Assembly: GCA_050084515.1 (NCBI GenBank)
Contig: CM114271.1
Location: 18,724,001-18,788,000, forward strand
Origin: Blasia pusilla
Lineage: Eukaryota
Direction of reading: 5' to 3'
Length of the DNA stretch: 64,000 bases
The notes beneath the pieces are model-generated. The model did not search any database and had not been told where the DNA came from. It saw nothing but the letters and a program-made list of their open reading frames with translations. This document shows, piece after piece, positions 1 to 64,000 of the stretch; positions within the stretch are counted from its first letter, which is position 1, and each line of letters begins with the position of its first letter. Both the position numbers and the translations under genes were made by a program.

Positions 1-1585
1 TGGAAAAGGTAGCCGATACCTCAATCCACTCCGTGTAAAACCACCACTGTCCGCACCACGGTCCCCAACCAGACCACCAGACAGCTCCGTGATGACCAAC
101 GCCGATGCCGCACCACCACTAAGTAACCAAGTGACATGGATGTCGCTGTACTATTCTAGCTCTACTTGCTATGGATGTAGGCAACCTAACCTATCATCAC
201 CATAAGAAGCCTCCCACGGTCTGCTGGTCATCACTCCATCCTCACTAATGGTAGTACACAGGAGTAACACTACTCTGGAAATCAGCGTCAACCCTAACAA
301 TGGGCGTGCAAGCAAGAAGCAACGATGGAGGGGATCCAAACACAGGAAGTCCAAAGACAACCCTCCAATCTCAAATGGAAATCAAGGTAACACAATCCAC
401 AAAACGTGGCGCCCCTTGAATCCACAAAACCCACCACATAATTCTAACGTAATAGCTACTCCGTCGCGGGTCGATGACGTGCTAGTCGGACTCGCAACAC
501 TTGAAAATATCACCTGCATAGAGAGGCTACACTGTACTATGCGCTAGAGGTCCATCAACCAAAAACCTAAGATGCATAAAGCGCGTAACACATCTCCAAA
601 CAACACCAAATAAGCTACACCAGTGTGTACACTGGCATAGTTAAGAACTCAGCAGTTGAGCATTTTCCAGGCAGAATAGCCCAAAGATGGGTGACCAGTT
701 ATGCAACACTCAAATCACAAATCCTGCAAAAATTGCCTCACACCCAAGCAAGCAAGCTTGCTTGCTCCTTGCTCCTTACTCCGCCTCTCACGCCCACTCG
801 CCCCGAGCTACCACGAGTTGCCTCGAAACGCCGAGAAATGCTCGAGACATGCCCCGTTCGCCACGCTTCGCCATGCTTTGCTATGCAGAGAGGCCCAACC
901 AGGGCACCCCCAATGGGATAGGCATCTCCAATAACGGACGAATCACCAACCAACCAGCCCCTCTGGTCTGCTGTCCACCATAGCCAGACCTTGAGCTAGT
1001 CCGCAAAATTTTGATCAGCAATTACTCCACAAATCCTCAACCAAAATTGAATTTTTTTCAACCAAAATTCAATTGACTACCATAGCTATCTCTCCATAAA
1101 AAGTCAGCTACAACCGAGCTTTGTACTCTGAGCTAAAAATCAGAGAAACTTGCTGTCCATACACCTCTAGAATCGCAAATCCGACAGCGCTTCCGCCCAG
1201 TTTCATGCACGTAGAAATCCGCAACGCTCCACACACTCAAGCAGATAGCTTCACATGAGATCACAATACAAGTAGCAACAGGAACCTCTCACCCGATCTG
1301 GATGAATTTCAACAGAGCTTCCGCACTCCAAGCTCTCCACATCAGAAAACCGTCGAACACAAACCAAAATCTTCAATCCTTGAGAACTTCCAACTCCCTT
1401 GACAAAATCCGGCGATCTAAAGCGCGTTGGAAAGCTCTCAGCAAGTTTCTTCTTTCCCAACCAACCACGCACCAGATTCCTACCTCCAACATAGGCCACA
1501 AGCCACGAACATCCACGGCTGAGTACACAATCAGCCCTAACCAAATCCTACTGATCCACAATCGAAGCTACCATCGATCTACTCC

Positions 1586-1597
1586 AGTTCTTTGAGT
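1586..1597 (-). promoter_or_regulatory. Putative self-priming primer-binding site of family A
   Basis: ACTCAAAGAACT (minus strand) lies immediately after the terminal repeat and is the exact complement of 1759-1770 inside the repeat. There is no TGG-type tRNA PBS. Confidence 0.6.
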
Positions 1598-1962
1598 GAA
1601 ATCCGTGAAAGACCTACTGTCATGAAACACGTAGAGAATCACATACAATCGAGCCAAACCCACTCCACGATGGGAGAATCTAGGTTGAAGCTTACGGGAA
1701 ACACCATAGCCAAGAGCTCTACTCACTACCAAGGCTAACTCCCAACGCAACAGGCTCAACTCAAAGAACTAAATGTTCTTTGGGTGCATTCCACTATATC
1801 CTCCAACCTAAGAGCGGGCCCTACTGGGAAAGTCAGCCCCAACTGAGTAACCCCCAACCCTATGTATGAAACCGCATCTCTACCTATCCACTACGGTCCT
1901 ACATAAGGTATGGCCTCTACTAGCACACTATACTCTACGACATAATCTGTATGGTCATGACA
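1598..1962 (-). repeat. 5' terminal repeat (segment A, 365 bp) of family A copy 1
   Basis: Near-identical to 31956-32320 in reverse complement. Starts TGTCATGA on the minus strand. Confidence 0.85.
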
Positions 1963-3376
1963 CGTTTGAGAACTTGGCGATTACGCAACATTGGGATACG
2001 TTGGGGTATGCGACTATTCGGGGAGGTGGTTATCGACCTACTATCCGGAGGTTTCATCAAGGAGACTATGTCTAGTTGGAGCAGACGGCATCCACAACGT
2101 TGGATATGACTGCAGGGCGCACCATCTTGAGAGTGCGTGAGATTTTGCAATATGGTTTCTCTTATAGGAGGGACGTGATGGTATGGTTTGGAAGCACCAT
2201 GTGCATAACTTTGCGCCATGTCATCTTGCAAACATTGACCGTATAGTTGATCTGAGATTAGCAGTAGTTCCTGCAGGCTTGAGATGTATGTTGTGTGGTT
2301 CCGCCCGTGGTGCTACTATTATGCTAGTCTATGATAGGTGTTCGAGAGGATGGCATATGGCATGTCTGACGCCATCTCTCACTAGGGTTCCTCAGGGACA
2401 ATGGATGTGTCCCAGATGTACATAGAGTAGATAGTCCTAGATTCTGACTTGTGTCTATGACATGGATGACAAAAAGGCGACTAATGATGGGACCACATGA
2501 GCACACAAAATTTTTGCTCTTAGCTTCCGAGAGATGTATGTCATAGTAGGTAGGGATAGATGGCTATCTGGAGTTAGAGGGACCTAACCACCAGCTAGGG
2601 GGGTGATTGGAGATATTTTGGTACTTCTTGTCTTGTTGTTTGGATGCCATGAGTTAGCATGGGATCGTGTGTGTTTATGTGTGTGTTCGGTGATAGCGAG
2701 GTATGTTGTGTAGCGATGTGCATGCGCATGAGAGCTATCACGTCTGTTAGGATAGATCGGCGAGATCTGGTAGAGCGCCTTTGCAAGTAGAGGAGGATAT
2801 GCTAAGGAGATCAAGGATGACCTGCAGAGGCTACGGGTAACTTGCGAGAGCAGGTTTCCCCTTTGTTTCCACTCATTTGGAGCAATATAGAGAAACATAC
2901 TATTTTGGGTAAGTTTCTATTTTGGTAGAGTCAACTTTCCACTTTGGGAAGTGGCCCTTGACCGGCTATAGCAGGTCAAAAGCCAAGGAGGTGACCTGTG
3001 AGCCTAGGTTACCGAGGAGAGCGCTTGGGAGAGGGAAGGGGGTATTCCTTCAAGAGAGAGAGAGCTTGAGAGCTCATTCTTTCTTTGTTGAACCTCTTAG
3101 CACGAGACGGTGGAGCTATGGTCTCTTGCCTTGTGAGTGTAACCCCAGCCTCTTATTAGGAGAGTGGGTTTGGTTTGACATTGAGAGAGACATGTGAGAG
3201 TGCACACATTTGAGAGTTATGGTGTTGGGAGAGATTGGATCTTGATTTATTGGAGATAATTTGGTACTTCTTGTCTTGTTGTTTGGATGCCATGAGTTGG
3301 CATAGGATCGTACATGTTTATGTGTATGTTTGGTGACAAAAATATATATTGTGTAGCTATATGTATATGCACGACA
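1963..3376 (+). mobile_element. Family A copy 3 (diverged subfamily): 3' end with integrase C-terminus, PHD finger, PPT and B-A-B' terminal repeats
   Basis: 1963-2600 is homologous to ~25120-25750. PPT CTAGGGGGG lies at ~2595-2603. 128-bp direct repeats at 2606-2733 and 3249-3376; the second ends GCACGACA. Confidence 0.8.
2183..2425 (+). pseudogene. PHD finger at the integrase C-terminus of family A copy 3
   Basis: CMLCGS...MLVYDRCSRGWHMACLTP...WMCPRC is a C4HC3 PHD pattern with one Cys mutated. Confidence 0.8.
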
Positions 3377-4776
3377 CACCCGCTCAAGCACTCAGACTCA
3401 CCAAGAAGGGTCTCCCACACTCCTCACTAGCTCACCTACGCTAATAGTAATCCCGTGACGACACTCCCGGCCTCATGCACACTCAACACTCGAGCTCACC
3501 ATGAGCCTCCCAACTCCAAAAAGCTAAGACACAACACATACTCTTGGGTCATACACATGATTCCTACTCGGAAATTACCATATATCCACCAACATGCTAC
3601 ACATAAAAGGAGTCTACACTCGTCACCATCGCTACACCCATCTAACACTAGCAACTACCCGATACCCAGCACTCTCAATCACACAAGATAAGTGCAGGAA
3701 AAAGGACTCGAATGGATAACCTGATCAAGCTTGCCAACATGCTGCACCGTCAACACTCACTCCTCCATGTGGTACGGAAACCTCCGGAGCACAACCATCT
3801 CCTCGTACAACATGTCGACCATCCCATCAGCGGATGCGGACTATCCGTCGACATCAGCACCAGTAGCTCTACCACTAACACTCCATCAACTGTCGACACA
3901 GATCACAATCTTGCTCACCGCCACCAAAGTACTAGCAAGTCAAATTCCGTCGCAAACTATCGGTAGCTAGCAGCCCCGACAACACTCGAAATCCATGATC
4001 CAAAAGTACCATGAGGAAATCTCTCCTAATCCTTTGAGACACAACCATTCCCACCAACCACGTAACTCTTGTAGCATGCTAAGCTTGCCCAACCATGTCC
4101 ATGATGGCTTTACTATGTTCGTACCGACCCTACCACATTCTTATATCTTACTATGTCGGCCTTACTCAACTCCGTTCCTCCCTACCTTGGCCCAACGCCG
4201 TCCACCTTCCCCGCTCCTTCCTCCACACATGCTTACTCTTGTGGGCGCGGCTCCCTATGCCTGCCCTTCCTTCCAAGTTCCCACTGCCCTCTTTCCCAAA
4301 CCCCCGCCCGGCTTCTTCACTCGCTGCCTTCAGGTCCGCATCCTTATGAAGGGCCATCTCGAGCTCTCTTAGCTCCCACGACCTCCTTCCATGGTTCGGG
4401 GAGTTTTTTTAGAATTATCGGACCATTACTGGTGTCCCTCATGTTTTATCGGAAATTAATATTTGGTGCCGGTCGAGGATGGTAAGTTTTTTACTTTCTG
4501 ACTATTTTCCAAAAAAAAATATCTTCTCAGAAAAAATCCGATTTTTGTTTTCCTCTTTCTTCTTATTTCTGGGTTTTTCTCCCTCTTCCGGCCAATTTTC
4601 GGCATAACTTTGTGAAGCCGGCCAAAAACCGGCTACGCCTCCTAACTGTCTCAAAAAAAATTTCCCCGACTTCTTCCATCCTCCACAGAGTCCACACCTG
4701 AAGTATGATATCAAGTTCCTTTCCCTGAACTGAACTTGCAACTAAACAAACAACCTTCTAAAGTATTAAGAAAATC

Positions 4777-4830
4777 ATCCTTGGCAGGAGTTGAACCAGA
4801 CAAAACTCCCACCAGTTGGGAGCCAAGGAT
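4777..4830 (-). ncRNA. Putative tRNA-like structure (acceptor-like stem, D-like hairpin, T-loop; no anticodon arm) in hAT C1
   Basis: Minus strand reads ATCCTTGG-CTCCCA ACTGG TGGGAG-linker-GGTTCAACTCC-TG-CCAAGGAT. Conserved in C2, C3 and C4. Confidence 0.45.
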
Positions 4831-4916
4831 CCTACCCCTCTTGAATACTTGGAGCACTAAGGCTCCAAGTATTCAAGAAGGGTCCTACATCCTAAAACCC
4901 AAAATATGAATATCTT

Positions 4917-7021
4917 CTAATCTACATGTGTTTCAGTATCTTTAACTTCTTCATTCGGGGAAATATATCTATCTGGATTTGCAAACAAGTACCTAAAATG
5001 AGCAGAATTCTTCCACAACATCACAGACTCAGACAACATCTCTTCATAATCAAAGGAAGGTCCTTCTAAGGCAATGGCAGTATGGCAGTACTAACACACT
5101 GGACTCTAGCTACATTAGCCAAAATCAACAAATTAGAATACTTACATTGCAACGAGGGGCTCCAACTTACCATCGCCCACAAGTCTCTGAAGTTACGATC
5201 CTTCCACTCAGTAGTAGTCATCAATTTGAAAGACTGGAACTCTTGCTTCACAATGGGAGAATTAATGATAGGAGGTTGCATTGCACCCCCCAATGGCAAT
5301 TGAGCTCCAAAAAAACCACACAAATCATCTAAATCTTTACACCCCCAACTATTGATTCTCATTGATCCAATCAGGTTATTATCTCGAAATCGCTCCTGTA
5401 AAGCTGCACACACACTTTCAGAAAATCTTTTCTGAAAGAATATGGCAGCCTCCAAATCCCTTCCAGTACGATCTCGAGACATAGCAATGCTATGAAATTT
5501 TTTTCCCCTTATCTCAAAGTGTAAACGACAAAGATAACCACCAGGTGGCCCAAAATCATGAAGTATATGGTAACCAGTATCTTCAGAGAAGGTGGAGGCA
5601 TTCAAGTCATGAGTTTCCATGACAAAATTCATGGTAATCCTAGCTATCTCCGAATTGACAATGCTCCCTATAGTACTAACATCCACAAACTTGTACTGAA
5701 ATATCTTACTCAAATTTGCAAGCATGGAAAGAATGTCAACCAAAAAGTATAATTGATAGATCATTTGGAATGATCTCAACCTGGTAAATAAATTTGCAGC
5801 GTTCCCATCATCCTCTGAGGGGGAAATATCTCTAAAATATGTCAGTAATGATTCTAGAGAATCACACAATGTGGTGACAGCCTGCCAACGTGATAACCAT
5901 CTAATCTTGTGGTATCTCTTCATTACCCGCTATGAGTCGTTGAATTTTTCCTGCAAAGACGCTAGAATTGTCTTCCTCTTGGACGACCTTCTAAAGTAGC
6001 CAGCTATCGAATTGAGGATCGAATCAACTTCAGAGGATATTGACTTGCAATCAAGAGCTTTAGCAGCTGATAAAGCCGCCAAATTAGTTCTGTGGGCTAC
6101 AGAATGAACTGAAAGAATGTAAGGATTTATCTTCTGCTTCATTTGGGATGCCACCCTTGTCTGGCTACCTACCATTGTAGAAGCACCATCTGAACCAAAT
6201 GCCACCATTTTGGAGAATTCTAATCCTCCATCTTTGATAAGTTGCAACAAACTTTCAGTAATAGCATTAGCACATTTTGATTCGCAACAAAGTAGTCCTA
6301 AACAAAAACATTCTGATTGGCCCTCTTCAATGAAGGTGGCAAACACAACCAAATGCCTTGTTACAGAAATGTCAGTTGATTCATCGATCATAACTCCAAA
6401 GAAAGGAGAGGCTTGAACTCTCGCAAGAGTTCTTCTACACAGAACTTGGCTAATGAAACAACACATCTCACTACAGCTCTTTTCATCTTGGTGTAGGTCT
6501 CTGGTAATAGGGGCATTGACACAAAGCATCAACTTACAAAGGCTGGGAAATTTCAAAAACGGCATAGCCTCCTTCGCAAGGAAGTATGCGCACTTAAACA
6601 GTGTCATTAGAGCAACTTCGCGGGTTTGGTTGGTAGTGGCTATGGCCTTGGCACATCGACTTCTTACCCCCATGGGCAGCCCATGCAAGTTTGATGTGCT
6701 CATTGGACTTCGCATGATCAGTAAAGGCTGAAACCTTGCAATTTATGGCTCCGTCTTTGGCAAATACACTCTTCCCCTTCCCCTTCTTACAAACTTTACA
6801 AAATATTCTACCATTGACCGAATCAAACTCAATCCAATCATACATTTAGTACCAAACATCCTTCCAAGCTACTCTAACTTTCTCGTAAAAACTCGCATCG
6901 CTTTCTCGATGGAGGTGCTCTCTGTGTCATCAGATGAGCCAGACAATGCGATAATGTCATGCTCATCGGATATTCGTTCCTTACCTAGGAAGGAAGTCAT
7001 GGTCTTCGGTCTTTTTGCCAT
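4917..7021 (-). pseudogene. hAT transposase (ZNF862/DUF4371-like), disrupted
   Basis: N-terminal zinc finger FCKVC...H. Motifs DESTDISV, GSDGASTM, H(C/S)VAHRTNL and RWLSR. Contains stops, frameshifts and a C-terminal deletion relative to C2. Confidence 0.85.
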
Positions 7022-7068
7022 GTGAACAAGTGGGTGTAGGCTACAACTTCAAGGCACGGGAGAAGGGT

Positions 7069-7150
7069 TAATCCTTGGCCCTAATCGACACAAACCCTCG
7101 CCCGAATCGACACAAACCCTGGCCCTAATCAACTCAAACCCTAACCCTAA
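7069..7150 (+). repeat. ~23-bp tandem repeats with telomere-like CCCTAA motifs in the hAT C1 leader
   Basis: AAACCCT(G/C)GCCC(T/G)AATCGACAC-type units, about 3 copies, ending AAACCCTAACCCTAA. Confidence 0.55.
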
Positions 7151-7427
7151 TGTGGAAGGCCGTAGAACGAACCCAACTCGTGGGTCAAATTAGGGAGGAA
7201 TCGGCCAATATAGTTAGAAATTGCAGAGATAAAATGTAAAGCAATAGGGCTGCGGCAAGAGTCACGAAATGGCCATTGTCACAAGTTTGCATGAGCCACA
7301 TTGAGACGCCAAAAACCCTGCACAAGTGAAACGCAAAAGAGCAGCAACGTGGCCCTAAAACAAATGAATCACCTAGCCAAGCAGAAACGCAAAAGAGCAG
7401 TTCGGAGAGCCTAATCTTTTGTCAAAG

Positions 7428-7903
7428 ATCGGAGCGGAGCCAAGCGGAGCAGTGCGGAGCGGATCCAAGCAGAGCAAAGCGAAGCTGCGGAGCGGATCCG
7501 AGCACAGCAAACTTAGCAAAGCGGAGCGGATTCAATGGCGCAAATTCATCTGGAGGGAAGGAGCGGATCCGAGTTAAGCATAGCGGAGCGGATCCAAGCA
7601 GAGCAAACTTATCAAAGCGGAGCGGAGCAAAGCGGAGGCTGCGGAGTAAAGCGGAGGCTGCGGAGCAGATCCAAGCAGAGCAAAGCGGAGCATAGAGGTA
7701 CCGCATTCATTCCAAGCAGAGCAAACTTAGCAAAGCGGAAAAGATCTAAGCAGAGCAAAGCAAAGCGGAGCGGAGCAAAGCGGAGGCTGCAGAGCAGAGC
7801 AAAGCGGAGGCTGCGGAGAGGAGCAAAGCCGAGCTGTGGAGAGAGCAAAGCGGAGCTGCGGAGGCTGCGGAGGCTGCGGAGGCTACGGAGCGGGGCAGAG
7901 CAG
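7428..7903 (+). repeat. Degenerate pentamer-based minisatellite (GCGGA/GCAGA/GCAAA) in the subterminal region of hAT C1
   Basis: Runs of AGCGG, AGCAG and AGCAA, with higher-order units such as GCGGATCCAAGCAGAGCAAA and GCGGAGGCT. Confidence 0.8.
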
Positions 7904-8516
7904 AATGAGGGGATTCAGGGGCCGTAGTCGGGTCTCCACCCCCTACGAGCCCCTTGGCAGATGAGCGACCCTAATTGCAGCCGTTCGATTTAGATCGGAC
8001 GGCTGAAATTAGTGTGCCCTAAATGGGTGTTAGGGCACACATTTGAGGGGATGGTCTGGATCTAGCCGCCTACCCCTAAGCAAATCGTGGCCACTACATA
8101 GTTTTCGGCAGCCGGCACCCCAAACGGCAATAAACAGTCCGCCGGAAAAAGTTATCCAGCCAAAAACCGGCTTTCCTACCCGGACGTCGCCACATTCCGG
8201 CATGTTCCAACATTCAGACAGTCACATTCCGGCACTTGCACGAGTGCCCTATCAACTTCCGGCATCTACTCATTACCGCTCGGAACTCGTGCCGGTGGTG
8301 ATCTTCTGGCGTCAGATTTTCGTGAAAACTGCCGGTCGGGGTTACTCGTAACCGGATCTCTCCGAACATTGCCTCCTTCCTCCGTATACTTGGGCACGGT
8401 GCCCTATGCACCTCCCGCATTCCTAGAGCTCCAAGCTCCTTCCTTCCTCAGACCGTCTCTCCCGGCCCACCTGGCTCCTTTCACGTAGCTCTCTAACGCA
8501 TGGCCCGCATCCCTAT

Positions 8517-10995
8517 CAGGGTTCGGTAAGTTTTTTCTATTTGTCGGCCCAATACCGGGAAATGTCAAATTTCCCGGTTTTTCTTTTTTATACCAGCGGC
8601 GACCGAAAACTTTTGCAGTTACTGGTTTTTTCCCAAACCTTTTTTCCCGGGCTGTTTAAATCTGACAGAAACTTTTTTCCTTTCGGTCTATTTCTGATAC
8701 TTTTTTTTTCCAACCACATTTCTGCCAACTTTATTTGGCCTAGCCACATTTCCGGTTCCATTGTTTCTCTGTCAGCAACTTCAATTGCTTTTTTTCTGTC
8801 ACTCACTTGAAGTTTCCTTCAAGTTTCCCTGGTACTCAACTTCCCAACCCTTTTCTCTGTCAGTAACTTCAAGTTTCCTTGGTACCCAACTTCCCAACCC
8901 TTTTCCCTCAGTTTCATTTTAGGTAACTACTACTTCCAACTTCCTAGCTCCTACATCAGCATCCTTGGTAGGAGTTGAACCTGGCAAGCCTCCCATCCAT
9001 TGGGAGCCAAAGATCTTAAATTCCTTGTTCCATACAAAGGATTTTATCCTCATCCTTGGCAGGAGTTGAACCTGATTACTCTCCCACCAGTTGGGAGCCA
9101 AGGATCCTACCCCTCTAGAATACTAGGAGCCTCATTGCTCCAAGCATTCTAGAAGGGTCCTACTCCTACTTCCTAAAACACAAAGGCTAAGATGTATCAG
9201 TAGCTTCCTCTTCCACAACTGGGGAGACATATCTATCTGGATTTGCAAACAAGTACCTAAAATGAGCATAATTCTTCCACAAGACCATAGACTCAGACAA
9301 TATATCCTCATAATGAGAGGACGGTCCTTCCAAGGCAATCCTCAAAACTGCATCCAAGTACTTGGTGGACAACCTGTTACGAGATTTAGTCTTGATCATA
9401 TTCTGAATGGAAAATGCTCTCTCACATATGGCAATACTAACACATTGGACCCTAGCTACATTTGCCTAAATCAACAAATTAGAAAATTTACATTGTAGAG
9501 AGGGACTCCAACTCACCATAGCCCACAAGTCTCTGAAGTTGCGATCCTTCCACTCAATGGTAGCCATCAATTTGAAAGACTGAAACTCTTGCTTTATAAG
9601 TGGAGAATTAATGATTGCAGGTTGCAATTGATCTTGCAATGGCAACTGGGCTCCGAAAAAACCACACAAATCATCTAAATCTTTACATCCCCAACTACTC
9701 AATCCCACTTGCCGTGATGGCATGTGCAAAGGATTAAGGATTTTCATTGCACCAACGAGGTTGTTGTCTCAAAATTGATCATGTAAAGTTGCACACACAC
9801 TTTCAGCAAACCTTTTCTGAAAGAACAAGGCAGCCTCTAAGTCACTTCTTGTCCGATCCCGAGACATACATATGCTATGAAATTTGTTTCCCCTGATCTC
9901 AGACTATAAACGACGAAGATAACCACCAAGTGGCCCAAAGTCAAGAAGTATATGGTAACCTGTTTCTTCAGAGAAGGTTGAAGCATTCAAGTCATGAGTT
10001 TCCATCACAAAATTCATGGTTATCCTAGCTATCTCAGAATTGACAATGCTCCCAATTGTGCTAACATCTACAAACTGGTACTGAAATATCTTACTCAAAC
10101 TAGCAAGCATGGAAAGAATGTCAGCCAAAAAATACAATTGATAGATCATTTGGAATGATCTCAACTTGTTAAACAAGTTGACAACATTCCCATCATCCTC
10201 TGAAGAAGATATATCTCTGAAGTACGTCATTACCGATTCTAAAGAATCACACAATGTGGTCACAGCTTGCCAACGGGATAACTACCGAATCTTGTGGTAT
10301 CTCTTCATGACTCGCTAGGAGTCATTCAATTTTTCCTGCAAAGATAACAAGATTGTTTTTCTCTTGGAGGACCTTCTAAAGTAGCTAGCTACAGCATTGA
10401 GAATCCAGTCAACTTCAGAGGAGATTGACTTACAATGAGGAGCTTTGGCAGTTGATAAAGCGGCCAGATTTGTTCTATGGGCTACACAATGAATTGAAAA
10501 AATGTAGGGATTTACCTTCTGCCTCAATTGAGAGGCTACACATGTCTAGCAACCTACCATTGTTGAGGCACCGTCAGAACCAAATGCAACCATTTTGGAG
10601 AATTCCAATCCTCCATCTTTCAATAGTTGCAGCAAAGTTTCGGTAATAGCATTAGAACATTTTGATTCACAACGAATTAAACCTAGAAAACAGGATTCTA
10701 CCTAGCCCTCTTCAATGAAAGTAGCGAACACGACCAGATGCCCTGTTACGGATATGTCAGTCGACTCATCGATCATAATTCCAAAGAAAGGAGAGGCTTG
10801 AACTCTAGCAAGACTTCTACTAAGTAGGACTTGGCTAATGAAATAAGACATTTCACTACAACTCTTCTCTTTGGTAATGGGAGCATTAACAGAAACTAAC
10901 AACTTACAAAGAGTGGAGAATTTGATAAATGGAATAGCCTCCTTCGCAAGGAAGTATGCACATTTAAACAATGTCATCAGAGCGGCTTTGCAGGT
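8517..10995 (-). mobile_element. hAT DNA transposon C2, 5'-truncated, disrupted transposase
   Basis: TIR CAGGGTTCGGTAAG at 8517. Transposase fragments at 9187-10977 are homologous to C1 (CERAFS, HCVAHRTNL, DESTDISV). Homology to C1 stops at ~10995, where family A sequence begins. Confidence 0.85.
8961..9105 (-). ncRNA. Two tandem tRNA-like modules (8961-9014, 9052-9105) in hAT C2
   Basis: 9052-9105 minus strand: ATCCTTGG/CCAAGGAT stem, CTCCCA-ACTGG-TGGGAG hairpin, CAGG-TTCAACT-CCTG T-arm. Confidence 0.5.
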
Positions 10996-11607
10996 GTTGC
11001 GAGTCTGACTAGCACGTCATCGACCCGCGGCGGAGTAGCTATTGCGTTAGAATTGTGTGGTGGGTTCTGTGGATTCAGGGGGCGCCACGTTTGGTGGATT
11101 GTGTTACCTTGATTTCCATTTGCGATTGGAGGGTTGTCGTTGGACTTCCTATGTTTGGATCCCCTCCATCGTTGCTTCTTGCTTGCGCGCCCATTGTTAG
11201 GGTTGACGCTGATTTCCACAGTGGTGTTACTCCTGTGTGCTACCGGTAGTGAGGCTGGAGTGATGACGAGTAGACCGTGGGAGGCTTCTTGTGGTGATGA
11301 CAGGTTAGGTTGCCTACATCCATAGCTAGTAGAGCTAGAATAGTACAGCAACATCGACGTCACTTGGTTACTTAGTGGTGGTAATTTGGTGGTGGTGCGG
11401 CATCGGCGTTGGTCATCACAGAGCTATCTGGTGGTCTGTTTGGGGACCGTGGTGCGGACAGTGGTGCTTTCACACGGAGTGGATTGAGGTATCGGCTACC
11501 TTTTCCATGAAGAGGAGGACGAGGGTGTTCCAAACACCGAGTCTTCTACGTTGTTATCGAGTGTTGCAGCTCCATTGATTTGGGACATGGACGGGATATA
11601 TGGGGCC

Positions 11608-12750
11608 ATGAAGGGCCCACGATGATACTCGGGTGCAGTGGGCATCATTGAGTTGGAGGACTTCATGCAGGAGTTTGATACGTGGTGTGATATGCAGATG
11701 TTGCGGAACGCCACGTTATTTACTATGTGTCTATCACCCATGGTGGTATTGGTAGTAGTGCTCCTACTATGCCAGCCAGCCCGACGTTGAGTGGTACGAG
11801 TACGAGCCGGAGTGGGGGTACCAGTGGAGGTACCCATGGAGGTACCAGTGGGGGTACTAGTGGATGTACAAGTGCCCCACCATCGTTCAGCCCGATTGCA
11901 AAGTTCTTCAACAGGTTGAAGAAGAACTATCAGGGAGTGAAGACAGAGAAGTTGAGGAGTCTTCAGGAATTTGAGCGAAAGACTGGTGAGAGTCTTCGTG
12001 AGGCATACACTCGTATGCGACGCTTGATTTCAATTACCAGGTGTGTGGCGAGGCTCAGGCGAGTCAGTTTTGGTATGGGATCTTGGGATGAGAGTTGCGC
12101 CACAGGTGCGTGATGCTACTCTTATGAGTGATGATTCACCCACATTGACCTATGTGTTTGCTCTATCTGAGAAGATTGAGCTTAACATGGTAAAGGAGAG
12201 AGTGGTGACATCCGCATTCAGTAAGGATACAACAACTACTTCTCGTGTTCAGCAACCCACCTCACAATCTCGTAGTGGTGGTGGTGGTAGTAGAAGTGGG
12301 AGTTGTGGGGGATACACACGACCTCAGTCAGGTCCTAGAGGGACACTTGCCCAGAGACCATTGCCTTTGTTTGCTGCCCCGCAGCAAGGACAGTCATGTT
12401 GGACATATGGAGGTGATCATGTTAGGAAGTTTTGTCCCCAAGAGGATGGGAGACGGACTTTGGAGGATGGGCCTCAATCGGCCCCAACTCAGTGTGATCA
12501 TTGCGGGAGACCAGGTCATCCTCGAGAGCGTTGCTTTGATCTTCATCCAGAGTTGAGATCAGGCCGCCGCCGTGGTGGAGTAGCTCCGAGAGGCCGATGT
12601 GATAAAGGTGGTAGGGGTGGTAGAGGTGGACCAGTGGTTGGAGAGCCTACGGTGGCTACCCCTACCACTACGACAGAGTCAGCTATGGCTACCAGGATTG
12701 AGCAGTTGGAGCAAAAGTTGGCTACTATGGCTGGTATCCAACATAGATGA
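11608..12750 (+). pseudogene. Family A gag with two CCHC zinc knuckles (frameshifted)
   Basis: Gag-like EDFMQEFDTWC and GESLREAYTRMRRL. Knuckles CWTYGGDHVRKFC (degenerate) and CDHCGRPGHPRERC. Confidence 0.75.
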
Positions 12751-13093
12751 GGTTCGGGAGCAGGGGCTTCCACCTCTTATGGAGGGGATGATCTCTCTTA
12801 TATGGCGAGTGCAGCATAGGTTGAGGCATCAGCAGCGATTCTGAGAGGAGCCACTCGAGCGTCGAGCCACGTGGTGCTCTTGTGGAGTTGGACCCCACGA
12901 GGGTAAGGTGGGAGGCAAGGCTAGGCTTCCCCAGTCATTCTTGTTGTCTGAGGTGCTTAGGACTCCATCCATGGTTCCTACGCAGCCTATTGAGCTAACA
13001 ATGGGGACTGAGGCATCTACATCGCGTGTAGTAGACACGGATGCAACATCCAATGCTGTATTGCGGATTGCAACTTCAGTGTGAGGATCCCCA

Positions 13094-14005
13094 TTGTTTT
13101 CGGCCACAGAACTGATGGCTTTAGGAGTTGACTTAACTCATGTATTTCAGCTAGCAGCCACGTTGTGTGAACGTGGGGGTATTACTGCTACACATATTGA
13201 GGTGGATGAGGGTGTTGCGGTGGAGCGGCCCTCTATGTTAGGTGTAGCATTGAGTACCAATGCTACTTGGCAGGCAGCAGCGGTGAAGATGGATGCATTA
13301 CAAGCCCGGCCAGCCATTGGTCGTGAGAGGCTTACACCTGGTGTATGTATGTTGGACAACCGGAGTGGGATATTCCGATTGGTGAGTCCTACAGGACAAG
13401 TGTATAGACCAGATAGAGTCTTGTTAGACTCTGGTGCCCAACCTTTGATGTTGGGAAAGGCGGCATGTATTGGTTTGGGTATTCGGAGGTCAGAGCTTGA
13501 GCCTTGCCCATTCCAGATTCAAACATCACTTGGAGGAGCCAATGATAGGTCTCAATTTATGACATGGGAGAAGTTTTCTATACAGTTGAGACCAGATCAT
13601 GCCACTGATAGCTCCCGGTTGGGAGTACCTACAGTGGTCACATCAGCCGAGTCGTATGATGTACTAGTTGGAGGAGCTGTATTGTACCCAATGGGTTTTC
13701 AGATGGATTACTGGACTAAGACAGTGTCTTATAGACCTGGTTGGCAGTCCGAGGATGGACGTATGAGCAAGGTTCCTGTGAGATTTATTTATGGGGCTCG
13801 ACCAAGAGGGTCTTCCCCAACAGTGTTAGCATCTGTGGCTGGTTTTTGTGGAGTAGTCACTTGGCCAGGAGACTTTTTGGAGGGTAATGTTTCTGCTATG
13901 GATTCTCCTATGCATGAGGAGGTAGAGGAGGTCCCTAATTTTGCAACAATGGCATCCTCGTCGTTGGATGTGCCACTTTGGAGTTTAGGCGGTGCACTAC
14001 GGTAG
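13094..14005 (+). pseudogene. Family A aspartic protease region
   Basis: Retropepsin catalytic motif VLLDSGAQ and C-terminal YDVLVG. Confidence 0.75.
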
Positions 14006-14149
14006 GAGGCTGATTGCCTAGTGCAGGAGGCTTGGTGTGAAGCTGTTATACCTCACGAGGAAGAGTAGGCCACTAGGCGGACTCCTACTTCTGGTCCAGT
14101 TGGGTTATCCCCTTTGGATACAACATCCATTGTATGGCAGTATCCGTCG

Positions 14150-15110
14150 GAGGGCATTTGTGTGTTAGATCACTTTGGTGGGATTAGCACTAGTTTGGCC
14201 ATAGTGTTGCACGCCGGTATTCCTGTGCGGAGATACGTGTATGTGGAGCGAGATGAGACAGCTCACAGAGTCTCATCCCGACATATTGGTCAGTTGATGG
14301 GGAGATATCCTGAGTTGTTGCCGCCATCAGCTATCGTGGGTACCAGCGTGCTTTGCCGTCACACATTGCATTGTTGGGGGCGCGGACCTTGAGAGGGTTG
14401 GTCTTGTGGATTTGGTGATTGCTGGATGGCCATGTCATGGTCATACACGTGCTAGTTGTGGTGAGGGATTACACGACCCTAGGTCTCGATTTTTTTGGGA
14501 GATGTTACGGGTGTTACAATATCTTTAGGTTCATTAGGCACGTGCTACAGCTTACATTCTCGAGAATGTTCCATTGTTGGGTGACACTCGGACCCGGATG
14601 ATGGCGAGTATTCATGAGGTGCGGTCTTGGATTGGATCAGCGGTGTTGTTGGATGCAGCGCGAGTTGGCTTGCGTGCACATCGCCCACGCTTGTGGTGGA
14701 CAAACTTGTTGCCTAGGGAGGTTCTACGTCAAGCATATGATGCAGTGCAACGGGATCCTTGCCTTACAGTTGATAGTATCTTGGATACTGGGCGACTTTC
14801 TCAGGTGGTGAGGGTTATTGATTGGTCACCCATGGCAGTGGTGAACCGTGTGGGCCAGCCTAGGATGGCAATACCCACATTTGTGAGTTTTCCCTCGTCA
14901 CATGCCTACAAGGAAGGTGGTCCTGGGCTTGTATGGGATTCTCATGTGCGACAGTTGGTGGAGCCTAACGCTGATGAGAGAGAGCGTGCGATGGGATTTG
15001 CTACTGGTGTGACAACGATTGCTTCCATTTCTGAGGCTTCACGACGTTATGTGTTGGGTCAGGCCATGGACCTGAATTGTTTGACTTGGATTTTGAGTCT
15101 TAGTATGGCC
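14150..15110 (+). pseudogene. C5 cytosine DNA methyltransferase domain embedded in the family A polyprotein
   Basis: Motifs in canonical order: I VLDHFGGI, II YVERDE, IV VDLVIAGWPC (Pro-Cys at 14430-14435), V GLHDPRSRFF, VI ENV (14562-14570), VIII RAHRPRLWWTN, IX ERERAMGF, X LGQAMD. One frameshift and two TAG stops. Confidence 0.88.
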
Positions 15111-15399
15111 GAGCAGCGTCGACTTCGGACTATGTCTGTGGGTCTTCCACCCCTTGTAATGAGCTCGATGGCTACCGGGACGATAGAGGCATGGGCTAGG
15201 GGCAAGGAGAGTACTATTTTGCATCCTTGGAGTAAATGGGATGTAATGGCTGGGCATGTGGAGTTGGTTGCTCATGCTGATGGAGGAGTTATTTTCTCAG
15301 ATGATGGTGTAGCTAAGGGTGTACCATCTTGTGAGGGGGTTGCGTAGCAGCCAATGGCATCGTCCTCTCCCTCTAGTGTACCAGTGGAGGAGACTTGGG

Positions 15400-15924
15400 A
15401 GCCATTACTTGGGCCCAAGCTTACGGGAGGTGAGAAATGACGCTTGACACAGTTCCTACGTGCTTATAGGAGTTGTTTTGCCTTTAGCATGAAGGAGTTG
15501 GGTGCTCTGGTTGGACCCGGTATACGGATTGATTTGGCTCGTGATACGCCAATCTTCCGTCGTCCCTACCGATATAGTGATATGGAGAGGGACCTGATTC
15601 AGAGTAGGACGTTGGACCTTTTGGAGGCTGGATTAGTGGAGTTGTTGCATGGAGAGTATGCATCAACCACTATCATGCCTACTAAAAAGGATATGCATGG
15701 AAACTACACGAATAGGCGAATGTGTGGAGATTACCATCCTATCAATCGGCAAACAAAGGCCGATAGGTATGCCATGCCTACACTTGAGGAGATCTTTGAT
15801 CTGGTGGGCCAAGCAAAGATTTTGAGTACTTTGGATCTTCAGGCAGAATAGCATCAGTTGCCAATTCGGAGAGTGACAAGGCCAAGACAACATTTTGGGG
15901 TGTCAACTCTCATGGCAAGGATTG
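15400..15924 (+). pseudogene. Family A reverse transcriptase, N-terminal part
   Basis: PIFRRPYRYS, RMCGDYHPIN, YAMPTLEEIFD and LSTLDL are gypsy RT motifs. Confidence 0.85.
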
Positions 15925-16956
15925 TGTCGTGCGCCTACTCTCCTTGAACGTTAATCTTGTTTGTTGCGGAAGCGTGCGTTCAGTAGGTCACGCTCTCAAC
16001 GCTGATCTGCATCCAAACACGCACTTCGGTTAGTCGGGTCTTGGATCAATCAGCGGGATTACTTTCCGAGTTCTCGTCTCGGACTCTCTCTTCAAGCTCA
16101 ACCTTCCTAGTTTCGCGGTTTCCACACGGGCAAGTCTCGCAAGACTTGGGACAGACTTTCTGGTCGGTTCAGGAACCTGAAACGGCGTTTCGCGCCTAGC
16201 GGTTCCAACTGTCCGATGAACATCCAATGAGTTCCTCACCAAGACTCGCACGAAGTGAATCTCGGGTTCGAATCCAAGTGTGGCGTACAAAGTCCACTCC
16301 CTTGGATCAGGTTTGGGTTTCGGGTTTCCGCGCCAAACTCCCGTTTCATCCCGTGCCTCTGAAACGCCGTTTGGCGCCCAAAGTGGGGTTTCGTTTCCCG
16401 AGACATCTCAACGAAGGTACTCCCCTTACTAGTACTTCTGGGGATCTCCGGGGGCCCCCTACATTTAGGGAAAGACACCCGGGCCCCTCCAATTGGCCCT
16501 CAACCCAATTGCTCTCTGAATCGTTTTCGGCCAATATCTCAGCCTGTACTTATGCGTTTGCTGAGATCTTTGGTGCGTTGGAAGCGTCTTGAGATCAACT
16601 TTCCAACGCGCCCTTATTTGTCCCGAACGCATCTTGGAGCTCAACGTTATGGTCCTAAACACAGTCAGATTCTCCCAAACGCTAGTCATGTTCCAAACTG
16701 GTTCTCACCTCTTTGGCAACCAACCTCCAAGACTCAACTCATCTCAAGTCTCAGCTTGCGTTTGGTCTAGGTTTCCTGGTTGCAACCATTAACGCATGAA
16801 ACGCACAACTCTGTGCCGCGTTTCGTCTCTTAGACTTTTCCAAGAGACTCTTCCAAACGCCTCTCCAAAGCGCAAACCTCGCGGCGTGAGTTCCTTTGAG
16901 TTCTGATGTTTCGCTTGGCGCGTATTTGGTGTTGTTTGGTTATGAGGGTCGCGACA
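15925..16956 (-). repeat. 3' LTR of family B copy 1
   Basis: Direct repeat of 22014-23041. Preceded on the minus strand by PPT AGGAGGGGTGAG (16957-16968). Confidence 0.92.
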
Positions 16957-17649
16957 CTCACCCCTCCTTAGAAGGTTGATGTCCTCATCAATGCAAACCT
17001 TATTGATGTTAAGTTCTGGAAAGCCGACCCCTTAACACAGAATCGCGTTCTGGTAGCTAACCCGCAATTCCTCTTTTTGGCTTAAGTCTTAGGTTTGTCG
17101 CTTAAAAGACTTAGACTTATTAGCTTCGCTTTCTACGATGAGCCTAGACTAGTTCTGCCAAACTAATCTAACTATCAAAATAAGCTCACTAAGTGCAACC
17201 TAACACTTCACTCACTATTTGTAAACAAACTTTGTCTTCCTAGCCAACTCGTACTATTTTTGGGTCACCTGTATTCCACCTAGGCGCGTCACTAAGTTCA
17301 GTCATGAAACATGAATGAGATCACCACAAACCCCAAGACAGACTCATCTGCCCGGCCGACTTTAGGGCGAGCCCAAATGCTAGTACTTCAACACTTGGTC
17401 CTGATCTAGATGCCTTATCTGAATACAAGCTCTCACCTCAAATACTCATTGTTTGGTCTCCTTGACTTACATCCTAAGCATATGAAGAACTACTCATTGC
17501 CTTGCACAAACCAAACTCAAAATTACAATACAAGCATCGAATCTCCGAATCCATGTCTTCTTTATTGCAACAACTAAACCTTTCTAGTTACAACGGGTTA
17601 TCGGCCCAAGCTTTCCGGTCACAAGTTATGTCCATTGCTTCACCATGTA

Positions 17650-20600
17650 CTAACGCACGTGCTTTGCTTGCATCCATCTGAAGTCACGCAATGCTTCTTG
17701 CGCATGTTCTAGATCCGCCTCCGCAATCCAAGTCGCCTCTTTCACATGATAGCCTTTCCACTTGACCAAGTACTCGTACTTGGTGGCCCTACGTCTGGAA
17801 CGCAGAATAGTCTCAACCTCGAACTCTGGTTCCTCATTTCTGATGACCGGTTGTGGTCTCAACATCCTCCTTCGCTCCGGACGCACATTGTCTTGAAGAT
17901 ACTTCTTCAATAATGACACATGGAAAGTCGGGTGAATCTTGAACTCGTTTGGCAGCTCCAACGTGTACACATCCTCAAACGGCCTTGCCTTGATCACATA
18001 CGGTCCAGCATACTTGGCTGACAATTTCATGAGACAATTCTTTCGAAGAGTGAGATTCTTAACACTCAACCACACTTGTTCCCCAACTTGGAAACTCACA
18101 TGGCGCCGACTTTTGTTAGCATGCTTTACGTACCTTAGTTGAGCCTTGGCGAGACTTTCTCTCGCTCGCTCTTGTCGTTCCTGTATTTCCACTAACAAAC
18201 ATTCCGCCGTTGCTTGACGAGTGTGTGTCGATGTATTTCCCTTCGAAAGAGCTAAGTCAAGACGCCCTTCTGGTTCTCTTTGATACGCCAGAAGAAACAG
18301 AGATTCTCCGGTTGCAGAATGCTTAGTCAAGTTGTAACAATACTCAGCCATACTTAACCACTTGGCCCAATCTCTTTGGTCCGCACTCACGTAATTCCGT
18401 TAGTATTGGTTTACGACCGAGTTTACTTTTTCCGTTTGCCCATCCGTTTGAGGATGGAAGGCCGTACTAAAGCTAAGTTTGGTCCGGAACCTCCTGAATA
18501 GATGTTTCCAAAAGGCACTGGTAAACTTCGGATCCCGATCGGACACAATGCTCCTAGGCAATCCGTGCGCACGCCACCAACCATCCAGGAATAGTCGGGA
18601 AGTCGTGTAGGCCGTCGCAGACTCTCTCGTAGGCACAAACCTCCCCAACTTGCTAAACCGATCAACTATCACAAGTATAGCGTTGTATCCCTCGGTCTGG
18701 AAGACTCGTAATGAAATCCATGCTAATGCTTTGCAAGGGTCCCTCCGGATTGGCAAAGGATGAAGTAAACCTTGTTTCTTCGCATAAGACACTCGGTTCT
18801 TTGGCGGAGTCACGCATGTTTTCACATATTGAGCAACATCTTCCTTCATGTTGGGCCAGAAGAACCTCTTAGACAAAACAGCAAGAGTGGATTTCTCCCC
18901 TTTGTGTCCCGTCAAAGGTCCATCATGACCTTCCACAAACACCTTGGTCCGTAGCTTGCCTTGGCCTACATAGATCCTGCTCTGCTTAAACCTTAGCAAG
19001 CCATGTCTCAAACTCAGATTGGCCACCTTCTCGCCCCGCTTTAACTTCCCAAGGTACTCCCTCGCTTGTTCATCCTTCATGTATCCTTCACGAATCCTTC
19101 TTTCCAGGTCTGTTTCATTAGGGAACATTGCTCTCAACACTTGTGTCGTCGATGGCATGTGTTCATCCCTGCGACTTAACGCATCTGGAATGACATTGTC
19201 TTTCCTCGGCTTGTGGATTAGCTCCACATTCATCAACGCCAAGGTATCATGCCACCGAAGTTGTTTTGGCGTCACGCGATCCTGGGTCTCAAAATACTTG
19301 AGCGATATGTTATCGGTGAATACTCGAGTCCTGTGAAGTCCCAAATAGTGACGCCACTTCCTCAAGCAATGAACCACCGCAAACAACTCTTTCTCATGAG
19401 TAGGCCATCTCCTTTCGGTGTCGGTCAGCTTCTTGCTTTTGTATGCTACAGGTCCCCCTTTTTGCACCAACATTCCTGCAATCGCGAAATCACTACCATC
19501 CGTGTGCACCTCAAGCGTTGTTCAAACTCGGCAGTTTGAATGGTTCTGCGAGAGGATCTCTTTGACTCGATTGAACGCTTTATCCACTTCCTCGGTCCAT
19601 GTAGTATTGGCAAACTTTGCGGTCCAATCCGTGAGAGGTTTCACTATGCCCGAAAAATTCTTCACGTATGTCCGTAAAACGGGCGACTCGATGAACCTTC
19701 TCATCCCTTCACCGTGGAAGGCGGTTCCCATTCGGCAATCGCGCTCACCTTTTCCATGTCCGGACTCACTCCATCCATGCCCGACCACATGCCCCAAGAA
19801 CTTGATCTTCGTCAAACCGAACTCACTCTTATCCGCATTTGCATACTGAGCTTGTTCGCCTAAGTTTCTCAAACACCGTCTTCAAATGTCGGCGTGCTCC
19901 TCTAGCGTTTTCGAATAGATGAGTATGTCATCTATATAGATGATCACAAACTCATCCGTCTCCTTGTGAAAGATGGAGTTCATCAAAGTGGTAAACTTCG
20001 GAGGCGCATTACAAAGACCGAAGGCATTACTACAAACTCGAGCGAACGTATCTCGTCCCCTGAGCGGTCTTCTCTACATCCGCCGGCAATCCGAATCTGA
20101 TAATATCGTGATTTCAGGTCAATCCGGCTGAAATACTTGGCACCCGACAATCGATCAAAGAGGTCATCCATCCTCGGTAGAGGATAGTTATTCCTTACCG
20201 TCACTTTATTCAGCGCCCGATAATCAACACAGAGTCTCAACTTCCCATCCTTCTTCTTGACAAAGAGGACGGGCGCCCCATAAGGTGACTTGCTCGTTCG
20301 GATGTAACCCTCTCTAGGAGTTCACCCAACTGTTTCTTCAACTCAGCAAGTTCCTCTTGATTCAACCTATATGGTGCCTTTGAAGGTGGTTGAGATCCTG
20401 GTATCACCTCAATCTTATGATCAACCGCCCTATGTGGTGGCAACTCAGTCGGAAGCTCCTTAGTCAACACATCTTCAAATTCTTTCACAACTCTCTTGAG
20501 TGTTTCAGGATCTCCCTTGAAGCTGAGTTCTGATCTCTGCATCTTGCGCTTGCATCATCCTCTACTCGTCTCATCAAGCAAAGGAATCCTTCCTCTAACT

Positions 20601-21861
20601 CGGCCAAACTCGTCCTCGTGATGGCGTTCACCAACTCCGTCTTTCTAGGCACCTCACGAACCAATCTGACGTTCGTCCGTTTGCCGTTAACCAAGACGCT
20701 TAACCTCAAAGGTCTCCGCCTCAGTTCCACCTCATACGCATCCAAGAACGTGTTCCCCAAGACTCCGTCGATACCGTCCATCTCGCAAACTGTAAAATTC
20801 TCCTTCAACTCAAATACTCCGCATCTCACAACTCGCCCTAAAACCAGATCTGATGTCTGGTGGGATTTTCCTCCCGCGAATCCTACCCTTATGGGTTCAT
20901 CCGCTTTGGTGGTTGGCTTCGCGTTGAGTTCCACTCGTTTCGCCGGTGGGGCAAGAGACCCTCCGTGGTCACGCTCACCCCCATTCCAAACCCTCTTGGA
21001 TGTCCCTTTGTTCTTCTGTAACTTAGAAAAACTTTTTGTCTCAAAGGGTTTCGGGTGTTGGACTTCATCGTCCCCAATCCGCTCGGCTAGTCTCAAGAGG
21101 TCCGCGCACGTCTCTGGGATGTGAGGCATACGAAAGAGAGCCTTCTCGGCACTCGGTTTGAGCCCACTTAGGAAGATCACCTTTTTAGTATGTTCATCCG
21201 TGGAAAGTGCATTCATGAGCGCACTAAACTCTCGCACATAAGCGCCAAGTGATCCACTCTGGCGCAACCTCACCACCTCCATGCCATCGCGGTACTCCTG
21301 ATATTCCGGAGTGAATCGGTTCCCAATCAACTCCTTGAAATCTTCCCAACTCAACGTTTTCCCACGACCTAGATGTTCTTTCCGGTGAGCCGTCCACCAA
21401 TGGAAAGCGTGATCCTTTGGAAACGTGACCGCTACAGTCACCTTGTCTTGTTCATCTGCCTTTTGCGCTTCGAAATAGAGTTCGAGTTCCGTTAGAAACT
21501 CGCTCACTTTCCGAGAACGCCCCATTCCTGTGAATGGCGTTGGCAAATTAGTCTTACAAAGCTTCTTGCCAGAACTAGAGGCTCCATTTGACTTGAATTC
21601 CGATATCACCTTGCTCTGTTCAGCCATCTGGTCCGCCATCACCTTCATCAATCCCATCATTTGGGTATAAAAGGCCGGATCGTTTAAGTTTGGACCCGAA
21701 GGTCCCGCGGAAAGATTTTCGGTTGGAACATCCTCATGTCTGGGACTTGGCACTTCGGGAGTCGCAAATTCCACCTCCGGCTCTTGGTCCGTCATTGATT
21801 TGTCTCTTGGCTTCTTTGCTTTGACTCGCGGTTTCCTCGGTTCTTCGCCCTTGGTCGCCAT
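17650..21861 (-). pseudogene. Family B gag-pol with C-terminal chromodomain (copy 1), multiple frameshifts
   Basis: ORF fragments with gag, [46 protein letters not shown] and a chromodomain. Confidence 0.88.
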
Positions 21862-21999
21862 TTGCGAGTCGTCGCCTTTTCTCAGATCTCCTCCTCGCCT
21901 CTTGCGTTCCTCCTCGGCGTCGCGGTCTTCCGGCTACCTTGAGTTCTTCCCAAACGTCCAGATCTTCAACGACCCCAAGTTCACGCTCATCAAGGAATT

Positions 22000-22011
22000 G
22001 CTCTGATACCA
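22000..22011 (-). promoter_or_regulatory. Primer-binding site complementary to initiator tRNA-Met
   Basis: TGGTATCAGAGC on the minus strand, 2 nt after the 5' LTR end. Confidence 0.9.
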
Positions 22012-22013
22012 CG

Positions 22014-23041
22014 TGTCGTGCGCCTACTCTCCTTGAACGTTAATCTTGTTTGTTGCGGAAGCGCGTCGCGTTGATGAGGTCACGCTCAACGCGATCTCCA
22101 TCCAAACACACACTTCGGTTAGTCGGGTCTTGGATCAATCAGCGGGATTACTTTCCGAGTTCTCGTCTCGGACTCTCTTCAAGCTCAACCTTCCTAGTTT
22201 CGCGGTTTCCAACACGGGCAAGTCTCGAAAGACTTGGGGAGACTTTTCAGTCGGTTCGGGAACTGAAAACGGCGTTTCGCGCCTAGCGGTTCCAACTTTC
22301 CGATGAACATCCAATGAGTTCCTCACCAAGACTCCCACAAAGTGAATCTCGGGTTGGAATCCATGTGTGGTTTACAAAGTCCACTCCCTTGGATCAGGTT
22401 TGGGTTTCGAGTTTCCGCGCCAAACTCCCGTTCCATCCCGTGCCTCTGAAACGCCGTTTGGCGCCCAAAGTGGGGTTTCGTTTCCCGAGACATCTCAAAG
22501 AAGGTACTCCCCTTACTAGTACTTCTGGGGATCTCCGGGGCCTCCTACATTTAGGGAAAGACACCCGGGCCTCTCCAATTGGCCCTCAACCCGATTGCTC
22601 TCTCAATCTTTTTCGCCCAATATCTCAGCCTGTACTTATGCGTTTGCTGAGATCTTTGGTGCGTTGGAAGCGTCTTGAGATCAACTTTCCAACGCGCCCT
22701 TATTTGTCCCGAACGCATCTTGGAGCTCAACGTTATGGTCCTAAACACAGTCAGATTCTCCCAAACGCTAGTCATGTTCCAAACTGGTTCTCACCTCTTT
22801 GGCAACCAACCTCCAAGACTCAACTCATCTCAAGTCTCAGCTTGCGTTTGGTCTAGGTTTCCTGGTCGCGACCATTAACGCATGAAACGCACAACTCTGT
22901 TCGCGTTTCGTCTCTTAGACTTTTCCAAGAGACTCTTCCAAACGCCTCTCCAAAGCGCAAACCTCGCGGCGTGAGTTCCTTTGAGTTCTGATGTTTCACT
23001 TGGCGCGTATTTGGTGTTGTTTGGTTATGAGGGTCGCGACA
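22014..23041 (-). repeat. 5' LTR of family B copy 1
   Basis: Repeat of 15925-16956, followed by the iMet PBS. Confidence 0.92.
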
Positions 23042-25589
23042 AATTGTTTGTACCAGTGGAAATTCTTACCCTTTGGGTTGAAGAATGCACCTGGCGAGTT
23101 TCAGAGAGTGATGGACAAGATCCTAGTAGGGTTGGATTTTGTTCGGTGTTACATTGATGATATGTTGGTGTTCAGTAACACGGTGGAGGAGCATCAGATA
23201 CATTTGCAGATGGTGTTTGAGCGGTTGAAAGCTCATGGTCTACGTTTGCATCCAAGAAAGTGTAAGTTCTTCCATGAGGATGTTGAGTACTTGGGTCATG
23301 TGATCTATCCAAGTGGTTTGGGAGTTCAGCAAGCAAAGGTGGAGGCTATTGCACTTATTTCGCGTCCAGTAGATGTGAGTAGAGTTCGGGCATTCATGGG
23401 ATTGGCGAACTACTATCGGAGGTATGTGAAGGGATTTAGTGCTATCGCAAAGCCTTTGAACCAATTGCTGAAATCAGATCAAGAGTGGCACTGGGGAGAT
23501 GATCAGGAGAGAGCTTTTGTGGAGCTTAAGGCCCAATTGGTGGCGGCGCCTATCTTGAGGAGACCTATCAGAGGGCGCCCATTTCAGTTACACACTAATT
23601 GGAGTAGGTTGGGACTTGGAGCGGTGTTGACACAACATGATGATGAGCACATGGAGTTTTTGGTGGCCTATGCAAGTCGTTCGAATAATGCAGCGGAGTC
23701 GCGCTATAGTTCATATGAGGGAGAGTGCTTGGCAGTAGTGTGGGTTGTGGCACACTTTAGGTGTTACTTGTTTGGCACACAGTTTACCCTTGTTACTGAT
23801 CACCAGCCGCTCAAGTGGTTGATGGAGTCTGACAAGCTTACAGGGAAGCTTGCACGGTGGGCTCTTATCTTACAGGAGTATAACTTCCAGGTGGTACATA
23901 GACTTGGAGTTGCCAACCTTGATGCTAATGGGTTGAGTAGGAACCCATGTACTAGCCAAGAGGATGCAACTGGGGCTACATGGCATGGCGAGGTTGATGA
24001 GGAGATGGTGCCAGGTTGGCATGCATCCATCTTTTTATGTTGGTTAGGGGTGGACTCTAGTATGAAGGACCACATGACATCTTACTCTAGTCAGAGGGTA
24101 GATGGCCAGCCTTCAGATCCTAAGGTTGGAGATGGTGGTATGGATCAGCGTGATATTCATGATGATGCGTTGGTGTTGGAGTTCCTACGGACCAGTAGGG
24201 TGTCAGGTATAGTGATTGCCAAGGAGCGAGACCGTGTTCTTCAACGTGCTAAGAGGTATCGATTGGAGGGAACACATATTCTCTGTGTGTGGGAGGATGG
24301 TAGAGTACAAGTAGTGCCGCATTTGGCTTAGAGAGAGCGCATTGTGCGACATGCCCATGAGGAGTTGGGACATTTTGGGGTAAAGCGTACGTATAGCTTA
24401 CTCCTTGGTCAGTATTGGTGGCGTGGCATGCATACTCAGGTGCAGCAGTTGGTGTCACGTTGTATGGTTTGTGACCGGGTGAGAGCATCATTCAATGCCC
24501 CTACACCACAGTTACACCCCTTGCCTATTATGAGGTTGGATTACCGTTGGAGTGTGGACTTTGCGGGACCGTTACCGTTGACTGTACGACATCATCGATA
24601 TGTGTTGGTGATGGTGGAGCACTTCTCCAAGTGGATTGAGTTGGTGGCATTACGACAAGGCAAGTGAGGAACGGCGTCGCGTTTCTTGATAGAGTGCTTA
24701 GTCATTTTGGTGCACCGGTTGAAGTCTTGACCGACTAGGTCTGAGTTTGAGGTGAGTTTGGTCTTGTATGACAAGGCGTTGATTGATCATCGGACCACGT
24801 CTCGAGATTATCCAGAGGCGGATGGTTTGGCTAAGCGTGTGGTTCAGACGGTGAAGAGGGCATTGCGCAAGTATGGCCTACAGAAGGGGCATCTTGGAGA
24901 CTGGGATATTCAGTTTCCATGGTTAGCCATGGGGTATAGGTTCAGTCGCCAAGCATCCTTGGCTTCCTTCTCACCTTATTTTCTGTTACGGCCGAGATCC
25001 AGACTTGCCAGCAGCAATTCGTTGGGAGTCTAGTGAGGTGGTGAACCTTGATGACCCAAGGATGTGGATAAGGATGTGTTCTCAACGGGCGGAGCTCTTT
25101 TGGAGAGTTATGCCAACAGCCTTTGAGAATCTTGCCATTGCTCAACATAGAGATACGTTGCAGTATGCAACCATTCGGGGTGGAGGTTATTGACCATCGA
25201 TTTGTAGGTTCCATGTGGACTATGTCTATTTGCAGCATATTGCACCGACAACGTTGGATGTGATGGCAGGCCGCACTATTTTACAAGTGCGCGAGGTGTT
25301 AGCTTATGGAGTTCTCATGTTGGAGGGTCGTGATGGAGTTTTTTGGAAGGACCATGTGCGTAATTGTGCGCCATGTCATCTTCCAAATGTGGATGGTACT
25401 GTTGACCCAAGCTTAGCCATGATACGTGCTAGCTTGAGGTGCATGTTGTGTGGGTCTACTGATAACGCAGCCCGTATGTTGGTGTGTGATCGGTGTTCTA
25501 GGGGTTGGCACATGATGTGTTTGACTCCACGTATGGATGTTGTTTCTACTGGAAGGTGGGTTTGTCCTCGATATATTTCGGAGAGGTAG
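23042..25589 (+). pseudogene. Family A RT (C-terminal part)-RNase H-integrase-PHD finger
   Basis: PFGLKNAP, CYIDDML, RNase H LVTDHQPL, HHCC HAHEELGH...CMVC, rve WSVDFAGPLP and PEADGLAKR, PHD CMLC...CDRC...WHMMCL...WVCP. Confidence 0.9.
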
Positions 25590-25752
25590 ATGACTTGATC
25601 TTTGCATGATATGGATTACAGATGTGCGACTAACGATGGGGCAACCTAGCACCCGGCCTCTTGATTCGTGCACCCACGAAGGTATATAGCATGTAGTAGA
25701 TGTATAGGGCTACCTGGGAGTTAGAGGGACCTAACCACCAGTTAGGGGGGCG

Positions 25753-25823
25753 AGTTGTGGTACACTTATGTTTGTGGATGCTCTCATCTTTGTTATGTAT
25801 GTATGTGAGTATAGTATGTCAGC
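25753..25823 (+). repeat. First part of terminal segment B of family A copy 2 (resumes at 31918-31953 after the family B insertion)
   Basis: 25753-25823 plus 31918-31953 reconstitute a 107-bp unit that is repeated at 32321-32427. Confidence 0.8.
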
Positions 25824-26025
25824 TGTCACGACCCTCATAACCAAACAACACCAAATACGCACAAGCGAAACATTAGAACTCAAAGGAACTCACGCCGCGA
25901 GGTTTGCGCTTTGGAGAGGCGTTTGGAAGAGTCTCTTGGAAAAGTCTAAGAGACGAAACGCGGAACATAAATGTGCATTTCATGCGTTAGTGGTCGCGAC
26001 CAGGAAACCTAGACCAAACGCGAGC

Positions 26026-29000
26026 GAGTTTCTAACGGAACTCGAACTCTATTTTGAAGCGCAAAAGGCAGATGAACAAGACAAGGTGAGTGTAGCGGTC
26101 ACGTTTTCAAAGGATCACGCTCTCCATTGGTGGACGGCTCACCGCAAAGAACATCTAGGTCGTGGGAAAACGTTGAGTTGGGAAGATTTCAAGGAGTTGA
26201 TTGGGAACCGATTCACTCCGGAATATCAGGAGTACCGCGATGGCATGGAGGTGGTGAGGTTGCGCCAGAGTGGATCACTTGGCGCTTATGTGCGAGAGTT
26301 TAGTGCGCTCATGAATGCACTTTCCACGGATGAACATACTAGAAAGGTGATCTTCCTAAGTGGGCTCAAACCGAGTGCCGAGAAGGCTCTCTTTCGTATG
26401 CCTCACATCCCAGAGACGTGCGCGGATCTCTTGAGACTAGCCGAGCGGATTGAGGACGATGAAGTCCAACACCCGAAACCCTTTGAGACAAAAAGTTTTT
26501 CTAAGTTACAGAAGAACAAAGGGACATCCAAGAGGGTTTGGAATGGGGGTGAGCGTGACCACGGAGGGTCTCTTGCCCCACCGGCGAAACGAGTGGAACT
26601 CAACGCAAAGCCAAAGGGGCCGCCGTTTACAAAGTCAACGAATGCCAAAGTGATTTGCTACAATTGTGGCGAACCCGGGCATATGGCTAAGGAATGTGTT
26701 AGGCCCAAGGTTAGTAAACCGAGTATGATTGCGTTTGCCGCTAAGCATTTATCGGAGGGAGATCTAGATACATCTCTACAAGTCACCAAGAGAACGCCCA
26801 ATTTAGTTTACCTAGGATCCAAGATCGCTAATCGCGATGTGATGTTGCTCGTTGATACAGGTGCTTCGCACTCATTCTTGAGTCCGAGAATCGTAAAAAC
26901 GTTGGGATTTCCAACCACCAAGGCGGATGAACCCATTAGGGTAGGATTCGCGGGAGGCAAGTCCCACCAGACATCAGATCTGGTTTTAGGGCTAGTTGTG
27001 AGTTGCGGAGTATTTGAGTTGAAGGAGAATTTTACAGTTTGCGAGATGGACGGTATCGACAGAGTCTTGGGGAACACGTTCTTGGATGCGTATGAGGTGG
27101 AACTGAGGCGGAGACCTTTGAGGTTGAGCGCATTGGTTAACGGCAAATGGACGGACGTAAGATTGGTTCGTGAGGTGCCTAGAAAGACGGAGTTGGTGAA
27201 CGCCATCACGAGGACGAGTTTGGTCGAGTTAGAGGAAGGATTCCTTTGCTTGATGAGACGAGTAGAGGATGATGCAAGCGCGAGATGCAGAGATCAGAAC
27301 TCAGCTTCAAGGGGAATCCCTGAAACACTCAAGAGAGTTGTGAAAGAATTTGAAGATGTGTTGACTAAGGAGCTTCCGATTGAGTTGCCACCACATAGGG
27401 CGGTTGATCATAAGATTGAGGTGATACCAAGATCTCAACCACCTTCAAAGGCACCATATAGGTTGAATCAAGAGGAACTTGCTGAGTTGAAGAAACAGTT
27501 GGGTGAACTCCTAGAGAGGGGTTACATCCGAACAAGCAAGTCACCTTATGGGGCGCCCGTCCTCTTTGTCAAGAAGAAGGATGGGAAGTTGAGACTCAGT
27601 GTTGATTATCGGGCGCTGAATAAAGTGACGGTAAGGAATAACTATCCTCTACCGAGGATGGATGACCTCTTTGATCGATTGTCGGGTGCCAAGTATTTCA
27701 GCCGGATTGACCTGAAATCACGATATTATCAATTCGGATTGCCGAAGCGGATGTAGAGAAGACTGCCTGTAGGGTGAGATACGGTTTGTTTGAGTTTGTA
27801 GTAATGCCTTTCGGTCTTTGTAATGCGCCTCCGACGTTCACCACTTTGATGAACTCCATCTTTCATAAGGAGACGGATGAGTTTGTGATCATCTATATAG
27901 ATGACATACTCATCTATTTGAAAACCCTAGAGGAGCATGCTCGATATTTGAAGACGGTGTTTGAGAAACTTAGGGCGAACAAGCTATATGCAAATGCAGA
28001 TAAGAGTGAGTTCGGTTTGACGAAGATCAAGTTCTTGGGGCATGTGGTTAGTGCGGATGGAGTGAGTCCAGACATGGAAAAGGTGAGCGCGATTGCCAAA
28101 TGGGAACGGCCTTCCACGGTGAAGGGGATGAGAAGGTTCATCGGAGCTGTCCAGTTTTACCGGACATACGTGAAGAACTTTTCGGGCATAGTGAAACCTC
28201 TCACCGATTGGACCGCAAAGTTTGCCAATACTTCATGGACCGAGGAAGTGGATAAAGCATTCAATCGAGTCAAAGAGATCCTCTCGCAGGAACTAGTTCT
28301 GAAACTGCCGGAGTTTGAACAACCGTTCGAGGTGCACACGGATGCTAGTGATTTCGCTATTGCAGGAATGTTGGTGCAAAAAGGGAGACCTGTAGCATAC
28401 GAAAGCAAGAAGCTTAGCAACACCGAAAGGAGATGGCCTACTCATGAGAAAGAGTTTTTTGCGGTGGTTCATTGCTTGAGGAAGTGGCGTCACTATTTGG
28501 GACTTCACAAGACTCGAGTATTCACCGATAACATATCGCTCAAGTATTTTGAGACCCAGGATCGCGTGACGCCAAAACAACTTCGGTGGCATGATACCTT
28601 GGCGTTGATGAATGTGGAGCTAATCCACAAGCCGGGGAAAGACAATGTCATTCCAGATACGTTAAGTCGCAGGGATGAACACATGCCATGGACGACACAA
28701 GTGTTGAGAGCAATGTTCCCTAATGAAACAGACCTGGAAAGAAGGATTCGTGAAGGATACATGAAGGATGAGCAAGCGAGGGAGTACCTTGGGAAGTTAA
28801 AGCGAGGCGAGAAGTTGGCCAATCTGAGTTTGAGACACGGCTTGCTAAGGTTTAAGCAGAGCAGGATCTATGTAGGCCAAGGCAAGCTATGGACCAAGGT
28901 GTTTGTAGAATGTCATGATGGACCTTTGGCGGGACACAAAGGGGAGAAATCCACTCTTGCTGTTTTGTCTAAGAGGTTCTTCTGGCCCAACATGAAGGAA

Positions 29001-30190
29001 GATGTTGCTCAATATGTGAAAACATGCGTGACCTGCCAGGCGAACCGCGTGTCTTATGCAAAGAAACAAGGCTTACTTCATCCTTTGCCAATCCCGGAGG
29101 GACCCTTGCAAAGCATTAGCATGGATTTCATTACGAGTCTTCCAATCTGAGGGATATAACGCTATACTTGTGATAGTTGATTGGTTTAGCAAGTTGGGGA
29201 GGTTTGTGCCAACAAGAGAGTTTGCGACGGCCTACACGACTTCCCGACTATTCCTGGATGGTTGGTGGCGTGCGCACGGATTGCCTAGGAGCATTGTGTC
29301 CGATCGGGATCCGAAGTTTACCAGTGCCTTTTGGAAACATCTATTCAGGAGGTTCCGGACCAAACTCAGCTTTAGTACGGCCTTCCATCCTCAAACAGAT
29401 GGGCAAACGGAAAAAGTAAACTCGGTTGTAAACCAATACTTACAGAATTACGTGAATGCGTACCAAAGAGATTGGGCCAAGTGGTTAAGTATGGCTGAGT
29501 ATTGTTACAACTCGACTAAGCATTCTGCAACCGGAGAATCTCCATTTCTTCTGGCGTATCAAAGAGAACCAGAAGGGCCTCTTGACTTAGCTCTTTCGAA
29601 GGGCAATACATCGACACACACTCGTCAAGCAACGGCGGAATGTTTGTTAGTGGAAATGCAGGAACAACAAGAGCGAGCGAGAGAAAGTCTCGCCAAGGCT
29701 CAACTAAGGTACGTAAAGCATGCTAACAAAAGTCGGCGCCAAGTGAGTTTCCAAGTTGGGGAACAAGTGTGGTTGAGTGTTAAGAATCTCACTCTTCGAA
29801 GGAATTTTCATGCGAAATTGTCACCAAGTATCTTTGGACCGTATGTGATCAAGGCAAAGCCGTTTGAGGATGTATAAACATTGAGCCGCAAACGAGTTCA
29901 AGATTCACCCGACTTTCCATGTGTCATTATTGAAGAAGTATCTTCAAGACAATGTGCGTCCGGAGCGAAGGAGGATGTTGAGACCACAACTGGTCATCAG
30001 AAATGAGGAACCAGAGTTCGAGGTTGAGACCATTCTGCGTTCCAGACGTAGGGCCACCAAGTACGAGTACTTGGTCAAGTGGAAAGGCTATCATGTGAAA
30101 GAGGCGACTTGAATTGCGGAGGCGGATCTAGAACATGCGCAAGAAGCATTGCGTGACTTCAGATGGATGCAAGAAAGGCACGTGCGTTAG
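26026..30190 (+). pseudogene. Family B gag-pol (copy 2), frameshifted
   Basis: ORFs 25768-27756, 27774-29150, 29056-29877 and 29921-30112 carry all gypsy domains plus a chromodomain. Confidence 0.88.
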
Positions 30191-30882
30191 TACATGGTGA
30201 AGCAATGGACATAACTTGTGACCGGAAAGCTTGGGCGGATAACCTGTTGTAACTAGAAAGGTTTAGTTATTGCAATAAAGAAGACATGGATTTGGAGATT
30301 CAATGCTGTATTGTAATTTTGAGTTTGGTTGTGCAAGGCAATGAGTAGTTCTTCATATGCTTAGGATGTAAGTCAAGGAGACCAAACAATGAGTATTTGA
30401 GGTGAGAGCTTGTATTCAGATAAGGCATCTAGATCAGGACCAAATGTTGAAGTACTAGCATTTGGGCTTGCCCTAACCTCGGCGGGGCAGATGAGTCTGT
30501 CTTGGGGTTTTTTGTGATCTCATTCATGTTTCATAACTGAACTTAGTGACGTGCCTAGGTGGAGTATAGGTGACCCAAAAGTAGTACGAGTTGGCTAGGT
30601 AGACAGGCGGTTGTTTACAAATAGTGAGTGAAGTGTTAGGTTGTAGACTTAGTGAGCTTATTTTGATAGTTAGATTAGTTCAGCAGAACTACTCTAGGCT
30701 CATCGGAAAGAAGAAGCTAATAAGTCTAAGTACTGCAAGCGAAAACCTAAGACTTAAGCCAAAAAGAGGAATTGCGGGTTAGCTACCAGAACGCGATTCT
30801 GTGTTAAGGGGTCGGCTTCCCAGAACTTAACATCAATAAGGTTTGCGTTGATGAGGACATCAACCTTCTAAGGAGGGGTGAG

Positions 30883-31914
30883 TGTCGTGACCCTCATAAC
30901 CAAACAACACCAAATACGCGCCAAGCGAAACATCAGAACTCAAAGGAACTCACGCCGCGAGGTTTGCGCTTTGGAGAGGCGTTTGGAAGAGTCTCTTGGA
31001 AAAGTCTAAGAGACGAAACGCGGAACAGAGTTGTGCATTTCATGTGTTAGTGGTCGCGACCAGGAAACCTAGACCAAACGTGAGCCGAGACTTGAGAGAT
31101 GAGTTGAGTCTTGGGAGGTTGGTTGCCAAAGAGGTGAGAACCAGTTTGGAACACGACTAGCGTTTGGGAGAATCTGATTGTGTTTAGGACCATAACGTTG
31201 AGCTCCAAGATGCGTTTGGGAAAAATAAGGGCGGGTTGGAAAGTTGATCTCAAGACGCTTCCAACGCACCAAAGATCTCAGCAAACGCATAAGTACAGGC
31301 TGAGATATTGGGCGAAAAAGATTGAGAGAGCAATCGGGTTGAGGGCCAATTGGAGAGGCCCGGGTGTCTTTCCCTAAATGTAGGAGGCCCCGGAGATCCC
31401 CAGAAGTACTAGTAAGGGGAGTACCTTCTTTGAGATGTCTCGGGAAACGAAACCCCACTTTGGGCGCCAAACGGCGTTTAGAGGCACGGGATGGAACGGG
31501 AGTTTGGCGCGGAAACTCGAAACCCAAACTTGATCCAAGGGAGTGGACTTTGTACGCCACACATGGATTCCAACCCGAGATTCACTTTGTGGGAGTCTTG
31601 GTGAGGAACTCATTGGATGTTCATCGGAAAGTTGGAACCGCTAGGCGCGAAACGCCGTTTCAGGTTCCTGAACCGACCAGAAAGTCTGTCCCAAGTCTTT
31701 CGAGACTTGCCCGTGTTGGAAACCGCGAAACTAGGAAGGTTGAGCTTGAAGAGAGTCCGAGACGAGAACTCAGAAAGTAATCCCGCTGATTGATCCAAGA
31801 CCCGACTAACCGAAGTGCGTGTTTGGATGCAGATCAACGTTGAGAGCGTGACCTACTGAACGCACGTTTCCGCAACAAACAAGATTAACGTTCAAGGAGA
31901 GTAGGCGCACGACA
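30883..31914 (+). repeat. 3' LTR of family B copy 2
   Basis: TGTCGTGACC...GGCGCACGACA; reverse complement of the copy 1 LTRs. Confidence 0.92.
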
Positions 31915-31917
31915 CAC

Positions 31918-32427
31918 AATGTATGTTGTATGACGATGTGGATTCGCACGACAGCTGTCATGACCATACGGATTATGTCGTAGAGTATAGTGTGCTAGTA
32001 GAGGCCATACCTTATGTAGGACCGTAGTGGATAGGTAGAGATGCGGTTTCATACATAGGGTTGGGGGTTACTCAATTGGGGCTGACTTTCCCAGTAGGGC
32101 CTGCTCTTAGGTTGGAGGATATAGTGGAGTGCACCCAAAGAACAGTCAGTTCTTTGAGTTGAGCCTGTTGCGTTGGGAGTTAGCCTTGGTAGTGAGTAGA
32201 GCTCTTGGCTATGGTGTTTCGCGTAAGCTTCGACCTAGATTCTCCTATCGTGGAGTGGGTTTGGCTCGATTGTATGTGATTCTCTACGTGTTTTATGACA
32301 GTAGGTCTTTCACGGATTTCAGTTGTTGTACACTTATGTTTGTGGATGCTCTCTTCTATGTTATGTTTGTATGTGAGTATGGTATGTCAGCGATGTATGT
32401 TGTATGACGATGTGGATTCGCACGACA
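31918..32427 (+). repeat. Family A 3' terminal repeats: end of B, GC, A (31956-32320), B' (32321-32427)
   Basis: A matches 1598-1962 (reverse complement). B' matches 25753-25823 plus 31918-31953. Confidence 0.85.
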
Positions 32428-35400
32428 CTCTTGCTACCAAGCTTCCACTCTTGCTATTCCACCAGACATCAGATCTGGTCATAGAGACTCACTTTTGTTT
32501 GATGTTTGGCTTCATAGGGATGCCTTCTCGTTTTGCTCATGTCCCCAGATCCATTACTTTGGTTTCATACCTAGTGTTATTGATTTTTTGCAAGTTGACT
32601 ACTAGATCCGAAATCGTGTTTGCCACACTATGTGCAGCCCCAACTCTCTCGCTAGTTGCTTTGCATAAGCCTTTGTGAGAAGTTGGTTCCATAGACTAGG
32701 GTTTATGTTTTAAATTTTTTTGATTTAGGCCTCATTTAGACATAATTTGATTCGCATTCGGGTCTAGTTCATTGGGGTCACATATGGCCCAGAGACAAAA
32801 GACGATGAGTGCTTTCTTAGATAAGGAACGTCGAAACAATGGGCCATTTATTAGGCATATTCTGGTTCATTTGACGATAAAGATGAACAACCTGCATCAA
32901 GAAGTAGTGCGTCCTTATATGAAAAATTTTGCGTAGCCTAGAAGGATATATGGTACTCAATATACGACTGGATTGGTTATGATTCAATCCTTGGTATAAT
33001 TTTTTGTAAAGTCTATAGCAAGGGAAAGGGGAAGAGTTCTTTTGCCAAAGATGGAGCAATTAATTGCAAAGTCTCTGCATTCACTAACCACGCCAAGTCT
33101 AATAAGCATATCAAGCTCTCATGGGTTACGAATGGAGGTAAGAAGTCGATGGCCAAGTCCATTCCAATTACAAACAAAACTTATCAAGTAGCCATTCTAA
33201 CATTGTTTAAGTGCGGATACTTCCTCACAAAGGGGGCTATGCCATTTCTGAAATTTCCCAATCTGTGTAAGTTGTTGCTTTTTATAAACGTATCTATTAC
33301 GAGAGACCTTTATCTCGATGAAAAGAGTTGTAGTGAAATATCTTACTTCATTTGCCAAATTTTGTTGAGAAGAAATCTTGCAAGAGTTCATGCCTCTCCC
33401 TTCTTCGGAATTATGATTGATGAGTCCACACACATGTCTGTTACAAGTCATTTAGTTGTGTTCGCCACTTTCATTGAAGAGGGTTAGGCAGAATGTCTCT
33501 TTTAGGATTACTTCATTGTAAATCAAAATGTTCTAATGTTTTTACTGAAACTTTGTTGCAACTCATCAAGGATGGAGGGTTGGATTTTTCTAAGATGGTA
33601 GCATTTGACTCACATGGTGCCTCAAAACTTGCCAAATAGGGATAGCCTCACAACTGAGGCAAAAGGTAAATCCCTATATTCTATCTATTCATTGTGTTGC
33701 TCATAAGACAAATCTCGCAACTTTGTCTTTATTGCAAAAGCTACTGATTGCAAGGCAATCTTGAGTGAAATAGATTCAATTCTGAATGCTATAGGAGGTC
33801 CTCCAAGAGGAAAAACCTTCTAGCATCGTTGTTGGAAAAGTTCAATGACTCCCAAAGTGTCATGGAGAGATACCATAAAATACGATCGTTATCTTGTTCG
33901 CAAGTTGTTTCCACATTTTGTGATTCTCTAGAATCTGTGTTGAGTTATTTTAGGGACATTTCCCCTTCGTAGGAGGATGGGAATACTACTAATTTATTTC
34001 ACATGTTAAGATCATTCCAAATGATCTATCAGTTATATTTTCTAGCTAGCTGATATTCTTTCCATGCTTGTGAATTTGAGAAAGATTTTCAAGTACAAGT
34101 TTGAGGATGTTAGCATTATCTTGAAATGAAAAAATGCTCTCGAGATACCTTCTATTACTATAAATTTTGTGATGGACACCTTTGACTTGAATGCATTGAC
34201 ATTTAATTTTATGAAGATATAGGTTACCACATTTTACCTAATTTTGTGCCTCTAGGTGGCTATCTTTCACGTTTACTATTTGAGATAAGGGATTAAAAGT
34301 TCCATAGTATAGAGATGTCCCAAGATTTCACATGAAGGGATTTAGAGGCTGCCTTACTCTTTAAGAAATGGTTGCTGAAAGTGTTTGTTCAACTACAGAG
34401 GATGGATTTTGAGATAACTACCTCATTGGTGCAATGAAAATTATGAACCCCTTGCACATGGTGACCCGACAAGTGGGATTGAATAGTTGGGTCTGTAAAG
34501 ACTTAGATGATCTGTGAGGATATTTTAGAGCATAATTTATGATTCAGGGTCAGTTGCAACCTGCTTTAATTAATTCTCCTATTGTTAAGCAATAGTTTCA
34601 ATCTTTCAAATTTATGGCTATCACGCAGGGGGAGGATAGCAATTTTAGAGACCTATGGGCTATGGTAAGCTAGAGTCCCTCTCTGCAATGTAAGTTTTCA
34701 AACTTGATAATTTTAGAAAATTTTATTAGAGTCCAATGTGTAAGTATTACCATATATGAGAGAGCATTCTCCATTTAGAATATGATCAAGAGAAAATCTC
34801 ATAGTAGATTTTTTACAAAATAAGTAGGTGTTGTTTTGAGGATTGCCTTAGAAGGACTTCCTTTGAGTATGAGGATATGTTGTCTGAGTTTGTGTTTCAT
34901 TTAAGACATATATTTGCTAATCTCGATAGATTTTTGTCTCCACAAATAGAAGGAGGTAACACTGAAATATTTAGAAATTAGGATACTTGTATATTTTGAT
35001 TTGTTGGTGTAATAGGGCCCATTTAGATTACTTGGAGCTTTGGGGCCCCCAGTATTTTAGAGGGGGGAGGATCCTCAACTCCCAAGTGGTTGGAGAATTA
35101 TTAGGTTCAACTCGTGCCAAGGATATCAAAGCCTCAGGAATGGAAATGTATAGAACGTCATATGATATTAAACTTAATTGACTATAGGTTTTAGAAGTTG
35201 TTCGAGCAAAGTGAACTTTTTTACACATTGGAGACAAGTTTCAATTGAAGAGTGAGTGAATGGGAGACTAGTTTCTGTTAAAAAGTTAGTGCATGGGAAA
35301 GAGAGCACGAAATAATCCTATGAATTTTTAAAGGGATGGATTTTGGCCAAACTCTCAAGAAAACTCAAAAACTCCATGCTAAGAAAAAAAAGAAGAAATC

Positions 35401-35493
35401 TAACGGGGAATTTTAATTTTCATCGATGACCGTTAAAAAATACCAGAAAATATCCCACAAATATTAATATGGTCAGCCATGGCCGGTACCCCT
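32428..35493 (+). mobile_element. hAT DNA transposon C3, highly degenerate; ends uncertain
   Basis: Transposase remnant from ATG 32784 to ~34980 is homologous to C1/C2 (MIDESTH, HCVAHKTNL, ERAFS). The same downstream hairpin and tRNA-like module (35071-35124) are present. Confidence 0.75.
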
Positions 35494-35974
35494 AAAAAAT
35501 GAATTTGTACTATAATGGGAGGAGTGGTTTTGACATGGTGACACATGTAGAACACGACACATGTCTCTACAAACTCTACCATATTTCAGACTAGGCGTAT
35601 AAACACGGGGCGGAGGGCATAAGGACGGGTGAGGCGAAACATATATGCACGGGAAGGGGCCCGGGGGTGGACCGTACATGGCACGATTGCATCACGGGCA
35701 CTAACTAGTAACATCAAAACTTACAAGTAATAATCTGATAATTAAAAGAATCTCTCCAAACCGTGGTAGGACCCCGTGTTAGGGGAGAACCGGGGTTACG
35801 TGTAGAACTGGCCAAATTAAAAATTATCGATTTAAAACTATAAATTACATTACAGGATCTTCTATATATTCGCATCGAAATACCCTTTCGGGATTTGAAA
35901 ATTTACGGCCTTATTTTGTACGGACGGGAAACGGTCCTGTTCTCGCGAAAAAACTCCCCGGCCCTTTGTAGGAC

Positions 35975-36388
35975 ACATCTTCATCCCCCTGGCCATAGAG
36001 ATGTATGGGGCTATGGGGGAGAGGTTCGACTCGTTCCTTACGGACTGCGCCCATCATCTCCACTCGAGAAATGGGTTGTCCTTAGCTCTGCGATTCTGTA
36101 TTGTAGGCGCTGGTCTCCATAGCGTTGCAGCGTGCCCAGGCTAATGGGATTTTTGCGGGCTCAAGGTGGGAGACGCCGGCGCTAGAGGCCCACTTAGTAG
36201 TAGTCATAGCTCTCTTGTTGTTGCTGATATTGTCTCTGCTGTTGGTGAGTTTCGTCGTTAGGGGGGGGAATGCCCCCTTCTTCCTTTTCTGGTCGTGTTG
36301 TGGCCTTCACGTTTTGACTCTTTGAGTCCCTCTCTTTTGTACTTCCGATGGGTTTTCCATCACTCGTTTTTATCGAAGTGCATCTTTG
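35975..36388 (+). mobile_element. 5'-truncated CRE-like non-LTR retrotransposon (RLE C-terminus plus 3' UTR)
   Basis: Translates to FIPLAIEMYGAMGERFDSFL..CAHH and VSIALQRAQA, matching the C-terminus of the 41.4-44.9 kb element. Flanked by the 10-bp direct repeat TTTGTAGGAC (35965-35974, 36389-36398). Confidence 0.75.
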
Positions 36389-37261
36389 TTTGTAGGACCT
36401 TCCAAATGGGTCCGCATTATTATTAGTGGAAACGTGAGCTGGAAATAGCGTAGGAATGCTAGGGCGTGTTACCCTTTCTGTGAAGTACGGAGTCCATAAA
36501 TGAGGAACCTCCAATCACTTTGGAAAGAAGGGACGGTACGGCCGTCCGCCGCAGGACCACTAGGGCTGCCCGGCTGGCTCTACCACTGTCCGCAGTCGCA
36601 GGCAGGCACGGCGAGCGTCCCCGTGAGCCCGCCCGCACGGCTGCATCGTCGCGACAGTTTTACTGGAGGGGTGACGGAGGGACCGGAGGGTTGCTGCCGA
36701 CGGATGGAGACTTCGCGAGGGACGGAGGGCCGACCCTAGGAAGGCCGGCGACGGATGCTGGCGGCGACGGCGAGAGCAGGCGGCCGCCGATGCGGAGCAC
36801 GACACGGCTCTTTTCTTTCTGCGACTCTACTATCGCAGAGGAGAGGCGCGAGCACCAGCACGGGCGACGCGGTCGGGCAACCCGGCCCTGCATTGGAGAG
36901 GAGGCGGGAAGAGACCCGGCCGGGGAGCACATACAGAGGAAGGAAGAAGACTGGCTACTCTGTGGTCTGTGTTAGCGTGAGGAAGGCAGAGATTTCAGTC
37001 GACTGCAGCAGAGGAGGAGCTCGAGAATCAAGAACGGGAAGCATCCGCACAGGGGGAGGAGCAAGTAGAGGAGTCCCTTCCGGCGGTAGTTTCTCCAGTT
37101 GGCGAGTGGCAGCTCCATGGAGAGCAGGGATCGTTGACGCAAGCGAAGTACGTCGAGGTGGACCTGGAGAAGCAGCGATTGAAGAAATTGCAGGGTCGGG
37201 AATCAGTGGAGAAATTGAGGGGTGAGTTTGGGCTGTTTGGCATGTGTTGAGAAAGGGGGAT

Positions 37262-38848
37262 ATGAAGATACGAAGTATTAAGAATTTGGCAAATGCACAT
37301 CAAGACTCGATATGGGCGGCGACATGGGCACCGGCCACAGCAGAGAGGGGGGCCTTGTTGATTACCGGGTCGGTGGATGAAAATGTTAAGATATGGAAGG
37401 GAGATGATCTGGAGCTCGAACGGGTGAACACGGGGCACGCATTGGGAGTACTGGCTGTGGCTGCTCATCCGCTGGGTTCCATCGCGGCGTCAACATCCCT
37501 GGATAGCTTTGTTCGAGTTTTCGACGTCGACACAAATGCGACCATCACGACTCTGGAAACATCTCCCTCGGAAGCATGGCTCATGCAGTTTGATCCCAAA
37601 GTGAGTTAATTCGTGCGGTTGGTTCTCAGGCCTTTATCCTCCACGAGAAACATATCTCGCGTGCGTTCCGCGCAGTTTAGGGTTTATTGGCTCTCCTGTT
37701 GGGAGACGCTTTGTTTGAACGCCAACTTCTGACCGTTTGTTCCCCTTCTACGCTTCGTCAGGATTCCTCTGCGTCCCTGCCTCGCAAAACTCAGAGTCCC
37801 TTTCTTGTTTTCGTAACATATTGTAGGTAATGTTGGCTTTGAACGTTGGACATGAACATTTGAACTCCTGGGTCTGTCCTCCTGTAGAGTTTTCGCTTGG
37901 TGTGTTTCACAACGGCGGCCTCCCATGAATTACAGCGATGTCCTCCGTAAAAATGCTAACTGCCTACTCCTAGCAATTACCGTGTGCTTTCTAAGAGAAG
38001 TAATCATCGAATCACATTCCTTTGGTGTTTTTATTTTGAATTGACCTCTGGCACAGAATGAACTGTGTCTAGTTGGTTCTATGCTGGTTGGTGGTCAGAT
38101 TGTTGATCTGAAGTCGCTATTCTTTCTAAAATGTGTATTCTTTTTAGTGCGAACGTTCTGTCGAACTCTTATTAGGTCGGCAAGTTCATGACGAATGTCT
38201 GGACTGCAGGGTGAGATTCTGGCTGTAGCCGGTGGTGGTAGTGGGTCGGTGAAATTATGGAATACAAGCACCTGGCGGATGATCGATACTGTATTGGCAG
38301 TTCCGAAAGCGGAAACGAGTGACACAAGGCCGGCAGAGAAGCACAATGGCTCCGGAAAATTTGTCCTAGCTGTGGCTTGGAGTAACGACGGTAGGAGGCT
38401 GGCATGCAGCACAATGAACGGAACTATTGCCATATTTGATCCTGCGAGGGGTAAATTTCTCCAGACATTAGAAGGACATTCGATGCCGGTACGGTCTATG
38501 GCGTTCTCTCCTGTGGATTCAAGAGTACTATTCACGGTGTCTGATGATAAACACATTCACATGTATGACGTCGACAGCAGAAGTCTGATTAGTGCCTTCT
38601 CTGGCCATGCTAGCTGGGTTTTGAGTGTAGATGTGAGCCCTGATGGGACGTGCCTAGCTACTGGATCTAGTGATCGGACAGTCAGATTATGGGACCTTAA
38701 CATGAGGGCTGCAGTGCAAACCATGAGTGACCACGCTGACCAAGTCTGGTCAGTGGCATTTCGACCACCTGGTGGAGATGGGGTGCGTGTTGGAAGGCTG
38801 GCAAGTGTGTCGGATGACAGAAGCATTTCTCTATATGAATACACCTGA
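37262..38848 (+). CDS. VIP3: WD40-repeat protein VIP3/SKI8 (PAF1 and SKI complex subunit); exons 37262-37600 and 38210-38848, 325 aa
   Basis: Strong recognisable similarity to plant VIP3 (NAHxDSxWAATW...FVRVFDVDTNATI...SWVLSVDxSPDG...GRLASVSDD). GT-AG intron 37601-38209 joins the exons in phase 0. Confidence 0.93.
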
Positions 38849-39602
38849 TTGCATATTTCGTATGTATTCTCACACTTTCCCTGCATTTCTTTTTTGTGAA
38901 GTGGATTTTATCCACCATTTGAGCTTTGTTGGGTAACGAGCTCTTAGCACTTCCTTTCCAACTGTACGCTCCGAGGTCTTCGATGTGCTTTCAAGATTTC
39001 TCATTATTACTTACAATGGAGGAAAACGTATGTGGAGAAACTAGAGAATTGCAACAAATGCCATAGGGAGATAATCCTGGAAATTCAACAGGTAGGAGGT
39101 GGATGTAGACTTGTAGAAGGTGGAAAGTGAATTGACTGAAGGCATTACTGCATATAGGGTAGCAATATACTTCGCTGCAGAGGGATCGATCCTGGCGTCT
39201 GTATCACGCAACGTCTGGGAATTTACGACATCCGTTTCACGCATGAAACAACCTGGAGAGAATGGCTACCGCACATTTTTTCAGCATAGCACGCACCTTC
39301 AGAGTTCAAATTTGGCAGCCCCACCTTTCTAAGTTCTCATCGGGTATGCACCCATAATGTCCATTGAGAATGGAAAAACGACCTGCCCGATACTCTGGAT
39401 GATCGCATGATTCTTATGCGGTTTCTACGTTGGATTTGACCTTCACCGTGTTGCGCCACTTCAGGATAATGGAGAGTCGGAGGCAGATTTTCTCCGTCCC
39501 TTTCTTTCCACGAGTACTAGCGGATGACCATCTGATTGGAGAAGTAAGGTCCAACAAAGTGAATCTCACTCACAACATTGACAACCGCTTTCTCAATCGG
39601 CT

Positions 39603-39872
39603 CAGTAGACAACACCCAAGGGACTCTCTGCCGAGCTAGTCTACGATTCTTCACGACTCCCAGAGCGCTAAAATCTGCCGTGCTAGAGGCGAAATTCAGC
39701 CCGGTAACACGAGATTTAAGTTTAGAACGCAGTCATCCAGTAGATAACAGCCAAGCGACTATCTGCCGAGCGAGTCTACGATTCTTCAAGACTCCCAGAG
39801 CGCTCAAACCTGCCGTGCCAGAGACAAAATTCAGCCCGGTAACACGAAATTTAAGTTGAGAACGCAGTCATT
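39603..39872 (+). repeat. Tandem duplication of a 135-bp unit
   Basis: 39603-39737 and 39738-39872 align throughout (CAGTAGA...AGAACGCAGTCAT). Confidence 0.8.
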
Positions 39873-41438
39873 CAGTGACCCTATGGGAGGAGGTGTGAGG
39901 ACGATTCGCCCGGTGAATCGTCCTGTTATCGCGCACTTGTTGCCACGGGACATTCACCCCCCAACCCCACACCACACCCAGACAGACTCAAAGGGTATGA
40001 CGCACGGCGTTTCCCGCACGACTTCGCTGGCTGTCCGTCCACGACGATCAAATACCCGACGCCGTTCTCTCGGATCCGTCCAGCAAATGGACGGAGGGAA
40101 TCATAATCCGCCGTCCACTTCCGTTCGCACTAAGAATGATTGCGAACCTAAAAGCGGTTTTCAAGTTTTGAAATTTGTAAAACGTAACAATCACTTACGG
40201 TCCCTAAGGCCCCCATATCTCCATCTCTAACATTGCGTCAAGAATCTAACGCCACCGTCCATTTTGAGATGTGCAATTTGATGTCCATTTGCCCTGAATT
40301 TGATGTTCATTTGCCCTGAATTACGGGTGAATCTACTTCAACTTAACTATCTGATGAATTTCAAACCTCTTGTTACGAAGATTCATGTCATAACCTATGG
40401 TCTTCAATACACATTTGAACTGTATAGTACTCCTCCAATTTTAAAAGAAACACTTTTTTAAGGAAAACTACTCTTAAATATAAAAAGTCATCTAATTATT
40501 CCATCCACACTAGGAATTATTTAATTGTTTTCTTTTTAAACTAATTAAATAATTTCATTTTTTCTATTTAAAAAAATAAAAGAATTTTGTTTGTAATTAT
40601 TTTTATGTGATTCAATCTTTTCAATCTAAAGTCCAATGTGTTCATCTTTTCAAACTTGAATTTTGGGTTCTTCTTTTTTCCACTTAAGATTGAGTTTTCC
40701 AAAGTTCTTGGGATCTTTGGACCTCCTTCTCTCTAAACGTGCTCATAAATTCCTATACGCAATTTCAAATATAACACTCTCCTTATAGAGTGATACCCGG
40801 TTACCATTGGTTTAAGGGATTCCTCTTGCTTTTCTGGATCTTTTGATACGGGCTCGGCCCAACATTACGAACTCATTCCCTCATAACGGTCATTGGTGGG
40901 TGGCTCACTTACTCCTCACATCCTCTTTTTTTGGTGTTTTCAATTTCTTTCATAACTTTCTTTTGGAATGTCGGTTTTGGACGTGTTTGGGCTTGTTTTG
41001 ATCGTCTTGACGATCTCATTCTTTTGATATCAAGAAGTTTTTCTAGTTTTTTCTTCCTTCTCTGTAGGCGCCTATTTTTTTGTGCGGGTTTGTTTTAGGT
41101 CAATTCCTCCCAAAAGTCTTCCTTGCTCTTCCAACTCCTTACCTTACTGTTTTGCCCCTACATACGTTTACCATCTCCTTAAGGACATTAGAAATTCATA
41201 TTCTTGAGCCACCTCTTCCGATACTATATAGATCACTTTTCCTTTTCAATTGCTTTTTATATTTTTCTTATAGTAACTTTCAATCATAAATTCGGTATTG
41301 CCTAATCTTCATCTCTCCATCTAAATTTCTTTTGGACGGATTCCACTACTTTTTCTTTTCTTGTTATCCTCATACTTTCTCCAAACCACGTTTCATATGT
41401 CTTTTTGTGTCTTAGATGACTTGCCTACCTTTACTTCT

Positions 41439-44400
41439 ATGTCATCAGAGATGGAGTTGGATGCTCAATCTACTCGCTTATTTGGTTTTACACGCCCTCC
41501 TACAGCCGTAACCTCTCCCCCTGGTTCACCTCCTCATCGTAGATCTCGCCATTTTCCTCCAGATGCTAATACACCCATTAAACTCCCTACATTTCTTCCG
41601 GATTCTCCTCTTCTCCCTTCTTCGCCTTGTCCTCTTGAGCCTAATCTTGATCCATTATTACCGAATCCTTCTACTTTGCCATCCCCACATATCTCATCTA
41701 TGCCCTTGCTTCCAACTCCCATCTATTCTACCCGAATCTCCCCTCTTCCTCCTCCTCCTCCTTCCCCAACCTACTTACCCCCTCATCGTCAGCCATCACC
41801 ACCTCTTGCACCTCCTACCTCCTCTCCTTGTAACCCTTCTACTTCTCCATTTGTACCAAAGGTTCGTTGCATACCTTGTGGTAAGGAGTTTGCTCCTAAT
41901 GGGATCAAAAGATATCAGAGGTACTGTCGATCCATGCATGGGTCTTCAATCCCTAATCCCATACCACCTCTTTCTGCACTCCCCACAACAACTGCTTGGA
42001 CCTGGTTAAGCCAAATTGATCTCCTTCGCTCTTTCCATCGAGGTCTTCCTCGTCCTAGACTCTACACTTGCATTCCTATTGCTCTTCGCCCCATCATCCA
42101 ACAAGCTTTGCTTTTCCCTTTAGAAAGGTTAGCGCGTGACCCCACGGATATAAATTCTTGATATCTCCTATTACTCTTCCCACAATGGGTTTTAGTCCTC
42201 CCTCCAAGGGGTGGTGCAACGGGTCATCGTGAAACCTCCACACGTATTCAACGCTTTAGGTCTGGGGATTGGAAGAATCTTCAAAATTAGCATGTACTTC
42301 GAGCAGAGGCCTTAGCTGCGGCTCATCCCACTCAACATGCCAATCATGGGAGGCCTTCAATACAACAACGCCTTCGATGAAGTCTACTTTTGGGGCACGT
42401 TGGTGAGTTTTCACGTGCAGCTCGAGCATTGGGTCCTCTTTCTCCGGTGGTTCCAAGTGCGGAAACAGTGGCTCTCTTAGAAGCTCTTCATCCTCCTTCA
42501 AGTGGCGATGCTCCATCTTTTGTGGAAGACTATACAACGGACCTTGACTTGGAGCTTGACTTGGAGGTTTTCACAAGGGCTTTTCTGCATACTCCTCGCT
42601 TATCAACAAGCGGGCTGTCAGGGATGGTTTTTTAGCATCTCCGCGATTGCTTTATCCCAAAAGATTGAGCAAGTGGCTTTGTCTCTCTATATAAGGTGTG
42701 TCCACATATGGCGGCAGGTCGTCTCCCATTCTCTATCTCTTGGCTCCTAGGGGCTTGTCGCTCGTTGGCTATGGATAAGTCTCCTTCAGGTGTGTGCCCT
42801 TTGGCTATTGGAGAGGTTTTATACCGCTTGGTTAGTCGATCCCTATACTTGCAATTTCATCCTCACTTTAGTGCCCACTTATTTCCTCATCAATTTGGAG
42901 TGGCAACTCTTGGAGTTTGTGAGGATGTGGTGCATGGGATTTGCTCCACTCTTGATATTCATCCAGATTGGGTAGCAATTCAAGTCGATGTGGCTAACGC
43001 ATTCAATTCAGTTTCTCGTGCGGCCATCTTTGAGGAGTTACGTCGTGCAGGAGGACAACTTGCGAGCCTCATTCCATTTGTTTGCTCCTTTTATGCCTAT
43101 GATACGCCCATTATCTATTTCCATCATGCTACTTCTAGGGAATATAGTATTCTACAATCGGCTTGTGGCACACGTCAAGGTGATCCCATGGGGGGCCCAC
43201 TCTTTGCCATTGCCCATTTTTGTGCCCTTCGAGCATCAGCGTAAGCATTTCCATCTTGTCTTTTCCCTTTTATTGTTGATGACACTCACATTATAGGTCC
43301 TCCTTTTGAAGTGGTTCTTGCTTATACTCATTTCGTGGAGCAATTATCTTTCTTAAACCTTAAAGTCCAACCTAGTAAATGTGGAGTATGGTCTCCTTCA
43401 TGCCTTCCCTCAACATTCACCCCACCTACTCCTGATTTTCCCATCTACATTGAAGGGGTTAGAGTTCTTGGGGTCCCAATTGGCTTCATCGATTATGTCT
43501 CAAAGTTCTTGGATGAGGCCCTTTTGAAAGACGTGGAATGGCTTCATTTGTTACCTCATCTCGGGGATCCCCAAGTAGCTTATGGGATTCTCTCCCAATT
43601 TTTCTACAACGTCCTTCCTAACTTCTTCGCACTTGTTCTCCCACTTCAAGGTTCTTACATCGGTTGGCCTCTTTTGATGCTTCTATCTTGGCAACTTTTG
43701 GTCAACTTCTTGGCCCAAATACCTTTGAGGGAGAGGATGGTGTCTTTGCTTCACAACAAGCTATCTTGCCTATTTCTTTTGGAGGGGTGGGACTGTCCTC
43801 TATAGTTGCATCTGCTCTCGTCGCCTTTTTGGGGAGTTGGGCGTTGGTAGCACCGATTATGGCTTCAAGGTTTCTCCAAGGAGATACACCTATCTTGATG
43901 GATCATATCGCCCATGTAGAGGAGGGGGACTTGTTATTTCAACAACAACTGAGATCTGCACGAGCTCTTTTTCCTCTTGCTACACAAGCAATTCTACCCC
44001 CTTTGAGTCAACTGATTATGGAAGGGCTTGATCGACTTCAAGAGCATATCTCCGAGAATCTACATCAAATCAACTTTTCTAGCATTCTCTCCGAGGCATC
44101 CTCTGACGCTAATCGAGCTCATCTACATTCATGTGCGGGTACCGGAGCGGGGGCGTGGCTTACTGAAAATCCTCTTATTCTTCCATTTCATCTTCCTCGA
44201 AGTATATTCTCGACATCTTTGTGCTTACGTCTTGCACTTCCCCATCCTTCTCTCTTAGGTGTGCCGAATTGTGTATGCGGGGATCCCATTGATGCCAAGG
44301 GTATCCATATTCTCTGATGTGCACATGGTGGAGAACGAACGGCCACACATGATGTCATTAGAGAGGCGATAGCATGGGTGGCTCGTATTGCAGGATACAC

Positions 44401-45055
44401 CGTTGGGCAAGAGCAACTCCATGGCCTACCTTCAACCACACAAGCAACCTCTCGTCGGAGAGTGGACCTTGTTATGTCTCGAGGTGGATTTCCGACACTA
44501 GGTGATGTGGTGGTTGCTGATCCAACATGTTCTGACTTGGTGTGTCGAGCCGCACATACCAAAGGTTTGGCGGCCAAAGCTGCAGCAAGAATCAAGGAGT
44601 TAAGTTATGTTGTGAGACATGCGACTGATGGATTTATTCCTTTTGCGGTGGAAGTATTCGGTCATTTACATGTGTCTTTTGATACTTTCCTGAAAACATG
44701 TGCTCACCACTCCCTCGAGAATCATCACCTTGCCCCTTCCTGTAGTCCTTCTCTCTAGGTAGTTACTACTTATTTTCGGCAATGCATCTCAGTGGCCTTA
44801 CAACGTGCACAAGCCTTGGCATTGATACGTTGTGCGGAGGTGGTGGGGGGTCACTCGCCTCGTGGTCCATTCACGTCTGACCAACCACTCGTGTTCTTGT
44901 CAAATTTGTTTCAGGCTATCAATCGTGTAGCTCGTTGAGCCGGTGTTTGCATTGGCTTGTTGCTATTTTCTTTTTGCATTCTTGTATGCATTTTTTGACT
45001 CCTCTTTTGAGTTGTTATTACCTTTCTTTGTCCTCTTCTGAGGTTTCTTTTATAA
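41439..45055 (+). mobile_element. CRE-clade-like non-LTR retrotransposon (single ORF: zinc finger-RT-CCHC-restriction-like endonuclease), disrupted; ends approximate
   Basis: N-terminal CIPCGKEF zinc finger. RT motifs PLAIGE, QFGVA, VDVANAFNSV, GTRQGDPMG and IVDD. CxC...H...C knuckle followed by HD, RVDL, DVVV and KELSY of an RLE. The reading frame ends at TGA 44938. No APE domain. Confidence 0.82.
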
Positions 45056-45594
45056 TAAAGTGGATATATTAATAAAGGTGTAACTTAATAATTAGTCTTG
45101 TTTGCTTTTCAGAAAAGATAATAAAATGCCTTCTAAACCTTTTCACAAAATTTCAACTCTTTTAAACTTTCCTCTCTTAATAACATAGTTTCACACTAAT
45201 CATGTTTGTCATGCAACGATTAAAAAAAAGTTAAATATCGGCATCAATAGAACGGTTAGAAAATCATCCCGTAATAGAATTTAACTTTGGAATGTTAAGA
45301 TATGATCTGATCTCCACACCAATAAATTACAATTATATCTTTCATGTGATCCACTACATAATTAAAACACTATTATAGTGTCTTATGTTGCAAAAAAAAA
45401 ATGGTTCTTACTTGAATACATGTCGAATATCAAAAGTGGGTACAACCAAACTTCTAACTTGTTATGGAGGGAGTTGTTAAAGGGATGTAAATCACCCCCC
45501 AAAAGAGTAAATAATTTAGTTTGTTTTCTTTTCACTCTATTCTATATTTACCTTTGTTCCTTGGCTTATGGGCTTTTGTAGCTAGCTCACACTA

Positions 45595-45809
45595 TGGGAG
45601 ACGTTGGCACTAGAGGCCCACTTAGTGGTAGTCATGGCTCTCTAGGTGTTGTTGTTGTTGTTGTCTTTGCTTTTGGTGAGTATAGCCGGTAGGGGGATGG
45701 CCCCTTTTCTTTTTCCACGCTAGTTGTGGCCTTCAAGTACTCGACTCTTTGAGTCCCCCTCTTTTGTACTCTTGATGGCTTTTCCATCACCCGCTTTTTA
45801 TTGTGGCTT
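45595..45809 (+). mobile_element. Short 3'-end fragment of the same CRE-like family as 35975-36388
   Basis: Aligns to ~36167-36372 (CTAGAGGCCCACTTAGT...GACTCTTTGAGTCCC...TTTTCCATCAC). Possible CACTA TSD. Confidence 0.7.
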
Positions 45810-46825
45810 CACTAGCCCCTTTCATTCCTTTGAATGAGATATTAAACTCTCAAAGTTTGACCGATGTTTAAAGAGTTTACGTATGTCAAATTTGCATGGG
45901 AGAGGATCATTGGAATTAAATCACTATTGGGAAAATTTTGAGATCCAACCAAAATTTTGAAATTTTGGTTGTTGAGAATACTTTTTGGGAAAAATCTTCC
46001 AACAATTCTCGCCTGAAATATTTCTCCGAAACAATTGAAAATCTATAGAAGGGAAATTTATTTCCACAAAGCAGAGCATACCTCCATTTTAAGAAGGAAA
46101 TGAAATTTCATCATAAAAAAAAAAATTGAAAATAGTGCAATTCTAGAAAAAAAAAAATCATTCCTCTAAATCTTCCTTGACTTTATTATATATTTAAATA
46201 GTACTTTCCAAGTCACAAACCACCTTTATTTAAGTTACATTATAAATTATTAATTTCTTCATTCATGAATAATCATATATAACTTATTAACTTATTTTAC
46301 TTCTTTCCATAAAAATAAATATGAGACTTTATATTCCCTCTTTAAGATAATTTGCTTTCTCTTAAAAGAAACTTCCTTCACATAAGAACTCAAGTTTGGG
46401 GAAACAAAGGGGGACCAAAAAAAAAAAGGGAAGTTGAGCGCCCATAGACAAGTCTTTCCATAGGGCGCGTATAAGTTCACGGACATAGACATGACCATGG
46501 ACACACACTTTCTCCATATGCAACCATGCTTGCAAAGTAACAATCTATATTATTAAGGAAGGACTATCTCCCATGATGATACCCATATGGATGACCCTAA
46601 GCCCTAACCATACCCTCCCATGATGATGTGGATCAAATTTTATTAAAAGTCTTTTTACATTGAATTTAAGTTTTATATCATGCACGGGTATCTTTAAATT
46701 ATTAGTTGAGATTAATGGAGATGATTCTAGGGCAAGGGTAATGAGAAAGGAGGGAAGAAACAAGAAAGTGTGAAACACGGAGGCAAGTGGGAGAATGAGA
46801 AAGAAGGGGGAGGTGGGGCCTATAT

Positions 46826-47824
46826 TGTCGCAACCCTCATAACAAAATAAATGTCAAACGGAACATTAGAACTTTAGCGGGCTCATACTATGATGGTTGC
46901 GTTTTGGAGAGGTCTCTTGGAAAAGTCCTAGAGACAAAATACGCGAATAGAGTTTTGTGCGTTTTATCCGTTTATGGTCGCGACTAGGAAACCTAGACCA
47001 AACATGAACCAAGACTTGAGATGAGTCAAGTTTAGAAAGGTTGGTTACCAAAGAGGTGAGAACAATATTTGGAACACGTTTGGGGTTTTGACTATATTTC
47101 GGACCATAAAGTTTAGTCTCGATATGAGTTTGGGACAAGTAAGGTGGCGTTGGAAAGCTAATGTCAATCCACTTCCAACGCACCAAAGATCTCAGCAAAC
47201 GCACAAGCAAAGGCTGAGATATTGACTGAAAGCAACTCTATGGGGAGTTGGGTTGAGGGCCAAAATGAGGGGGCCGGCTGTCTTTTCCCCAAAGATTGGG
47301 GGAGGGCGGTGATCCCCAAAAGTAATAGTAAGGGGGAGTGTCTCCAAGGATTATTGGGATCCAAACCCATTTTGGGCGCCAAAGGGCGGCTCAAGGGCAC
47401 GGAATGGAACGAGAATTTGGAATTAGGACTTTGAATCCAAACCTGATCCAAGGGAGTGGATTTTGAAAGTCACTCCTAGACTCCAACCCGTGACTTATTT
47501 TAGTGAATCTTAGTTAGGGACTCATTGGAGGTCCATTGGATATTTGAGACCGCCAAACATGCAAACGCCGTTTAAGGTCCTAAACCGACCAAAAAAATTG
47601 TTTTAAGTCTTGAGAGACTTGCCTATATTGCAAAACAAGAGACTAGGAAGATTAAGCTTGATGAGAGACAGATTTGAGAACTCAGTGACTTAGAGCGTTG
47701 ATTGATCCTGACCTGACTAACTTGATTGCGTGTTTGAATGCATATCAAGATTGAGAGCGTGTCCTACCGAACGCACGCTTCTACAACACCAAAAATTACG
47801 TTCAAGGAAAGTAGGTGCACGACA
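46826..47824 (+). mobile_element. Solo LTR related to family B
   Basis: TGTCGCAACC...GTGCACGACA, homologous to 30883-31914. Perfect 5-bp TSD TATAT. Confidence 0.9.
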
Positions 47825-48709
47825 TATATGGAAAATTCCTTCCATAGCACAGATGTACGTCCATGAGTATGGACATATCTACAGATGCAAACTTTATTCA
47901 TATATAATCTTGGGTTGAATAGAATTTTAGAAATAGGTACCTCTTCTTTGCTGCCCACTATATCTTATGCCATGCAAAATAGAAATCACAAAATAGAAAT
48001 CAATCTTATATTCATCAAATTCTATCTACTTATATGATGCTCATATTATGCAATGTACAAATGTGAACTAATAAATATTTTATTCAATAATCTATGATTT
48101 TAAAATTACTCTTTTTATTTTTTGTCTCCTTTCATTGCATATACTACCAAAATTTTTGAAATTTTTTTTTCATGATAACAATTTCTTGATTTGCAAACAT
48201 CTCATCCATCTATTGATTAAACAAAATTAAAAACTTTTTCTTCTATTGATTGTTTGCCATGTGCAGTCTTCTAGTCACCATAATATACGTATTCTTACTA
48301 GATGCAATCCCCATGGATAACTTAGCATGGCATAACCGTAAGTGGAACCACAATTCCTTACTTAACCCCTCATCAAGTACGGACTCTTCTTAACCTCTCC
48401 ATTACTCTCTACTCTAGAGCTCGGACAGTATTTTTTAGTAGATGAGTTTTTTATCGGGACTACTGGAAACATTTAGGTTTTCTGAAATAATTCTCAGCCC
48501 ACCCCTAAGACTTTTTACCTTATCAAGTTTTTGCCCAAGATTTTTTTCCTTCTCAGGTTATTTCCTGCATGAAACTTGAGCCACCAGTTTTTTGATGGGC
48601 TTGGAATTGGCATGCCAATTTTTTCCTGTCACATTTTCTACCTTTCAGTTTAGTTCTGGTTATAAGCAAAGTCCCCAGTAGCCTTCTCAACTTACCTCCT
48701 CATTTTTTT

Positions 48710-48861
48710 ACCTCTAGCTGGAGTTGAACCAGAATTCCCCCTACCAGTTGGGGGCCAAAGGTGCTAAGAAACCTTCCTAGCCTTCTCACCTCACCTCCTC
48801 ATTTTTTTACCTCAGACTGGAGTTGAACGAGAATTCCCCCTACTAGTTGGAGGCCAGAGGT
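48710..48861 (-). ncRNA. Two tandem tRNA-like modules (48710-48762, 48809-48861) in hAT C4
   Basis: Minus strand ACCTTTGG-CCCCCA ACTGG TAGGGG-GAATT-CTGG TTCAACT CCAG-CTAGAGGT; stem changes are compensatory relative to C2. Confidence 0.45.
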
Positions 48862-48981
48862 GCTAAGAACTCTTCCTACAAGGAGTATTCATAAAATGAA
48901 CTTTCTTTGTAGGAGGGTTTGACTGCAGAAAATAAATAACTACTAGAAGCATTTTCAAAATGAAATGAAGTTATAGAGAAA

Positions 48982-51900
48982 CTAGGATGAAGGGTCAGGG
49001 TTAAGCTCACCTTCCTCAGCAGCTTCATGTACAATGGGAGGAACAATGTACAACTCTGGATTAGCATATACAAATCTATATTCCTTTGAGTGTTTCCATG
49101 TGTCCATAGCAGAAATGAGGACCTTATCCACATCAAAATTCTCATTTGGATCCTCCATATTAACCCTCAGCAAAGCTTCCAAGTGATAAGAGGTTAAGCT
49201 ATTTCTTAACCTATTCTTAATGACATTCTGAATGCTAAAAGCTCTCTCACATGATGTTATTGATACACATTGGACTCTAGCTATATCACCTAAAATACAG
49301 AGATTAGCATACTTAGTCTTCAGGCTCGGACTACCACTTACCATATACGATAAGTCCTTGAAGACCTTCTCCTTCCAATCTGTCATGGCCTAAATCTTGA
49401 AGGCCAAGAATTCTTGAGGGCTGCACCATCTAGAAGAGGCTTTTTCACCCTGCCATGCAAGGTTTTTTCCTGTCCATAGAAAGAGCTCAACATTTCAAAG
49501 TCTCTCACACCCCAATCTCTTAAACTAAATATGGTAGAAGCCATTTCGGATGGATTGAGGATCTTAAAACCTCCAATGATGTTATTGTCTTCAAACCTTT
49601 CTTGCAAAGCTACACATATGGCCTCAACAAAATTCCTTTGGAAAAAAACATCTTCTTCTAAATCCTTTCCTATCACATCCCTATCCATTTGGATTGAATG
49701 AAAGAAAGAACCCCTTATCTTTGATTGCAAGCGCTGCAGATATCTATCACTAGGACCATAGTTCGAAAGGAGATGAAAACCGCTAGACTGAGAAATGAGA
49801 TAGGCATTCATATCTACACTTTCATGTACATAATTCATTCTAATATGTGCTATCTCAGTCTGAACAATAGAAGCAACGCTAGATATATCAACAAACTTCA
49901 TCTGGAATAACTTGCTCAACATTGCCATAGAATGAAGTATGTCAGCCAGAAAGTATAAAATATAAATCATTTTGAAGGACTTTAACCTCTTTAGAAGATT
50001 TGAAGCTACCCCATCATCTTCCTTGGGATTCACAGTAGAGAAGTAGACCATGACCGATTCTAAACTATCACATAAAGAAGAAACGGCTTGCCACCTGCTA
50101 AGCCATCTGACCTTTAGATAACGTTTCATGACTTTCCTACAATCATTTAGCTCTTCTTGTAGAGAAGAGAGACCAGAATTCCTCTTAGAACTCTTCTTGA
50201 AATAAAATGCAACAGAATTCAAAATGTTATCCACCTCATCACTAAGTTCCTTGCACCCTAGGCTCTTTGCTGCAACAAGAGCAGCTAAGTTTGTCTGGTG
50301 TGCCATACAGTGGACGCTTGTCATGTAAGAATTAACATTCCTCTTCAAATGGGAACCTACCCCATTCCTAGTACCTACCATAGTGTTGGCCCCATCAGAC
50401 CCAAAACCAACCATCTTCTCAAAATCCAATTCCCATTCCCTAAGTGAGGATACTAAACAATCTGAAATGGACTCGAGATCCTTGTTCTCAACCTTGATCA
50501 ATCCTAAGAAGGAGGTGCAAACTTGACCTTCATCAAGGTAAGTGACGAAGGCAACGAGGTGTCATGTTACTGATATTTCCGTGGATTCATCTACCATTAT
50601 TCCGTAAAAGGGACTAAGTCTAACCCTAGCTAGAAGCAATCTTTGAATTACCAAACTAATACATGTTATGTCTTGTCATCCTGATACATCGATTTTTTGA
50701 GCATTATAGATCCAGATTTGAGTAATGTACAGAGACCAGGGAATGAGGAAAATGCAACATTATACTTAGCCATGAAGTATGATCCTCGAAAAAGATTAAG
50801 CACCACTAAATCACAGTTTTTATTGGTGCTTGCAATAGATTTCTATGGAGTTTTTCTACCACTATATTGAGCCCAAGCCAATTTTTTTATGTTCCTTGGT
50901 GTCGCGACCCTCATGACCAAATAAGTGTCAAGCGGAACATCAGAACATTAGCGGGCTCACGCTAAGATGGTTTGCGCGTTGGAGTTGTTTCAAAGAGGAG
51001 ACAAGAGACGAGACGCGAGCGAGGAGTCGCGTTTCAGGTGTTATGGGCGCGACTGAGAAACCTGGACCAAACGCGGAATGAGACTTGAAAGAAGTCGAGT
51101 CTAGGAAGTGGGTTGCCAAAGGAAAGATCCGGATTTGGAACGCCACTAGCGTTTGAGAGTTTCCGACTGTATTTATGGCCATAACTTTTAGTGCCAAGAT
51201 GCGTTTGGAGCAAATAAGGATGCGTTGGAAAGCTTATGGAGAGCCGGTCCAAACGCATTAAAGATCCCTGCAAACGCATAAGTAGCGGCCGAGATACAAC
51301 CCAAAAAAGATTGTAAGTGGAGTCGGGTTGAGGGCCACAATGAAGGGCCCGACCCTCTTTTCCCAAAGGGAAGGGGTTATTGGAGAACCCCAGAAGTACT
51401 AGTAAGGGGGAAGGTCTCCGAGAGTGATTGGAACCCAAACTCCACTTTGGGCGCCGCGGGGCGGCTCAAGGGCATGGAACGGAACGCGAGTTTGGGGGTT
51501 GGGTTGGAAAACCTGCACCAAGTCTAGTGAGGCGATTTTAGACATCCCTCTTGGATTCCACCCCGCGACTCAATTACTTGGGTCTCGGTTCGGAACTCAC
51601 CCGAAGACCGTTGAACAATTGGGATCGCTAGGCGCGCAAGTGCCGTTTCAGATCCTTGGACTAACCAGAAAGTCTGTTCCAAGTCTTGAAGGACTTGCCA
51701 TGTGTTGGAAGCTAGGAACTAAGGAAGGTTGAGCTTGATGAGACGCCGAGTTGAAGACTCGGTGGGTTGGAACGCCGGTTGGCCAAACCCGACTAACAAG
51801 AGTGCGTGTTTGGGTCCAGATCGGCGATGAATTCGTGACCTACTGAACGCACGCTTCCGCAACACTAAAGATTGACGTTCAAGGAGAGTAGGGGCACGAC

Positions 51901-52240
51901 ACTTGGATTTACCATGGTCTGTGAAGGCAGGAATCTTCACATTGATGGCTTCGGATGTGGCAAATACAAATTTCCCTCCTGAGTCCTTGCACACTTTACA
52001 AAATACCCTCCCTGTGTGAGGCTCAAATTGAATCCATTCAAAAGCTTGATACCAAGAGTCTTTCCAAAGCATGTTGTTCTCTTAAATCTTTGAAGCGGCA
52101 AGATCTGAAGGAGAATCTTCTCCTCACATGAGTTGGTTTCTACTACTGGTTCACTAACAATCCTCTTCATAAACCCCAAATCAGTAAGGGATTTTTGTCT
52201 CTTATCCCTAGATGCATTGTTGGCTGAAATATCCTCCATA
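48982..52240 (-). pseudogene. hAT transposase of C4, disrupted
   Basis: FCKVC, DESTEISV, GSDGANTM, HCMAHQTNL, RWLSR and CERAFS. Split by the solo LTR at 50900-51901. Confidence 0.85.
50900..51901 (+). mobile_element. Solo LTR related to family B, inserted in the C4 transposase
   Basis: TGTCGCGACC...GGGCACGACA; perfect 5-bp TSD CTTGG. Confidence 0.9.
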
Positions 52241-54116
52241 AGGAACTCTGAGAGTTCAGGTTTGTATTCTTTAATATACACGCTACTCTGAAACCCTTTG
52301 TAAAGGGTTTAGGCTCGGACGGTTTCAAGGGTTTACAGAAACAATGAAAGACTCACAAAACTTCAAACAAAGAGCGATAAAGACGAGCTACAAGAGTGCA
52401 AATGAGACTCAAGTCCCCGACCCCAACTCCCTCGGGCCCTTACTCCCTGACTCCTGAGAGAAAAAAAGGAAAATAAGCAAGCGGCGAGTAGGAGGAGAAT
52501 GCAGTGTGCGTGGGCTTCTCCCAAAATGCAATGGCACAAGAACGAGGTGCGAGATCCAGCACATGAGGATTGAGGACCGAGACCCTACTCCCAAACTCTC
52601 TCCCGAGTCCCTAACTCCTACAGCAGCGATGAGGCTTGGATGAGCGTCTGAAACTCTGAGTGAGTCACACTCGCCTGTCCAACTCGCGGAACTGGATGAG
52701 GTGTGTCGAGCAGCCGATTTCTTCCGTGGAATCCTTCTCAACTTTTTGTCACGTGCGATGGCTGGCAAGCAATGCAACTGAGCAGCATGGAGCAGCTTGA
52801 ATTAGCGACTGACCAGCAAGGAGCAATAGAGCATTGAGCGAACACAATAAGAACTAAGCAATCACGCCAGTGAGCACTGAGAGCAACAAGGAGTAAACAC
52901 AATGACGAGCAAGCAACGAGGTGCCGAGGACGAGCGAGCAACGAGGCGCCAAGTACGGTGAGGACTCGAGGAGTAAGCACTAAGCAGTAAGCAAACCGAG
53001 CAACGAGCAACGAGGCGCCCAAGACGGCGAGGAGCAACACGGCGAGCAACGAGAACTCAAGACTCAGGAGTAAGCAAGAGTCTCCGACGCGGCAACGCGC
53101 ATTCAAGAAGGAACGAGGAGAAAATGAAAATCGAGTTGCAAATGTCTCCACCGAGTCAACCCCTACTCCCCTCGGCCATGCCTCCCTCTCTCCCAAAATG
53201 TGAAGTTGTGAATTGCTAGAGATCATCCGCACCTTAGAAGGGACGGTTGGATGAACCTTACACCCTCGCCCCCTTATCCACTACCCTCTTGATACCTGTC
53301 GGGGCCCAACACCTCCTCCCCCCTATCCGAAAATGCCTAAACCCTTCCACAAGTCCCGGTTACACTACCGGGAAATTCCAACCGGTTTCCTCACAACGGC
53401 CGGCATTTGTGACTTGAAGAAGCTCACTTCCGGGGATTCCTCATTCCTCTTCGGTTTCATCCCCGGGCCTGAGTTGCGTCCATCGGAAAATCTCAATTTC
53501 TGCCGGCGGCCTTTACAAAGGATGCCGGTTCTGTCCAAGCCTTGCTCTACTCTCTCTCTCTCCAGGTTTGAGGTTCCGAATTTAATGACCTTATGCGGAT
53601 AGGGTTGATTGGTCCCCCAAAAAGGATAGAGAATGAATGCATACGAGTTGCAGCAAAAAATGGGACGGATTCATGGCATCCAAATGAAGTGACCGTGGGA
53701 TCCACAGCTATCGGACGGGCAGAGGCGGTGGAAATACGATATTTGGCCGTCAAATCAAAATCTCGTTCCATTCGTTTGTTGAAGGACGAGCGGTGGGAGT
53801 AAGTACATACATATAAACATACATACTACATACATGTCCGCTTTCACATTTAACTCCGAGTCGACACGAAGTAAACGCCTGATAAGACTTCGCTAGGGGA
53901 TGAGGTGTAATGACTACGTGTATGCAACAAAAAATGAATCTGCTTAGATATCTATGGTAGTAATAATAATAGTAATCGGTGTACACACCGGTCTGCGAAA
54001 TGCGCGCGAAAGAGATGTGCGGGCAGAGCGACTGCGAGACTGAGGAAGGAATGAATAAATGAATGGATGGACGGACGGACGGACGGACCTCTGCAGATCG
54101 GCGGCGGCGCCTCATG

Positions 54117-56831
54117 TCATCTGGGGCCGGAGAGTTCGTCAGATTCGACTAAGGTGGTTACGGTGATGCCTTGATCGGACAGCGCCCGTCCGAGCTTTTC
54201 GGGATCGACCGTAAAGCTTTGTCTGCGAGGCAGCTTGAAGGACGATAAGTCGGCGAGTTCCGCCTGAGGGATGGGAGGTACGGGAGTGAGGCCTTCCAGC
54301 ATTTGGACCACCTCTTTCATGGACGGGCGACGACGGAAGTCGCGGTGGACGCACCAGTAGATTATCTGAATGACTCTTTGGAGCTGCAGTTCGGGCACTA
54401 GATCGCCCATTCTCTGGTCCACCGCGTCCCTGAGTCTACCGTCTCGGGCCATGTTCATGGCCCACGAGGGGAAGTACTCGCTGTCGAATTCCATGAAGAG
54501 GTCTAGACTTTTGCGGCCCGTCAGGATTTCGATGAGGACGATTCCGTAGCTGTAGATGTCGATCTTCTCCGACACCTGCGAGCGCAGTAGCAGCTCGGGG
54601 GCCAAGTAGCCGGGAGTGCCGCGCATGTTCGTGAACACTCCACTGTTCTCGTGATCCAACAGCTTCGAGAGGCCGAAGTCGGACACCTTGGGGAAGAAAT
54701 CCGCGTCGAGGAGGATGTTCTGCGGTTTTATGTCCATGTGCACGATACGAGAGCTGCATTCTTCGTGGAGATATGCGAGCCCGCGCGCCGTTCCCATGGA
54801 GATTTTGAACCTCGTGTTCCAACTGAGCACGAACGCGTCCGACTTCAATTCCTGCACGCTTTCTTTCGGGGCGAAGAGCCACTTATCCAGAGACCCGTTA
54901 GGCATGTATTCGTATACCAGGAGACGGTGGCCATGCTCCGCGCAGAAACCCCGCAGCCGCACCAGATTGATGTGATGAATGCTTCCGATAGTCGCCACCT
55001 CTGCCCGGAACTCCTTCTGTCCTTGCCTCGCCCCTTCCAAGCGCTTCACCGCCACCTTCATTCCATCCGCGAACACTCCCTCATACACCGTGCCGAATCC
55101 CCCGATTCCCAGCTTCGTCCGGAAGCCCCCCGTCGCCACCTGCAGATCTTTGAAACTGTACCTCGGGGGCAACCCGGGAAGAGAATCCAGAAACTCTTCC
55201 ACCCCATCCGAGGGAAACCTCCCCGACCGCCTGCCGCCCTGATTTCGCAGGCCCAATCGTCTGCGGAAAGTCCAGAGGAGAAACAGAAGGAGGACCCCTG
55301 CGCCCCCGAGGCCCGCGCTCAACCCGATCGCGAGCACATTCCCCGTCGCGTTACCCCGCACGTATGGAGGCGACCCTGGACTCCCGGGCTCCGACTGAAA
55401 ACCTCTCTTGGAACCCACGTCCAGGGCTGCGGAGAGCTTGAGCTGGGCCGAGAGGCCGGGGCGAGGGACTCTCTGGAGACTGCGAACGCTTCCTGCCAGG
55501 TAGCACGCCCCCGTGTCGTTGTGGAAGAACGACGCGCCGCACGAGCAGGTGGCGGCACAACGCTGCCTGCATTCATCGGCAGAGGAGTTCACGGAGTCGG
55601 GAGAGACGTAGCGGTTGGCGAAGTAGTCCACGCTGCTCAAGCCCACGAAGCCGTCGCGCTGGGCGATCGCAGGAGCGCCGGAGCAAGGAAGATCCGCGTT
55701 CGGCCGCTCGAGCAAAGTGCCCGCGGGCGTGCAGCCGAGAGCGGGGACGCCGGCGTCCACGGGCTCGAACGCCGTGCCGTCGGAGAAACTGGGGCACGAG
55801 CAGTGCGCGTCGGAGCAGATCCCGTAGCTCCCACAAGCGTCCGGGAGGTCGCAGGTGGACGTGATCACGCTGGCCGCCACTCGCCAAGCTCTTTCATTGA
55901 CGGCGTACACGTACAGCTCCAGGTTTCCGTCTCCATTGAGCCTCACGAATTGGTGGGGATTGAATCCGTTGCCATCCGCCGGTGTCAGCTCCACTTTGAA
56001 TCCATTGTAAAGCTTCGATCCGGAGCCTCCGCACACCGCCGTGTTCACCGCGGCCGGAGGAGCAGTCACCGAGACGTCGAACGACAGGACGAGTCCTTGC
56101 TTGTAATCCAGAACCAGCGTGGCCGGGTGATTGCACACGGCGAGCACCCCCTCCAGATCGTCCTCCATGCTAAGAGACGATATCCAGTATGGAGTTCTCT
56201 GCTGCGCGTTGCTCAGCGCGTACAGGGCCAGGCCCGCAGGTTCCACGACGAGCTTGGAGTTTCGGGAAGTGAGCGTTCCCCCGATCGAGAGCCGTTGGTT
56301 GAGGAGAAGCGTGTCGGTCGGATGATCGAAGCTCTCCCATTCGGCAGCACCTTGGGCACCCAAGAGCTTGAAATTTCCCGAGGCCTCCAATTCCAAGCCT
56401 CCGAATTTCAATCCCGCGGTAACGTTCGTCGACCAGACCTCCAGCCCGTCGGCATCCCAGAGCGCGAGGTTCCCATCCTGCTTCACCCCCACCTTAGCGT
56501 CGTGCTTCACGGGTGTGTCAGGGTTCGCGCACCACACCACATTCCACAGCGTGGCTTCGCTGTAAGGCATCGTGACGACTCCCAGAAGGAAGAAATCATC
56601 GGGACTCGAGCTTGGATGCGTGCTGTTGATGTCGTAGAAAACTAACGCAAAGCTGTTGTGCTCGTTCTCCATGAACAAGATGCGGAGAGTGTCTCCGGAC
56701 TTGCTCGTTGTGTCCAGACTTCCGTTGTTCACCACGCTCCAGCTGCTGTCGAGCGGGTACACCGTCGCCAATGCGCTTCTCGTGAAAAACGCCAGAGCCA
56801 GTAGCACATATTTACTTGCAGCGGATCTCAT
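54117..56831 (-). CDS. G-type (bulb) lectin S-receptor-like Ser/Thr kinase, SD-2 type, intronless, 904 aa
   Basis: Signal peptide; B-lectin (VVWCANP, DGNLAL, WESFDHPTDTLL); EGF-like CDLPDACGSYGIC; PAN (CxxxCxxxCSC); TM helix; complete kinase with GxGGFG, VAVKRL, HMDIKPQN (non-RD), DFG and GYLAPE. Confidence 0.95.
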   Translation of the reverse strand: MRSAASKYVLLALAFFTRSALATVYPLDSSWSVVNNGSLDTTSKSGDTLRILFMENEHNSFALVFYDINSTHPSSSPDDFFLLGVVTMPYSEATLWNVVWCANPDTPVKHDAKVGVKQDGNLALWDADGLEVWSTNVTAGLKFGGLELEASGNFKLLGAQGAAEWESFDHPTDTLLLNQRLSIGGTLTSRNSKLVVEPAGLALYALSNAQQRTPYWISSLSMEDDLEGVLAVCNHPATLVLDYKQGLVLSFDVSVTAPPAAVNTAVCGGSGSKLYNGFKVELTPADGNGFNPHQFVRLNGDGNLELYVYAVNERAWRVAASVITSTCDLPDACGSYGICSDAHCSCPSFSDGTAFEPVDAGVPALGCTPAGTLLERPNADLPCSGAPAIAQRDGFVGLSSVDYFANRYVSPDSVNSSADECRQRCAATCSCGASFFHNDTGACYLAGSVRSLQRVPRPGLSAQLKLSAALDVGSKRGFQSEPGSPGSPPYVRGNATGNVLAIGLSAGLGGAGVLLLFLLWTFRRRLGLRNQGGRRSGRFPSDGVEEFLDSLPGLPPRYSFKDLQVATGGFRTKLGIGGFGTVYEGVFADGMKVAVKRLEGARQGQKEFRAEVATIGSIHHINLVRLRGFCAEHGHRLLVYEYMPNGSLDKWLFAPKESVQELKSDAFVLSWNTRFKISMGTARGLAYLHEECSSRIVHMDIKPQNILLDADFFPKVSDFGLSKLLDHENSGVFTNMRGTPGYLAPELLLRSQVSEKIDIYSYGIVLIEILTGRKSLDLFMEFDSEYFPSWAMNMARDGRLRDAVDQRMGDLVPELQLQRVIQIIYWCVHRDFRRRPSMKEVVQMLEGLTPVPPIPQAELADLSSFKLPRRQSFTVDPEKLGRALSDQGITVTTLVESDELSGPR

Positions 56832-59800
56832 GGTTCAGGATCCAACCTGATCAACTCCTGCAATGTTTTGAAGACGAGTTTCAATAATACACCGGTAGCT
56901 CATTCGAACTGCATTCGAACTGTTGGACTCACCAGCCATCGGTGCAATGATGAAACCCGAACTATGTACCGCTCAATTTACAGTAATATTATCGATAGAT
57001 AAATCTCAATCAGAATACACGATCTAGTTCAGGCGACCGCGAATACATTCCATCCTTCCGCGGGCCATTCATCAGACTCCCCGCATGAGGATAGAAACAG
57101 CGCTGATAACTCACCTAGATTCTTCTTCTTGACAAACAATTGCAACGTCGCCTACTACTTGAGAACAAGCCTCTATCTGCCAGTGCTACATTACTTTGCG
57201 TCCGAGTCGACTGTGGAACCACTGACGAGAGAAGCAGACCAATACGATCCATTGACTTTAAAATGTTGTTGGCAGAGACAACTCCAATACATAGAGAACT
57301 ATCGACGTTCGTGAAGTATATTTGAAGGTGCCCTCACAGAGCAGAAGTGCGAGAGTTGTTTTCGGAATACGTACCACCTCGAGCGAAAGCGGTTTAGAGA
57401 GGACTCTCATTTGCAAAAGTAGACACTCGCGCGAAGCGAAGCATATTCATCAGCGCTAGCATTTTATGAAACATGAATTCATCCTGGGACTTGGATCCTT
57501 GTTGTGAGATGAACACATCGTCTCCAAACTGGTGGATCGAACTTGCAGTTCAGCTTCCTGCGAGTCATATCTCACGAGACGCCTGTAAGAATTGAATCAC
57601 GAACTCCTTTTTCCTTCTCCGACCGCCCTCTTCGCAGAACACCTTGAAGTTCTTCAAAACTTCCTGGATTCTTCTATGTCCCTGGAATGCCCGGGATCGA
57701 AAAGCCTTTGCGGGCCTACATGCGAGGAGTCATTCTCCAGTAGTGAGATCGGAACGACAGCGTGAATGAATTCCTGCGAAATCCGACCGAACACTACCGC
57801 AAGACTCTTAGCGGGCCGCAGGTAGTTCGGGCGATCCGGTCTACGGAAACGAACATTGACAGATCGATCAAATAGTCACCGACACGTCTCGGAGGCAACT
57901 CTGTCACTCTGCTCATCTACATGTCAAGGGTTTTTGTGCTTCCAGCGCACGGCAGTTCACGCTCTCCCTTTCCAAGTGCCTCTCCCTCCAACCACAATTC
58001 CACCAGGGCCATTGTTCATTCCGTGTTGTGTGTAGTGGTATCCAATTCGATCGCCGCCCGGACCGGACCGGACCGGACCGACCGCCCAGTCCCTAATGGC
58101 CAGACCTCCAAACTGTACTCCTAATTGAAGAACAGTAACAACCGAGGCAGATCTTTACCGTTGCATCTTTCCCTCTGTTCTGTTCACGAACCAACCGCCT
58201 GCGCTTCAATCTTCGATCCGCAGTAATTGCTGCGAAATGAGCTACAGGGCCAGAATCTCTGGCTCGCCTAATGCCCAGATTCGGCCGAGCCAGTGCTCAT
58301 GACCCCACTCCGAATCTCTCCCTGGACGCGAATGAAACCAGCGCACGGCGTTCACGGACCTAATGTCTCGGATTTGTTCTCCTGCGCAATGCGTTGTCCA
58401 GATCAAGGCTATCATGTTCTCGGTACACATCCCCTACACTGCTGACATTTTCAACGACTCGAGTCATACGTTCCAAGCTGACATTCCCCAGGTTAAGATA
58501 TGCATCTGCTTGAAGCAGACTACTGGGTTCCTATTCCGCTCCAGATCTCGGCCCCGATTCGGAGTAACGCAAATCCTGGCGACGACGGATTCCATGTCCA
58601 TCGCACGCTTGCGAAGCACACGACCGACTGACTGCGCGCGGGGCTCGATTCTTCGAGAGCATTGCAGGAGGGATTCGCCGAGGCTTCAGCCGCTTCACTC
58701 GCAGTCATTATGAGCGTCTGTACTCTCAGAAGAGCATAAAGACTGTCGACTCGTGGGGTTGGAAGAAGCTCTAACGCTAACTCGTCGCAGTTGGAGAAAG
58801 ACTTGCAGTGTGGTACTCGAGCATAGGTCCGCTGCATTCAACTTGGACTGACCTGGACTCTGCACTGGACATGACTGAAAAATCGTCCTGTGCACGGGAT
58901 AGAAGTGAAGAGGATGGAAGCGACCCGAAATAAATTTGGTGTAGTATCGGTGGTCGTCAAAGGATGGGGATTGTGGATGAGACATCGATACCACGGGTTC
59001 TTGAATTATCAACTTTATGCACTTGACGCATTGGGTTTTGGATAACGTGCGAATAGGACAGCTTTAAAACGCTCATGCATTCCAAATGCACTCTAGATAC
59101 GAGTATTTCGATGATTCGATCCTCTTACGCCCTTAGCATTTTCCTCTTCGAACTCTCCAAAAGTGAAGTGACGTGAATACATACATCTTTCCTCCTACTC
59201 AAAGCGAAGCCTTATGAGTGCTAACACAATGGCCATCATGTTCATGATCACACTTAGGGTTGGGCTCAGGTCACATTAGGGCTAAGGACGACTATTCTCA
59301 TTGAAATCTTGGCGCGAATTTAGCATTCCATCAATGCTAATTAATCAAACTGATCCAACTGCACCCAAAGTTGTGCAGTAATGGCGTGATCAACGAAAAG
59401 TTGTGTAGGTGTTGGGGTCGATGAAAAATCCATAGCCGAGTGGGAGGCCCATTATTATGTGACGCATTTTCCTTTTAGTAACAACACTAAGACTCCAAGA
59501 CCGTGCACGAGTGGTTGTTTTAGCCCACCTTGACGAAACACATGTCAACACACAGCAATTTCACTAAAGGTTACCCACTCTAGTGTGATAAAACGTGACT
59601 TTTCTTGTCCACTTTTTATGGTTTGAGTTTCTATGTCCATTATCTCTTACCCCCTTTCTTCTTCTTTTTCCCCCAAATTCTCATTATCCGAGAATCAATT
59701 TTCCTCCATTCACACATAACACAGCCTCTTAGAGAATTTATTTATTTATTTATTTAAAATTGACAGGAGCAAGTCACGGAAGGAAAGAAATATATTGTGG

Positions 59801-61097
59801 AGGGAAGTATGAGAAAGTGCTCAAATGAATACGACTAAATCACGGTAAAAAATAAACATATTATTTGCTGTTGCAAATTATGAGAGCGCAGAAATTGACA
59901 CGAGTAAATCGCGGACCAAACAAATATATGCGCTCAGTAAGTGAGTAAGTCGCAGCGAACGAGGACGGTGGAAGTGCTCCGGAAGTGGTCGAACGACGAG
60001 TACACGTAGGCCTTCCCGCAGAGTCGCCACCACCCCTCTCCATACATCCCCGCCGCCACGCGCCCTCATGCTGTAGAATGGAACGCGAAGACTCCGCCGT
60101 GTCTTCTCTGGCATGGAACTCGAACCTTCGCAAGATCACGAAAAGAAACTGGAAATGAGAGTATATGGAGGGCCGGTAAAAATAAATAAATAAACAAGCG
60201 CCCGATTCGTCGTGTAAAAAATAGGGTACCACAAGTGTTACTATTTTGGGTGTAACCATTTGGAATAATACATTGACAAGTGTTACTATTTTGGGTAATC
60301 ACATAGATGAGATCACTAGCCAAAGACGGATGAGGAAGAAAGAAATAGAACTCATCGGGCATCACAAAAGAACAAAGATGCACTTCGATAAAAACGGATG
60401 ATGGGAGGGGACTCAAAAGTCAAAATAGAACTCATCGACCAGAAAAGGAAGAAGGGGGCATCACAAAATGGGAGTTTTACCTACCCTAAAATGGAAGTTG
60501 CGACGACGTAAGGACAAATGGTGCGACTCCCGTCGAAGCATTGGATGCGGTTGGCGGCCGCGGATTCAAGGGTCATCTCGAACTGCAAGACTGTTTTCGA
60601 TCGTCATGATGAACGATCCGGTATTCTTAGGACCCGGTTCCATGCGACCGAGGTAGGACCCGATTCCCCTGTTCCGGATCTTGGTTGATCTGACGGATGA
60701 AATTCATGGGACTCCAACAGAATGCACACCCTTAGGGCCGGGTCCCATGGCCCGGCGCTGGTCCTTGTTAAAGCAGATCTCCATCGGACGGTCCAGAAGC
60801 TTTTATCTTGGCCCGAGTCGGTGATTTGTAAAGAGAGTTGTTGGTTTTATCTGGCAGTCCTTGGTTTTCTTGCGCCCAAAAAATTGGGCGCAAGAAATGA
60901 TTTGCGTCCTTTCGACCTCCATAACCAGTTGGAATCGGTAGAATTTTGAAAGAACCCGTTGGAATCGGTAGAATTTTGAAAAAACTGGTCCTTCTGGTTC
61001 CAGTTTTAGCCATTTTTTTCGCTTTCTTTTTGTCTGCAGGGTGACGAATAGTTTCTTGTAGCAGGAAGAATTTCTCTTCACAATCTTTCTCCAAACT

Positions 61098-62263
61098 TTA
61101 TCGAACCTTGCATTTGCATCTGCGACAGCTGCGTCCTGATGAATGTGAAGCCCCTGTTCCTCCCAGTTCTTCCTCTGATCCGAGAAATGAATCCAGTTCC
61201 ATGGACGGGGGAGGATTCAACTTGACGATTCTTTTCGTTTTAAAAGACGGTCGTTCCGCTCTGAAGTGGATCGACGACGGAGGCGGAAGGTTCTCGCCAA
61301 TTTTCGGTATGAACTTTATTACCGGGTCGAGAGCAATGAGTCGTTTCTTATGAACAGAAAGCCATCCTCGTACAATGTCCCACCTCGGTCTGCGGTCGGA
61401 GGTGTCTTGAACCTCGAGCTGATTGTTCTGGTGATCCTCTTGACTTTGAGGATCATTACTTGCAACTCTTTTCAATTGTTTGAATGATTTGGACGAGGAC
61501 TTCCTCTCACCGCAGTCATGTTTCTCCTCCGACATTCACATCTCGTCTTTGTCACTACAGCACTCTTCAAACGCTAGAGTTTTGCGGCGATGAATTTCTG
61601 CACCGCAATTTCCAGAATACAGCAGCCCTTGAATCTCGCACTGACGTTTCTGCTGATCGTCTTGTCTGTGAGCGTCAGTAACTGAAAGTTCTTCCACCTC
61701 CTCTTGATTCATCGACGTAGATTTTCTGTCGCTATCCTGGTATTTCTTTTGTGTAATCCCTGGTGGCCTTCTCCTTGACAAGAGGCCAATGGCGTACTCG
61801 CCGTTACCAGAAAATTCATGAATCGCGAGATCCTGAGCATGGGTCAGAGTCTTATCCTCATCCACCTCCTCTAATTGGAGCCTACACTGTGGAGTATGGG
61901 AATCAGACGCGCCGTTCAAGCCACACGGACTTGCGCATGACGCAAGCGGAGCTGAAAAACTGGCCTCCGCATGGTCAGAACGTTGAGGAGAAAGCAGAAC
62001 TGTTGCGTTCGACTTCTCAGACTTGTTTGCAGAGGGACCTGAGTTGCAAGTAGTATCATCCGGAATTTGACGTCTGTGTAATGACTCCGAAAACATTCAG
62101 ATGATCGCTTCTGCTTGGCACTGGCCGCAGTGACGTTTCCCAATTCCACGTGTGATCTACCTATCTGCTGATCTCGTTCCAATGTTCCGTCTTTCTTCTC
62201 TGGAGTAGTGGAATATTCAGGGAGCTTTGGGCTCTCCTGACGGACTCCTTCGATACCTGTCAC
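61098..62263 (-). pseudogene. Disrupted coding fragment of uncertain identity
   Basis: ORFs 61536-62096 and 61098-61535 are in frame and separated by one TGA. ORF 61916-62263 joins by a frameshift. Low-complexity protein with weak resemblance to an RLCK N-terminus. Confidence 0.3.
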
Positions 62264-62380
62264 TCATACCACATTCTCCTGTGAATGGTAGAGATCAATT
62301 TGCTGTGGAGCCGAAACTAAAATTTTACGAATTGCGTCGTCTCCCAGGCAGGTGAGTACTTGCGAATCAAATTCTGATTG

Positions 62381-62610
62381 CAGGCTCGTGAATAAACGTG
62401 ACCTTCTGCAACAGCTCCCACAAAGTACTCTTGCGCTTCACTATACTGTTTCCTACAGAGTGTCACACAACCAACCTGATGAAGAGCCAATGCTTTCTGT
62501 CTGGGAGACGACGCACAATCCACCGCTCGTTCAACAAGAGCGGTTCTGACTTCATATCCTCCTCCATGGCAACTTGACTAAGGAGAGAGTATAATGCGAA
62601 TGAAGTGTGT
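62381..62610 (-). pseudogene. ETO1: Fragment of an ETO1/EOL-like (ethylene overproducer, BTB-TPR) gene
   Basis: HTSFALYSLLSQVAMEEDMKSE / frameshift / LVERAVDCASSPRQKALALHQVGCVTLCRKQYSEAQEYFVGAVAEGHVYS resembles ETO1 (SQIAMEDDMKS...LAYHQLG...RKEYKDAQ...GHLYS). No flanking ETO1 exons are seen. Confidence 0.7.
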
Positions 62611-62968
62611 GGGAAAAGCTTCAGGCATGTGAGCGTGTGGGAAAAGATGGGGAATAGTAGCCAAACCCTGGTCAGACAAAATTAACAAGGTAGGATAGAC
62701 TGCACCCACAATCAGGTAATTCTTATGTGTTAGGTGACAAAGAATGTCCATATGTAAGGCCTCAAGTCCCTTTGAAAAAAATGGGACTAACATACTCTAA
62801 ATGTAGGAAATCATGTAGAGTAAGTCTAGTCTAAAGGTTAAGAGAATACGAGCTGCATAAGAGTAACAATAAAATTTTCATTACTCTTTTTCTTGGAAAG
62901 TCATATTATTTTTTCAATCCATTTTTTAAAAAATAAAAGTTTCACTATTCTTTTTCTTGCCGTTGCAG

Positions 62969-63620
62969 GAAGGAAGTCATATGGACGACGATTATATCAT
63001 ACTCGATTCTCAAGTACCAACGCAGAATGCTAAGCTGATTCCATGGACAACTTCCGAGATTCAAATTCTGATTGCAGCAAAACGAGATTAAATGGAGAGA
63101 TTAGAACTCGGTTACACTACTCAATCTACTATGGCCACCTTAAAACAAAAGTGGAAAAAAGTGGCTGACTTTTGTTTGAAGAATGGGATAAAGCAACCTA
63201 TTCGTGATGGCCAGGCGTGCAAAAAGAAATGGAGTGCTCTCATAAAAGAATTCAAACAAGTAAGTTAAGTTGGTGGTATCCAATTTTTACGATGTGATGC
63301 AAAACATGAAGTGTCTTTATTTTACAATTGACACTCATGTAAGTTTTCATTACAGGTTCATGATTGGGAGCGAAAGGCCAAAAGCGGCGAATTGTCTTAC
63401 TTTGACACTCGCATGCTGAGAAAGGACCGGAAAGCACTAGGTTTACCTTCAAACTTTGATGAAGCCTATTACAAGGGTCTAGTAGAATGGCTCCCCAAAA
63501 GACAAGACGTGGACCCGGAGAGCATGGGAGTGTCCACCTTTGATACTTCACTTCTACCTGATCTTAATGCTAACTTCAATCCTCCACCCATGAGTCCGAT
63601 AGCTTCACTCGTGCCACCAG
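62969..63620 (+). pseudogene. Myb/SANT-like (trihelix-type) DNA-binding protein with in-frame stop; exons 62969-63259 and 63356-63620, probably continuing beyond
   Basis: WTTSEIQILIAAKR...KWKKVADFC...RDGQACKKKWSALIKEFKQ|VHDWE...SYF...RKALGLPSNFD. GT-AG intron 63260-63355. TAA at 63089-63091. Confidence 0.7.
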
Positions 63621-64000
63621 GTATATCAATCTTACCAAAAGAAGAAGGATGTCACCTTGTTCATTTGTTTCTTAGTATCAATACAAGGCTACTACTAACG
63701 TATTGGTTGTTTATATAGAGGTGGAGTCATTTGAGATCCCAACCAACGAACCTTCTCCTCCATCGTCTTCTCCAAGTACATGAATATGAAACAAAGGAAG
63801 TTCTTTTCTTTGTTAATTTCACTTATTATGCACATATGCTATTACTAATTTATTTATTGTTTGTACAGATGTGGAGTCATTTCAGATCCCGTGGATGCGA
63901 AGAGATCCCAACTACTCGCGTGCGCCTTCATCGTGTGCTCATCTTTGAAGGTTCTTATAATTGTCTTTAATGATTTTTGTGACTTTTTTGGTCTTATGTG

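What the first reader, a model, noticed from the sequence alone, without database searches (positions are those of the whole stretch)
4777..9105. Conserved tRNA-like module without an anticodon arm downstream of the transposase in all four hAT elements
Seen: a ~54-nt unit on the transposase sense strand at 4777-4830, 8961-9014, 9052-9105, 35071-35124, 48710-48762 and 48809-48861. It has an 8-bp closing stem, a 6-bp hairpin with an ACTGG-type loop, and a 4-bp arm with loop TTCAACT (GGTTCAACTCC matches the tRNA T-loop/B-box). Pairing is kept while sequence changes: T-arm CAGG/CCTG vs CTGG/CCAG, hairpin CTCCCA/TGGGAG vs CCCCCA/TAGGGG, closing stem ATCCTTGG vs ACCTTTGG. It is tandemly duplicated in C2 and C4. 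Known: tRNA mimics such as mascRNA direct RNase P/Z cleavage, and B-boxes bind TFIIIC; I know of no such module in hAT elements. Inference: it could be a 3'-processing signal, a small RNA, or a TFIIIC-bound anti-silencing insulator.
Basis: partly seen in the sequence, partly recalled or inferred. Interest (0 to 1): 0.75.

Follow-up and report, generated by a model that had tools for sequence, protein, structure and literature searches.

The report
tRNA mimic behind hAT transposase genes
A lineage of cut-and-paste (hAT) transposons keeps a small tRNA-shaped RNA fold just after its transposase gene, conserved in shape across very distant relatives, probably so that the host's tRNA-trimming enzymes cut the end of the transposase message.

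Summary
The six units are real, and each lies on the sense strand behind a C17orf113-type hAT transposase; two are decayed. In this plant genome 37 of 40 transposase copies picked by protein alone carry the unit; 0 of 30 copies of an unrelated Ac-type hAT family do. Between 11 families it is 82% identical while its flanks sit at shuffled baseline. Metagenome relatives carry it too, including a clade of transposases only about 25-45% identical, where 10 of 21 pairs show compensatory change. A model built only from those distant copies recovers four window copies. The fold is an 8-bp acceptor stem plus a 4-bp T-stem (12 bp, as in tRNA), a GG D-loop and a canonical T-loop; the anticodon arm is absent or short. 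The A-box and a Pol III terminator are missing, so it is not a SINE head. Best reading: a mascRNA/t-element-like RNase P (PRORP)/RNase Z signal that sets the 3' end of transposase mRNA. Cleavage is not shown, and a few RNA reads appear to cross the predicted site. I found no description in the searchable literature.

The parts
4390..8371 (-). hAT element C1, complete, 3982 bp; imperfect terminal inverted repeats at 4390-4399 and 8362-8371; 8-bp target duplication CCTCCTTC on both sides
4917..7033 (-). C1 transposase gene, broken; 79-86% identical to the intact 751-codon copy in L093; stop at 4917-4919
4834..4883 (-). 22-bp hairpin ending 3 nt before the tRNA-like unit
4777..4830 (-). tRNA-like unit of C1: acceptor 8/8, D-stem 5/5 with 7-nt GG loop, 6-nt linker, T-stem 3/4, 7-nt T-loop
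8517..8526 (-). right terminal inverted repeat of element C2
8961..9014 (-). second (downstream) tRNA-like unit of C2, diverged in D-loop and linker; acceptor 8/8, T-stem 3/4
9052..9105 (-). first tRNA-like unit of C2, fully paired
9109..9158 (-). long hairpin of C2, 3 nt before the first unit
9187..11004 (-). C2 transposase remnant (residues 140-748); homology to intact C2-type copies stops at 10995; left end not found
32781..34981 (+). C3 transposase remnant, many breaks; element ends not fixed
35018..35065 (+). decayed hairpin of C3
35071..35124 (+). decayed tRNA-like unit of C3 (acceptor 5/8, T-stem 3/4)
48415..53544 (-). hAT element C4, a different family (about 51-53% protein identity to C1-type); inverted repeats at 48415-48428 and 53531-53544; 8-bp target duplication CTCTACTC; interrupted near 50900-51900 by an LTR-like repeat
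48710..48762 (-). second tRNA-like unit of C4, fully paired, with compensatory changes against C2 in acceptor and T-stem
48809..48861 (-). first tRNA-like unit of C4, partly decayed (acceptor 7/8, T-stem 3/4)
48868..48919 (-). long imperfect hairpin of C4, of different sequence from that of C1, ending 6 nt before the unit
48982..52066 (-). C4 transposase remnant; stop at 48982-48984

Best explanation
The unit is an RNA-level tRNA mimic in the 3' UTR of the transposase mRNA of a C17orf113-type hAT lineage. It keeps what tRNA-end-processing enzymes read: a 12-bp acceptor/T stack (8+4 instead of 7+5), a GG-bearing D-loop, a canonical 7-nt T-loop and an unpaired -1/+73 junction. It drops or shortens the anticodon arm. 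Most likely the nuclear protein-only RNase P (PRORP) cuts at the 5' edge of the acceptor stem and RNase Z behind it. The transposase mRNA would then end 3-6 nt after a long hairpin, which could protect a non-polyadenylated end, and transcription running on into the element end and flanking DNA would be cut away. Shown: location, strand, conservation, covariation, sense transcription of the transposase family. Inferred: folding in vivo, the enzyme, the cut, and the benefit to the element.
For: Island of conservation: mean identity over 55 family pairs is 0.82 for the unit, 0.64 for the hairpin and 0.46-0.51 for the flanks, against 0.48 shuffled. Near set, 13 representatives: 96.4% of cells paired, 7 of 17 pairs changed on both sides, 0/500 shuffles reach the covariation score, slid controls 37-58% paired. 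Distant set, 6 units: 86.2% paired, 10 of 21 pairs compensatory, 6 of 8 in the acceptor; RNAalifold finds the cloverleaf unaided. Model R2, built only from distant units, returns L142, L133 and four window copies as its only non-training hits below E 0.2 in 263 kb (E 2e-6 to 4e-3, rough E-values). Positions -1 and +73 could pair in only 16 of 142 genome copies, and the T-loop varies only at its last two positions in the parsed set (the parse fixed the first five). Unit present in 37 of 40 copies picked by protein. Diverged tandem second copies keep the fold. A hairpin ends 0-6 nt upstream in 11 of 11 near families, with compensatory changes. PRORP needs the acceptor stem and D/T loops but not the anticodon arm or G+1, and footprints G18, G19 and C56 (PMC3858429; PMC4975455; passages). 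Transposase-family RNA reads are strongly strand-biased, consistent with sense transcription, in 3 of 3 runs.
Against: No RNA end was seen at the stem edges. Binned depth suggests about one read per run reaches into the D-arm and so crosses the predicted cut (inferred from depths of 0.01-0.02; most reads were under 90% alike). No known substrate with 8+4 geometry was tested here. In the distant set the T-stem is only 71% paired, with its outer pair unpaired in 4 of 6, and the D-stem 79%. G-U outnumbers A-C only 36 to 21 in genome copies, weak support for the strand. The distant clade has no comparable long hairpin, and 4 of its 12 scorable loci show no unit. The shuffle control ignores relatedness, and R-scape was not available. 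How a non-polyadenylated mRNA would be translated is unexplained.
Confidence: 0.5

Rival explanations
1. The fold is a tRNA mimic that is bound but not cut. It stays in a polyadenylated mRNA and recruits an elbow-binding host factor (export, translation or protection from decay), as viral tRNA-like structures do (recalled).
For: The same covariation; reads that seem to cross the predicted cut; the non-canonical 8+4 geometry and imperfect T-stem.
Against: The fixed 12-bp length and the avoided -1/+73 pairing are what end-measuring nucleases read. A hairpin placed 0-6 nt upstream in 11 of 11 near families fits a new 3' end.
Confidence: 0.22
2. The cut happens but serves self-restraint: removing the 3' end destroys most transposase mRNA and keeps the element at low activity, or the released ~55-nt RNA is the functional product.
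For: Tandem duplication of the unit without the hairpin in several families would raise cutting efficiency; one copy lacks the hairpin (L057); the distant clade has no long hairpin.
Against: The hairpin is conserved in structure in the near clade, which fits a protected end; no small-RNA data.
Confidence: 0.12
3. It acts as DNA: a B-box for TFIIIC (insulator, anti-silencing) or a Pol III promoter inside the element.
For: The T-loop with flanks matches the B-box consensus (recalled) in most copies. Earlier scan notes report tRNA-like boxes in other hAT families (unchecked).
Against: A-box consensus (recalled) in 1 of 142 copies; D-loop GG to B-box spacing about half that of tRNA genes (parse; tRNA spacing recalled); no conserved T4 terminator; a DNA box does not need six compensatory acceptor pairs.
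Confidence: 0.11
4. A tRNA-derived SINE head or tRNA fragment captured once and carried along without function.
For: tRNA likeness; absent from 4 of 12 scorable distant loci, and apparently deleted in L152 and halved in L137 and L164 (read by eye).
Against: The flanks are at shuffled baseline while the unit is 0.82; it is kept on both sides of a transposase split of more than 2 changes per site; no free-standing SINE-like copy in 50 sampled loci.
Confidence: 0.05

Closest known systems
mascRNA / menRNA at the 3' ends of MALAT1 and NEAT1
   Same: A tRNA-like fold inside a Pol II transcript, behind a structure that could protect the new 3' end. The D-stem is stacked directly on the acceptor with no linker, the D-loop is small with two Gs, the T-loop is canonical and the anticodon-equivalent arm is compact (PMC11693755, first half of text). 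The distant hAT units of 57-61 nt are closest in layout.
   Different: 7+5 bp there, 8+4 here; a triple helix upstream there, a Watson-Crick hairpin here; no Rfam match; a lncRNA in vertebrates versus a protein-coding transposon mRNA in plants; cleavage proven there, not here.
Plant mitochondrial t-elements cut by PRORP1 and RNase Z
   Same: tRNA-like signals that define mRNA ends and may lack arms; PRORP needs the acceptor stem and D/T loops, not the anticodon arm (PMC3858429, passages).
   Different: Organellar, in host genes; here nuclear and inside a mobile element.
ENE / dENE triple-helix elements behind plant transposase genes (rice hAT TWIFB1)
   Same: A structured RNA element just behind an intronless hAT transposase gene, thought to stabilise its RNA (review PMC13541005, passages; the primary paper was not held).
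   Different: An ENE is a U-rich internal loop that grips poly(A); here there is a fully paired hairpin and a tRNA-like fold, with no U-rich internal loop (by inspection).
tRNA-derived SINE heads
   Same: B-box and tRNA ancestry or likeness.
   Different: No A-box, no tail, no free copies found, and a fixed position inside hAT elements.
hAT superfamily, C17orf113/DUF4371-type transposases
   Same: Terminal inverted repeats, 8-bp target duplication, zf-C17orf113, DUF4371 and hAT dimerisation domains; weak profile match to Hermes (E 0.003).
   Different: No tRNA-like 3' cassette is described for them in the papers searched; an Ac-type family of the same genome lacks it.

Membership tests
hAT DNA transposon (host element) | short terminal inverted repeats and 8-bp target-site duplication | tested here: met
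   C1 and C4 in the window; 8 of 20 fetched genomic copies gave a repeat pair plus 8-bp duplication at the expected ends
hAT DNA transposon (host element) | hAT-type transposase | tested here: met
   intact 751-codon frame; homologues carry PF14291, PF25431, PF05699; Hermes match E 0.003
tRNA gene | four-arm cloverleaf with 7-nt anticodon loop, found by tRNA finders | tested here: not met
   ARAGORN 0 in the window and 0 in 12 loci; no Rfam tRNA hit
tRNA-derived SINE | A-box as well as B-box | tested here: not met
   A-box consensus (recalled) in 1 of 142 copies; B-box-like T-loop present
tRNA-derived SINE | free-standing copies outside other elements | tested here: not met
   48 of 50 sampled loci have transposase upstream; the other 2 match hAT ends; a sample, not the whole genome
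mascRNA/menRNA | match to the family model | tested here: not met
   no such hit up to E 5-10 in Rfam scans; that Rfam holds this family is recalled
mascRNA/menRNA | D-stem stacked on the acceptor without linker; D-loop GG; canonical T-loop | tested here: met
   against PMC11693755; secondary structure only
mascRNA/menRNA | upstream U-rich/A-rich triple helix | tested here: not met
   upstream is a paired hairpin, or nothing stable in the distant clade (by inspection)
mascRNA/menRNA and t-elements | cleavage by RNase P and RNase Z | tested here: inconclusive
PRORP substrate | acceptor/T stack, D-loop G18 G19, T-loop C56, unpaired -1/+73 | tested here: met
   against PMC3858429 and PMC4975455; the tertiary D/T contact itself is not testable here
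ENE/dENE | U-rich internal loop | tested here: not met
   folds show none
TFIIIC-bound site | TFIIIC occupancy | not testable with these tools
   needs ChIP

The most novel reading that the evidence does not exclude
An old, broad lineage of eukaryotic DNA transposons matures its transposase mRNA by the tRNA-processing route. A mascRNA-like mimic is cut by RNase P and leaves a hairpin-capped, poly(A)-independent but translated mRNA that escapes host deadenylation and read-through silencing. Animal C17orf113-like proteins fall between the two unit-bearing clades in the tree (long branch, unsure), so the cassette may also sit behind animal elements and could be a transposon source for the MALAT1/NEAT1-type mimics.
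Probability: 0.15. Interest if true: 0.92.

Novelty: new variant of a known kind. Interest (0 to 1): 0.74.

Why it matters
If the cut is real, this would be a nuclear protein-coding mRNA whose 3' end is set by the tRNA machinery. PMC12941219 (passages) names MALAT1 and NEAT1 as the only lncRNAs matured that way. It would give nuclear PRORP a non-tRNA substrate class, add an RNA-level strategy of DNA transposons beside the ENE, and supply a natural series of mimics (no arm, 2-bp arm, 5-7-bp arm; 8+4 stack) for testing what RNase P measures. Even without the mechanism, it is a new conserved RNA family, absent from Rfam, that marks one hAT lineage.

Tried and rejected
Rfam at permissive E-values and ARAGORN found nothing at the unit. 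Viral contigs gave no relative in two scans, and annotated phages none. The distant-clade C-terminus and the distant form of the unit were not found in this genome with those queries. The run search listed no RNA holder. The one lay of reads was too thin at the unit to map ends. A B-box-like word in 2 of 30 Ac-type loci proved to be a variant of a ~180-nt subterminal repeat, not a unit; those 30 loci are one family, so the negative control is one family. A U-rich YAG just before the cassette looked like a 3' splice site, but the U-rich context is missing in several further families and no such joint was seen, so I do not rely on it. A joint MAFFT alignment of near and distant units was out of register by one column in the acceptor, so the two sets were counted apart. 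In the near alignment 4 of 13 rows are shifted in the D-stem, which lowers pairing there and may add spurious both-side changes. A genome-wide covariance-model search and R-scape could not be run. Literature searches for a tRNA-like unit in hAT or other DNA transposons listed no paper whose title or abstract start describes one. One search covered hAT subgroups; one search was uninformative. The library lacks most subscription papers, and no supplements were read.
Full report
Setting. The window is G000:C1:18724001-18788000 of a 390-Mb genome in 26 contigs. It is a plant: a G-type lectin receptor kinase frame lies at 54120-56834. The closest named homologues of the transposase are from the liverwort Riccia sorocarpa (51%) and the fern Adiantum (37%). 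That the host is a liverwort-like plant is my inference.

Observation. All six units are at the stated places and on the transposase sense strand. Four transposase remnants lie in the window and each has the unit. C1 (4390-8371) and C4 (48415-53544) are complete hAT elements with terminal inverted repeats and 8-bp target duplications. Pairing is good in four copies and decayed at 35071 (acceptor 5/8) and 48809 (7/8); the T-stem is complete in 2 of 6. Alone, the copies fold only modestly better than shuffles (z -2.6 to +0.7). The D-arm is a 5-bp stem with a 7-8-nt loop rather than 6 bp with 5 nt. ARAGORN and Rfam see nothing at the unit.

In this genome. A D-loop-to-T-loop pattern has 95 hits against 0 for the control; a T-arm pattern has 146 against 5. 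The first 30 of the 95, three of them the window's own, all have transposase upstream on the same strand. Of 20 further hits that I chose from the 146 because they were not in the first list, 18 have transposase. L121 is a hAT right end with its repeat, and L115 is half a unit with 105 nt of a hAT tail. In the reverse test I took 40 transposase copies found by protein alone: the 20 best of 150 scored from 626 candidates, and 20 more chosen for long frames; some coincide with loci found before. Model R1 finds a unit in 18 of 20 and 19 of 20. One copy is rearranged, and two are cut by the same insertion before the unit. Thirty copies of an Ac-type hAT family gave no hit below E 0.6 with either model; they are a single family. 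Several families carry the unit two or three times in tandem, with diverged second copies that keep the fold.

Outside this genome. A metagenome scan gave 47 loci (hosts unknown). Among the near relatives, L133 and L142 (53% and 51% identity) carry the unit about 65-70 nt after the stop, with a compensatory D-stem and an upstream hairpin (E 8e-14 and 2e-11). L137 shows by eye only the start of a unit; the others end too soon after or before the stop. A second clade, about 25-45% identical over short stretches and separated by more than 2 changes per site with full support (5 rows dropped for short matches), also has it. Of its 12 distinct loci with a recognisable C-terminus and at least 480 nt behind it, 6 have a full unit 250-440 nt after the estimated stop. 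One has a 5' half and one an apparent deletion across it (both read by eye), and 4 have none. Element ends could not be fixed for these loci.

Structure and constraint. The common plan is an 8-bp acceptor stem, a D-arm stacked directly on it with a GG in the loop, a 4-bp T-stem and a 7-nt T-loop. The middle varies from a 4-7-nt linker, through a possible 2-bp hairpin, to a 5-7-bp hairpin. Acceptor plus T-stem make 12 bp, the length of the tRNA stack (7+5, PMC11693755 for mascRNA; general knowledge for tRNA). Positions -1 and +73 could pair in only 16 of 142 parsed genome copies, which are related and not independent. Over 55 pairs of 11 families the unit is 0.82 identical, the hairpin 0.64 and the flanks 0.46-0.51, against 0.48 for shuffles. 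On sequence-only alignments, 13 near representatives give 96.4% paired cells and 7 of 17 pairs changed on both sides. Six distant units give 86.2% and 10 of 21, six of them in the acceptor. No shuffle of 500 reached either covariation score; slid controls gave 37-58% and 36-53% paired. These shuffles ignore relatedness, and I chose representatives and structures by eye, so they are not P values. Two less circular checks agree. RNAalifold finds the cloverleaf on the distant set unaided. A model built only from that set picks L142, L133 and four window copies as its only non-training hits below E 0.2 in 263 kb. Weak points: in the distant set the T-stem is 71% and the D-stem 79% paired, and G-U exceeds A-C only 36 to 21.

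RNA data. Three raw-read runs with the same species label, read in part (6-12 in 100), gave 347-505 reads each on an intact element, mostly under 90% alike and so from other subfamilies or another strain. They are strongly biased to one strand, which under the usual library convention is the transposase sense strand. Depth at the cassette is 0.2-1.1 and ends where subfamilies differ, at the linker. About one read per run seems to reach the D-arm and thus to cross the predicted RNase P site. That counts somewhat against complete cutting, but would be expected from uncut precursors. No end cluster was seen. The data neither show nor exclude processing.

Mechanism. PRORP needs the acceptor stem and the D- and T-loops, contacts G18, G19 and C56, and does without the anticodon arm and G+1; pairing of -1 with +73 shifts its cut (PMC3858429 and PMC4975455, passages). 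The unit keeps these features and lets the rest drift. I therefore favour (0.5) a cut at the acceptor edge that leaves the transposase mRNA ending just behind the hairpin, with RNase Z releasing the unit, as for mascRNA and t-elements. Enzyme, cut and benefit are inferred. Rivals are an uncut protein-binding mimic (0.22), a cut that restrains the element or yields a working small RNA (0.12), a TFIIIC or Pol III site in DNA (0.11) and a neutral SINE relic (0.05). Against Pol III: A-box consensus (recalled) in 1 of 142 copies and no conserved terminator.

Known and new. It works like mascRNA/menRNA in layout (PMC11693755, first of two parts read) but is not a member: no Rfam match, 8+4 instead of 7+5, a hairpin instead of a triple helix. 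The nearest precedent in hAT elements is the ENE behind the rice TWIFB1 transposase (review PMC13541005, passages; primary paper not held), a different structure. Searches listed no paper describing a tRNA-like unit behind a DNA-transposon transposase; I saw listings and abstract starts only, and most subscription papers are outside the library. Earlier scan notes mention tRNA-like cassettes or boxes in two other hAT families and a mini-tRNA in a phage transposon; I did not check them, and sequence look-ups found no look-alike.

Verdict. A real, selected, apparently undescribed RNA structure that marks one hAT lineage: a new variant of tRNA-mimic end signals. Its function is open but directly testable. 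Interest 0.74.

Noticed in passing
window 7400-7900: A GCGGAG/GCAGAG-rich tandem array in the 5' region of element C1, upstream of the transposase; possibly transposase-binding or promoter repeats.
   Followed up: no
L178-L207 (G000), from about 850 nt behind the dimerisation domain: An abundant Ac-type hAT family with a long subterminal array of ~180-nt repeats; PF05699 gave 647 candidates in all.
   Followed up: partly
just upstream of the cassette, e.g. window 4884-4900 (-), L155:4600-4621, L163:4730-4752: A U-rich stretch ending in YAG, like a 3' splice site, precedes the cassette in many families but not in all.
   Followed up: partly
L208, L222, L227, L232, L127, L123, L142 (linker of the unit): The linker could form a 2-bp GC hairpin with a 3-nt loop, a vestige of or step toward the anticodon-like arm of the distant clade.
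   Followed up: partly
L057 near 1540-1560 and L041 near 1520-1570: L057 has lost the hairpin between two short direct repeats that flank it. L041 has an inverted duplication in place of the 5' acceptor strand.
   Followed up: no
L152 versus L147: Two members of one distant family (77% identical C-termini) differ by a block of about 170 nt that holds the unit; L164 shares part of the block's leader and a half unit (by eye).
   Followed up: partly
P0026 in the tree: An animal C17orf113-like protein (Ptychodera) falls between the two unit-bearing clades, on a long branch; its DNA could not be fetched.
   Followed up: no
L163:840-910, L177:1800-1870, L168 near 1160 (-): T-loop-like words upstream of distant transposases that look like decayed SINE heads, and one that looks like an ordinary tRNA gene (by eye).
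   Followed up: no
window 54120-56834 (-) and 38192-38845 (+): A 905-codon frame for a G-type lectin S-domain receptor kinase, and a WD40-repeat frame.
   Followed up: no
window about 11000-32400 and 42669-44314: Nested Ty3-type LTR retrotransposon pieces with long inverted matches, and a reverse-transcriptase remnant. An insertion with the same start as one of these repeats interrupts hAT copies L226 and L247.
   Followed up: no

Follow-up and report, generated by a model that had tools for sequence, protein, structure and literature searches.

A decayed Gypsy-type retrotransposon with a DNMT3-like cytosine methyltransferase domain in Blasia pusilla, and its relatives in bryophyte records

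The window analysed here, a 64,000-nucleotide stretch of Blasia pusilla DNA, contains a decayed retrotransposon in which, as judged by sequence comparison, positions 14147-15344 encode a DNMT3-like C5 cytosine methyltransferase (DNMT) domain between the retropepsin (PR) and the reverse transcriptase (RT). The window copy cannot make the methyltransferase and is a dead fossil element, but comparison between copies shows that the DNMT-bearing family to which it belongs is widespread in bryophyte records and that its DNMT evolved under purifying selection. The element is filed here as a land-plant member of the already known Gypsy-DNMT3 kind. The explanation that joins these observations, which we regard as probable, is that the window holds a decayed Gypsy-DNMT3 copy whose intact relatives would express pol by UAG read-through and whose DNMT would methylate the cDNA or the integration site.

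Elements of this kind present a paradox, in that transposons bear the type of enzyme with which hosts silence them, and the records from Marchantia and Sphagnum, in which some ORF1 models are intact, bring the question to plants that have transformation, mutants, and methylomes. For annotation, many bryophyte models named 'DNA (cytosine-5)-methyltransferase' or 'hypothetical protein' are transposon ORFs and are not countable as host DNMTs.

Layout of the window element

The domain order PR-RT-RNase H-integrase of Ty3/gypsy elements (Metaviridae) is present in the window element, together with the DNMT and a PHD finger (Table 1). The upstream A1 repeat and the other parts of the 5' region are absent from this copy; hAT-like sequence adjoins at ~10995, and the leader that remains is weakly similar to the 5' region of locus L021. 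No Pfam match was obtained for the retropepsin fragment of the window, and in the relative P0146 Asp_protease_2 scored 23.6 bits, slightly below the cut-off of 24.3. The body of the element is interrupted by two chromoviruses, the first of which has LTRs at 15924-16956 and 22013-23041 that are 95.5% identical. A receptor kinase gene also lies within the window.

Table 1. Positions of the element, its domains and motifs, and adjoining family copies in the window
Feature	Position	Strand	Evidence or remark
Second family copy, 5' end (A1 + leader)	1..1962	-	Runs past left edge of window
Third family copy, older fragment (integrase C-terminus, PHD tail)	1965..2606	+	70% identical to 25122-25753; tblastn to P0154
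Remaining 5' leader	10987..11586	+	91% identical to reverse complement of 1-507
Degenerate Gag	11587..12861	+	tblastn to Marchantia P0123 residues 1-450, frames 1, 3, 2, 1
Two CCHC knuckles of Gag	12397-12414, 12493-12510	+	Motif positions
Retropepsin region	12893..14005	+	64% identical to P0123
LLDSGAQ of retropepsin	13421-13441	+	Motif
DNMT3-like C5-MTase domain and ORF1 C-terminal tail	14147..15344	+	Sequence comparison, motif positions
Motif FGGI	14174-14185		Frame 2
Motif GWPC	14424-14435		Frame 3
Motif ENV(P)	14562-14573		Frame 3
Motif (H)RPR	14679-14690		Frame 3
Motif ERAMGF	14982-14999		Frame 3
Motif LGQAM	15054-15068		Frame 3
Conserved ORF1 stop, TAG CAG CCA	15345..15353	+	Read-through-type context
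RT N-terminal part	15396..15896	+	79% identical to P0132
Nested chromovirus A, without DNMT	15924..23041	-	Chromo, rve, RNase H domains
RT C-terminal part and RNase H	23042..24283	+	RVT_1 2.1e-23, RT_RNaseH 1.7e-35
YIDD of RT	23150-23161	+	Motif
Integrase: H2C2 zinc domain and degenerate core	24221..24988	+	Integrase_H2C2 1.1e-16; tblastn to P0154 residues 1280-1537
PHD finger, C-terminus of pol product	25440..25574	+	PF00628 4.2e-10
Repeat B1, first part	25753..25823	+	93% identical to 32321-32391
Nested chromovirus B, same family as A	25824..31916	+	5' LTR truncated
Repeat B1, second part, after chromovirus B	31917..31953	+	Ends ...CGCACGACA, then GC
Repeat A2, copy of 5' terminal repeat	31956..32321	+	Starts TGTCATGACC; 97% identical to reverse complement of 1597-1962
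Repeat B2	32321..32427	+	Element 3' end at 32427

Identity of the methyltransferase domain

A sequence-only reading of the window had reported the main C5-MTase motifs in canonical order, collinear with the protease and RT, and all six were found at their places in unpermuted I-X order, with the variants GWPCHG (Q>H) and HFGGISTSL apparent on alignment to homologues. Read through from 14298 to 15347, with X at both TAGs, the region matches PF00145 at 24.1 bits (E 2.9e-5), above the gathering score of 22 bits, and intact relatives reach 35-45 bits. Identity of the stretch to intact homologues is 66-75%. When the DNMT was taken as separate ORF pieces, one of the six matched PF00145, at a sub-threshold 18.1 bits.

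By both sequence and fold, the best matches are DNMT3A/B/C. A phmmer search of the PDB with the window domain returned DNMT3B (2.7e-7) ahead of M.HaeIII (0.068) and DRM2 (0.34), and the family profile scored DNMT3A at 8.9e-20, DNMT3B at 5e-18, DRM at 4.9e-9, and M.HaeIII at 3.7e-5. Motifs I-VIII and IX-X of the profile align with DNMT3A in order, and DRM chains match profile positions 13-140 only (E 4.9e-9). The fold was checked on L032, an intact relative, in place of the window copy; its AF2 model (pLDDT 79.3, core >90) retrieved DNMT3A/B/C catalytic domains in Foldseek, with E 8e-20 and a TM-score of 0.83 on the target. An ESM Atlas search with the Marchantia domain as query gave generic DNA_methylase clusters only. 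Identity with DRM was rejected, since the motifs run from I to X without the circular permutation of DRM (VI-X before I-V) and the profile score of DRM is much lower, and the earlier view that this is not a captured DRM was thus borne out. The motif order is common to the family domain and DNMT3A/3B/3C, whereas identity in structural alignment is ~20-21%; compared with host DNMT3, the family element is without a PWWP or ADD domain and has its PHD finger at the far end of pol.

Distribution and selection

Records of Marchantia, Riccia, Calypogeia, and Sphagnum contain collinear relatives with 65-75% identity, as do 79 metagenome loci retrieved with a 9-row alignment. The searches found 173 near-length and 38 longer homologues, the latter including 14 Marchantia polymorpha models, two of which have RVT_1 and RNase H beside PF00145; Sphagnum names fell in one 90% cluster, and 513 cluster representatives were obtained at E<=1e-30. 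The window copy has undergone heavy rearrangement, having lost its 5' end and taken in two nested elements, and host DNMT3 genes are known in non-flowering plants (PMC5890265), both of which would suit a one-off passive capture of a host DNMT3 fragment by this copy, or an artefact of assembly or nesting. This explanation can be given almost no credence: the order PR-DNMT-stop-RT lies in a single frame in L032 and recurs in dozens of metagenome loci as well as in models from Marchantia, Calypogeia, and Sphagnum, and diverged copies give dN/dS values below 1, so that capture is refuted by the family-wide collinear order together with selection. The domain is instead a family-wide component of the element, and neither outcome named by the sequence-only reading as refuting it, no profile hit or a one-off capture free of purifying selection, was observed.

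For the DNMT, dN/dS is 0.15-0.40 between the window and eight diverged copies, values that on the window side are inflated by post-insertion decay, and ~0.2 between L032 and other copies, at near-saturated dS; for RT it is 0.17-0.25 in the 10 pairs with computable dS. Across the 307 usable of 406 copy pairs the median for the DNMT is 0.55 (range 0.21-0.90), and purifying selection is visible only between diverged copies. The majority of copies are dead, stops being absent from four of 28 single-frame DNMT stretches and from seven of the 79 loci. Intact members of the bryophyte type keep the catalytic Cys, ENV, HRxR, and the SAM-binding FGG, and the motif IV Cys, the EN of ENV, HRxR, and DExE..MG are invariant in 15 sequences covering two architectures.

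The second of these, a sister architecture with the order RT-RH-DNMT-IN-PHD, was found in environmental contigs and in records of the chlorophytes Haematococcus lacustris and Scenedesmus sp. These algal elements share with the window family a homologous DNMT (33-40% identical), RT, integrase, and PHD finger, but place the DNMT between RNase H and integrase. In a tree of 60 of the 152 non-redundant DNMT domains, one branch separates one architecture from the other (SH-aLRT 98, one change). The earlier suggestion that a methyltransferase had been re-acquired in this plant is unneeded, as the lineage is old, with members in several bryophytes and, in the other domain order, in chlorophyte records.

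Conserved stop codon

A conserved UAG-CAR-YYN stop divides Gag-PR-DNMT from RT-RH-IN-PHD. It is found, followed by CAA or CAG, in 35 of 58 aligned rows, lying 51 nt before the start of the RT alignment in the window and 33 loci and 54 nt before it in one more. The exact plant read-through consensus, CARYYA (PMC5397192), follows the stop in five copies, namely the window, L019, and L032 among the 35 rows and the divergent L046 and L068, while CAA CCC, which agrees at five of six consensus positions, is found in the main Sphagnum-like group. The TAG at 15345-15347 of the window is the conserved ORF1 stop of the family and no damage. In L032 gag-PR, DNMT, and RT share a single frame with the stop after the DNMT, and the Marchantia ORF1 models terminate at the same place. 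Read-through is the preferred candidate for expression of RT-RH-IN-PHD over a separate pol start, because the ATG that lies 6 nt past the stop is missing both from L032, the most intact copy, which has GTG there, and from L021.

Gammaretroviruses express pol by gag-UAG-pol read-through. The in-frame UAG with CAR-YYN at a conserved place, and its putative read-through, liken the family to gammaretrovirus- and tobamovirus-type systems; the family differs from them in that its protease and DNMT are located upstream of the stop.

Split terminal repeats

The termini of the family are split direct repeats of the form A1...B1-A2-B2, with A1 only at the 5' end and B1-NN-A2-B2, or a single B, at the 3' end; two full long terminal repeats are absent from the family. 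The 3' region of the window copy, B1-GC-A2-B2 at 25753-32427, has the same layout in L007, L028, L041, and L053. Within it, B1 at 31919-31953 is 100% identical to B2 at 32393-32427, and the A2 region is 75% identical to A2-B2 of L007. In relatives the element ends are TGTCATG...CACGACA, the window copy being without a 5' end, and among the five loci having both ends, 4-bp target duplications are perfect in L021, L016, and L048 and match at three of four bases in L019 and L011.

A classical LTR pair, and with it LTR dating of the window copy, was rejected, as the 5' side has no further copy of A or of an LTR and the repeats of the family are split. Retrotransposons of the DIRS order have a tyrosine recombinase in place of an integrase and make no target duplication; assignment to this order was rejected because Integrase_H2C2 and rve are present and relatives duplicate 4-bp targets. 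Since paired LTRs are lacking, LTR finders can be expected to miss or mis-bound such elements.

Decay of the window copy

The sequence-only reading had allowed for one frameshift and CAG>TAG-type stops in the domain. The stops, TAG at 14526-14528 and 14535-14537, were confirmed at two places where homologues have Q, but the single frameshift proved to be two 1-bp deletions, near 14333 and near 14383; other copies have one more base at each place, T after 14333 and A after 14383, and frame 1 between the deletions reads RGYQRALPSHIALLGARTL, which matches homologues. These two deletions and two stops leave the window copy without an ORF for the enzyme. Elsewhere in the element, in the N-terminal part of RT a TGA at 15438-15440 takes the place of the R of homologues, Gag carries additional frame changes, the 5' end is gone, and the two chromoviruses have inserted.

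In the best DNA run only ~7-10% of the summed contig depth carries the frame-restoring base at 14333 and 14383. Many near relatives may accordingly share the broken DNMT, which would point to amplification with no functional DNMT in cis, unless the depth values are an artefact. In two runs guessed to be of RNA origin, X16 and X17, contigs of 150-578 nt over the domain carry both frame-restoring bases.

The window has A/T at 83 places where most other copies have G/C, and the reverse at 39. CpG-specific decay was rejected, since C stands before only two of the 17 listed G>A sites and G after three of the seven listed C>T sites. The ratio of observed to expected CpG is 0.55-0.59 in the element, compared with 0.97 for the nested chromovirus and 1.07 for a host gene, and CpG is also depleted in the flanks of metagenome copies. 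The depletion in the element fits long CG methylation, and fits age alone as well.

Relation to known elements

Retrotransposons that carry DNMTs have been described as KnitGypsy-Dnmt3 of Klebsormidium nitens and as SymbioDIRS-Dnmt3 and SymbioLINE-Dnmt of Symbiodinium (de Mendoza et al., 2018; PMC5890265). KnitGypsy-Dnmt3 consists of intronless multi-copy genes with Ka/Ks <0.2 on the DNMT, and its repeats are, in the legend of Fig. 4c, 'the same as that of a DIRS retrotransposon' (PMC5890265). By that published description, it resembles the window family in its gypsy-type pol, in an unpermuted DNMT3-type domain within the polyprotein, and in purifying selection on the DNMT, and the DIRS-like repeats fit the A1...B1-A2-B2 ends reported here; the host is a charophyte in the one case and a land plant in the other, the named relatives of the window element being liverworts and Sphagnum. 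The comparison is confined to these published features, and no K. nitens sequence was among the homologues returned by the family searches. The Symbiodinium elements likewise bear a DNMT on a retrotransposon, but are described as a tyrosine recombinase DIRS and a LINE, as against the DDE-type integrase with H2C2 and the 4-bp duplications of the present family. A literature search found no description from a land plant; later papers say only 'streptophytes', and their supplements may list bryophyte cases.

In chromoviruses, too, the domains run PR-RT-RH-IN and the integrase carries a chromatin reader at its C-terminus. Their reader is a chromodomain rather than a PHD finger, the DNMT is extra in the present family, and their plain LTRs contrast with its split direct repeats and its stop codon within the polyprotein.

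Proposed working of an intact member

In an intact member, most ribosomes would halt at the UAG and yield Gag-PR-DNMT, and a minority would pass UAG-CAR-YYN and add RT-RH-IN-PHD. The protease would release the DNMT, which could reach a Gag-like abundance in the particle; because it lies upstream of the read-through-type stop, the DNMT is predicted to be present at high dosage and not to travel with the integrase. With SAM, it would methylate cytosines of the new double-stranded cDNA or of integration-site DNA, probably in CG context by analogy with DNMT3 and SymbioDIRS-Dnmt3, for which de novo CG methylation in yeast is reported (PMC5890265). The PHD finger of the integrase may read histone tails and so guide the choice of site. 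Both enzyme activity and self-methylation, of the element's own cDNA or insertion site, are ascribed to the family by analogy.

The DNMT domain might instead be kept for something other than DNA methylation in vivo, as a DNA or chromatin binder, as a silencing or anti-silencing adaptor, or as an RNA m5C methyltransferase acting on element RNA. We consider this unlikely. The PC motif has indeed lost its Pro in the algal-type L059 and L061 (GWACQD, GWECQD), but in intact bryophyte-type members the catalytic residues are kept, and the predicted fold of L032 spans the entire DNMT3 catalytic domain. KnitGypsy-Dnmt3, the one streptophyte member with a published assay, was inactive in yeast, a negative that its authors judged inconclusive because human DNMT3B failed there too (PMC5890265).

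It is still less probable, and in our estimate distinctly so, that the DNMT targets host flanks or competing transposons, or that copies have been domesticated and the element context is incidental. In its favour, Marchantia gene models are numerous, and the domain would sit in an abundant ORF1 product untied from the integrase. Against it, these models include gag, PR, and RT and are multi-copy, a conserved single-copy syntenic locus is not in evidence, and the DNMT and RT are under similar selection, which a function linked to transposition would predict.

A more ambitious history is offered tentatively, as something that could well prove wrong: a single ancient, integrase-bearing clade of the green lineage, with split repeats and with a PHD reader besides its DNMT3-like writer, surviving with intact members in Marchantia and Sphagnum, in which the DNMT would have moved once into the Gag-protease frame before a programmed UAG, giving a capsid-level dose and pre-methylation of the cDNA.

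Identity and integrity of the DNMT domain

The six C5-methyltransferase motifs that the sequence-only reading placed at 14150-15110 are present there in canonical order, within a decayed Ty3/gypsy-type element whose map was built from tblastn with Marchantia and algal-type polyproteins, self-comparison of the window, and Pfam (see table). A read-through translation of the window domain, with X placed at both TAG codons, matches Pfam PF00145 at 24.1 bits (gathering score 22, E 2.9e-5); of its six separate stop-to-stop ORF fragments only one matches, at 18.1 bits, under threshold. The best PDB matches of the read-through are DNMT3B/3A (2.7e-7), with DRM2 (0.34) and M.HaeIII (0.068) far weaker. 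With 18 family sequences combined in a profile, DNMT3A matches at 8.9e-20 and DNMT3B at about 5e-18, M.HaeIII and M.HhaI at about 4e-5, DNMT2 at about 1e-3, and the DRM enzymes of tobacco and Arabidopsis at 4.9e-9 to 2.4e-7; motifs I-VIII and IX-X are collinear in the profile alignment. The earlier view that the domain is not a captured DRM is borne out both by this unpermuted order and by the better score of DNMT3A than of any DRM. An AlphaFold2 model of the intact domain of L032, a metagenome-contig locus, has a pLDDT of 79.3 (residues 10-350 mostly >90), and its top fold matches are the catalytic domains of DNMT3A/3B/3C (E 8e-20, TM 0.83 on target, ~21% identity).

Features of the window
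Feature	Position	Strand	Match value
Transposase-like gene	4775-6625	-	
Transposase-like gene	9050-10995	-	
Gag, several frame changes	11587-12861		
Retropepsin	12893-14005		
DNMT	14147-15344		
FGGI	14174-14185		
GWPC	14424-14435		
ENVP	14562-14573		
HRPR	14679-14690		
ERAMGF	14982-14999		
LGQAM	15054-15068		
Stop (TAG)	15345-15347		
RT N-terminus	15396-15896		
Nested chromovirus, LTRs 95.5% identical	15924-23041	-	
RT C-terminus + RNase H	23042-24283		
Integrase	24221-24988		
PHD finger	25440-25574		4.2e-10
Second nested copy of same chromovirus	25824-31916	+	
3' end of DNMT element	32427		
Transposase-like gene	32781-35124	+	
WD40 protein gene	37226-38848	+	
Degenerate non-LTR-type RT	42669-44758	+	28.5 bits (RVT_1)
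LTR-like copy	46826-47824		
Transposase-like gene	49383-50561	-	
LTR-like copy	50899-51906		
Receptor-like kinase gene	54117-56834	-	7e-49 (Pkinase)

The damage had been described as a single frameshift with CAG>TAG-type stops. The stops stand, since both TAGs inside the domain align to Q of homologues; a TGA in the RT (15438-15440) corresponds to R. The single frameshift has to be replaced by two 1-bp deletions: the domain runs in frame 2 until ~14341 and in frame 3 from ~14370, the frame 1 stretch in between (RGYQRALPSHIALLGARTL) agrees with homologues, and contigs of related copies have an additional T after 14333 and an additional A after 14383. In the best DNA sequencing run, 56,205 contig pieces reach 85% or higher, which shows how abundant the family is, and bases restoring the frame at 14333 and 14383 make up only ~7-10% of summed contig depth. 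Because so little of the depth restores the frame, the two deletions may be common to most near relatives in that genome; this may reflect the spread of a subfamily with a defective DNMT, or depth may be a misleading guide.

Distribution of relatives

The possibility that the domain is a one-off capture in this copy is contradicted by homologues in many liverwort and Sphagnum records. A search with the window read-through returned 173 proteins of comparable length and 38 longer, 14 of the latter from Marchantia polymorpha; other named records are from M. paleacea, Riccia sorocarpa, Calypogeia fissa, and three Sphagnum species, and all close relatives bearing names are bryophytes. Two homologues, P0060 and P0220, carry public bacterial MAG labels (Obscuribacterales, Minisyncoccia), which probably reflect mis-binning of eukaryotic contigs. 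Marchantia gene models such as P0123 have uninterrupted Gag-PR-DNMT ORFs with the motifs LFGGISTGL, GWPCQG, ENVP, SRAHRARLWWTN, EPNADERERAMGF, and LGQAMDLN, and P0132 extends into RVT_1 and RNase H (Pfam). A scan of metagenome contigs yielded 79 element loci, and records of Sphagnum jensenii and S. troendelagicum fall inside one 90% cluster of their proteins. A profile run against 1.84 billion cluster representatives matched 12,524 proteins at E<=1e-3; 2,598 reached E<=1e-10, and 513 reached E<=1e-30. Most family copies are dead: a full-length stop-free DNMT stretch occurs at only 7 of the 79 loci, and 4 of the 28 loci having a single-frame DNMT stretch are stop-free.

Selection on the DNMT domain

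Nei-Gojobori dN/dS was calculated on codon alignments, with stop codons skipped and N at the window breaks. The median for DNMT is 0.55 (307 of 406 pairs usable), and the ratio is lower at greater divergence across copy pairs, from 0.5-1.0 in near-identical dead copies to 0.24-0.40 for the window DNMT against a Sphagnum-like group (dS about 0.7) and 0.15 against L032 (dS 2.2, near saturation). The comparison across copies that the sequence-only reading had called for thus places the window DNMT at 0.15-0.40 against diverged copies, and RT plus RNase H in the window's pairs at 0.17-0.25. These ratios, which include neutral decay of both copies, indicate that the DNMT has been under purifying selection slightly weaker than that on RT.

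Open reading frames and the conserved stop

In L032, the most intact element, gag-PR (321-3194), DNMT (3195-4511), and RT onward (4512-6809, open) share one frame with single stops between. The stop after DNMT is at the same position in 35 of 58 aligned rows (34 loci and the window), always followed by CAA or CAG, and lies 51 nt (54 nt in one row) before the start of the RT alignment. It is TAG in 26 rows and TAA in nine, and the next six bases are CAACCC in 30, CAACCA in two, and CAACCT, CAACTC, or, in the window, CAGCCA in one each; the divergent copies L046 and L068 have TAG CAG TTA and TAG CAA TCA. Passages of PMC5397192 give stop-CARYYA as the plant read-through consensus, in which the C directly after the stop matters most. 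Since the stop and its CAR-type context are conserved and resemble this consensus, and since an ATG two codons past the stop is missing in L032, we infer that pol is expressed by stop read-through. Gag-PR-DNMT would then be the abundant product of ribosomes halting at UAG, and RT-RH-IN-PHD would come from the minority passing it. A second in-frame stop at the protease/DNMT junction (L032:3192-3194), which may be either damage or another regulated stop, falls at a place where Marchantia ORF1 models are open.

Termini

Repeats arranged as A1...B1-A2-B2 occur in Ngaro/PAT-type elements, which are DIRS-like. Copies of the present family begin TGTCATGACC... and finish ...CGCACGACA, with A1 and no B at the 5' end. 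In five copies (L007, L028, L041, L053, and the window), the 3' layout is B1-NN-A2-B2, where A2 (about 340-366 nt) repeats the 5' start of the element and the stretch directly preceding A2 recurs as B (about 107-115 nt); L008 has B1-GC-A2 as far as the contig end. At twelve other 3' ends, a single B is joined to unique flank. L016 and L040/L041 have both flanks in common and differ in carrying a single B in one and B1-A2-B2 in the other, a difference that fits deletion by B1 x B2 recombination. Target duplications at five loci with both ends are perfect 4-bp repeats in three and match at three of four positions in two. The split-repeat layout with a DDE-type integrase fits the Fig. 4c legend of PMC5890265, which gives KnitGypsy-Dnmt3 the repeat structure of a DIRS retrotransposon.

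A sister architecture in algae

Environmental contigs often show the arrangement RT-RH-DNMT-IN-PHD (114 matches); named records are from Haematococcus lacustris and Scenedesmus sp., and L059 and L061 are uninterrupted examples. A quick, unrooted ML tree was built from 60 of 152 non-redundant DNMT domains, comprising every one of the 15 that precede RT or sit at the ORF1 end (a heuristic label) and 45 of the 137 that belong to the other type; one branch parts the two architectures (SH-aLRT 98, one change, 0/500 shuffles as low). Among 15 sequences drawn from both types, there is no variation at the Cys of motif IV, the E-N pair of ENV, H-R-x-R, or D-E-x-E...M-G. Motif IV reads GWACQD or GWECQD in L059:6618-7607 and L061:1874-2854, so that the canonical Pro-Cys dipeptide retains its Cys and has another residue in place of Pro. 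The algal-type polyproteins P0157, P0164, P0213, and P0217 have a G-patch domain (PF01585) between DNMT and integrase.

Function and relation to known elements

As reported in PMC5890265, SymbioDIRS-Dnmt3 carried out de novo CG methylation in yeast and KnitGypsy-Dnmt3 did not, human DNMT3B also failing in that assay. CpG o/e is 0.55-0.59 in the window element, 0.28 in near-intact L032, 0.97 in a nested chromovirus, and 1.07 in the host kinase gene; the low values fit long-standing CG methylation of the lineage, an argument weakened by the age of the element and by generally CpG-poor flanks (0.26-0.77).

DNMT-bearing gypsy elements were already described in K. nitens in 2018 (PMC5890265), and passages of later papers mention 'streptophytes (Gypsy-DNMT3)'. 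PMC5890265 makes no mention of Marchantia, the passages searched in Marchantia methylation papers concern host enzymes only, and no description of bryophyte DNMT-bearing elements was found in the literature searched, though supplements may hold some. Because the kind is known from K. nitens and no bryophyte description was found, the window element is filed as a land-plant member of the known Gypsy-DNMT3 kind, new as such. Added detail lies in the read-through layout and the PHD finger, in the target duplications that accompany the split repeats, and in the algal sister architecture.

Nested insertions and neighboring features

The two nested chromoviruses are ~95% alike and have a chromodomain and no DNMT; the second inserted within repeat B1, and the uninterrupted site is kept in B2 (32321-32427). 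More distant LTR-like copies (71-75%) lie downstream. The DNMT element lacks its 5' terminal repeat, hAT-like sequence adjoining at ~10995, and pieces of two more family copies were found by self-comparison at 1-1962 (minus strand) and 1965-2606. One of four transposase-like copies stands in place of that repeat; their weak match to DUF4371 (20.5 bits, under the cut-off) suggests a hAT-like or ZMYM-type family. The degenerate RT, just below its cut-off and with more ORF pieces downstream, is probably a LINE remnant. Two host genes are present. The kinase gene, by which the host is judged to be a streptophyte, encodes without interruption 904 aa of a G-type lectin S-receptor-like kinase with Pkinase, B_lectin, S_locus_glycop, and PAN domains; the other gene has several exons and encodes the WD40 protein.

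Follow-up and report, generated by a model that had tools for sequence, protein, structure and literature searches.

A Ty3/gypsy-type retrotransposon family with split A...B-A-B terminal repeats in Blasia pusilla

How does a gypsy-type element with an ordinary integrase come to be bounded by split repeats of the form A...B-A-B? The question is raised by a 64,000-nucleotide stretch of the Blasia pusilla genome (hereafter, the window), which contains copies of a transcribed, high-copy family with this layout. Instead of lying at two equal LTRs, the insertion ends of this family appear to fall within the repeat produced by reverse transcription.

Copy 2 (+ strand) is without its 5' end, and its body occupies 10987-15923 (leader remnant, gag with CCHC motif, protease, a decayed C5 DNA methyltransferase and the start of RT) and 23042-25743 (RT, RNase H, an integrase with H2C2 zinc finger and rve core, and a PHD finger). 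A polypurine tract (PPT), AGGGGGG (25744-25750; 25744-25752 with the CG that follows), adjoins B, whose left 71 nt (25753-25823) and right 35 nt (31919-31953, ending GCACGACA) are separated by a nested element. A GC spacer (31954-31955) then leads into the 366-bp repeat A (31956-32321, TGTCATGACC...GGATTTCA) and the terminal B' (32321-32427), which also ends GCACGACA and is followed by unrelated flank; past 32427, DNA contigs and RNA reads continue into varying sequences. BLAST of the window against itself, combined with direct reading, matched B' to both halves of B (93% identity over 71 nt, 32321-32391, E 2e-25; 100% over 35 nt, E 9e-14) and placed A at just two positions in the window, 31956-32321 (+) and 1962-1597 (-). 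The layout that the earlier note had described for copy 2 was thereby reproduced, coordinates included.

Copy 1 (- strand) begins exactly at TGTCATGACC of A (1597-1962, 366 bp to GGATTTCA, 97% identical to 31956-32321). As had been claimed, no B precedes it; the flank from 1963 is the pol tail of copy 3 in opposite orientation. Directly behind A lies the PBS CTCAAAGAACT (1586-1596, -), followed by an untranslated leader that leaves the window (1-1585, -) and whose positions 1-507 are 91% identical to 11507-10987 of copy 2; no Pfam family reached the cut-off in the 7 ORFs scanned of 12 listed for 1-1600. Copy 3 (+ strand) represents a diverged subfamily. Its pol tail and PHD finger (1963-2430), truncated at 1963, where copy 1 inserted, are 60-63% identical to the PHD ORF of copy 2 by tblastn (DNA 75% identical to 25122-25453). 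Direct reading and tail comparison showed that its tail (2597-3376) has the same layout as copy 2, again as previously proposed: PPT AGGGGGG (2597-2603), B (2606-2733), GC (2734-2735), A3 (2736-3248) and B' (3249-3376), ending GCACGACA. Its B and B' share 83% identity with each other and 59-61% with B or B' of copy 2. All in-window copies are decayed by stops and frameshifts.

Given this decay and the perfect appearance of the A+B' termini, it might be supposed that nothing unusual has occurred, i.e. that the LTR is A+B (TGTCATG...CACGACA), the upstream B a stray duplication, and the 5' B lost by deletion. Metagenome contigs were scanned for the B|GC|A border, yielding 32 loci (11 relatives and 21 chance matches); L013/L015, L007/L009 and L016/L023 each represent one site, which leaves 8 independent sites. 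PPT-B-GC-A-B'-flank was found in L003, L004, L007/L009, L018 and L031, and also in L016/L023, where B' is internally deleted. Metagenome loci and window copies 2 and 3 together supplied 8 independent 3' ends with different flanks, all of them after GCA(C/T)GACA of B', while the 2 independent 5' ends, one from the window and one from the metagenome, both begin at TGTCATGACC of A. The latter belongs to L001, a full-length element in which flank meets TGTCATGACC, A follows and then CTCAAAGAAT, and whose two copies of A share 94.5% identity. In RNA reads, many different flanks likewise meet the first base of A (13, 17 and 18 reads; agreement about 0.5). The three joints thus recur base for base in two window subfamilies and at 8 sites of another host, the 5' ends run from A straight to the PBS, no border-scan locus had A-B followed by a PBS, and no purine tract stands ahead of A. 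These observations contradict an ordinary A+B LTR with a stray upstream B, an explanation to which we give almost no credence. The A...B-A-B layout is genuine and extends across the family, and the ends collected here agree with those that the earlier note had suggested checking. The family is also abundant, since an 801-bp stretch of it is matched by 22225 pieces of contigs from DNA run X1.

Where, then, are the boundaries of the replicating repeat? The PPT and its CG, found in copy 2, copy 3 and 8 metagenome loci, adjoin B, and the PBS adjoins the end of A; the reverse-transcribed repeat is therefore probably B-GC-A, which supports the prior proposal of a replicative LTR composed of B and A. 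Its internal border, CACGACA-GC-TGTCATG, reads as a palindrome of both integration ends, matching at 7 of 8 positions around a perfect ACAGCTGT, so that the imperfect palindrome with 2-nt spacer noted earlier is confirmed. In about 40% of RNA reads the spacer is GT (C>T at 31955 in 58/125, 67/160 and 37/105). The A|B' joint consists of exactly the U5 end and the U3 start, the latter being the base after GGGGGGYGA in the tails compared (6 metagenome, 2 window). All 8 joints are free of insertions and deletions, with base changes beside the joint in L004 and L009. B and B' are 83-97% identical within one copy and about 60% identical across subfamilies, which indicates that both are copied from one template.

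The earlier note had placed a PBS after the A of copy 1. The position holds, and a tRNA-type site is rejected: the PBS is an 11-nt complement of AGTTCTTTGAG within A itself, at offset 0 after A, and 9 of 20000 shuffles of A reach as much. The same PBS stands behind A in L001, in L013, and in loose ends of RNA reads and DNA contigs. In copy 2, AGTTCTTTGAG lies at 32148-32158 and TATA at 32120-32123; their distance of about 27 nt, together with the complementarity to the PBS, points to AGTTCTTTGAG as predicted transcript start and self-primer. A search in a 13-nt window with at most 2 mismatches recovered the motif in 13 of the 15 A copies examined (two in the window, two in L001, and those in L003, L007, L009, L013, L015, L016, L018, L023 and L031); L004 and L013's own A gave no match. 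The motif is preceded, at about 27-33 nt, by TATAAA or TATA. Self-priming of this kind resembles that of Tf1/Sushi-type gypsy elements, among them the plant Tcn1 clade from mosses and club-mosses, in which a PBS adjoining U5 is described as complementary to an LTR-internal site rather than to a tRNA; those elements differ in having two equal LTRs and a chromodomain, where the present family has split repeats and a PHD finger (Neumann et al. 2019, PMC6317226). At L013/L015, PPT-B-GC-A-PBS is followed by an inverted copy of the first ~165-184 nt of A, cut at GGTCATGACA. Such a structure would be expected from plus-strand strong-stop DNA snapping back on the self-primer site. Alternatively, deletion could have joined a second element in inverted orientation, as the arm is no closer to its own A (91.8% identity in L013) than to other copies (up to 92.4%). 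The self-priming match of Tf1 is 11 nt, the same length as found here.

The predicted domain order is gag, protease, C5 DNA methyltransferase, RT, RNase H, DDE integrase and PHD finger. Pfam matches in copy 2 (RVT_1, 2e-23; RT_RNaseH, 2e-35; Integrase_H2C2, 1e-16; PHD, 4e-10) and the relatives support the Ty3/gypsy identity with DDE integrase given in the earlier note. The methyltransferase matched PF00145 only weakly (E 0.0019, below cut-off), and its best PDB sequence matches were DNMT3A/3B at E 0.1 only. The nearest named relatives among the matches listed (120 of 1068) are Marchantia polymorpha proteins at 73-81% identity. PAT/Ngaro/TOC1 elements (order DIRS) are alike in their split A...B-A-B repeats and in having insertion ends at a B|A border that is also present internally. 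They possess a tyrosine recombinase and are without DDE integrase or protease, whereas the window family has integrase, protease, TG...CA inverted termini, a PPT and a PBS. The profile search proposed for a tyrosine recombinase gave 0 matches in the 19 window ORFs scanned, and PF00589 was absent from the 120 listed of 1068 relatives.

The premise that gypsy elements have two equal LTRs proved outdated, and the split layout is not wholly new. It was noted once without explanation, in a figure legend on an algal relative: KnitGypsy-Dnmt3 of Klebsormidium nitens is presented with DIRS-like repeats and gypsy domains (Fig. 4c legend), the DIRS arrangement being given as A-coding-B-A-B (Fig. 1e legend; de Mendoza et al. 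2018, PMC5890265). As described there, it shares with the window family the DIRS-type repeat order and a gypsy-type Pol that includes a cytosine methyltransferase domain; the host is different, and these descriptions are silent on PPT, PBS, palindromic border and integration (PMC5890265). K. nitens proteins are 42-44% identical to the window RT-RNase H, and one of them (P0069) carries PF00145.

Transcription bears on how B' is made. RNA reads matching the family (399, 516 and 394 in three runs) are nearly all sense. They cross the PPT-to-B joint (37, 60 and 34 reads; loose-end consensus agreement 0.99-1) and the A-to-PBS/leader joint (28 and 13 reads in runs X22 and X24). From 113-219 across B and the 5' part of A, depth drops 4- to 8-fold, to 28-42 in A's last bin. 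Most transcripts therefore stop before B', so that every cycle has to make B' anew; internal-B reads, which also map onto B', blur this argument from depth. The sole start pile reported, at 32117 in one of three runs, differs from the predicted start site. We consider it very improbable that B' is instead copied from RNA, by read-through into B' and DIRS/PAT-like bridging on the internal B-GC-A without standard strand transfers. The layout matches PAT/Ngaro/TOC1-type elements (PMC5890265), and a few reads do pass from B' into flanks (11, heterogeneous, in run X24). The fall in depth before the end of A speaks against such copying, as do the lack of tyrosine recombinase matches in the window ORFs scanned and the relatives listed and a PPT and PBS placed exactly as LTR-type replication requires.

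Our tentative reading, to which we assign somewhat less than an even chance, is that of a Ty3/gypsy-type family with the integrated form A-PBS...PPT-B-GC-A-B', in which the cDNA ends are joined and integrase cuts the internal palindrome. RNA would start in the 5' A, at the predicted site AGTTCTTTGAG ~27 nt past TATA, and end in the 3' A. Its first 11 nt would prime the minus strand on the complementary site adjoining A, in a Tf1-like manner, and the polypurine tract adjoining B would prime the plus strand, giving a linear cDNA between two copies of B-GC-A. Integrase would ignore the ends of this cDNA and recognize the termini TGTCATGAC... and ...GCACGACA, which form, back to back across a 2-bp spacer, the palindrome within B-GC-A; such termini are also borne by ordinary gypsy families of the same genome. 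The U5 end of the cDNA would be joined to its own U3 start, as a 2-LTR circle or some other end-joined equivalent, and integrase would then cut the palindrome beside the PBS-side A and insert the opened molecule as A...B-GC-A-B'. Cutting of palindromic LTR-LTR junctions by integrase has been described for foamy virus (PMC1180852) and HIV-1 (PMC1905944). The likeness to retroviral 2-LTR circles lies in a DDE integrase that cuts a palindrome of back-to-back ends (PMC1180852, PMC1905944, PMC4372172). In the window family, the palindrome is built into every LTR and the joined ends form the non-palindromic A|B', whereas in retroviruses the palindrome arises only through cDNA end joining and the route is a side path. 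If the proposed route is true, cutting at the internal palindrome would be obligatory.

A closed 2-LTR circle contains two identical palindromes, and a cut at the other one gives A-B-GC-A-PBS...PPT-B. This reciprocal form was found at 0 of 9 independent loci, although the border scan would equally detect it (binomial about 0.002 if either cut were equally likely). The 2-LTR-circle route put forward in the earlier note therefore fares unevenly: the A|B' joint is as it predicted, and the equally expected reciprocal form is missing. The choice of cut must be one-sided, through a factor outside the proposed cycle.

Such one-sidedness could be accounted for by a directional polymerase step. Reverse transcriptase might itself make the A|B' joint, with the plus strand at the U5 end jumping without homology to the minus-strand 3' end; B and the spacer would then be copied and integrase would cut the first ACA|GC on the tailed molecule, with no closed circle. 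The 8 indel-free joints fit such a jump, and L013/L015 suggests that mis-paired 3' ends are readily extended by the enzyme. Blunt ligation, too, most commonly yields a clean joint, the data do not separate the routes, and end-to-end jumps by this enzyme are assumed; we regard this explanation as unlikely, but worth serious consideration. Still less probable, in our judgement, is that integrase acts on linear cDNA, cutting both strands of the left-LTR palindrome and inserting both new ends, after which host repair joins the U5 end to the U3 start. The product would be the same, one-sidedness could follow from distance to the end (109-118 bp left versus about 368 bp right), and L013/L015 stops at the ACA site, which would lie ~110 nt inside fold-back DNA. 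A chromosome break would, however, have to be held and precisely mended at each insertion, which the indel-free state of 8 of 8 joints makes demanding, and our literature search turned up no precedent.

Beyond the end-joining and cutting that we favour, two comparisons place the family among its neighbours. L033, a more distant relative (45% identity in RT-RNase H), has TGTCACG directly behind the PPT, so that the split layout does not hold throughout the wider clade. The elements nested in copy 2 belong to another family, X. X1 (15924-23041, -) is an ordinary gypsy element with two 1033-bp LTRs (TGTCGCGACC...GCACGACA), a PBS of the tRNA-iMet type and a 5-bp duplication in which 4 of 5 positions match. 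X2 (25824-31918, +; element 25824-31914 plus 4 extra bases) interrupts the B of copy 2; its 5' LTR is reduced to 205 bp and fused to gag, and its flanks contain no clear duplication. RNA reads reveal an uninterrupted B in other copies, with 57, 95 and 63 reads crossing the joint 32392->31919 in the three runs. Family X has the termini TGTCGYGACC...GCACGACA, with 2 nt between LTR end and PBS, and its circle junction would resemble the B|GC|A border of the split-repeat family.

Self-comparison and reading of the 64-kb window resolved three copies of a gypsy-type family with split repeats (family Y) and two nested copies, X1 and X2, of an ordinary gypsy family (family X). On the plus strand, copy 2 of Y occupies 10987-15923, 23042-25823 and 31919-32427. 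It lacks its 5' end and is interrupted by X1 (15924-23041, minus strand) and X2 (25824-31914). Its PPT, AGGGGGG (25744-25750), is followed by CG. The first part of its repeat, B, is divided by X2 into 71 + 35 nt and is followed by GC, by the second part, A (31956-32321), and by a terminal second B, termed B' (32321-32427), which ends GCACGACA and abuts unrelated flank. Copy 1 starts at 1962 on the minus strand with the TGTCATGACC of A and runs off the window; what precedes its A is not B, being the pol tail of copy 3 in opposite orientation. Copy 3 belongs to a diverged subfamily whose tail has the order of copy 2 in a different sequence (B 2606-2733, GC, its own A or A3 at 2736-3248, B' 3249-3376). 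The A...B-A-B layout that the earlier note had proposed was thus borne out by self-BLAST and sequence reading, with coordinates correct to the base. Y does not carry two equal long terminal repeats, as its 5' end consists of A only and its 3' end of B-GC-A-B'. The termini, TGTCATG...CACGACA, agree at 7/8 positions. A chance repeat was ruled out by the E-values of the window self-BLAST.

The A|B' joint unites the last base before the PBS with the first base after GGGGGGYGA, with no indel in 8/8 tails compared; two metagenome loci, L004 and L009, have base changes beside it. Within a copy, B and B' share 83-97% identity, versus only ~60% between the two window subfamilies, which indicates that B' is re-made in each cycle from the template of B, as LTR pairs are. 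The U5 end and the U3 start share no homology, so that the A|B' joint could arise only from end-to-end joining of cDNA termini, either by ligation or by a non-homologous polymerase jump.

Three raw RNA runs placed 399, 516 and 394 reads on 31800-32600, nearly all of them sense. Loose ends before the start of B consisted of PPT sequence (37, 60 and 34 reads, agreement 0.99-1), the halves of B were joined across X2 by 57, 95 and 63 reads, and the end of A continued into CTCAAAGAACT... in 28 and 13 reads of two runs. The first base of A was entered from differing sequences in 13, 17 and 18 reads (agreement ~0.5). An assembly artefact was ruled out, since identical joints are present in RNA reads and in other assemblies. 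On the 801 bases of the same interval, DNA run X1 (a sequencing run, not the nested element of that name) placed 22225 contig pieces, from which we conclude that family Y is abundant. RNA depth dropped from 113-219 across B and the 5' part of A to 28-42 in A's final bin, indicating that most transcripts stop before B'; beyond 32321 the depth is blurred by internal-B reads that are also placed on B'. In the mapping of the three runs there was no usable read pile at the predicted transcript start and no poly(A) among the loose-end rows listed. The spacer at 31955, GC in copy 2, is GT in ~35-46% of RNA reads, so the two central bases of the palindrome are not fixed. A further RNA joint within A, 32271 to 31985, was seen in 3, 7 and 5 reads of the three runs with 4 nt shared, and was absent from the contigs of DNA run X1; it may reflect a variant copy in which A is partly duplicated in tandem, or an event at the RNA level.

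In Y the PBS adjoins A and the PPT adjoins B. Because U5 then ends at the end of A and U3 starts at the start of B, the reverse-transcribed repeat is B-GC-A, a reading that the RNA depth profile supports. The suggestion that the replicative LTR is B+A is therefore well supported by the placement of PPT and PBS and by the drop in RNA depth before B'. In copy 1, A is followed by 11 nt, CTCAAAGAACT, that pair exactly with AGTTCTTTGAG, a site within A (32148-32158 in copy 2), and an anchored match of 11 nt was reached in 9/20000 shuffles of A. The self-primer motif occurs in 13/15 copies of A examined (two or fewer mismatches in a 13-nt window), with no match in L004 or in L013's own A. The distance from TATA to this motif is ~27 nt in the window; in the metagenome family the motif follows TATAAA by ~31-33 nt. 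A tRNA-iMet PBS search matched family X only and not Y, and no tRNA genes were found in the window. As judged from sequence, this anatomy fits Tf1-type self-priming, with the PBS complementary to the predicted first bases of the transcript. A literature search found no source on removal of the Tf1 self-primer, and trimming of a retained primer copy by the Tf1 integrase was accordingly not used as evidence. Tf1-type self-priming has been predicted for the Tcn1 clade of mosses and club-mosses (Neumann et al., PMC6317226, accessible part). The Tf1/Sushi group carries a chromodomain, whereas the C-terminus of Y is a PHD finger with no chromodomain.

The ORFs of copy 2 encode gag with CCHC knuckles, a DSG protease (both motifs identified by direct ORF reading), a decayed C5 DNA methyltransferase between protease and RT (14069-15347), RT, RNase H, integrase and, after the integrase, a PHD finger (25194-25589). 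Pfam matches follow the gypsy Pol order of RVT_1, RT_RNaseH and Integrase_H2C2, then a weak rve match, and alignment of the window's sequence with 18 relatives (19 sequences in all) showed the integrase core to be conserved. The methyltransferase of this decayed copy matches PF00145 with an E of 0.0019 and 18.1 bits, below the cut-off of 22; the best PDB matches of the region are DNMT3A/3B, but with an E of only 0.1. A tyrosine recombinase domain (PF00589) was found in none of 19 window ORFs scanned; the seven of these from the 1.6-kb leader gave no domain. A protein search with the RT-RNase H ORF returned 1068 relatives, of which 120 were listed. Many of these 120 carry RVT_1, RNase H, rve and PHD together, often with PF00145, and PF00589 is absent from the Pfam lists of all 120. 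The nearest named relatives among the matches listed are two Marchantia polymorpha proteins with 73% and 81% identity, both with PF00145, while Klebsormidium nitens proteins are 42-44% identical. Relatives sharing the domain set were named, among the matches listed, from Marchantia, Klebsormidium, Closterium, Chara, Haematococcus and Pleodorina. The earlier note had proposed an HMM search of intact copies for a tyrosine recombinase. With an integrase present and PF00589 missing from the 19 ORFs and the 120 listed relatives, a tyrosine-recombinase element is ruled out.

A search for the B|GC|A border across metagenome contigs gave 32 loci. By BLAST, 11 of these are relatives in another host that share 77-89% identity with the window tail, and the other 21 are chance matches. 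Merging L013/L015, L007/L009 and L016/L023 leaves 8 independent sites, or 9 if L016 and L023, whose upstream sides differ, are kept separate. Wherever upstream sequence is readable, B is preceded by pol tail and PPT (L001, L003, L004, L007, L009, L013, L015, L016, L031). A is followed by B' and then by differing flank in L003, L004, L007/L009, L018 and L031; L016/L023 show this order too, their B' being internally deleted. At no border locus does B-GC-A run into leader, and at none does A or flank stand before B. L001 is a whole element, with flank|TGTCATGACC at its 5' end, A directly followed by CTCAAAGAAT, and a 3' tail of PPT-B-GC-A that ends at the contig end; within L001 the two copies of A agree to 94.5%. 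The split layout is therefore a real and recurrent property of the family.

Border-pattern and single-protein scans of viral contigs gave 0 matches each, and an alignment-based scan gave 65 loci. Four are gypsy-like relatives (38-45% identity); the other 61, which match at 26-39% only, we take to be caulimovirus. L033 and L036, IMG/VR contigs classified as viral, prove to be gypsy-type retroelements that share 38-45% identity with Y Pol and have identical ends of 99 nt, most likely a collapse of the element's repeats during assembly, and with such terminal overlaps they cannot display an integrated layout. In L033 (more distant, 45% identical), TGTCACG immediately follows the PPT. This ordinary border makes the split layout a sub-lineage trait that does not extend to the PHD-bearing clade as a whole. 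A search for a CA-n-TG palindrome in the non-coding parts of L033 and of L034, another viral-contig locus, found none.

Classically, split direct repeats go with a tyrosine recombinase and equal LTRs with a DDE integrase, the A...B-A-B layout being the textbook form of PAT/Ngaro/TOC1-type elements with a tyrosine recombinase. Y breaks this link. It shares the split direct repeats of PAT/Ngaro-like DIRS elements, but these have a tyrosine recombinase and no DDE integrase, whereas Y has an integrase and no recombinase was found. With Ty3/gypsy (Metaviridae-type) elements Y agrees in Pol order, TG...CA termini and PBS/PPT placement, and differs in lacking equal LTRs. Y is not the first split-repeat gypsy element, and the K. 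nitens precedent lowers its novelty: de Mendoza et al. (PMC5890265, legend to Fig. 4c) describe DIRS-like repeats with gypsy domains, as also found in Y, for KnitGypsy-Dnmt3. KnitGypsy-Dnmt3-like elements hold a C5 DNA methyltransferase within Pol, a domain that the window copy of Y matches (PF00145) only below cut-off. Replication or integration of such an element is not discussed in the accessible part of that paper's main text, and a limited literature search found no description of self-priming, PPT/PBS placement or an internal palindrome for elements of this kind.

The route first suggested, with a circle opened at a site within the LTR, is the leading candidate for the mechanism of integration, although it is unproven and leaves the one-sidedness of the outcome unexplained. 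The cDNA ends would become joined in a 2-LTR circle or equivalent, the DDE integrase would cleave the PBS-side palindrome, and insertion of the molecule so opened would give A...B-GC-A-B'. Retroviruses offer precedents for integrase cleavage at palindromic LTR-LTR junctions (PMC1180852, PMC1905944; accessible parts). The integration termini of Y, TGTCATGACC and GCACGACA, are those of family X (TGTCGYGACC...GCACGACA), in which 2 nt separate the LTR end from the PBS. An X circle junction would therefore resemble the internal ACA-GC-TGT of Y, and each B-GC-A of Y would already contain two integrase sites set back to back. As a closed circle would hold this palindrome twice in identical form, the reciprocal product, A-B-GC-A-PBS...PPT-B, though dead, should arise equally often; it was found at 0/9 loci (~0.002 if both cuts were equally likely). 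Unless the intermediate is something other than a symmetric closed circle, the choice of cut would be set by position relative to a DNA end or by the timing of synthesis. Two rival accounts built on this idea are not separable from the circle reading with the present data.

L013/L015 (L013 3361-3878) reads PPT-B-GC-A-CTCAAAGAACT-ATG-TTCTTTGAG, then the reverse complement of the first ~165 nt of A, ending GGTCATGACA|flank. It is a candidate fossil in which plus-strand strong-stop DNA (B-GC-A-PBS) would have snapped its PBS copy back on A, been extended and been cut at ACA. The fold-back arm of L013 is 91.8% identical to its own A versus up to 92.4% to other copies; its own A is thus indistinguishable from the others and the fossil reading is suggestive only. 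Tentatively, and with rather more doubt than conviction, we propose that a green-plant gypsy lineage with a DDE integrase moved its integration sites from the cDNA ends to an LTR-internal palindrome, with an obligate end-joined, circle-like cDNA reopened by integrase. If true, this would be an obligatory version of a retroviral side path, and the DIRS/PAT life style would have been reached convergently without a tyrosine recombinase.

Y is both abundant and transcribed, and at least two hosts carry it, which argues that the layout works. It bears on the old question of whether LTR-LTR junctions are true integration substrates. The anatomy predicts a transcript start at positions equivalent to 32148, poly(A) sites within A, cDNA ends that coincide with the PPT border (the base after GGGGGGYGA) and the PBS border (...GGATTTCA), an A|B joint outside the chromosome and integrase cleavage at ACA-GC-TGT, all testable in liverwort, where the close relative Marchantia polymorpha is a laboratory model. 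Standard LTR finders would take A+B' for a solo LTR, or pair both A copies and lose B, and would so return wrong element boundaries and insertion ages. B/B' can be used besides A/A for LTR-divergence dating.

Several other features of the window were recorded. The 5' LTR of X2 is shortened to 205 bp (25824-26028) and joined directly to gag; X2 is trailed by four extra bases, CACA (31915-31918), and has no clear target duplication at its flanks, unlike X1, whose target duplication matches at 4/5 positions. Another repeat family has three copies (4775-6949, 9050-10999 and 32855-35124, minus) that are 75-88% alike, one of which adjoins the truncated 5' side of copy 2 with ~13 nt of overlap. Direct repeats of ~1 kb (46826-47824 and 50900-51901) are 72% alike, end in GCACGACA and are related to the X LTR. 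The 8-mer GCACGACA occurs 9 times in the window versus 1.3 expected, including at 36797-36804, and a 135-bp unit is present in two tandem copies, 90% alike, at 39603-39876.
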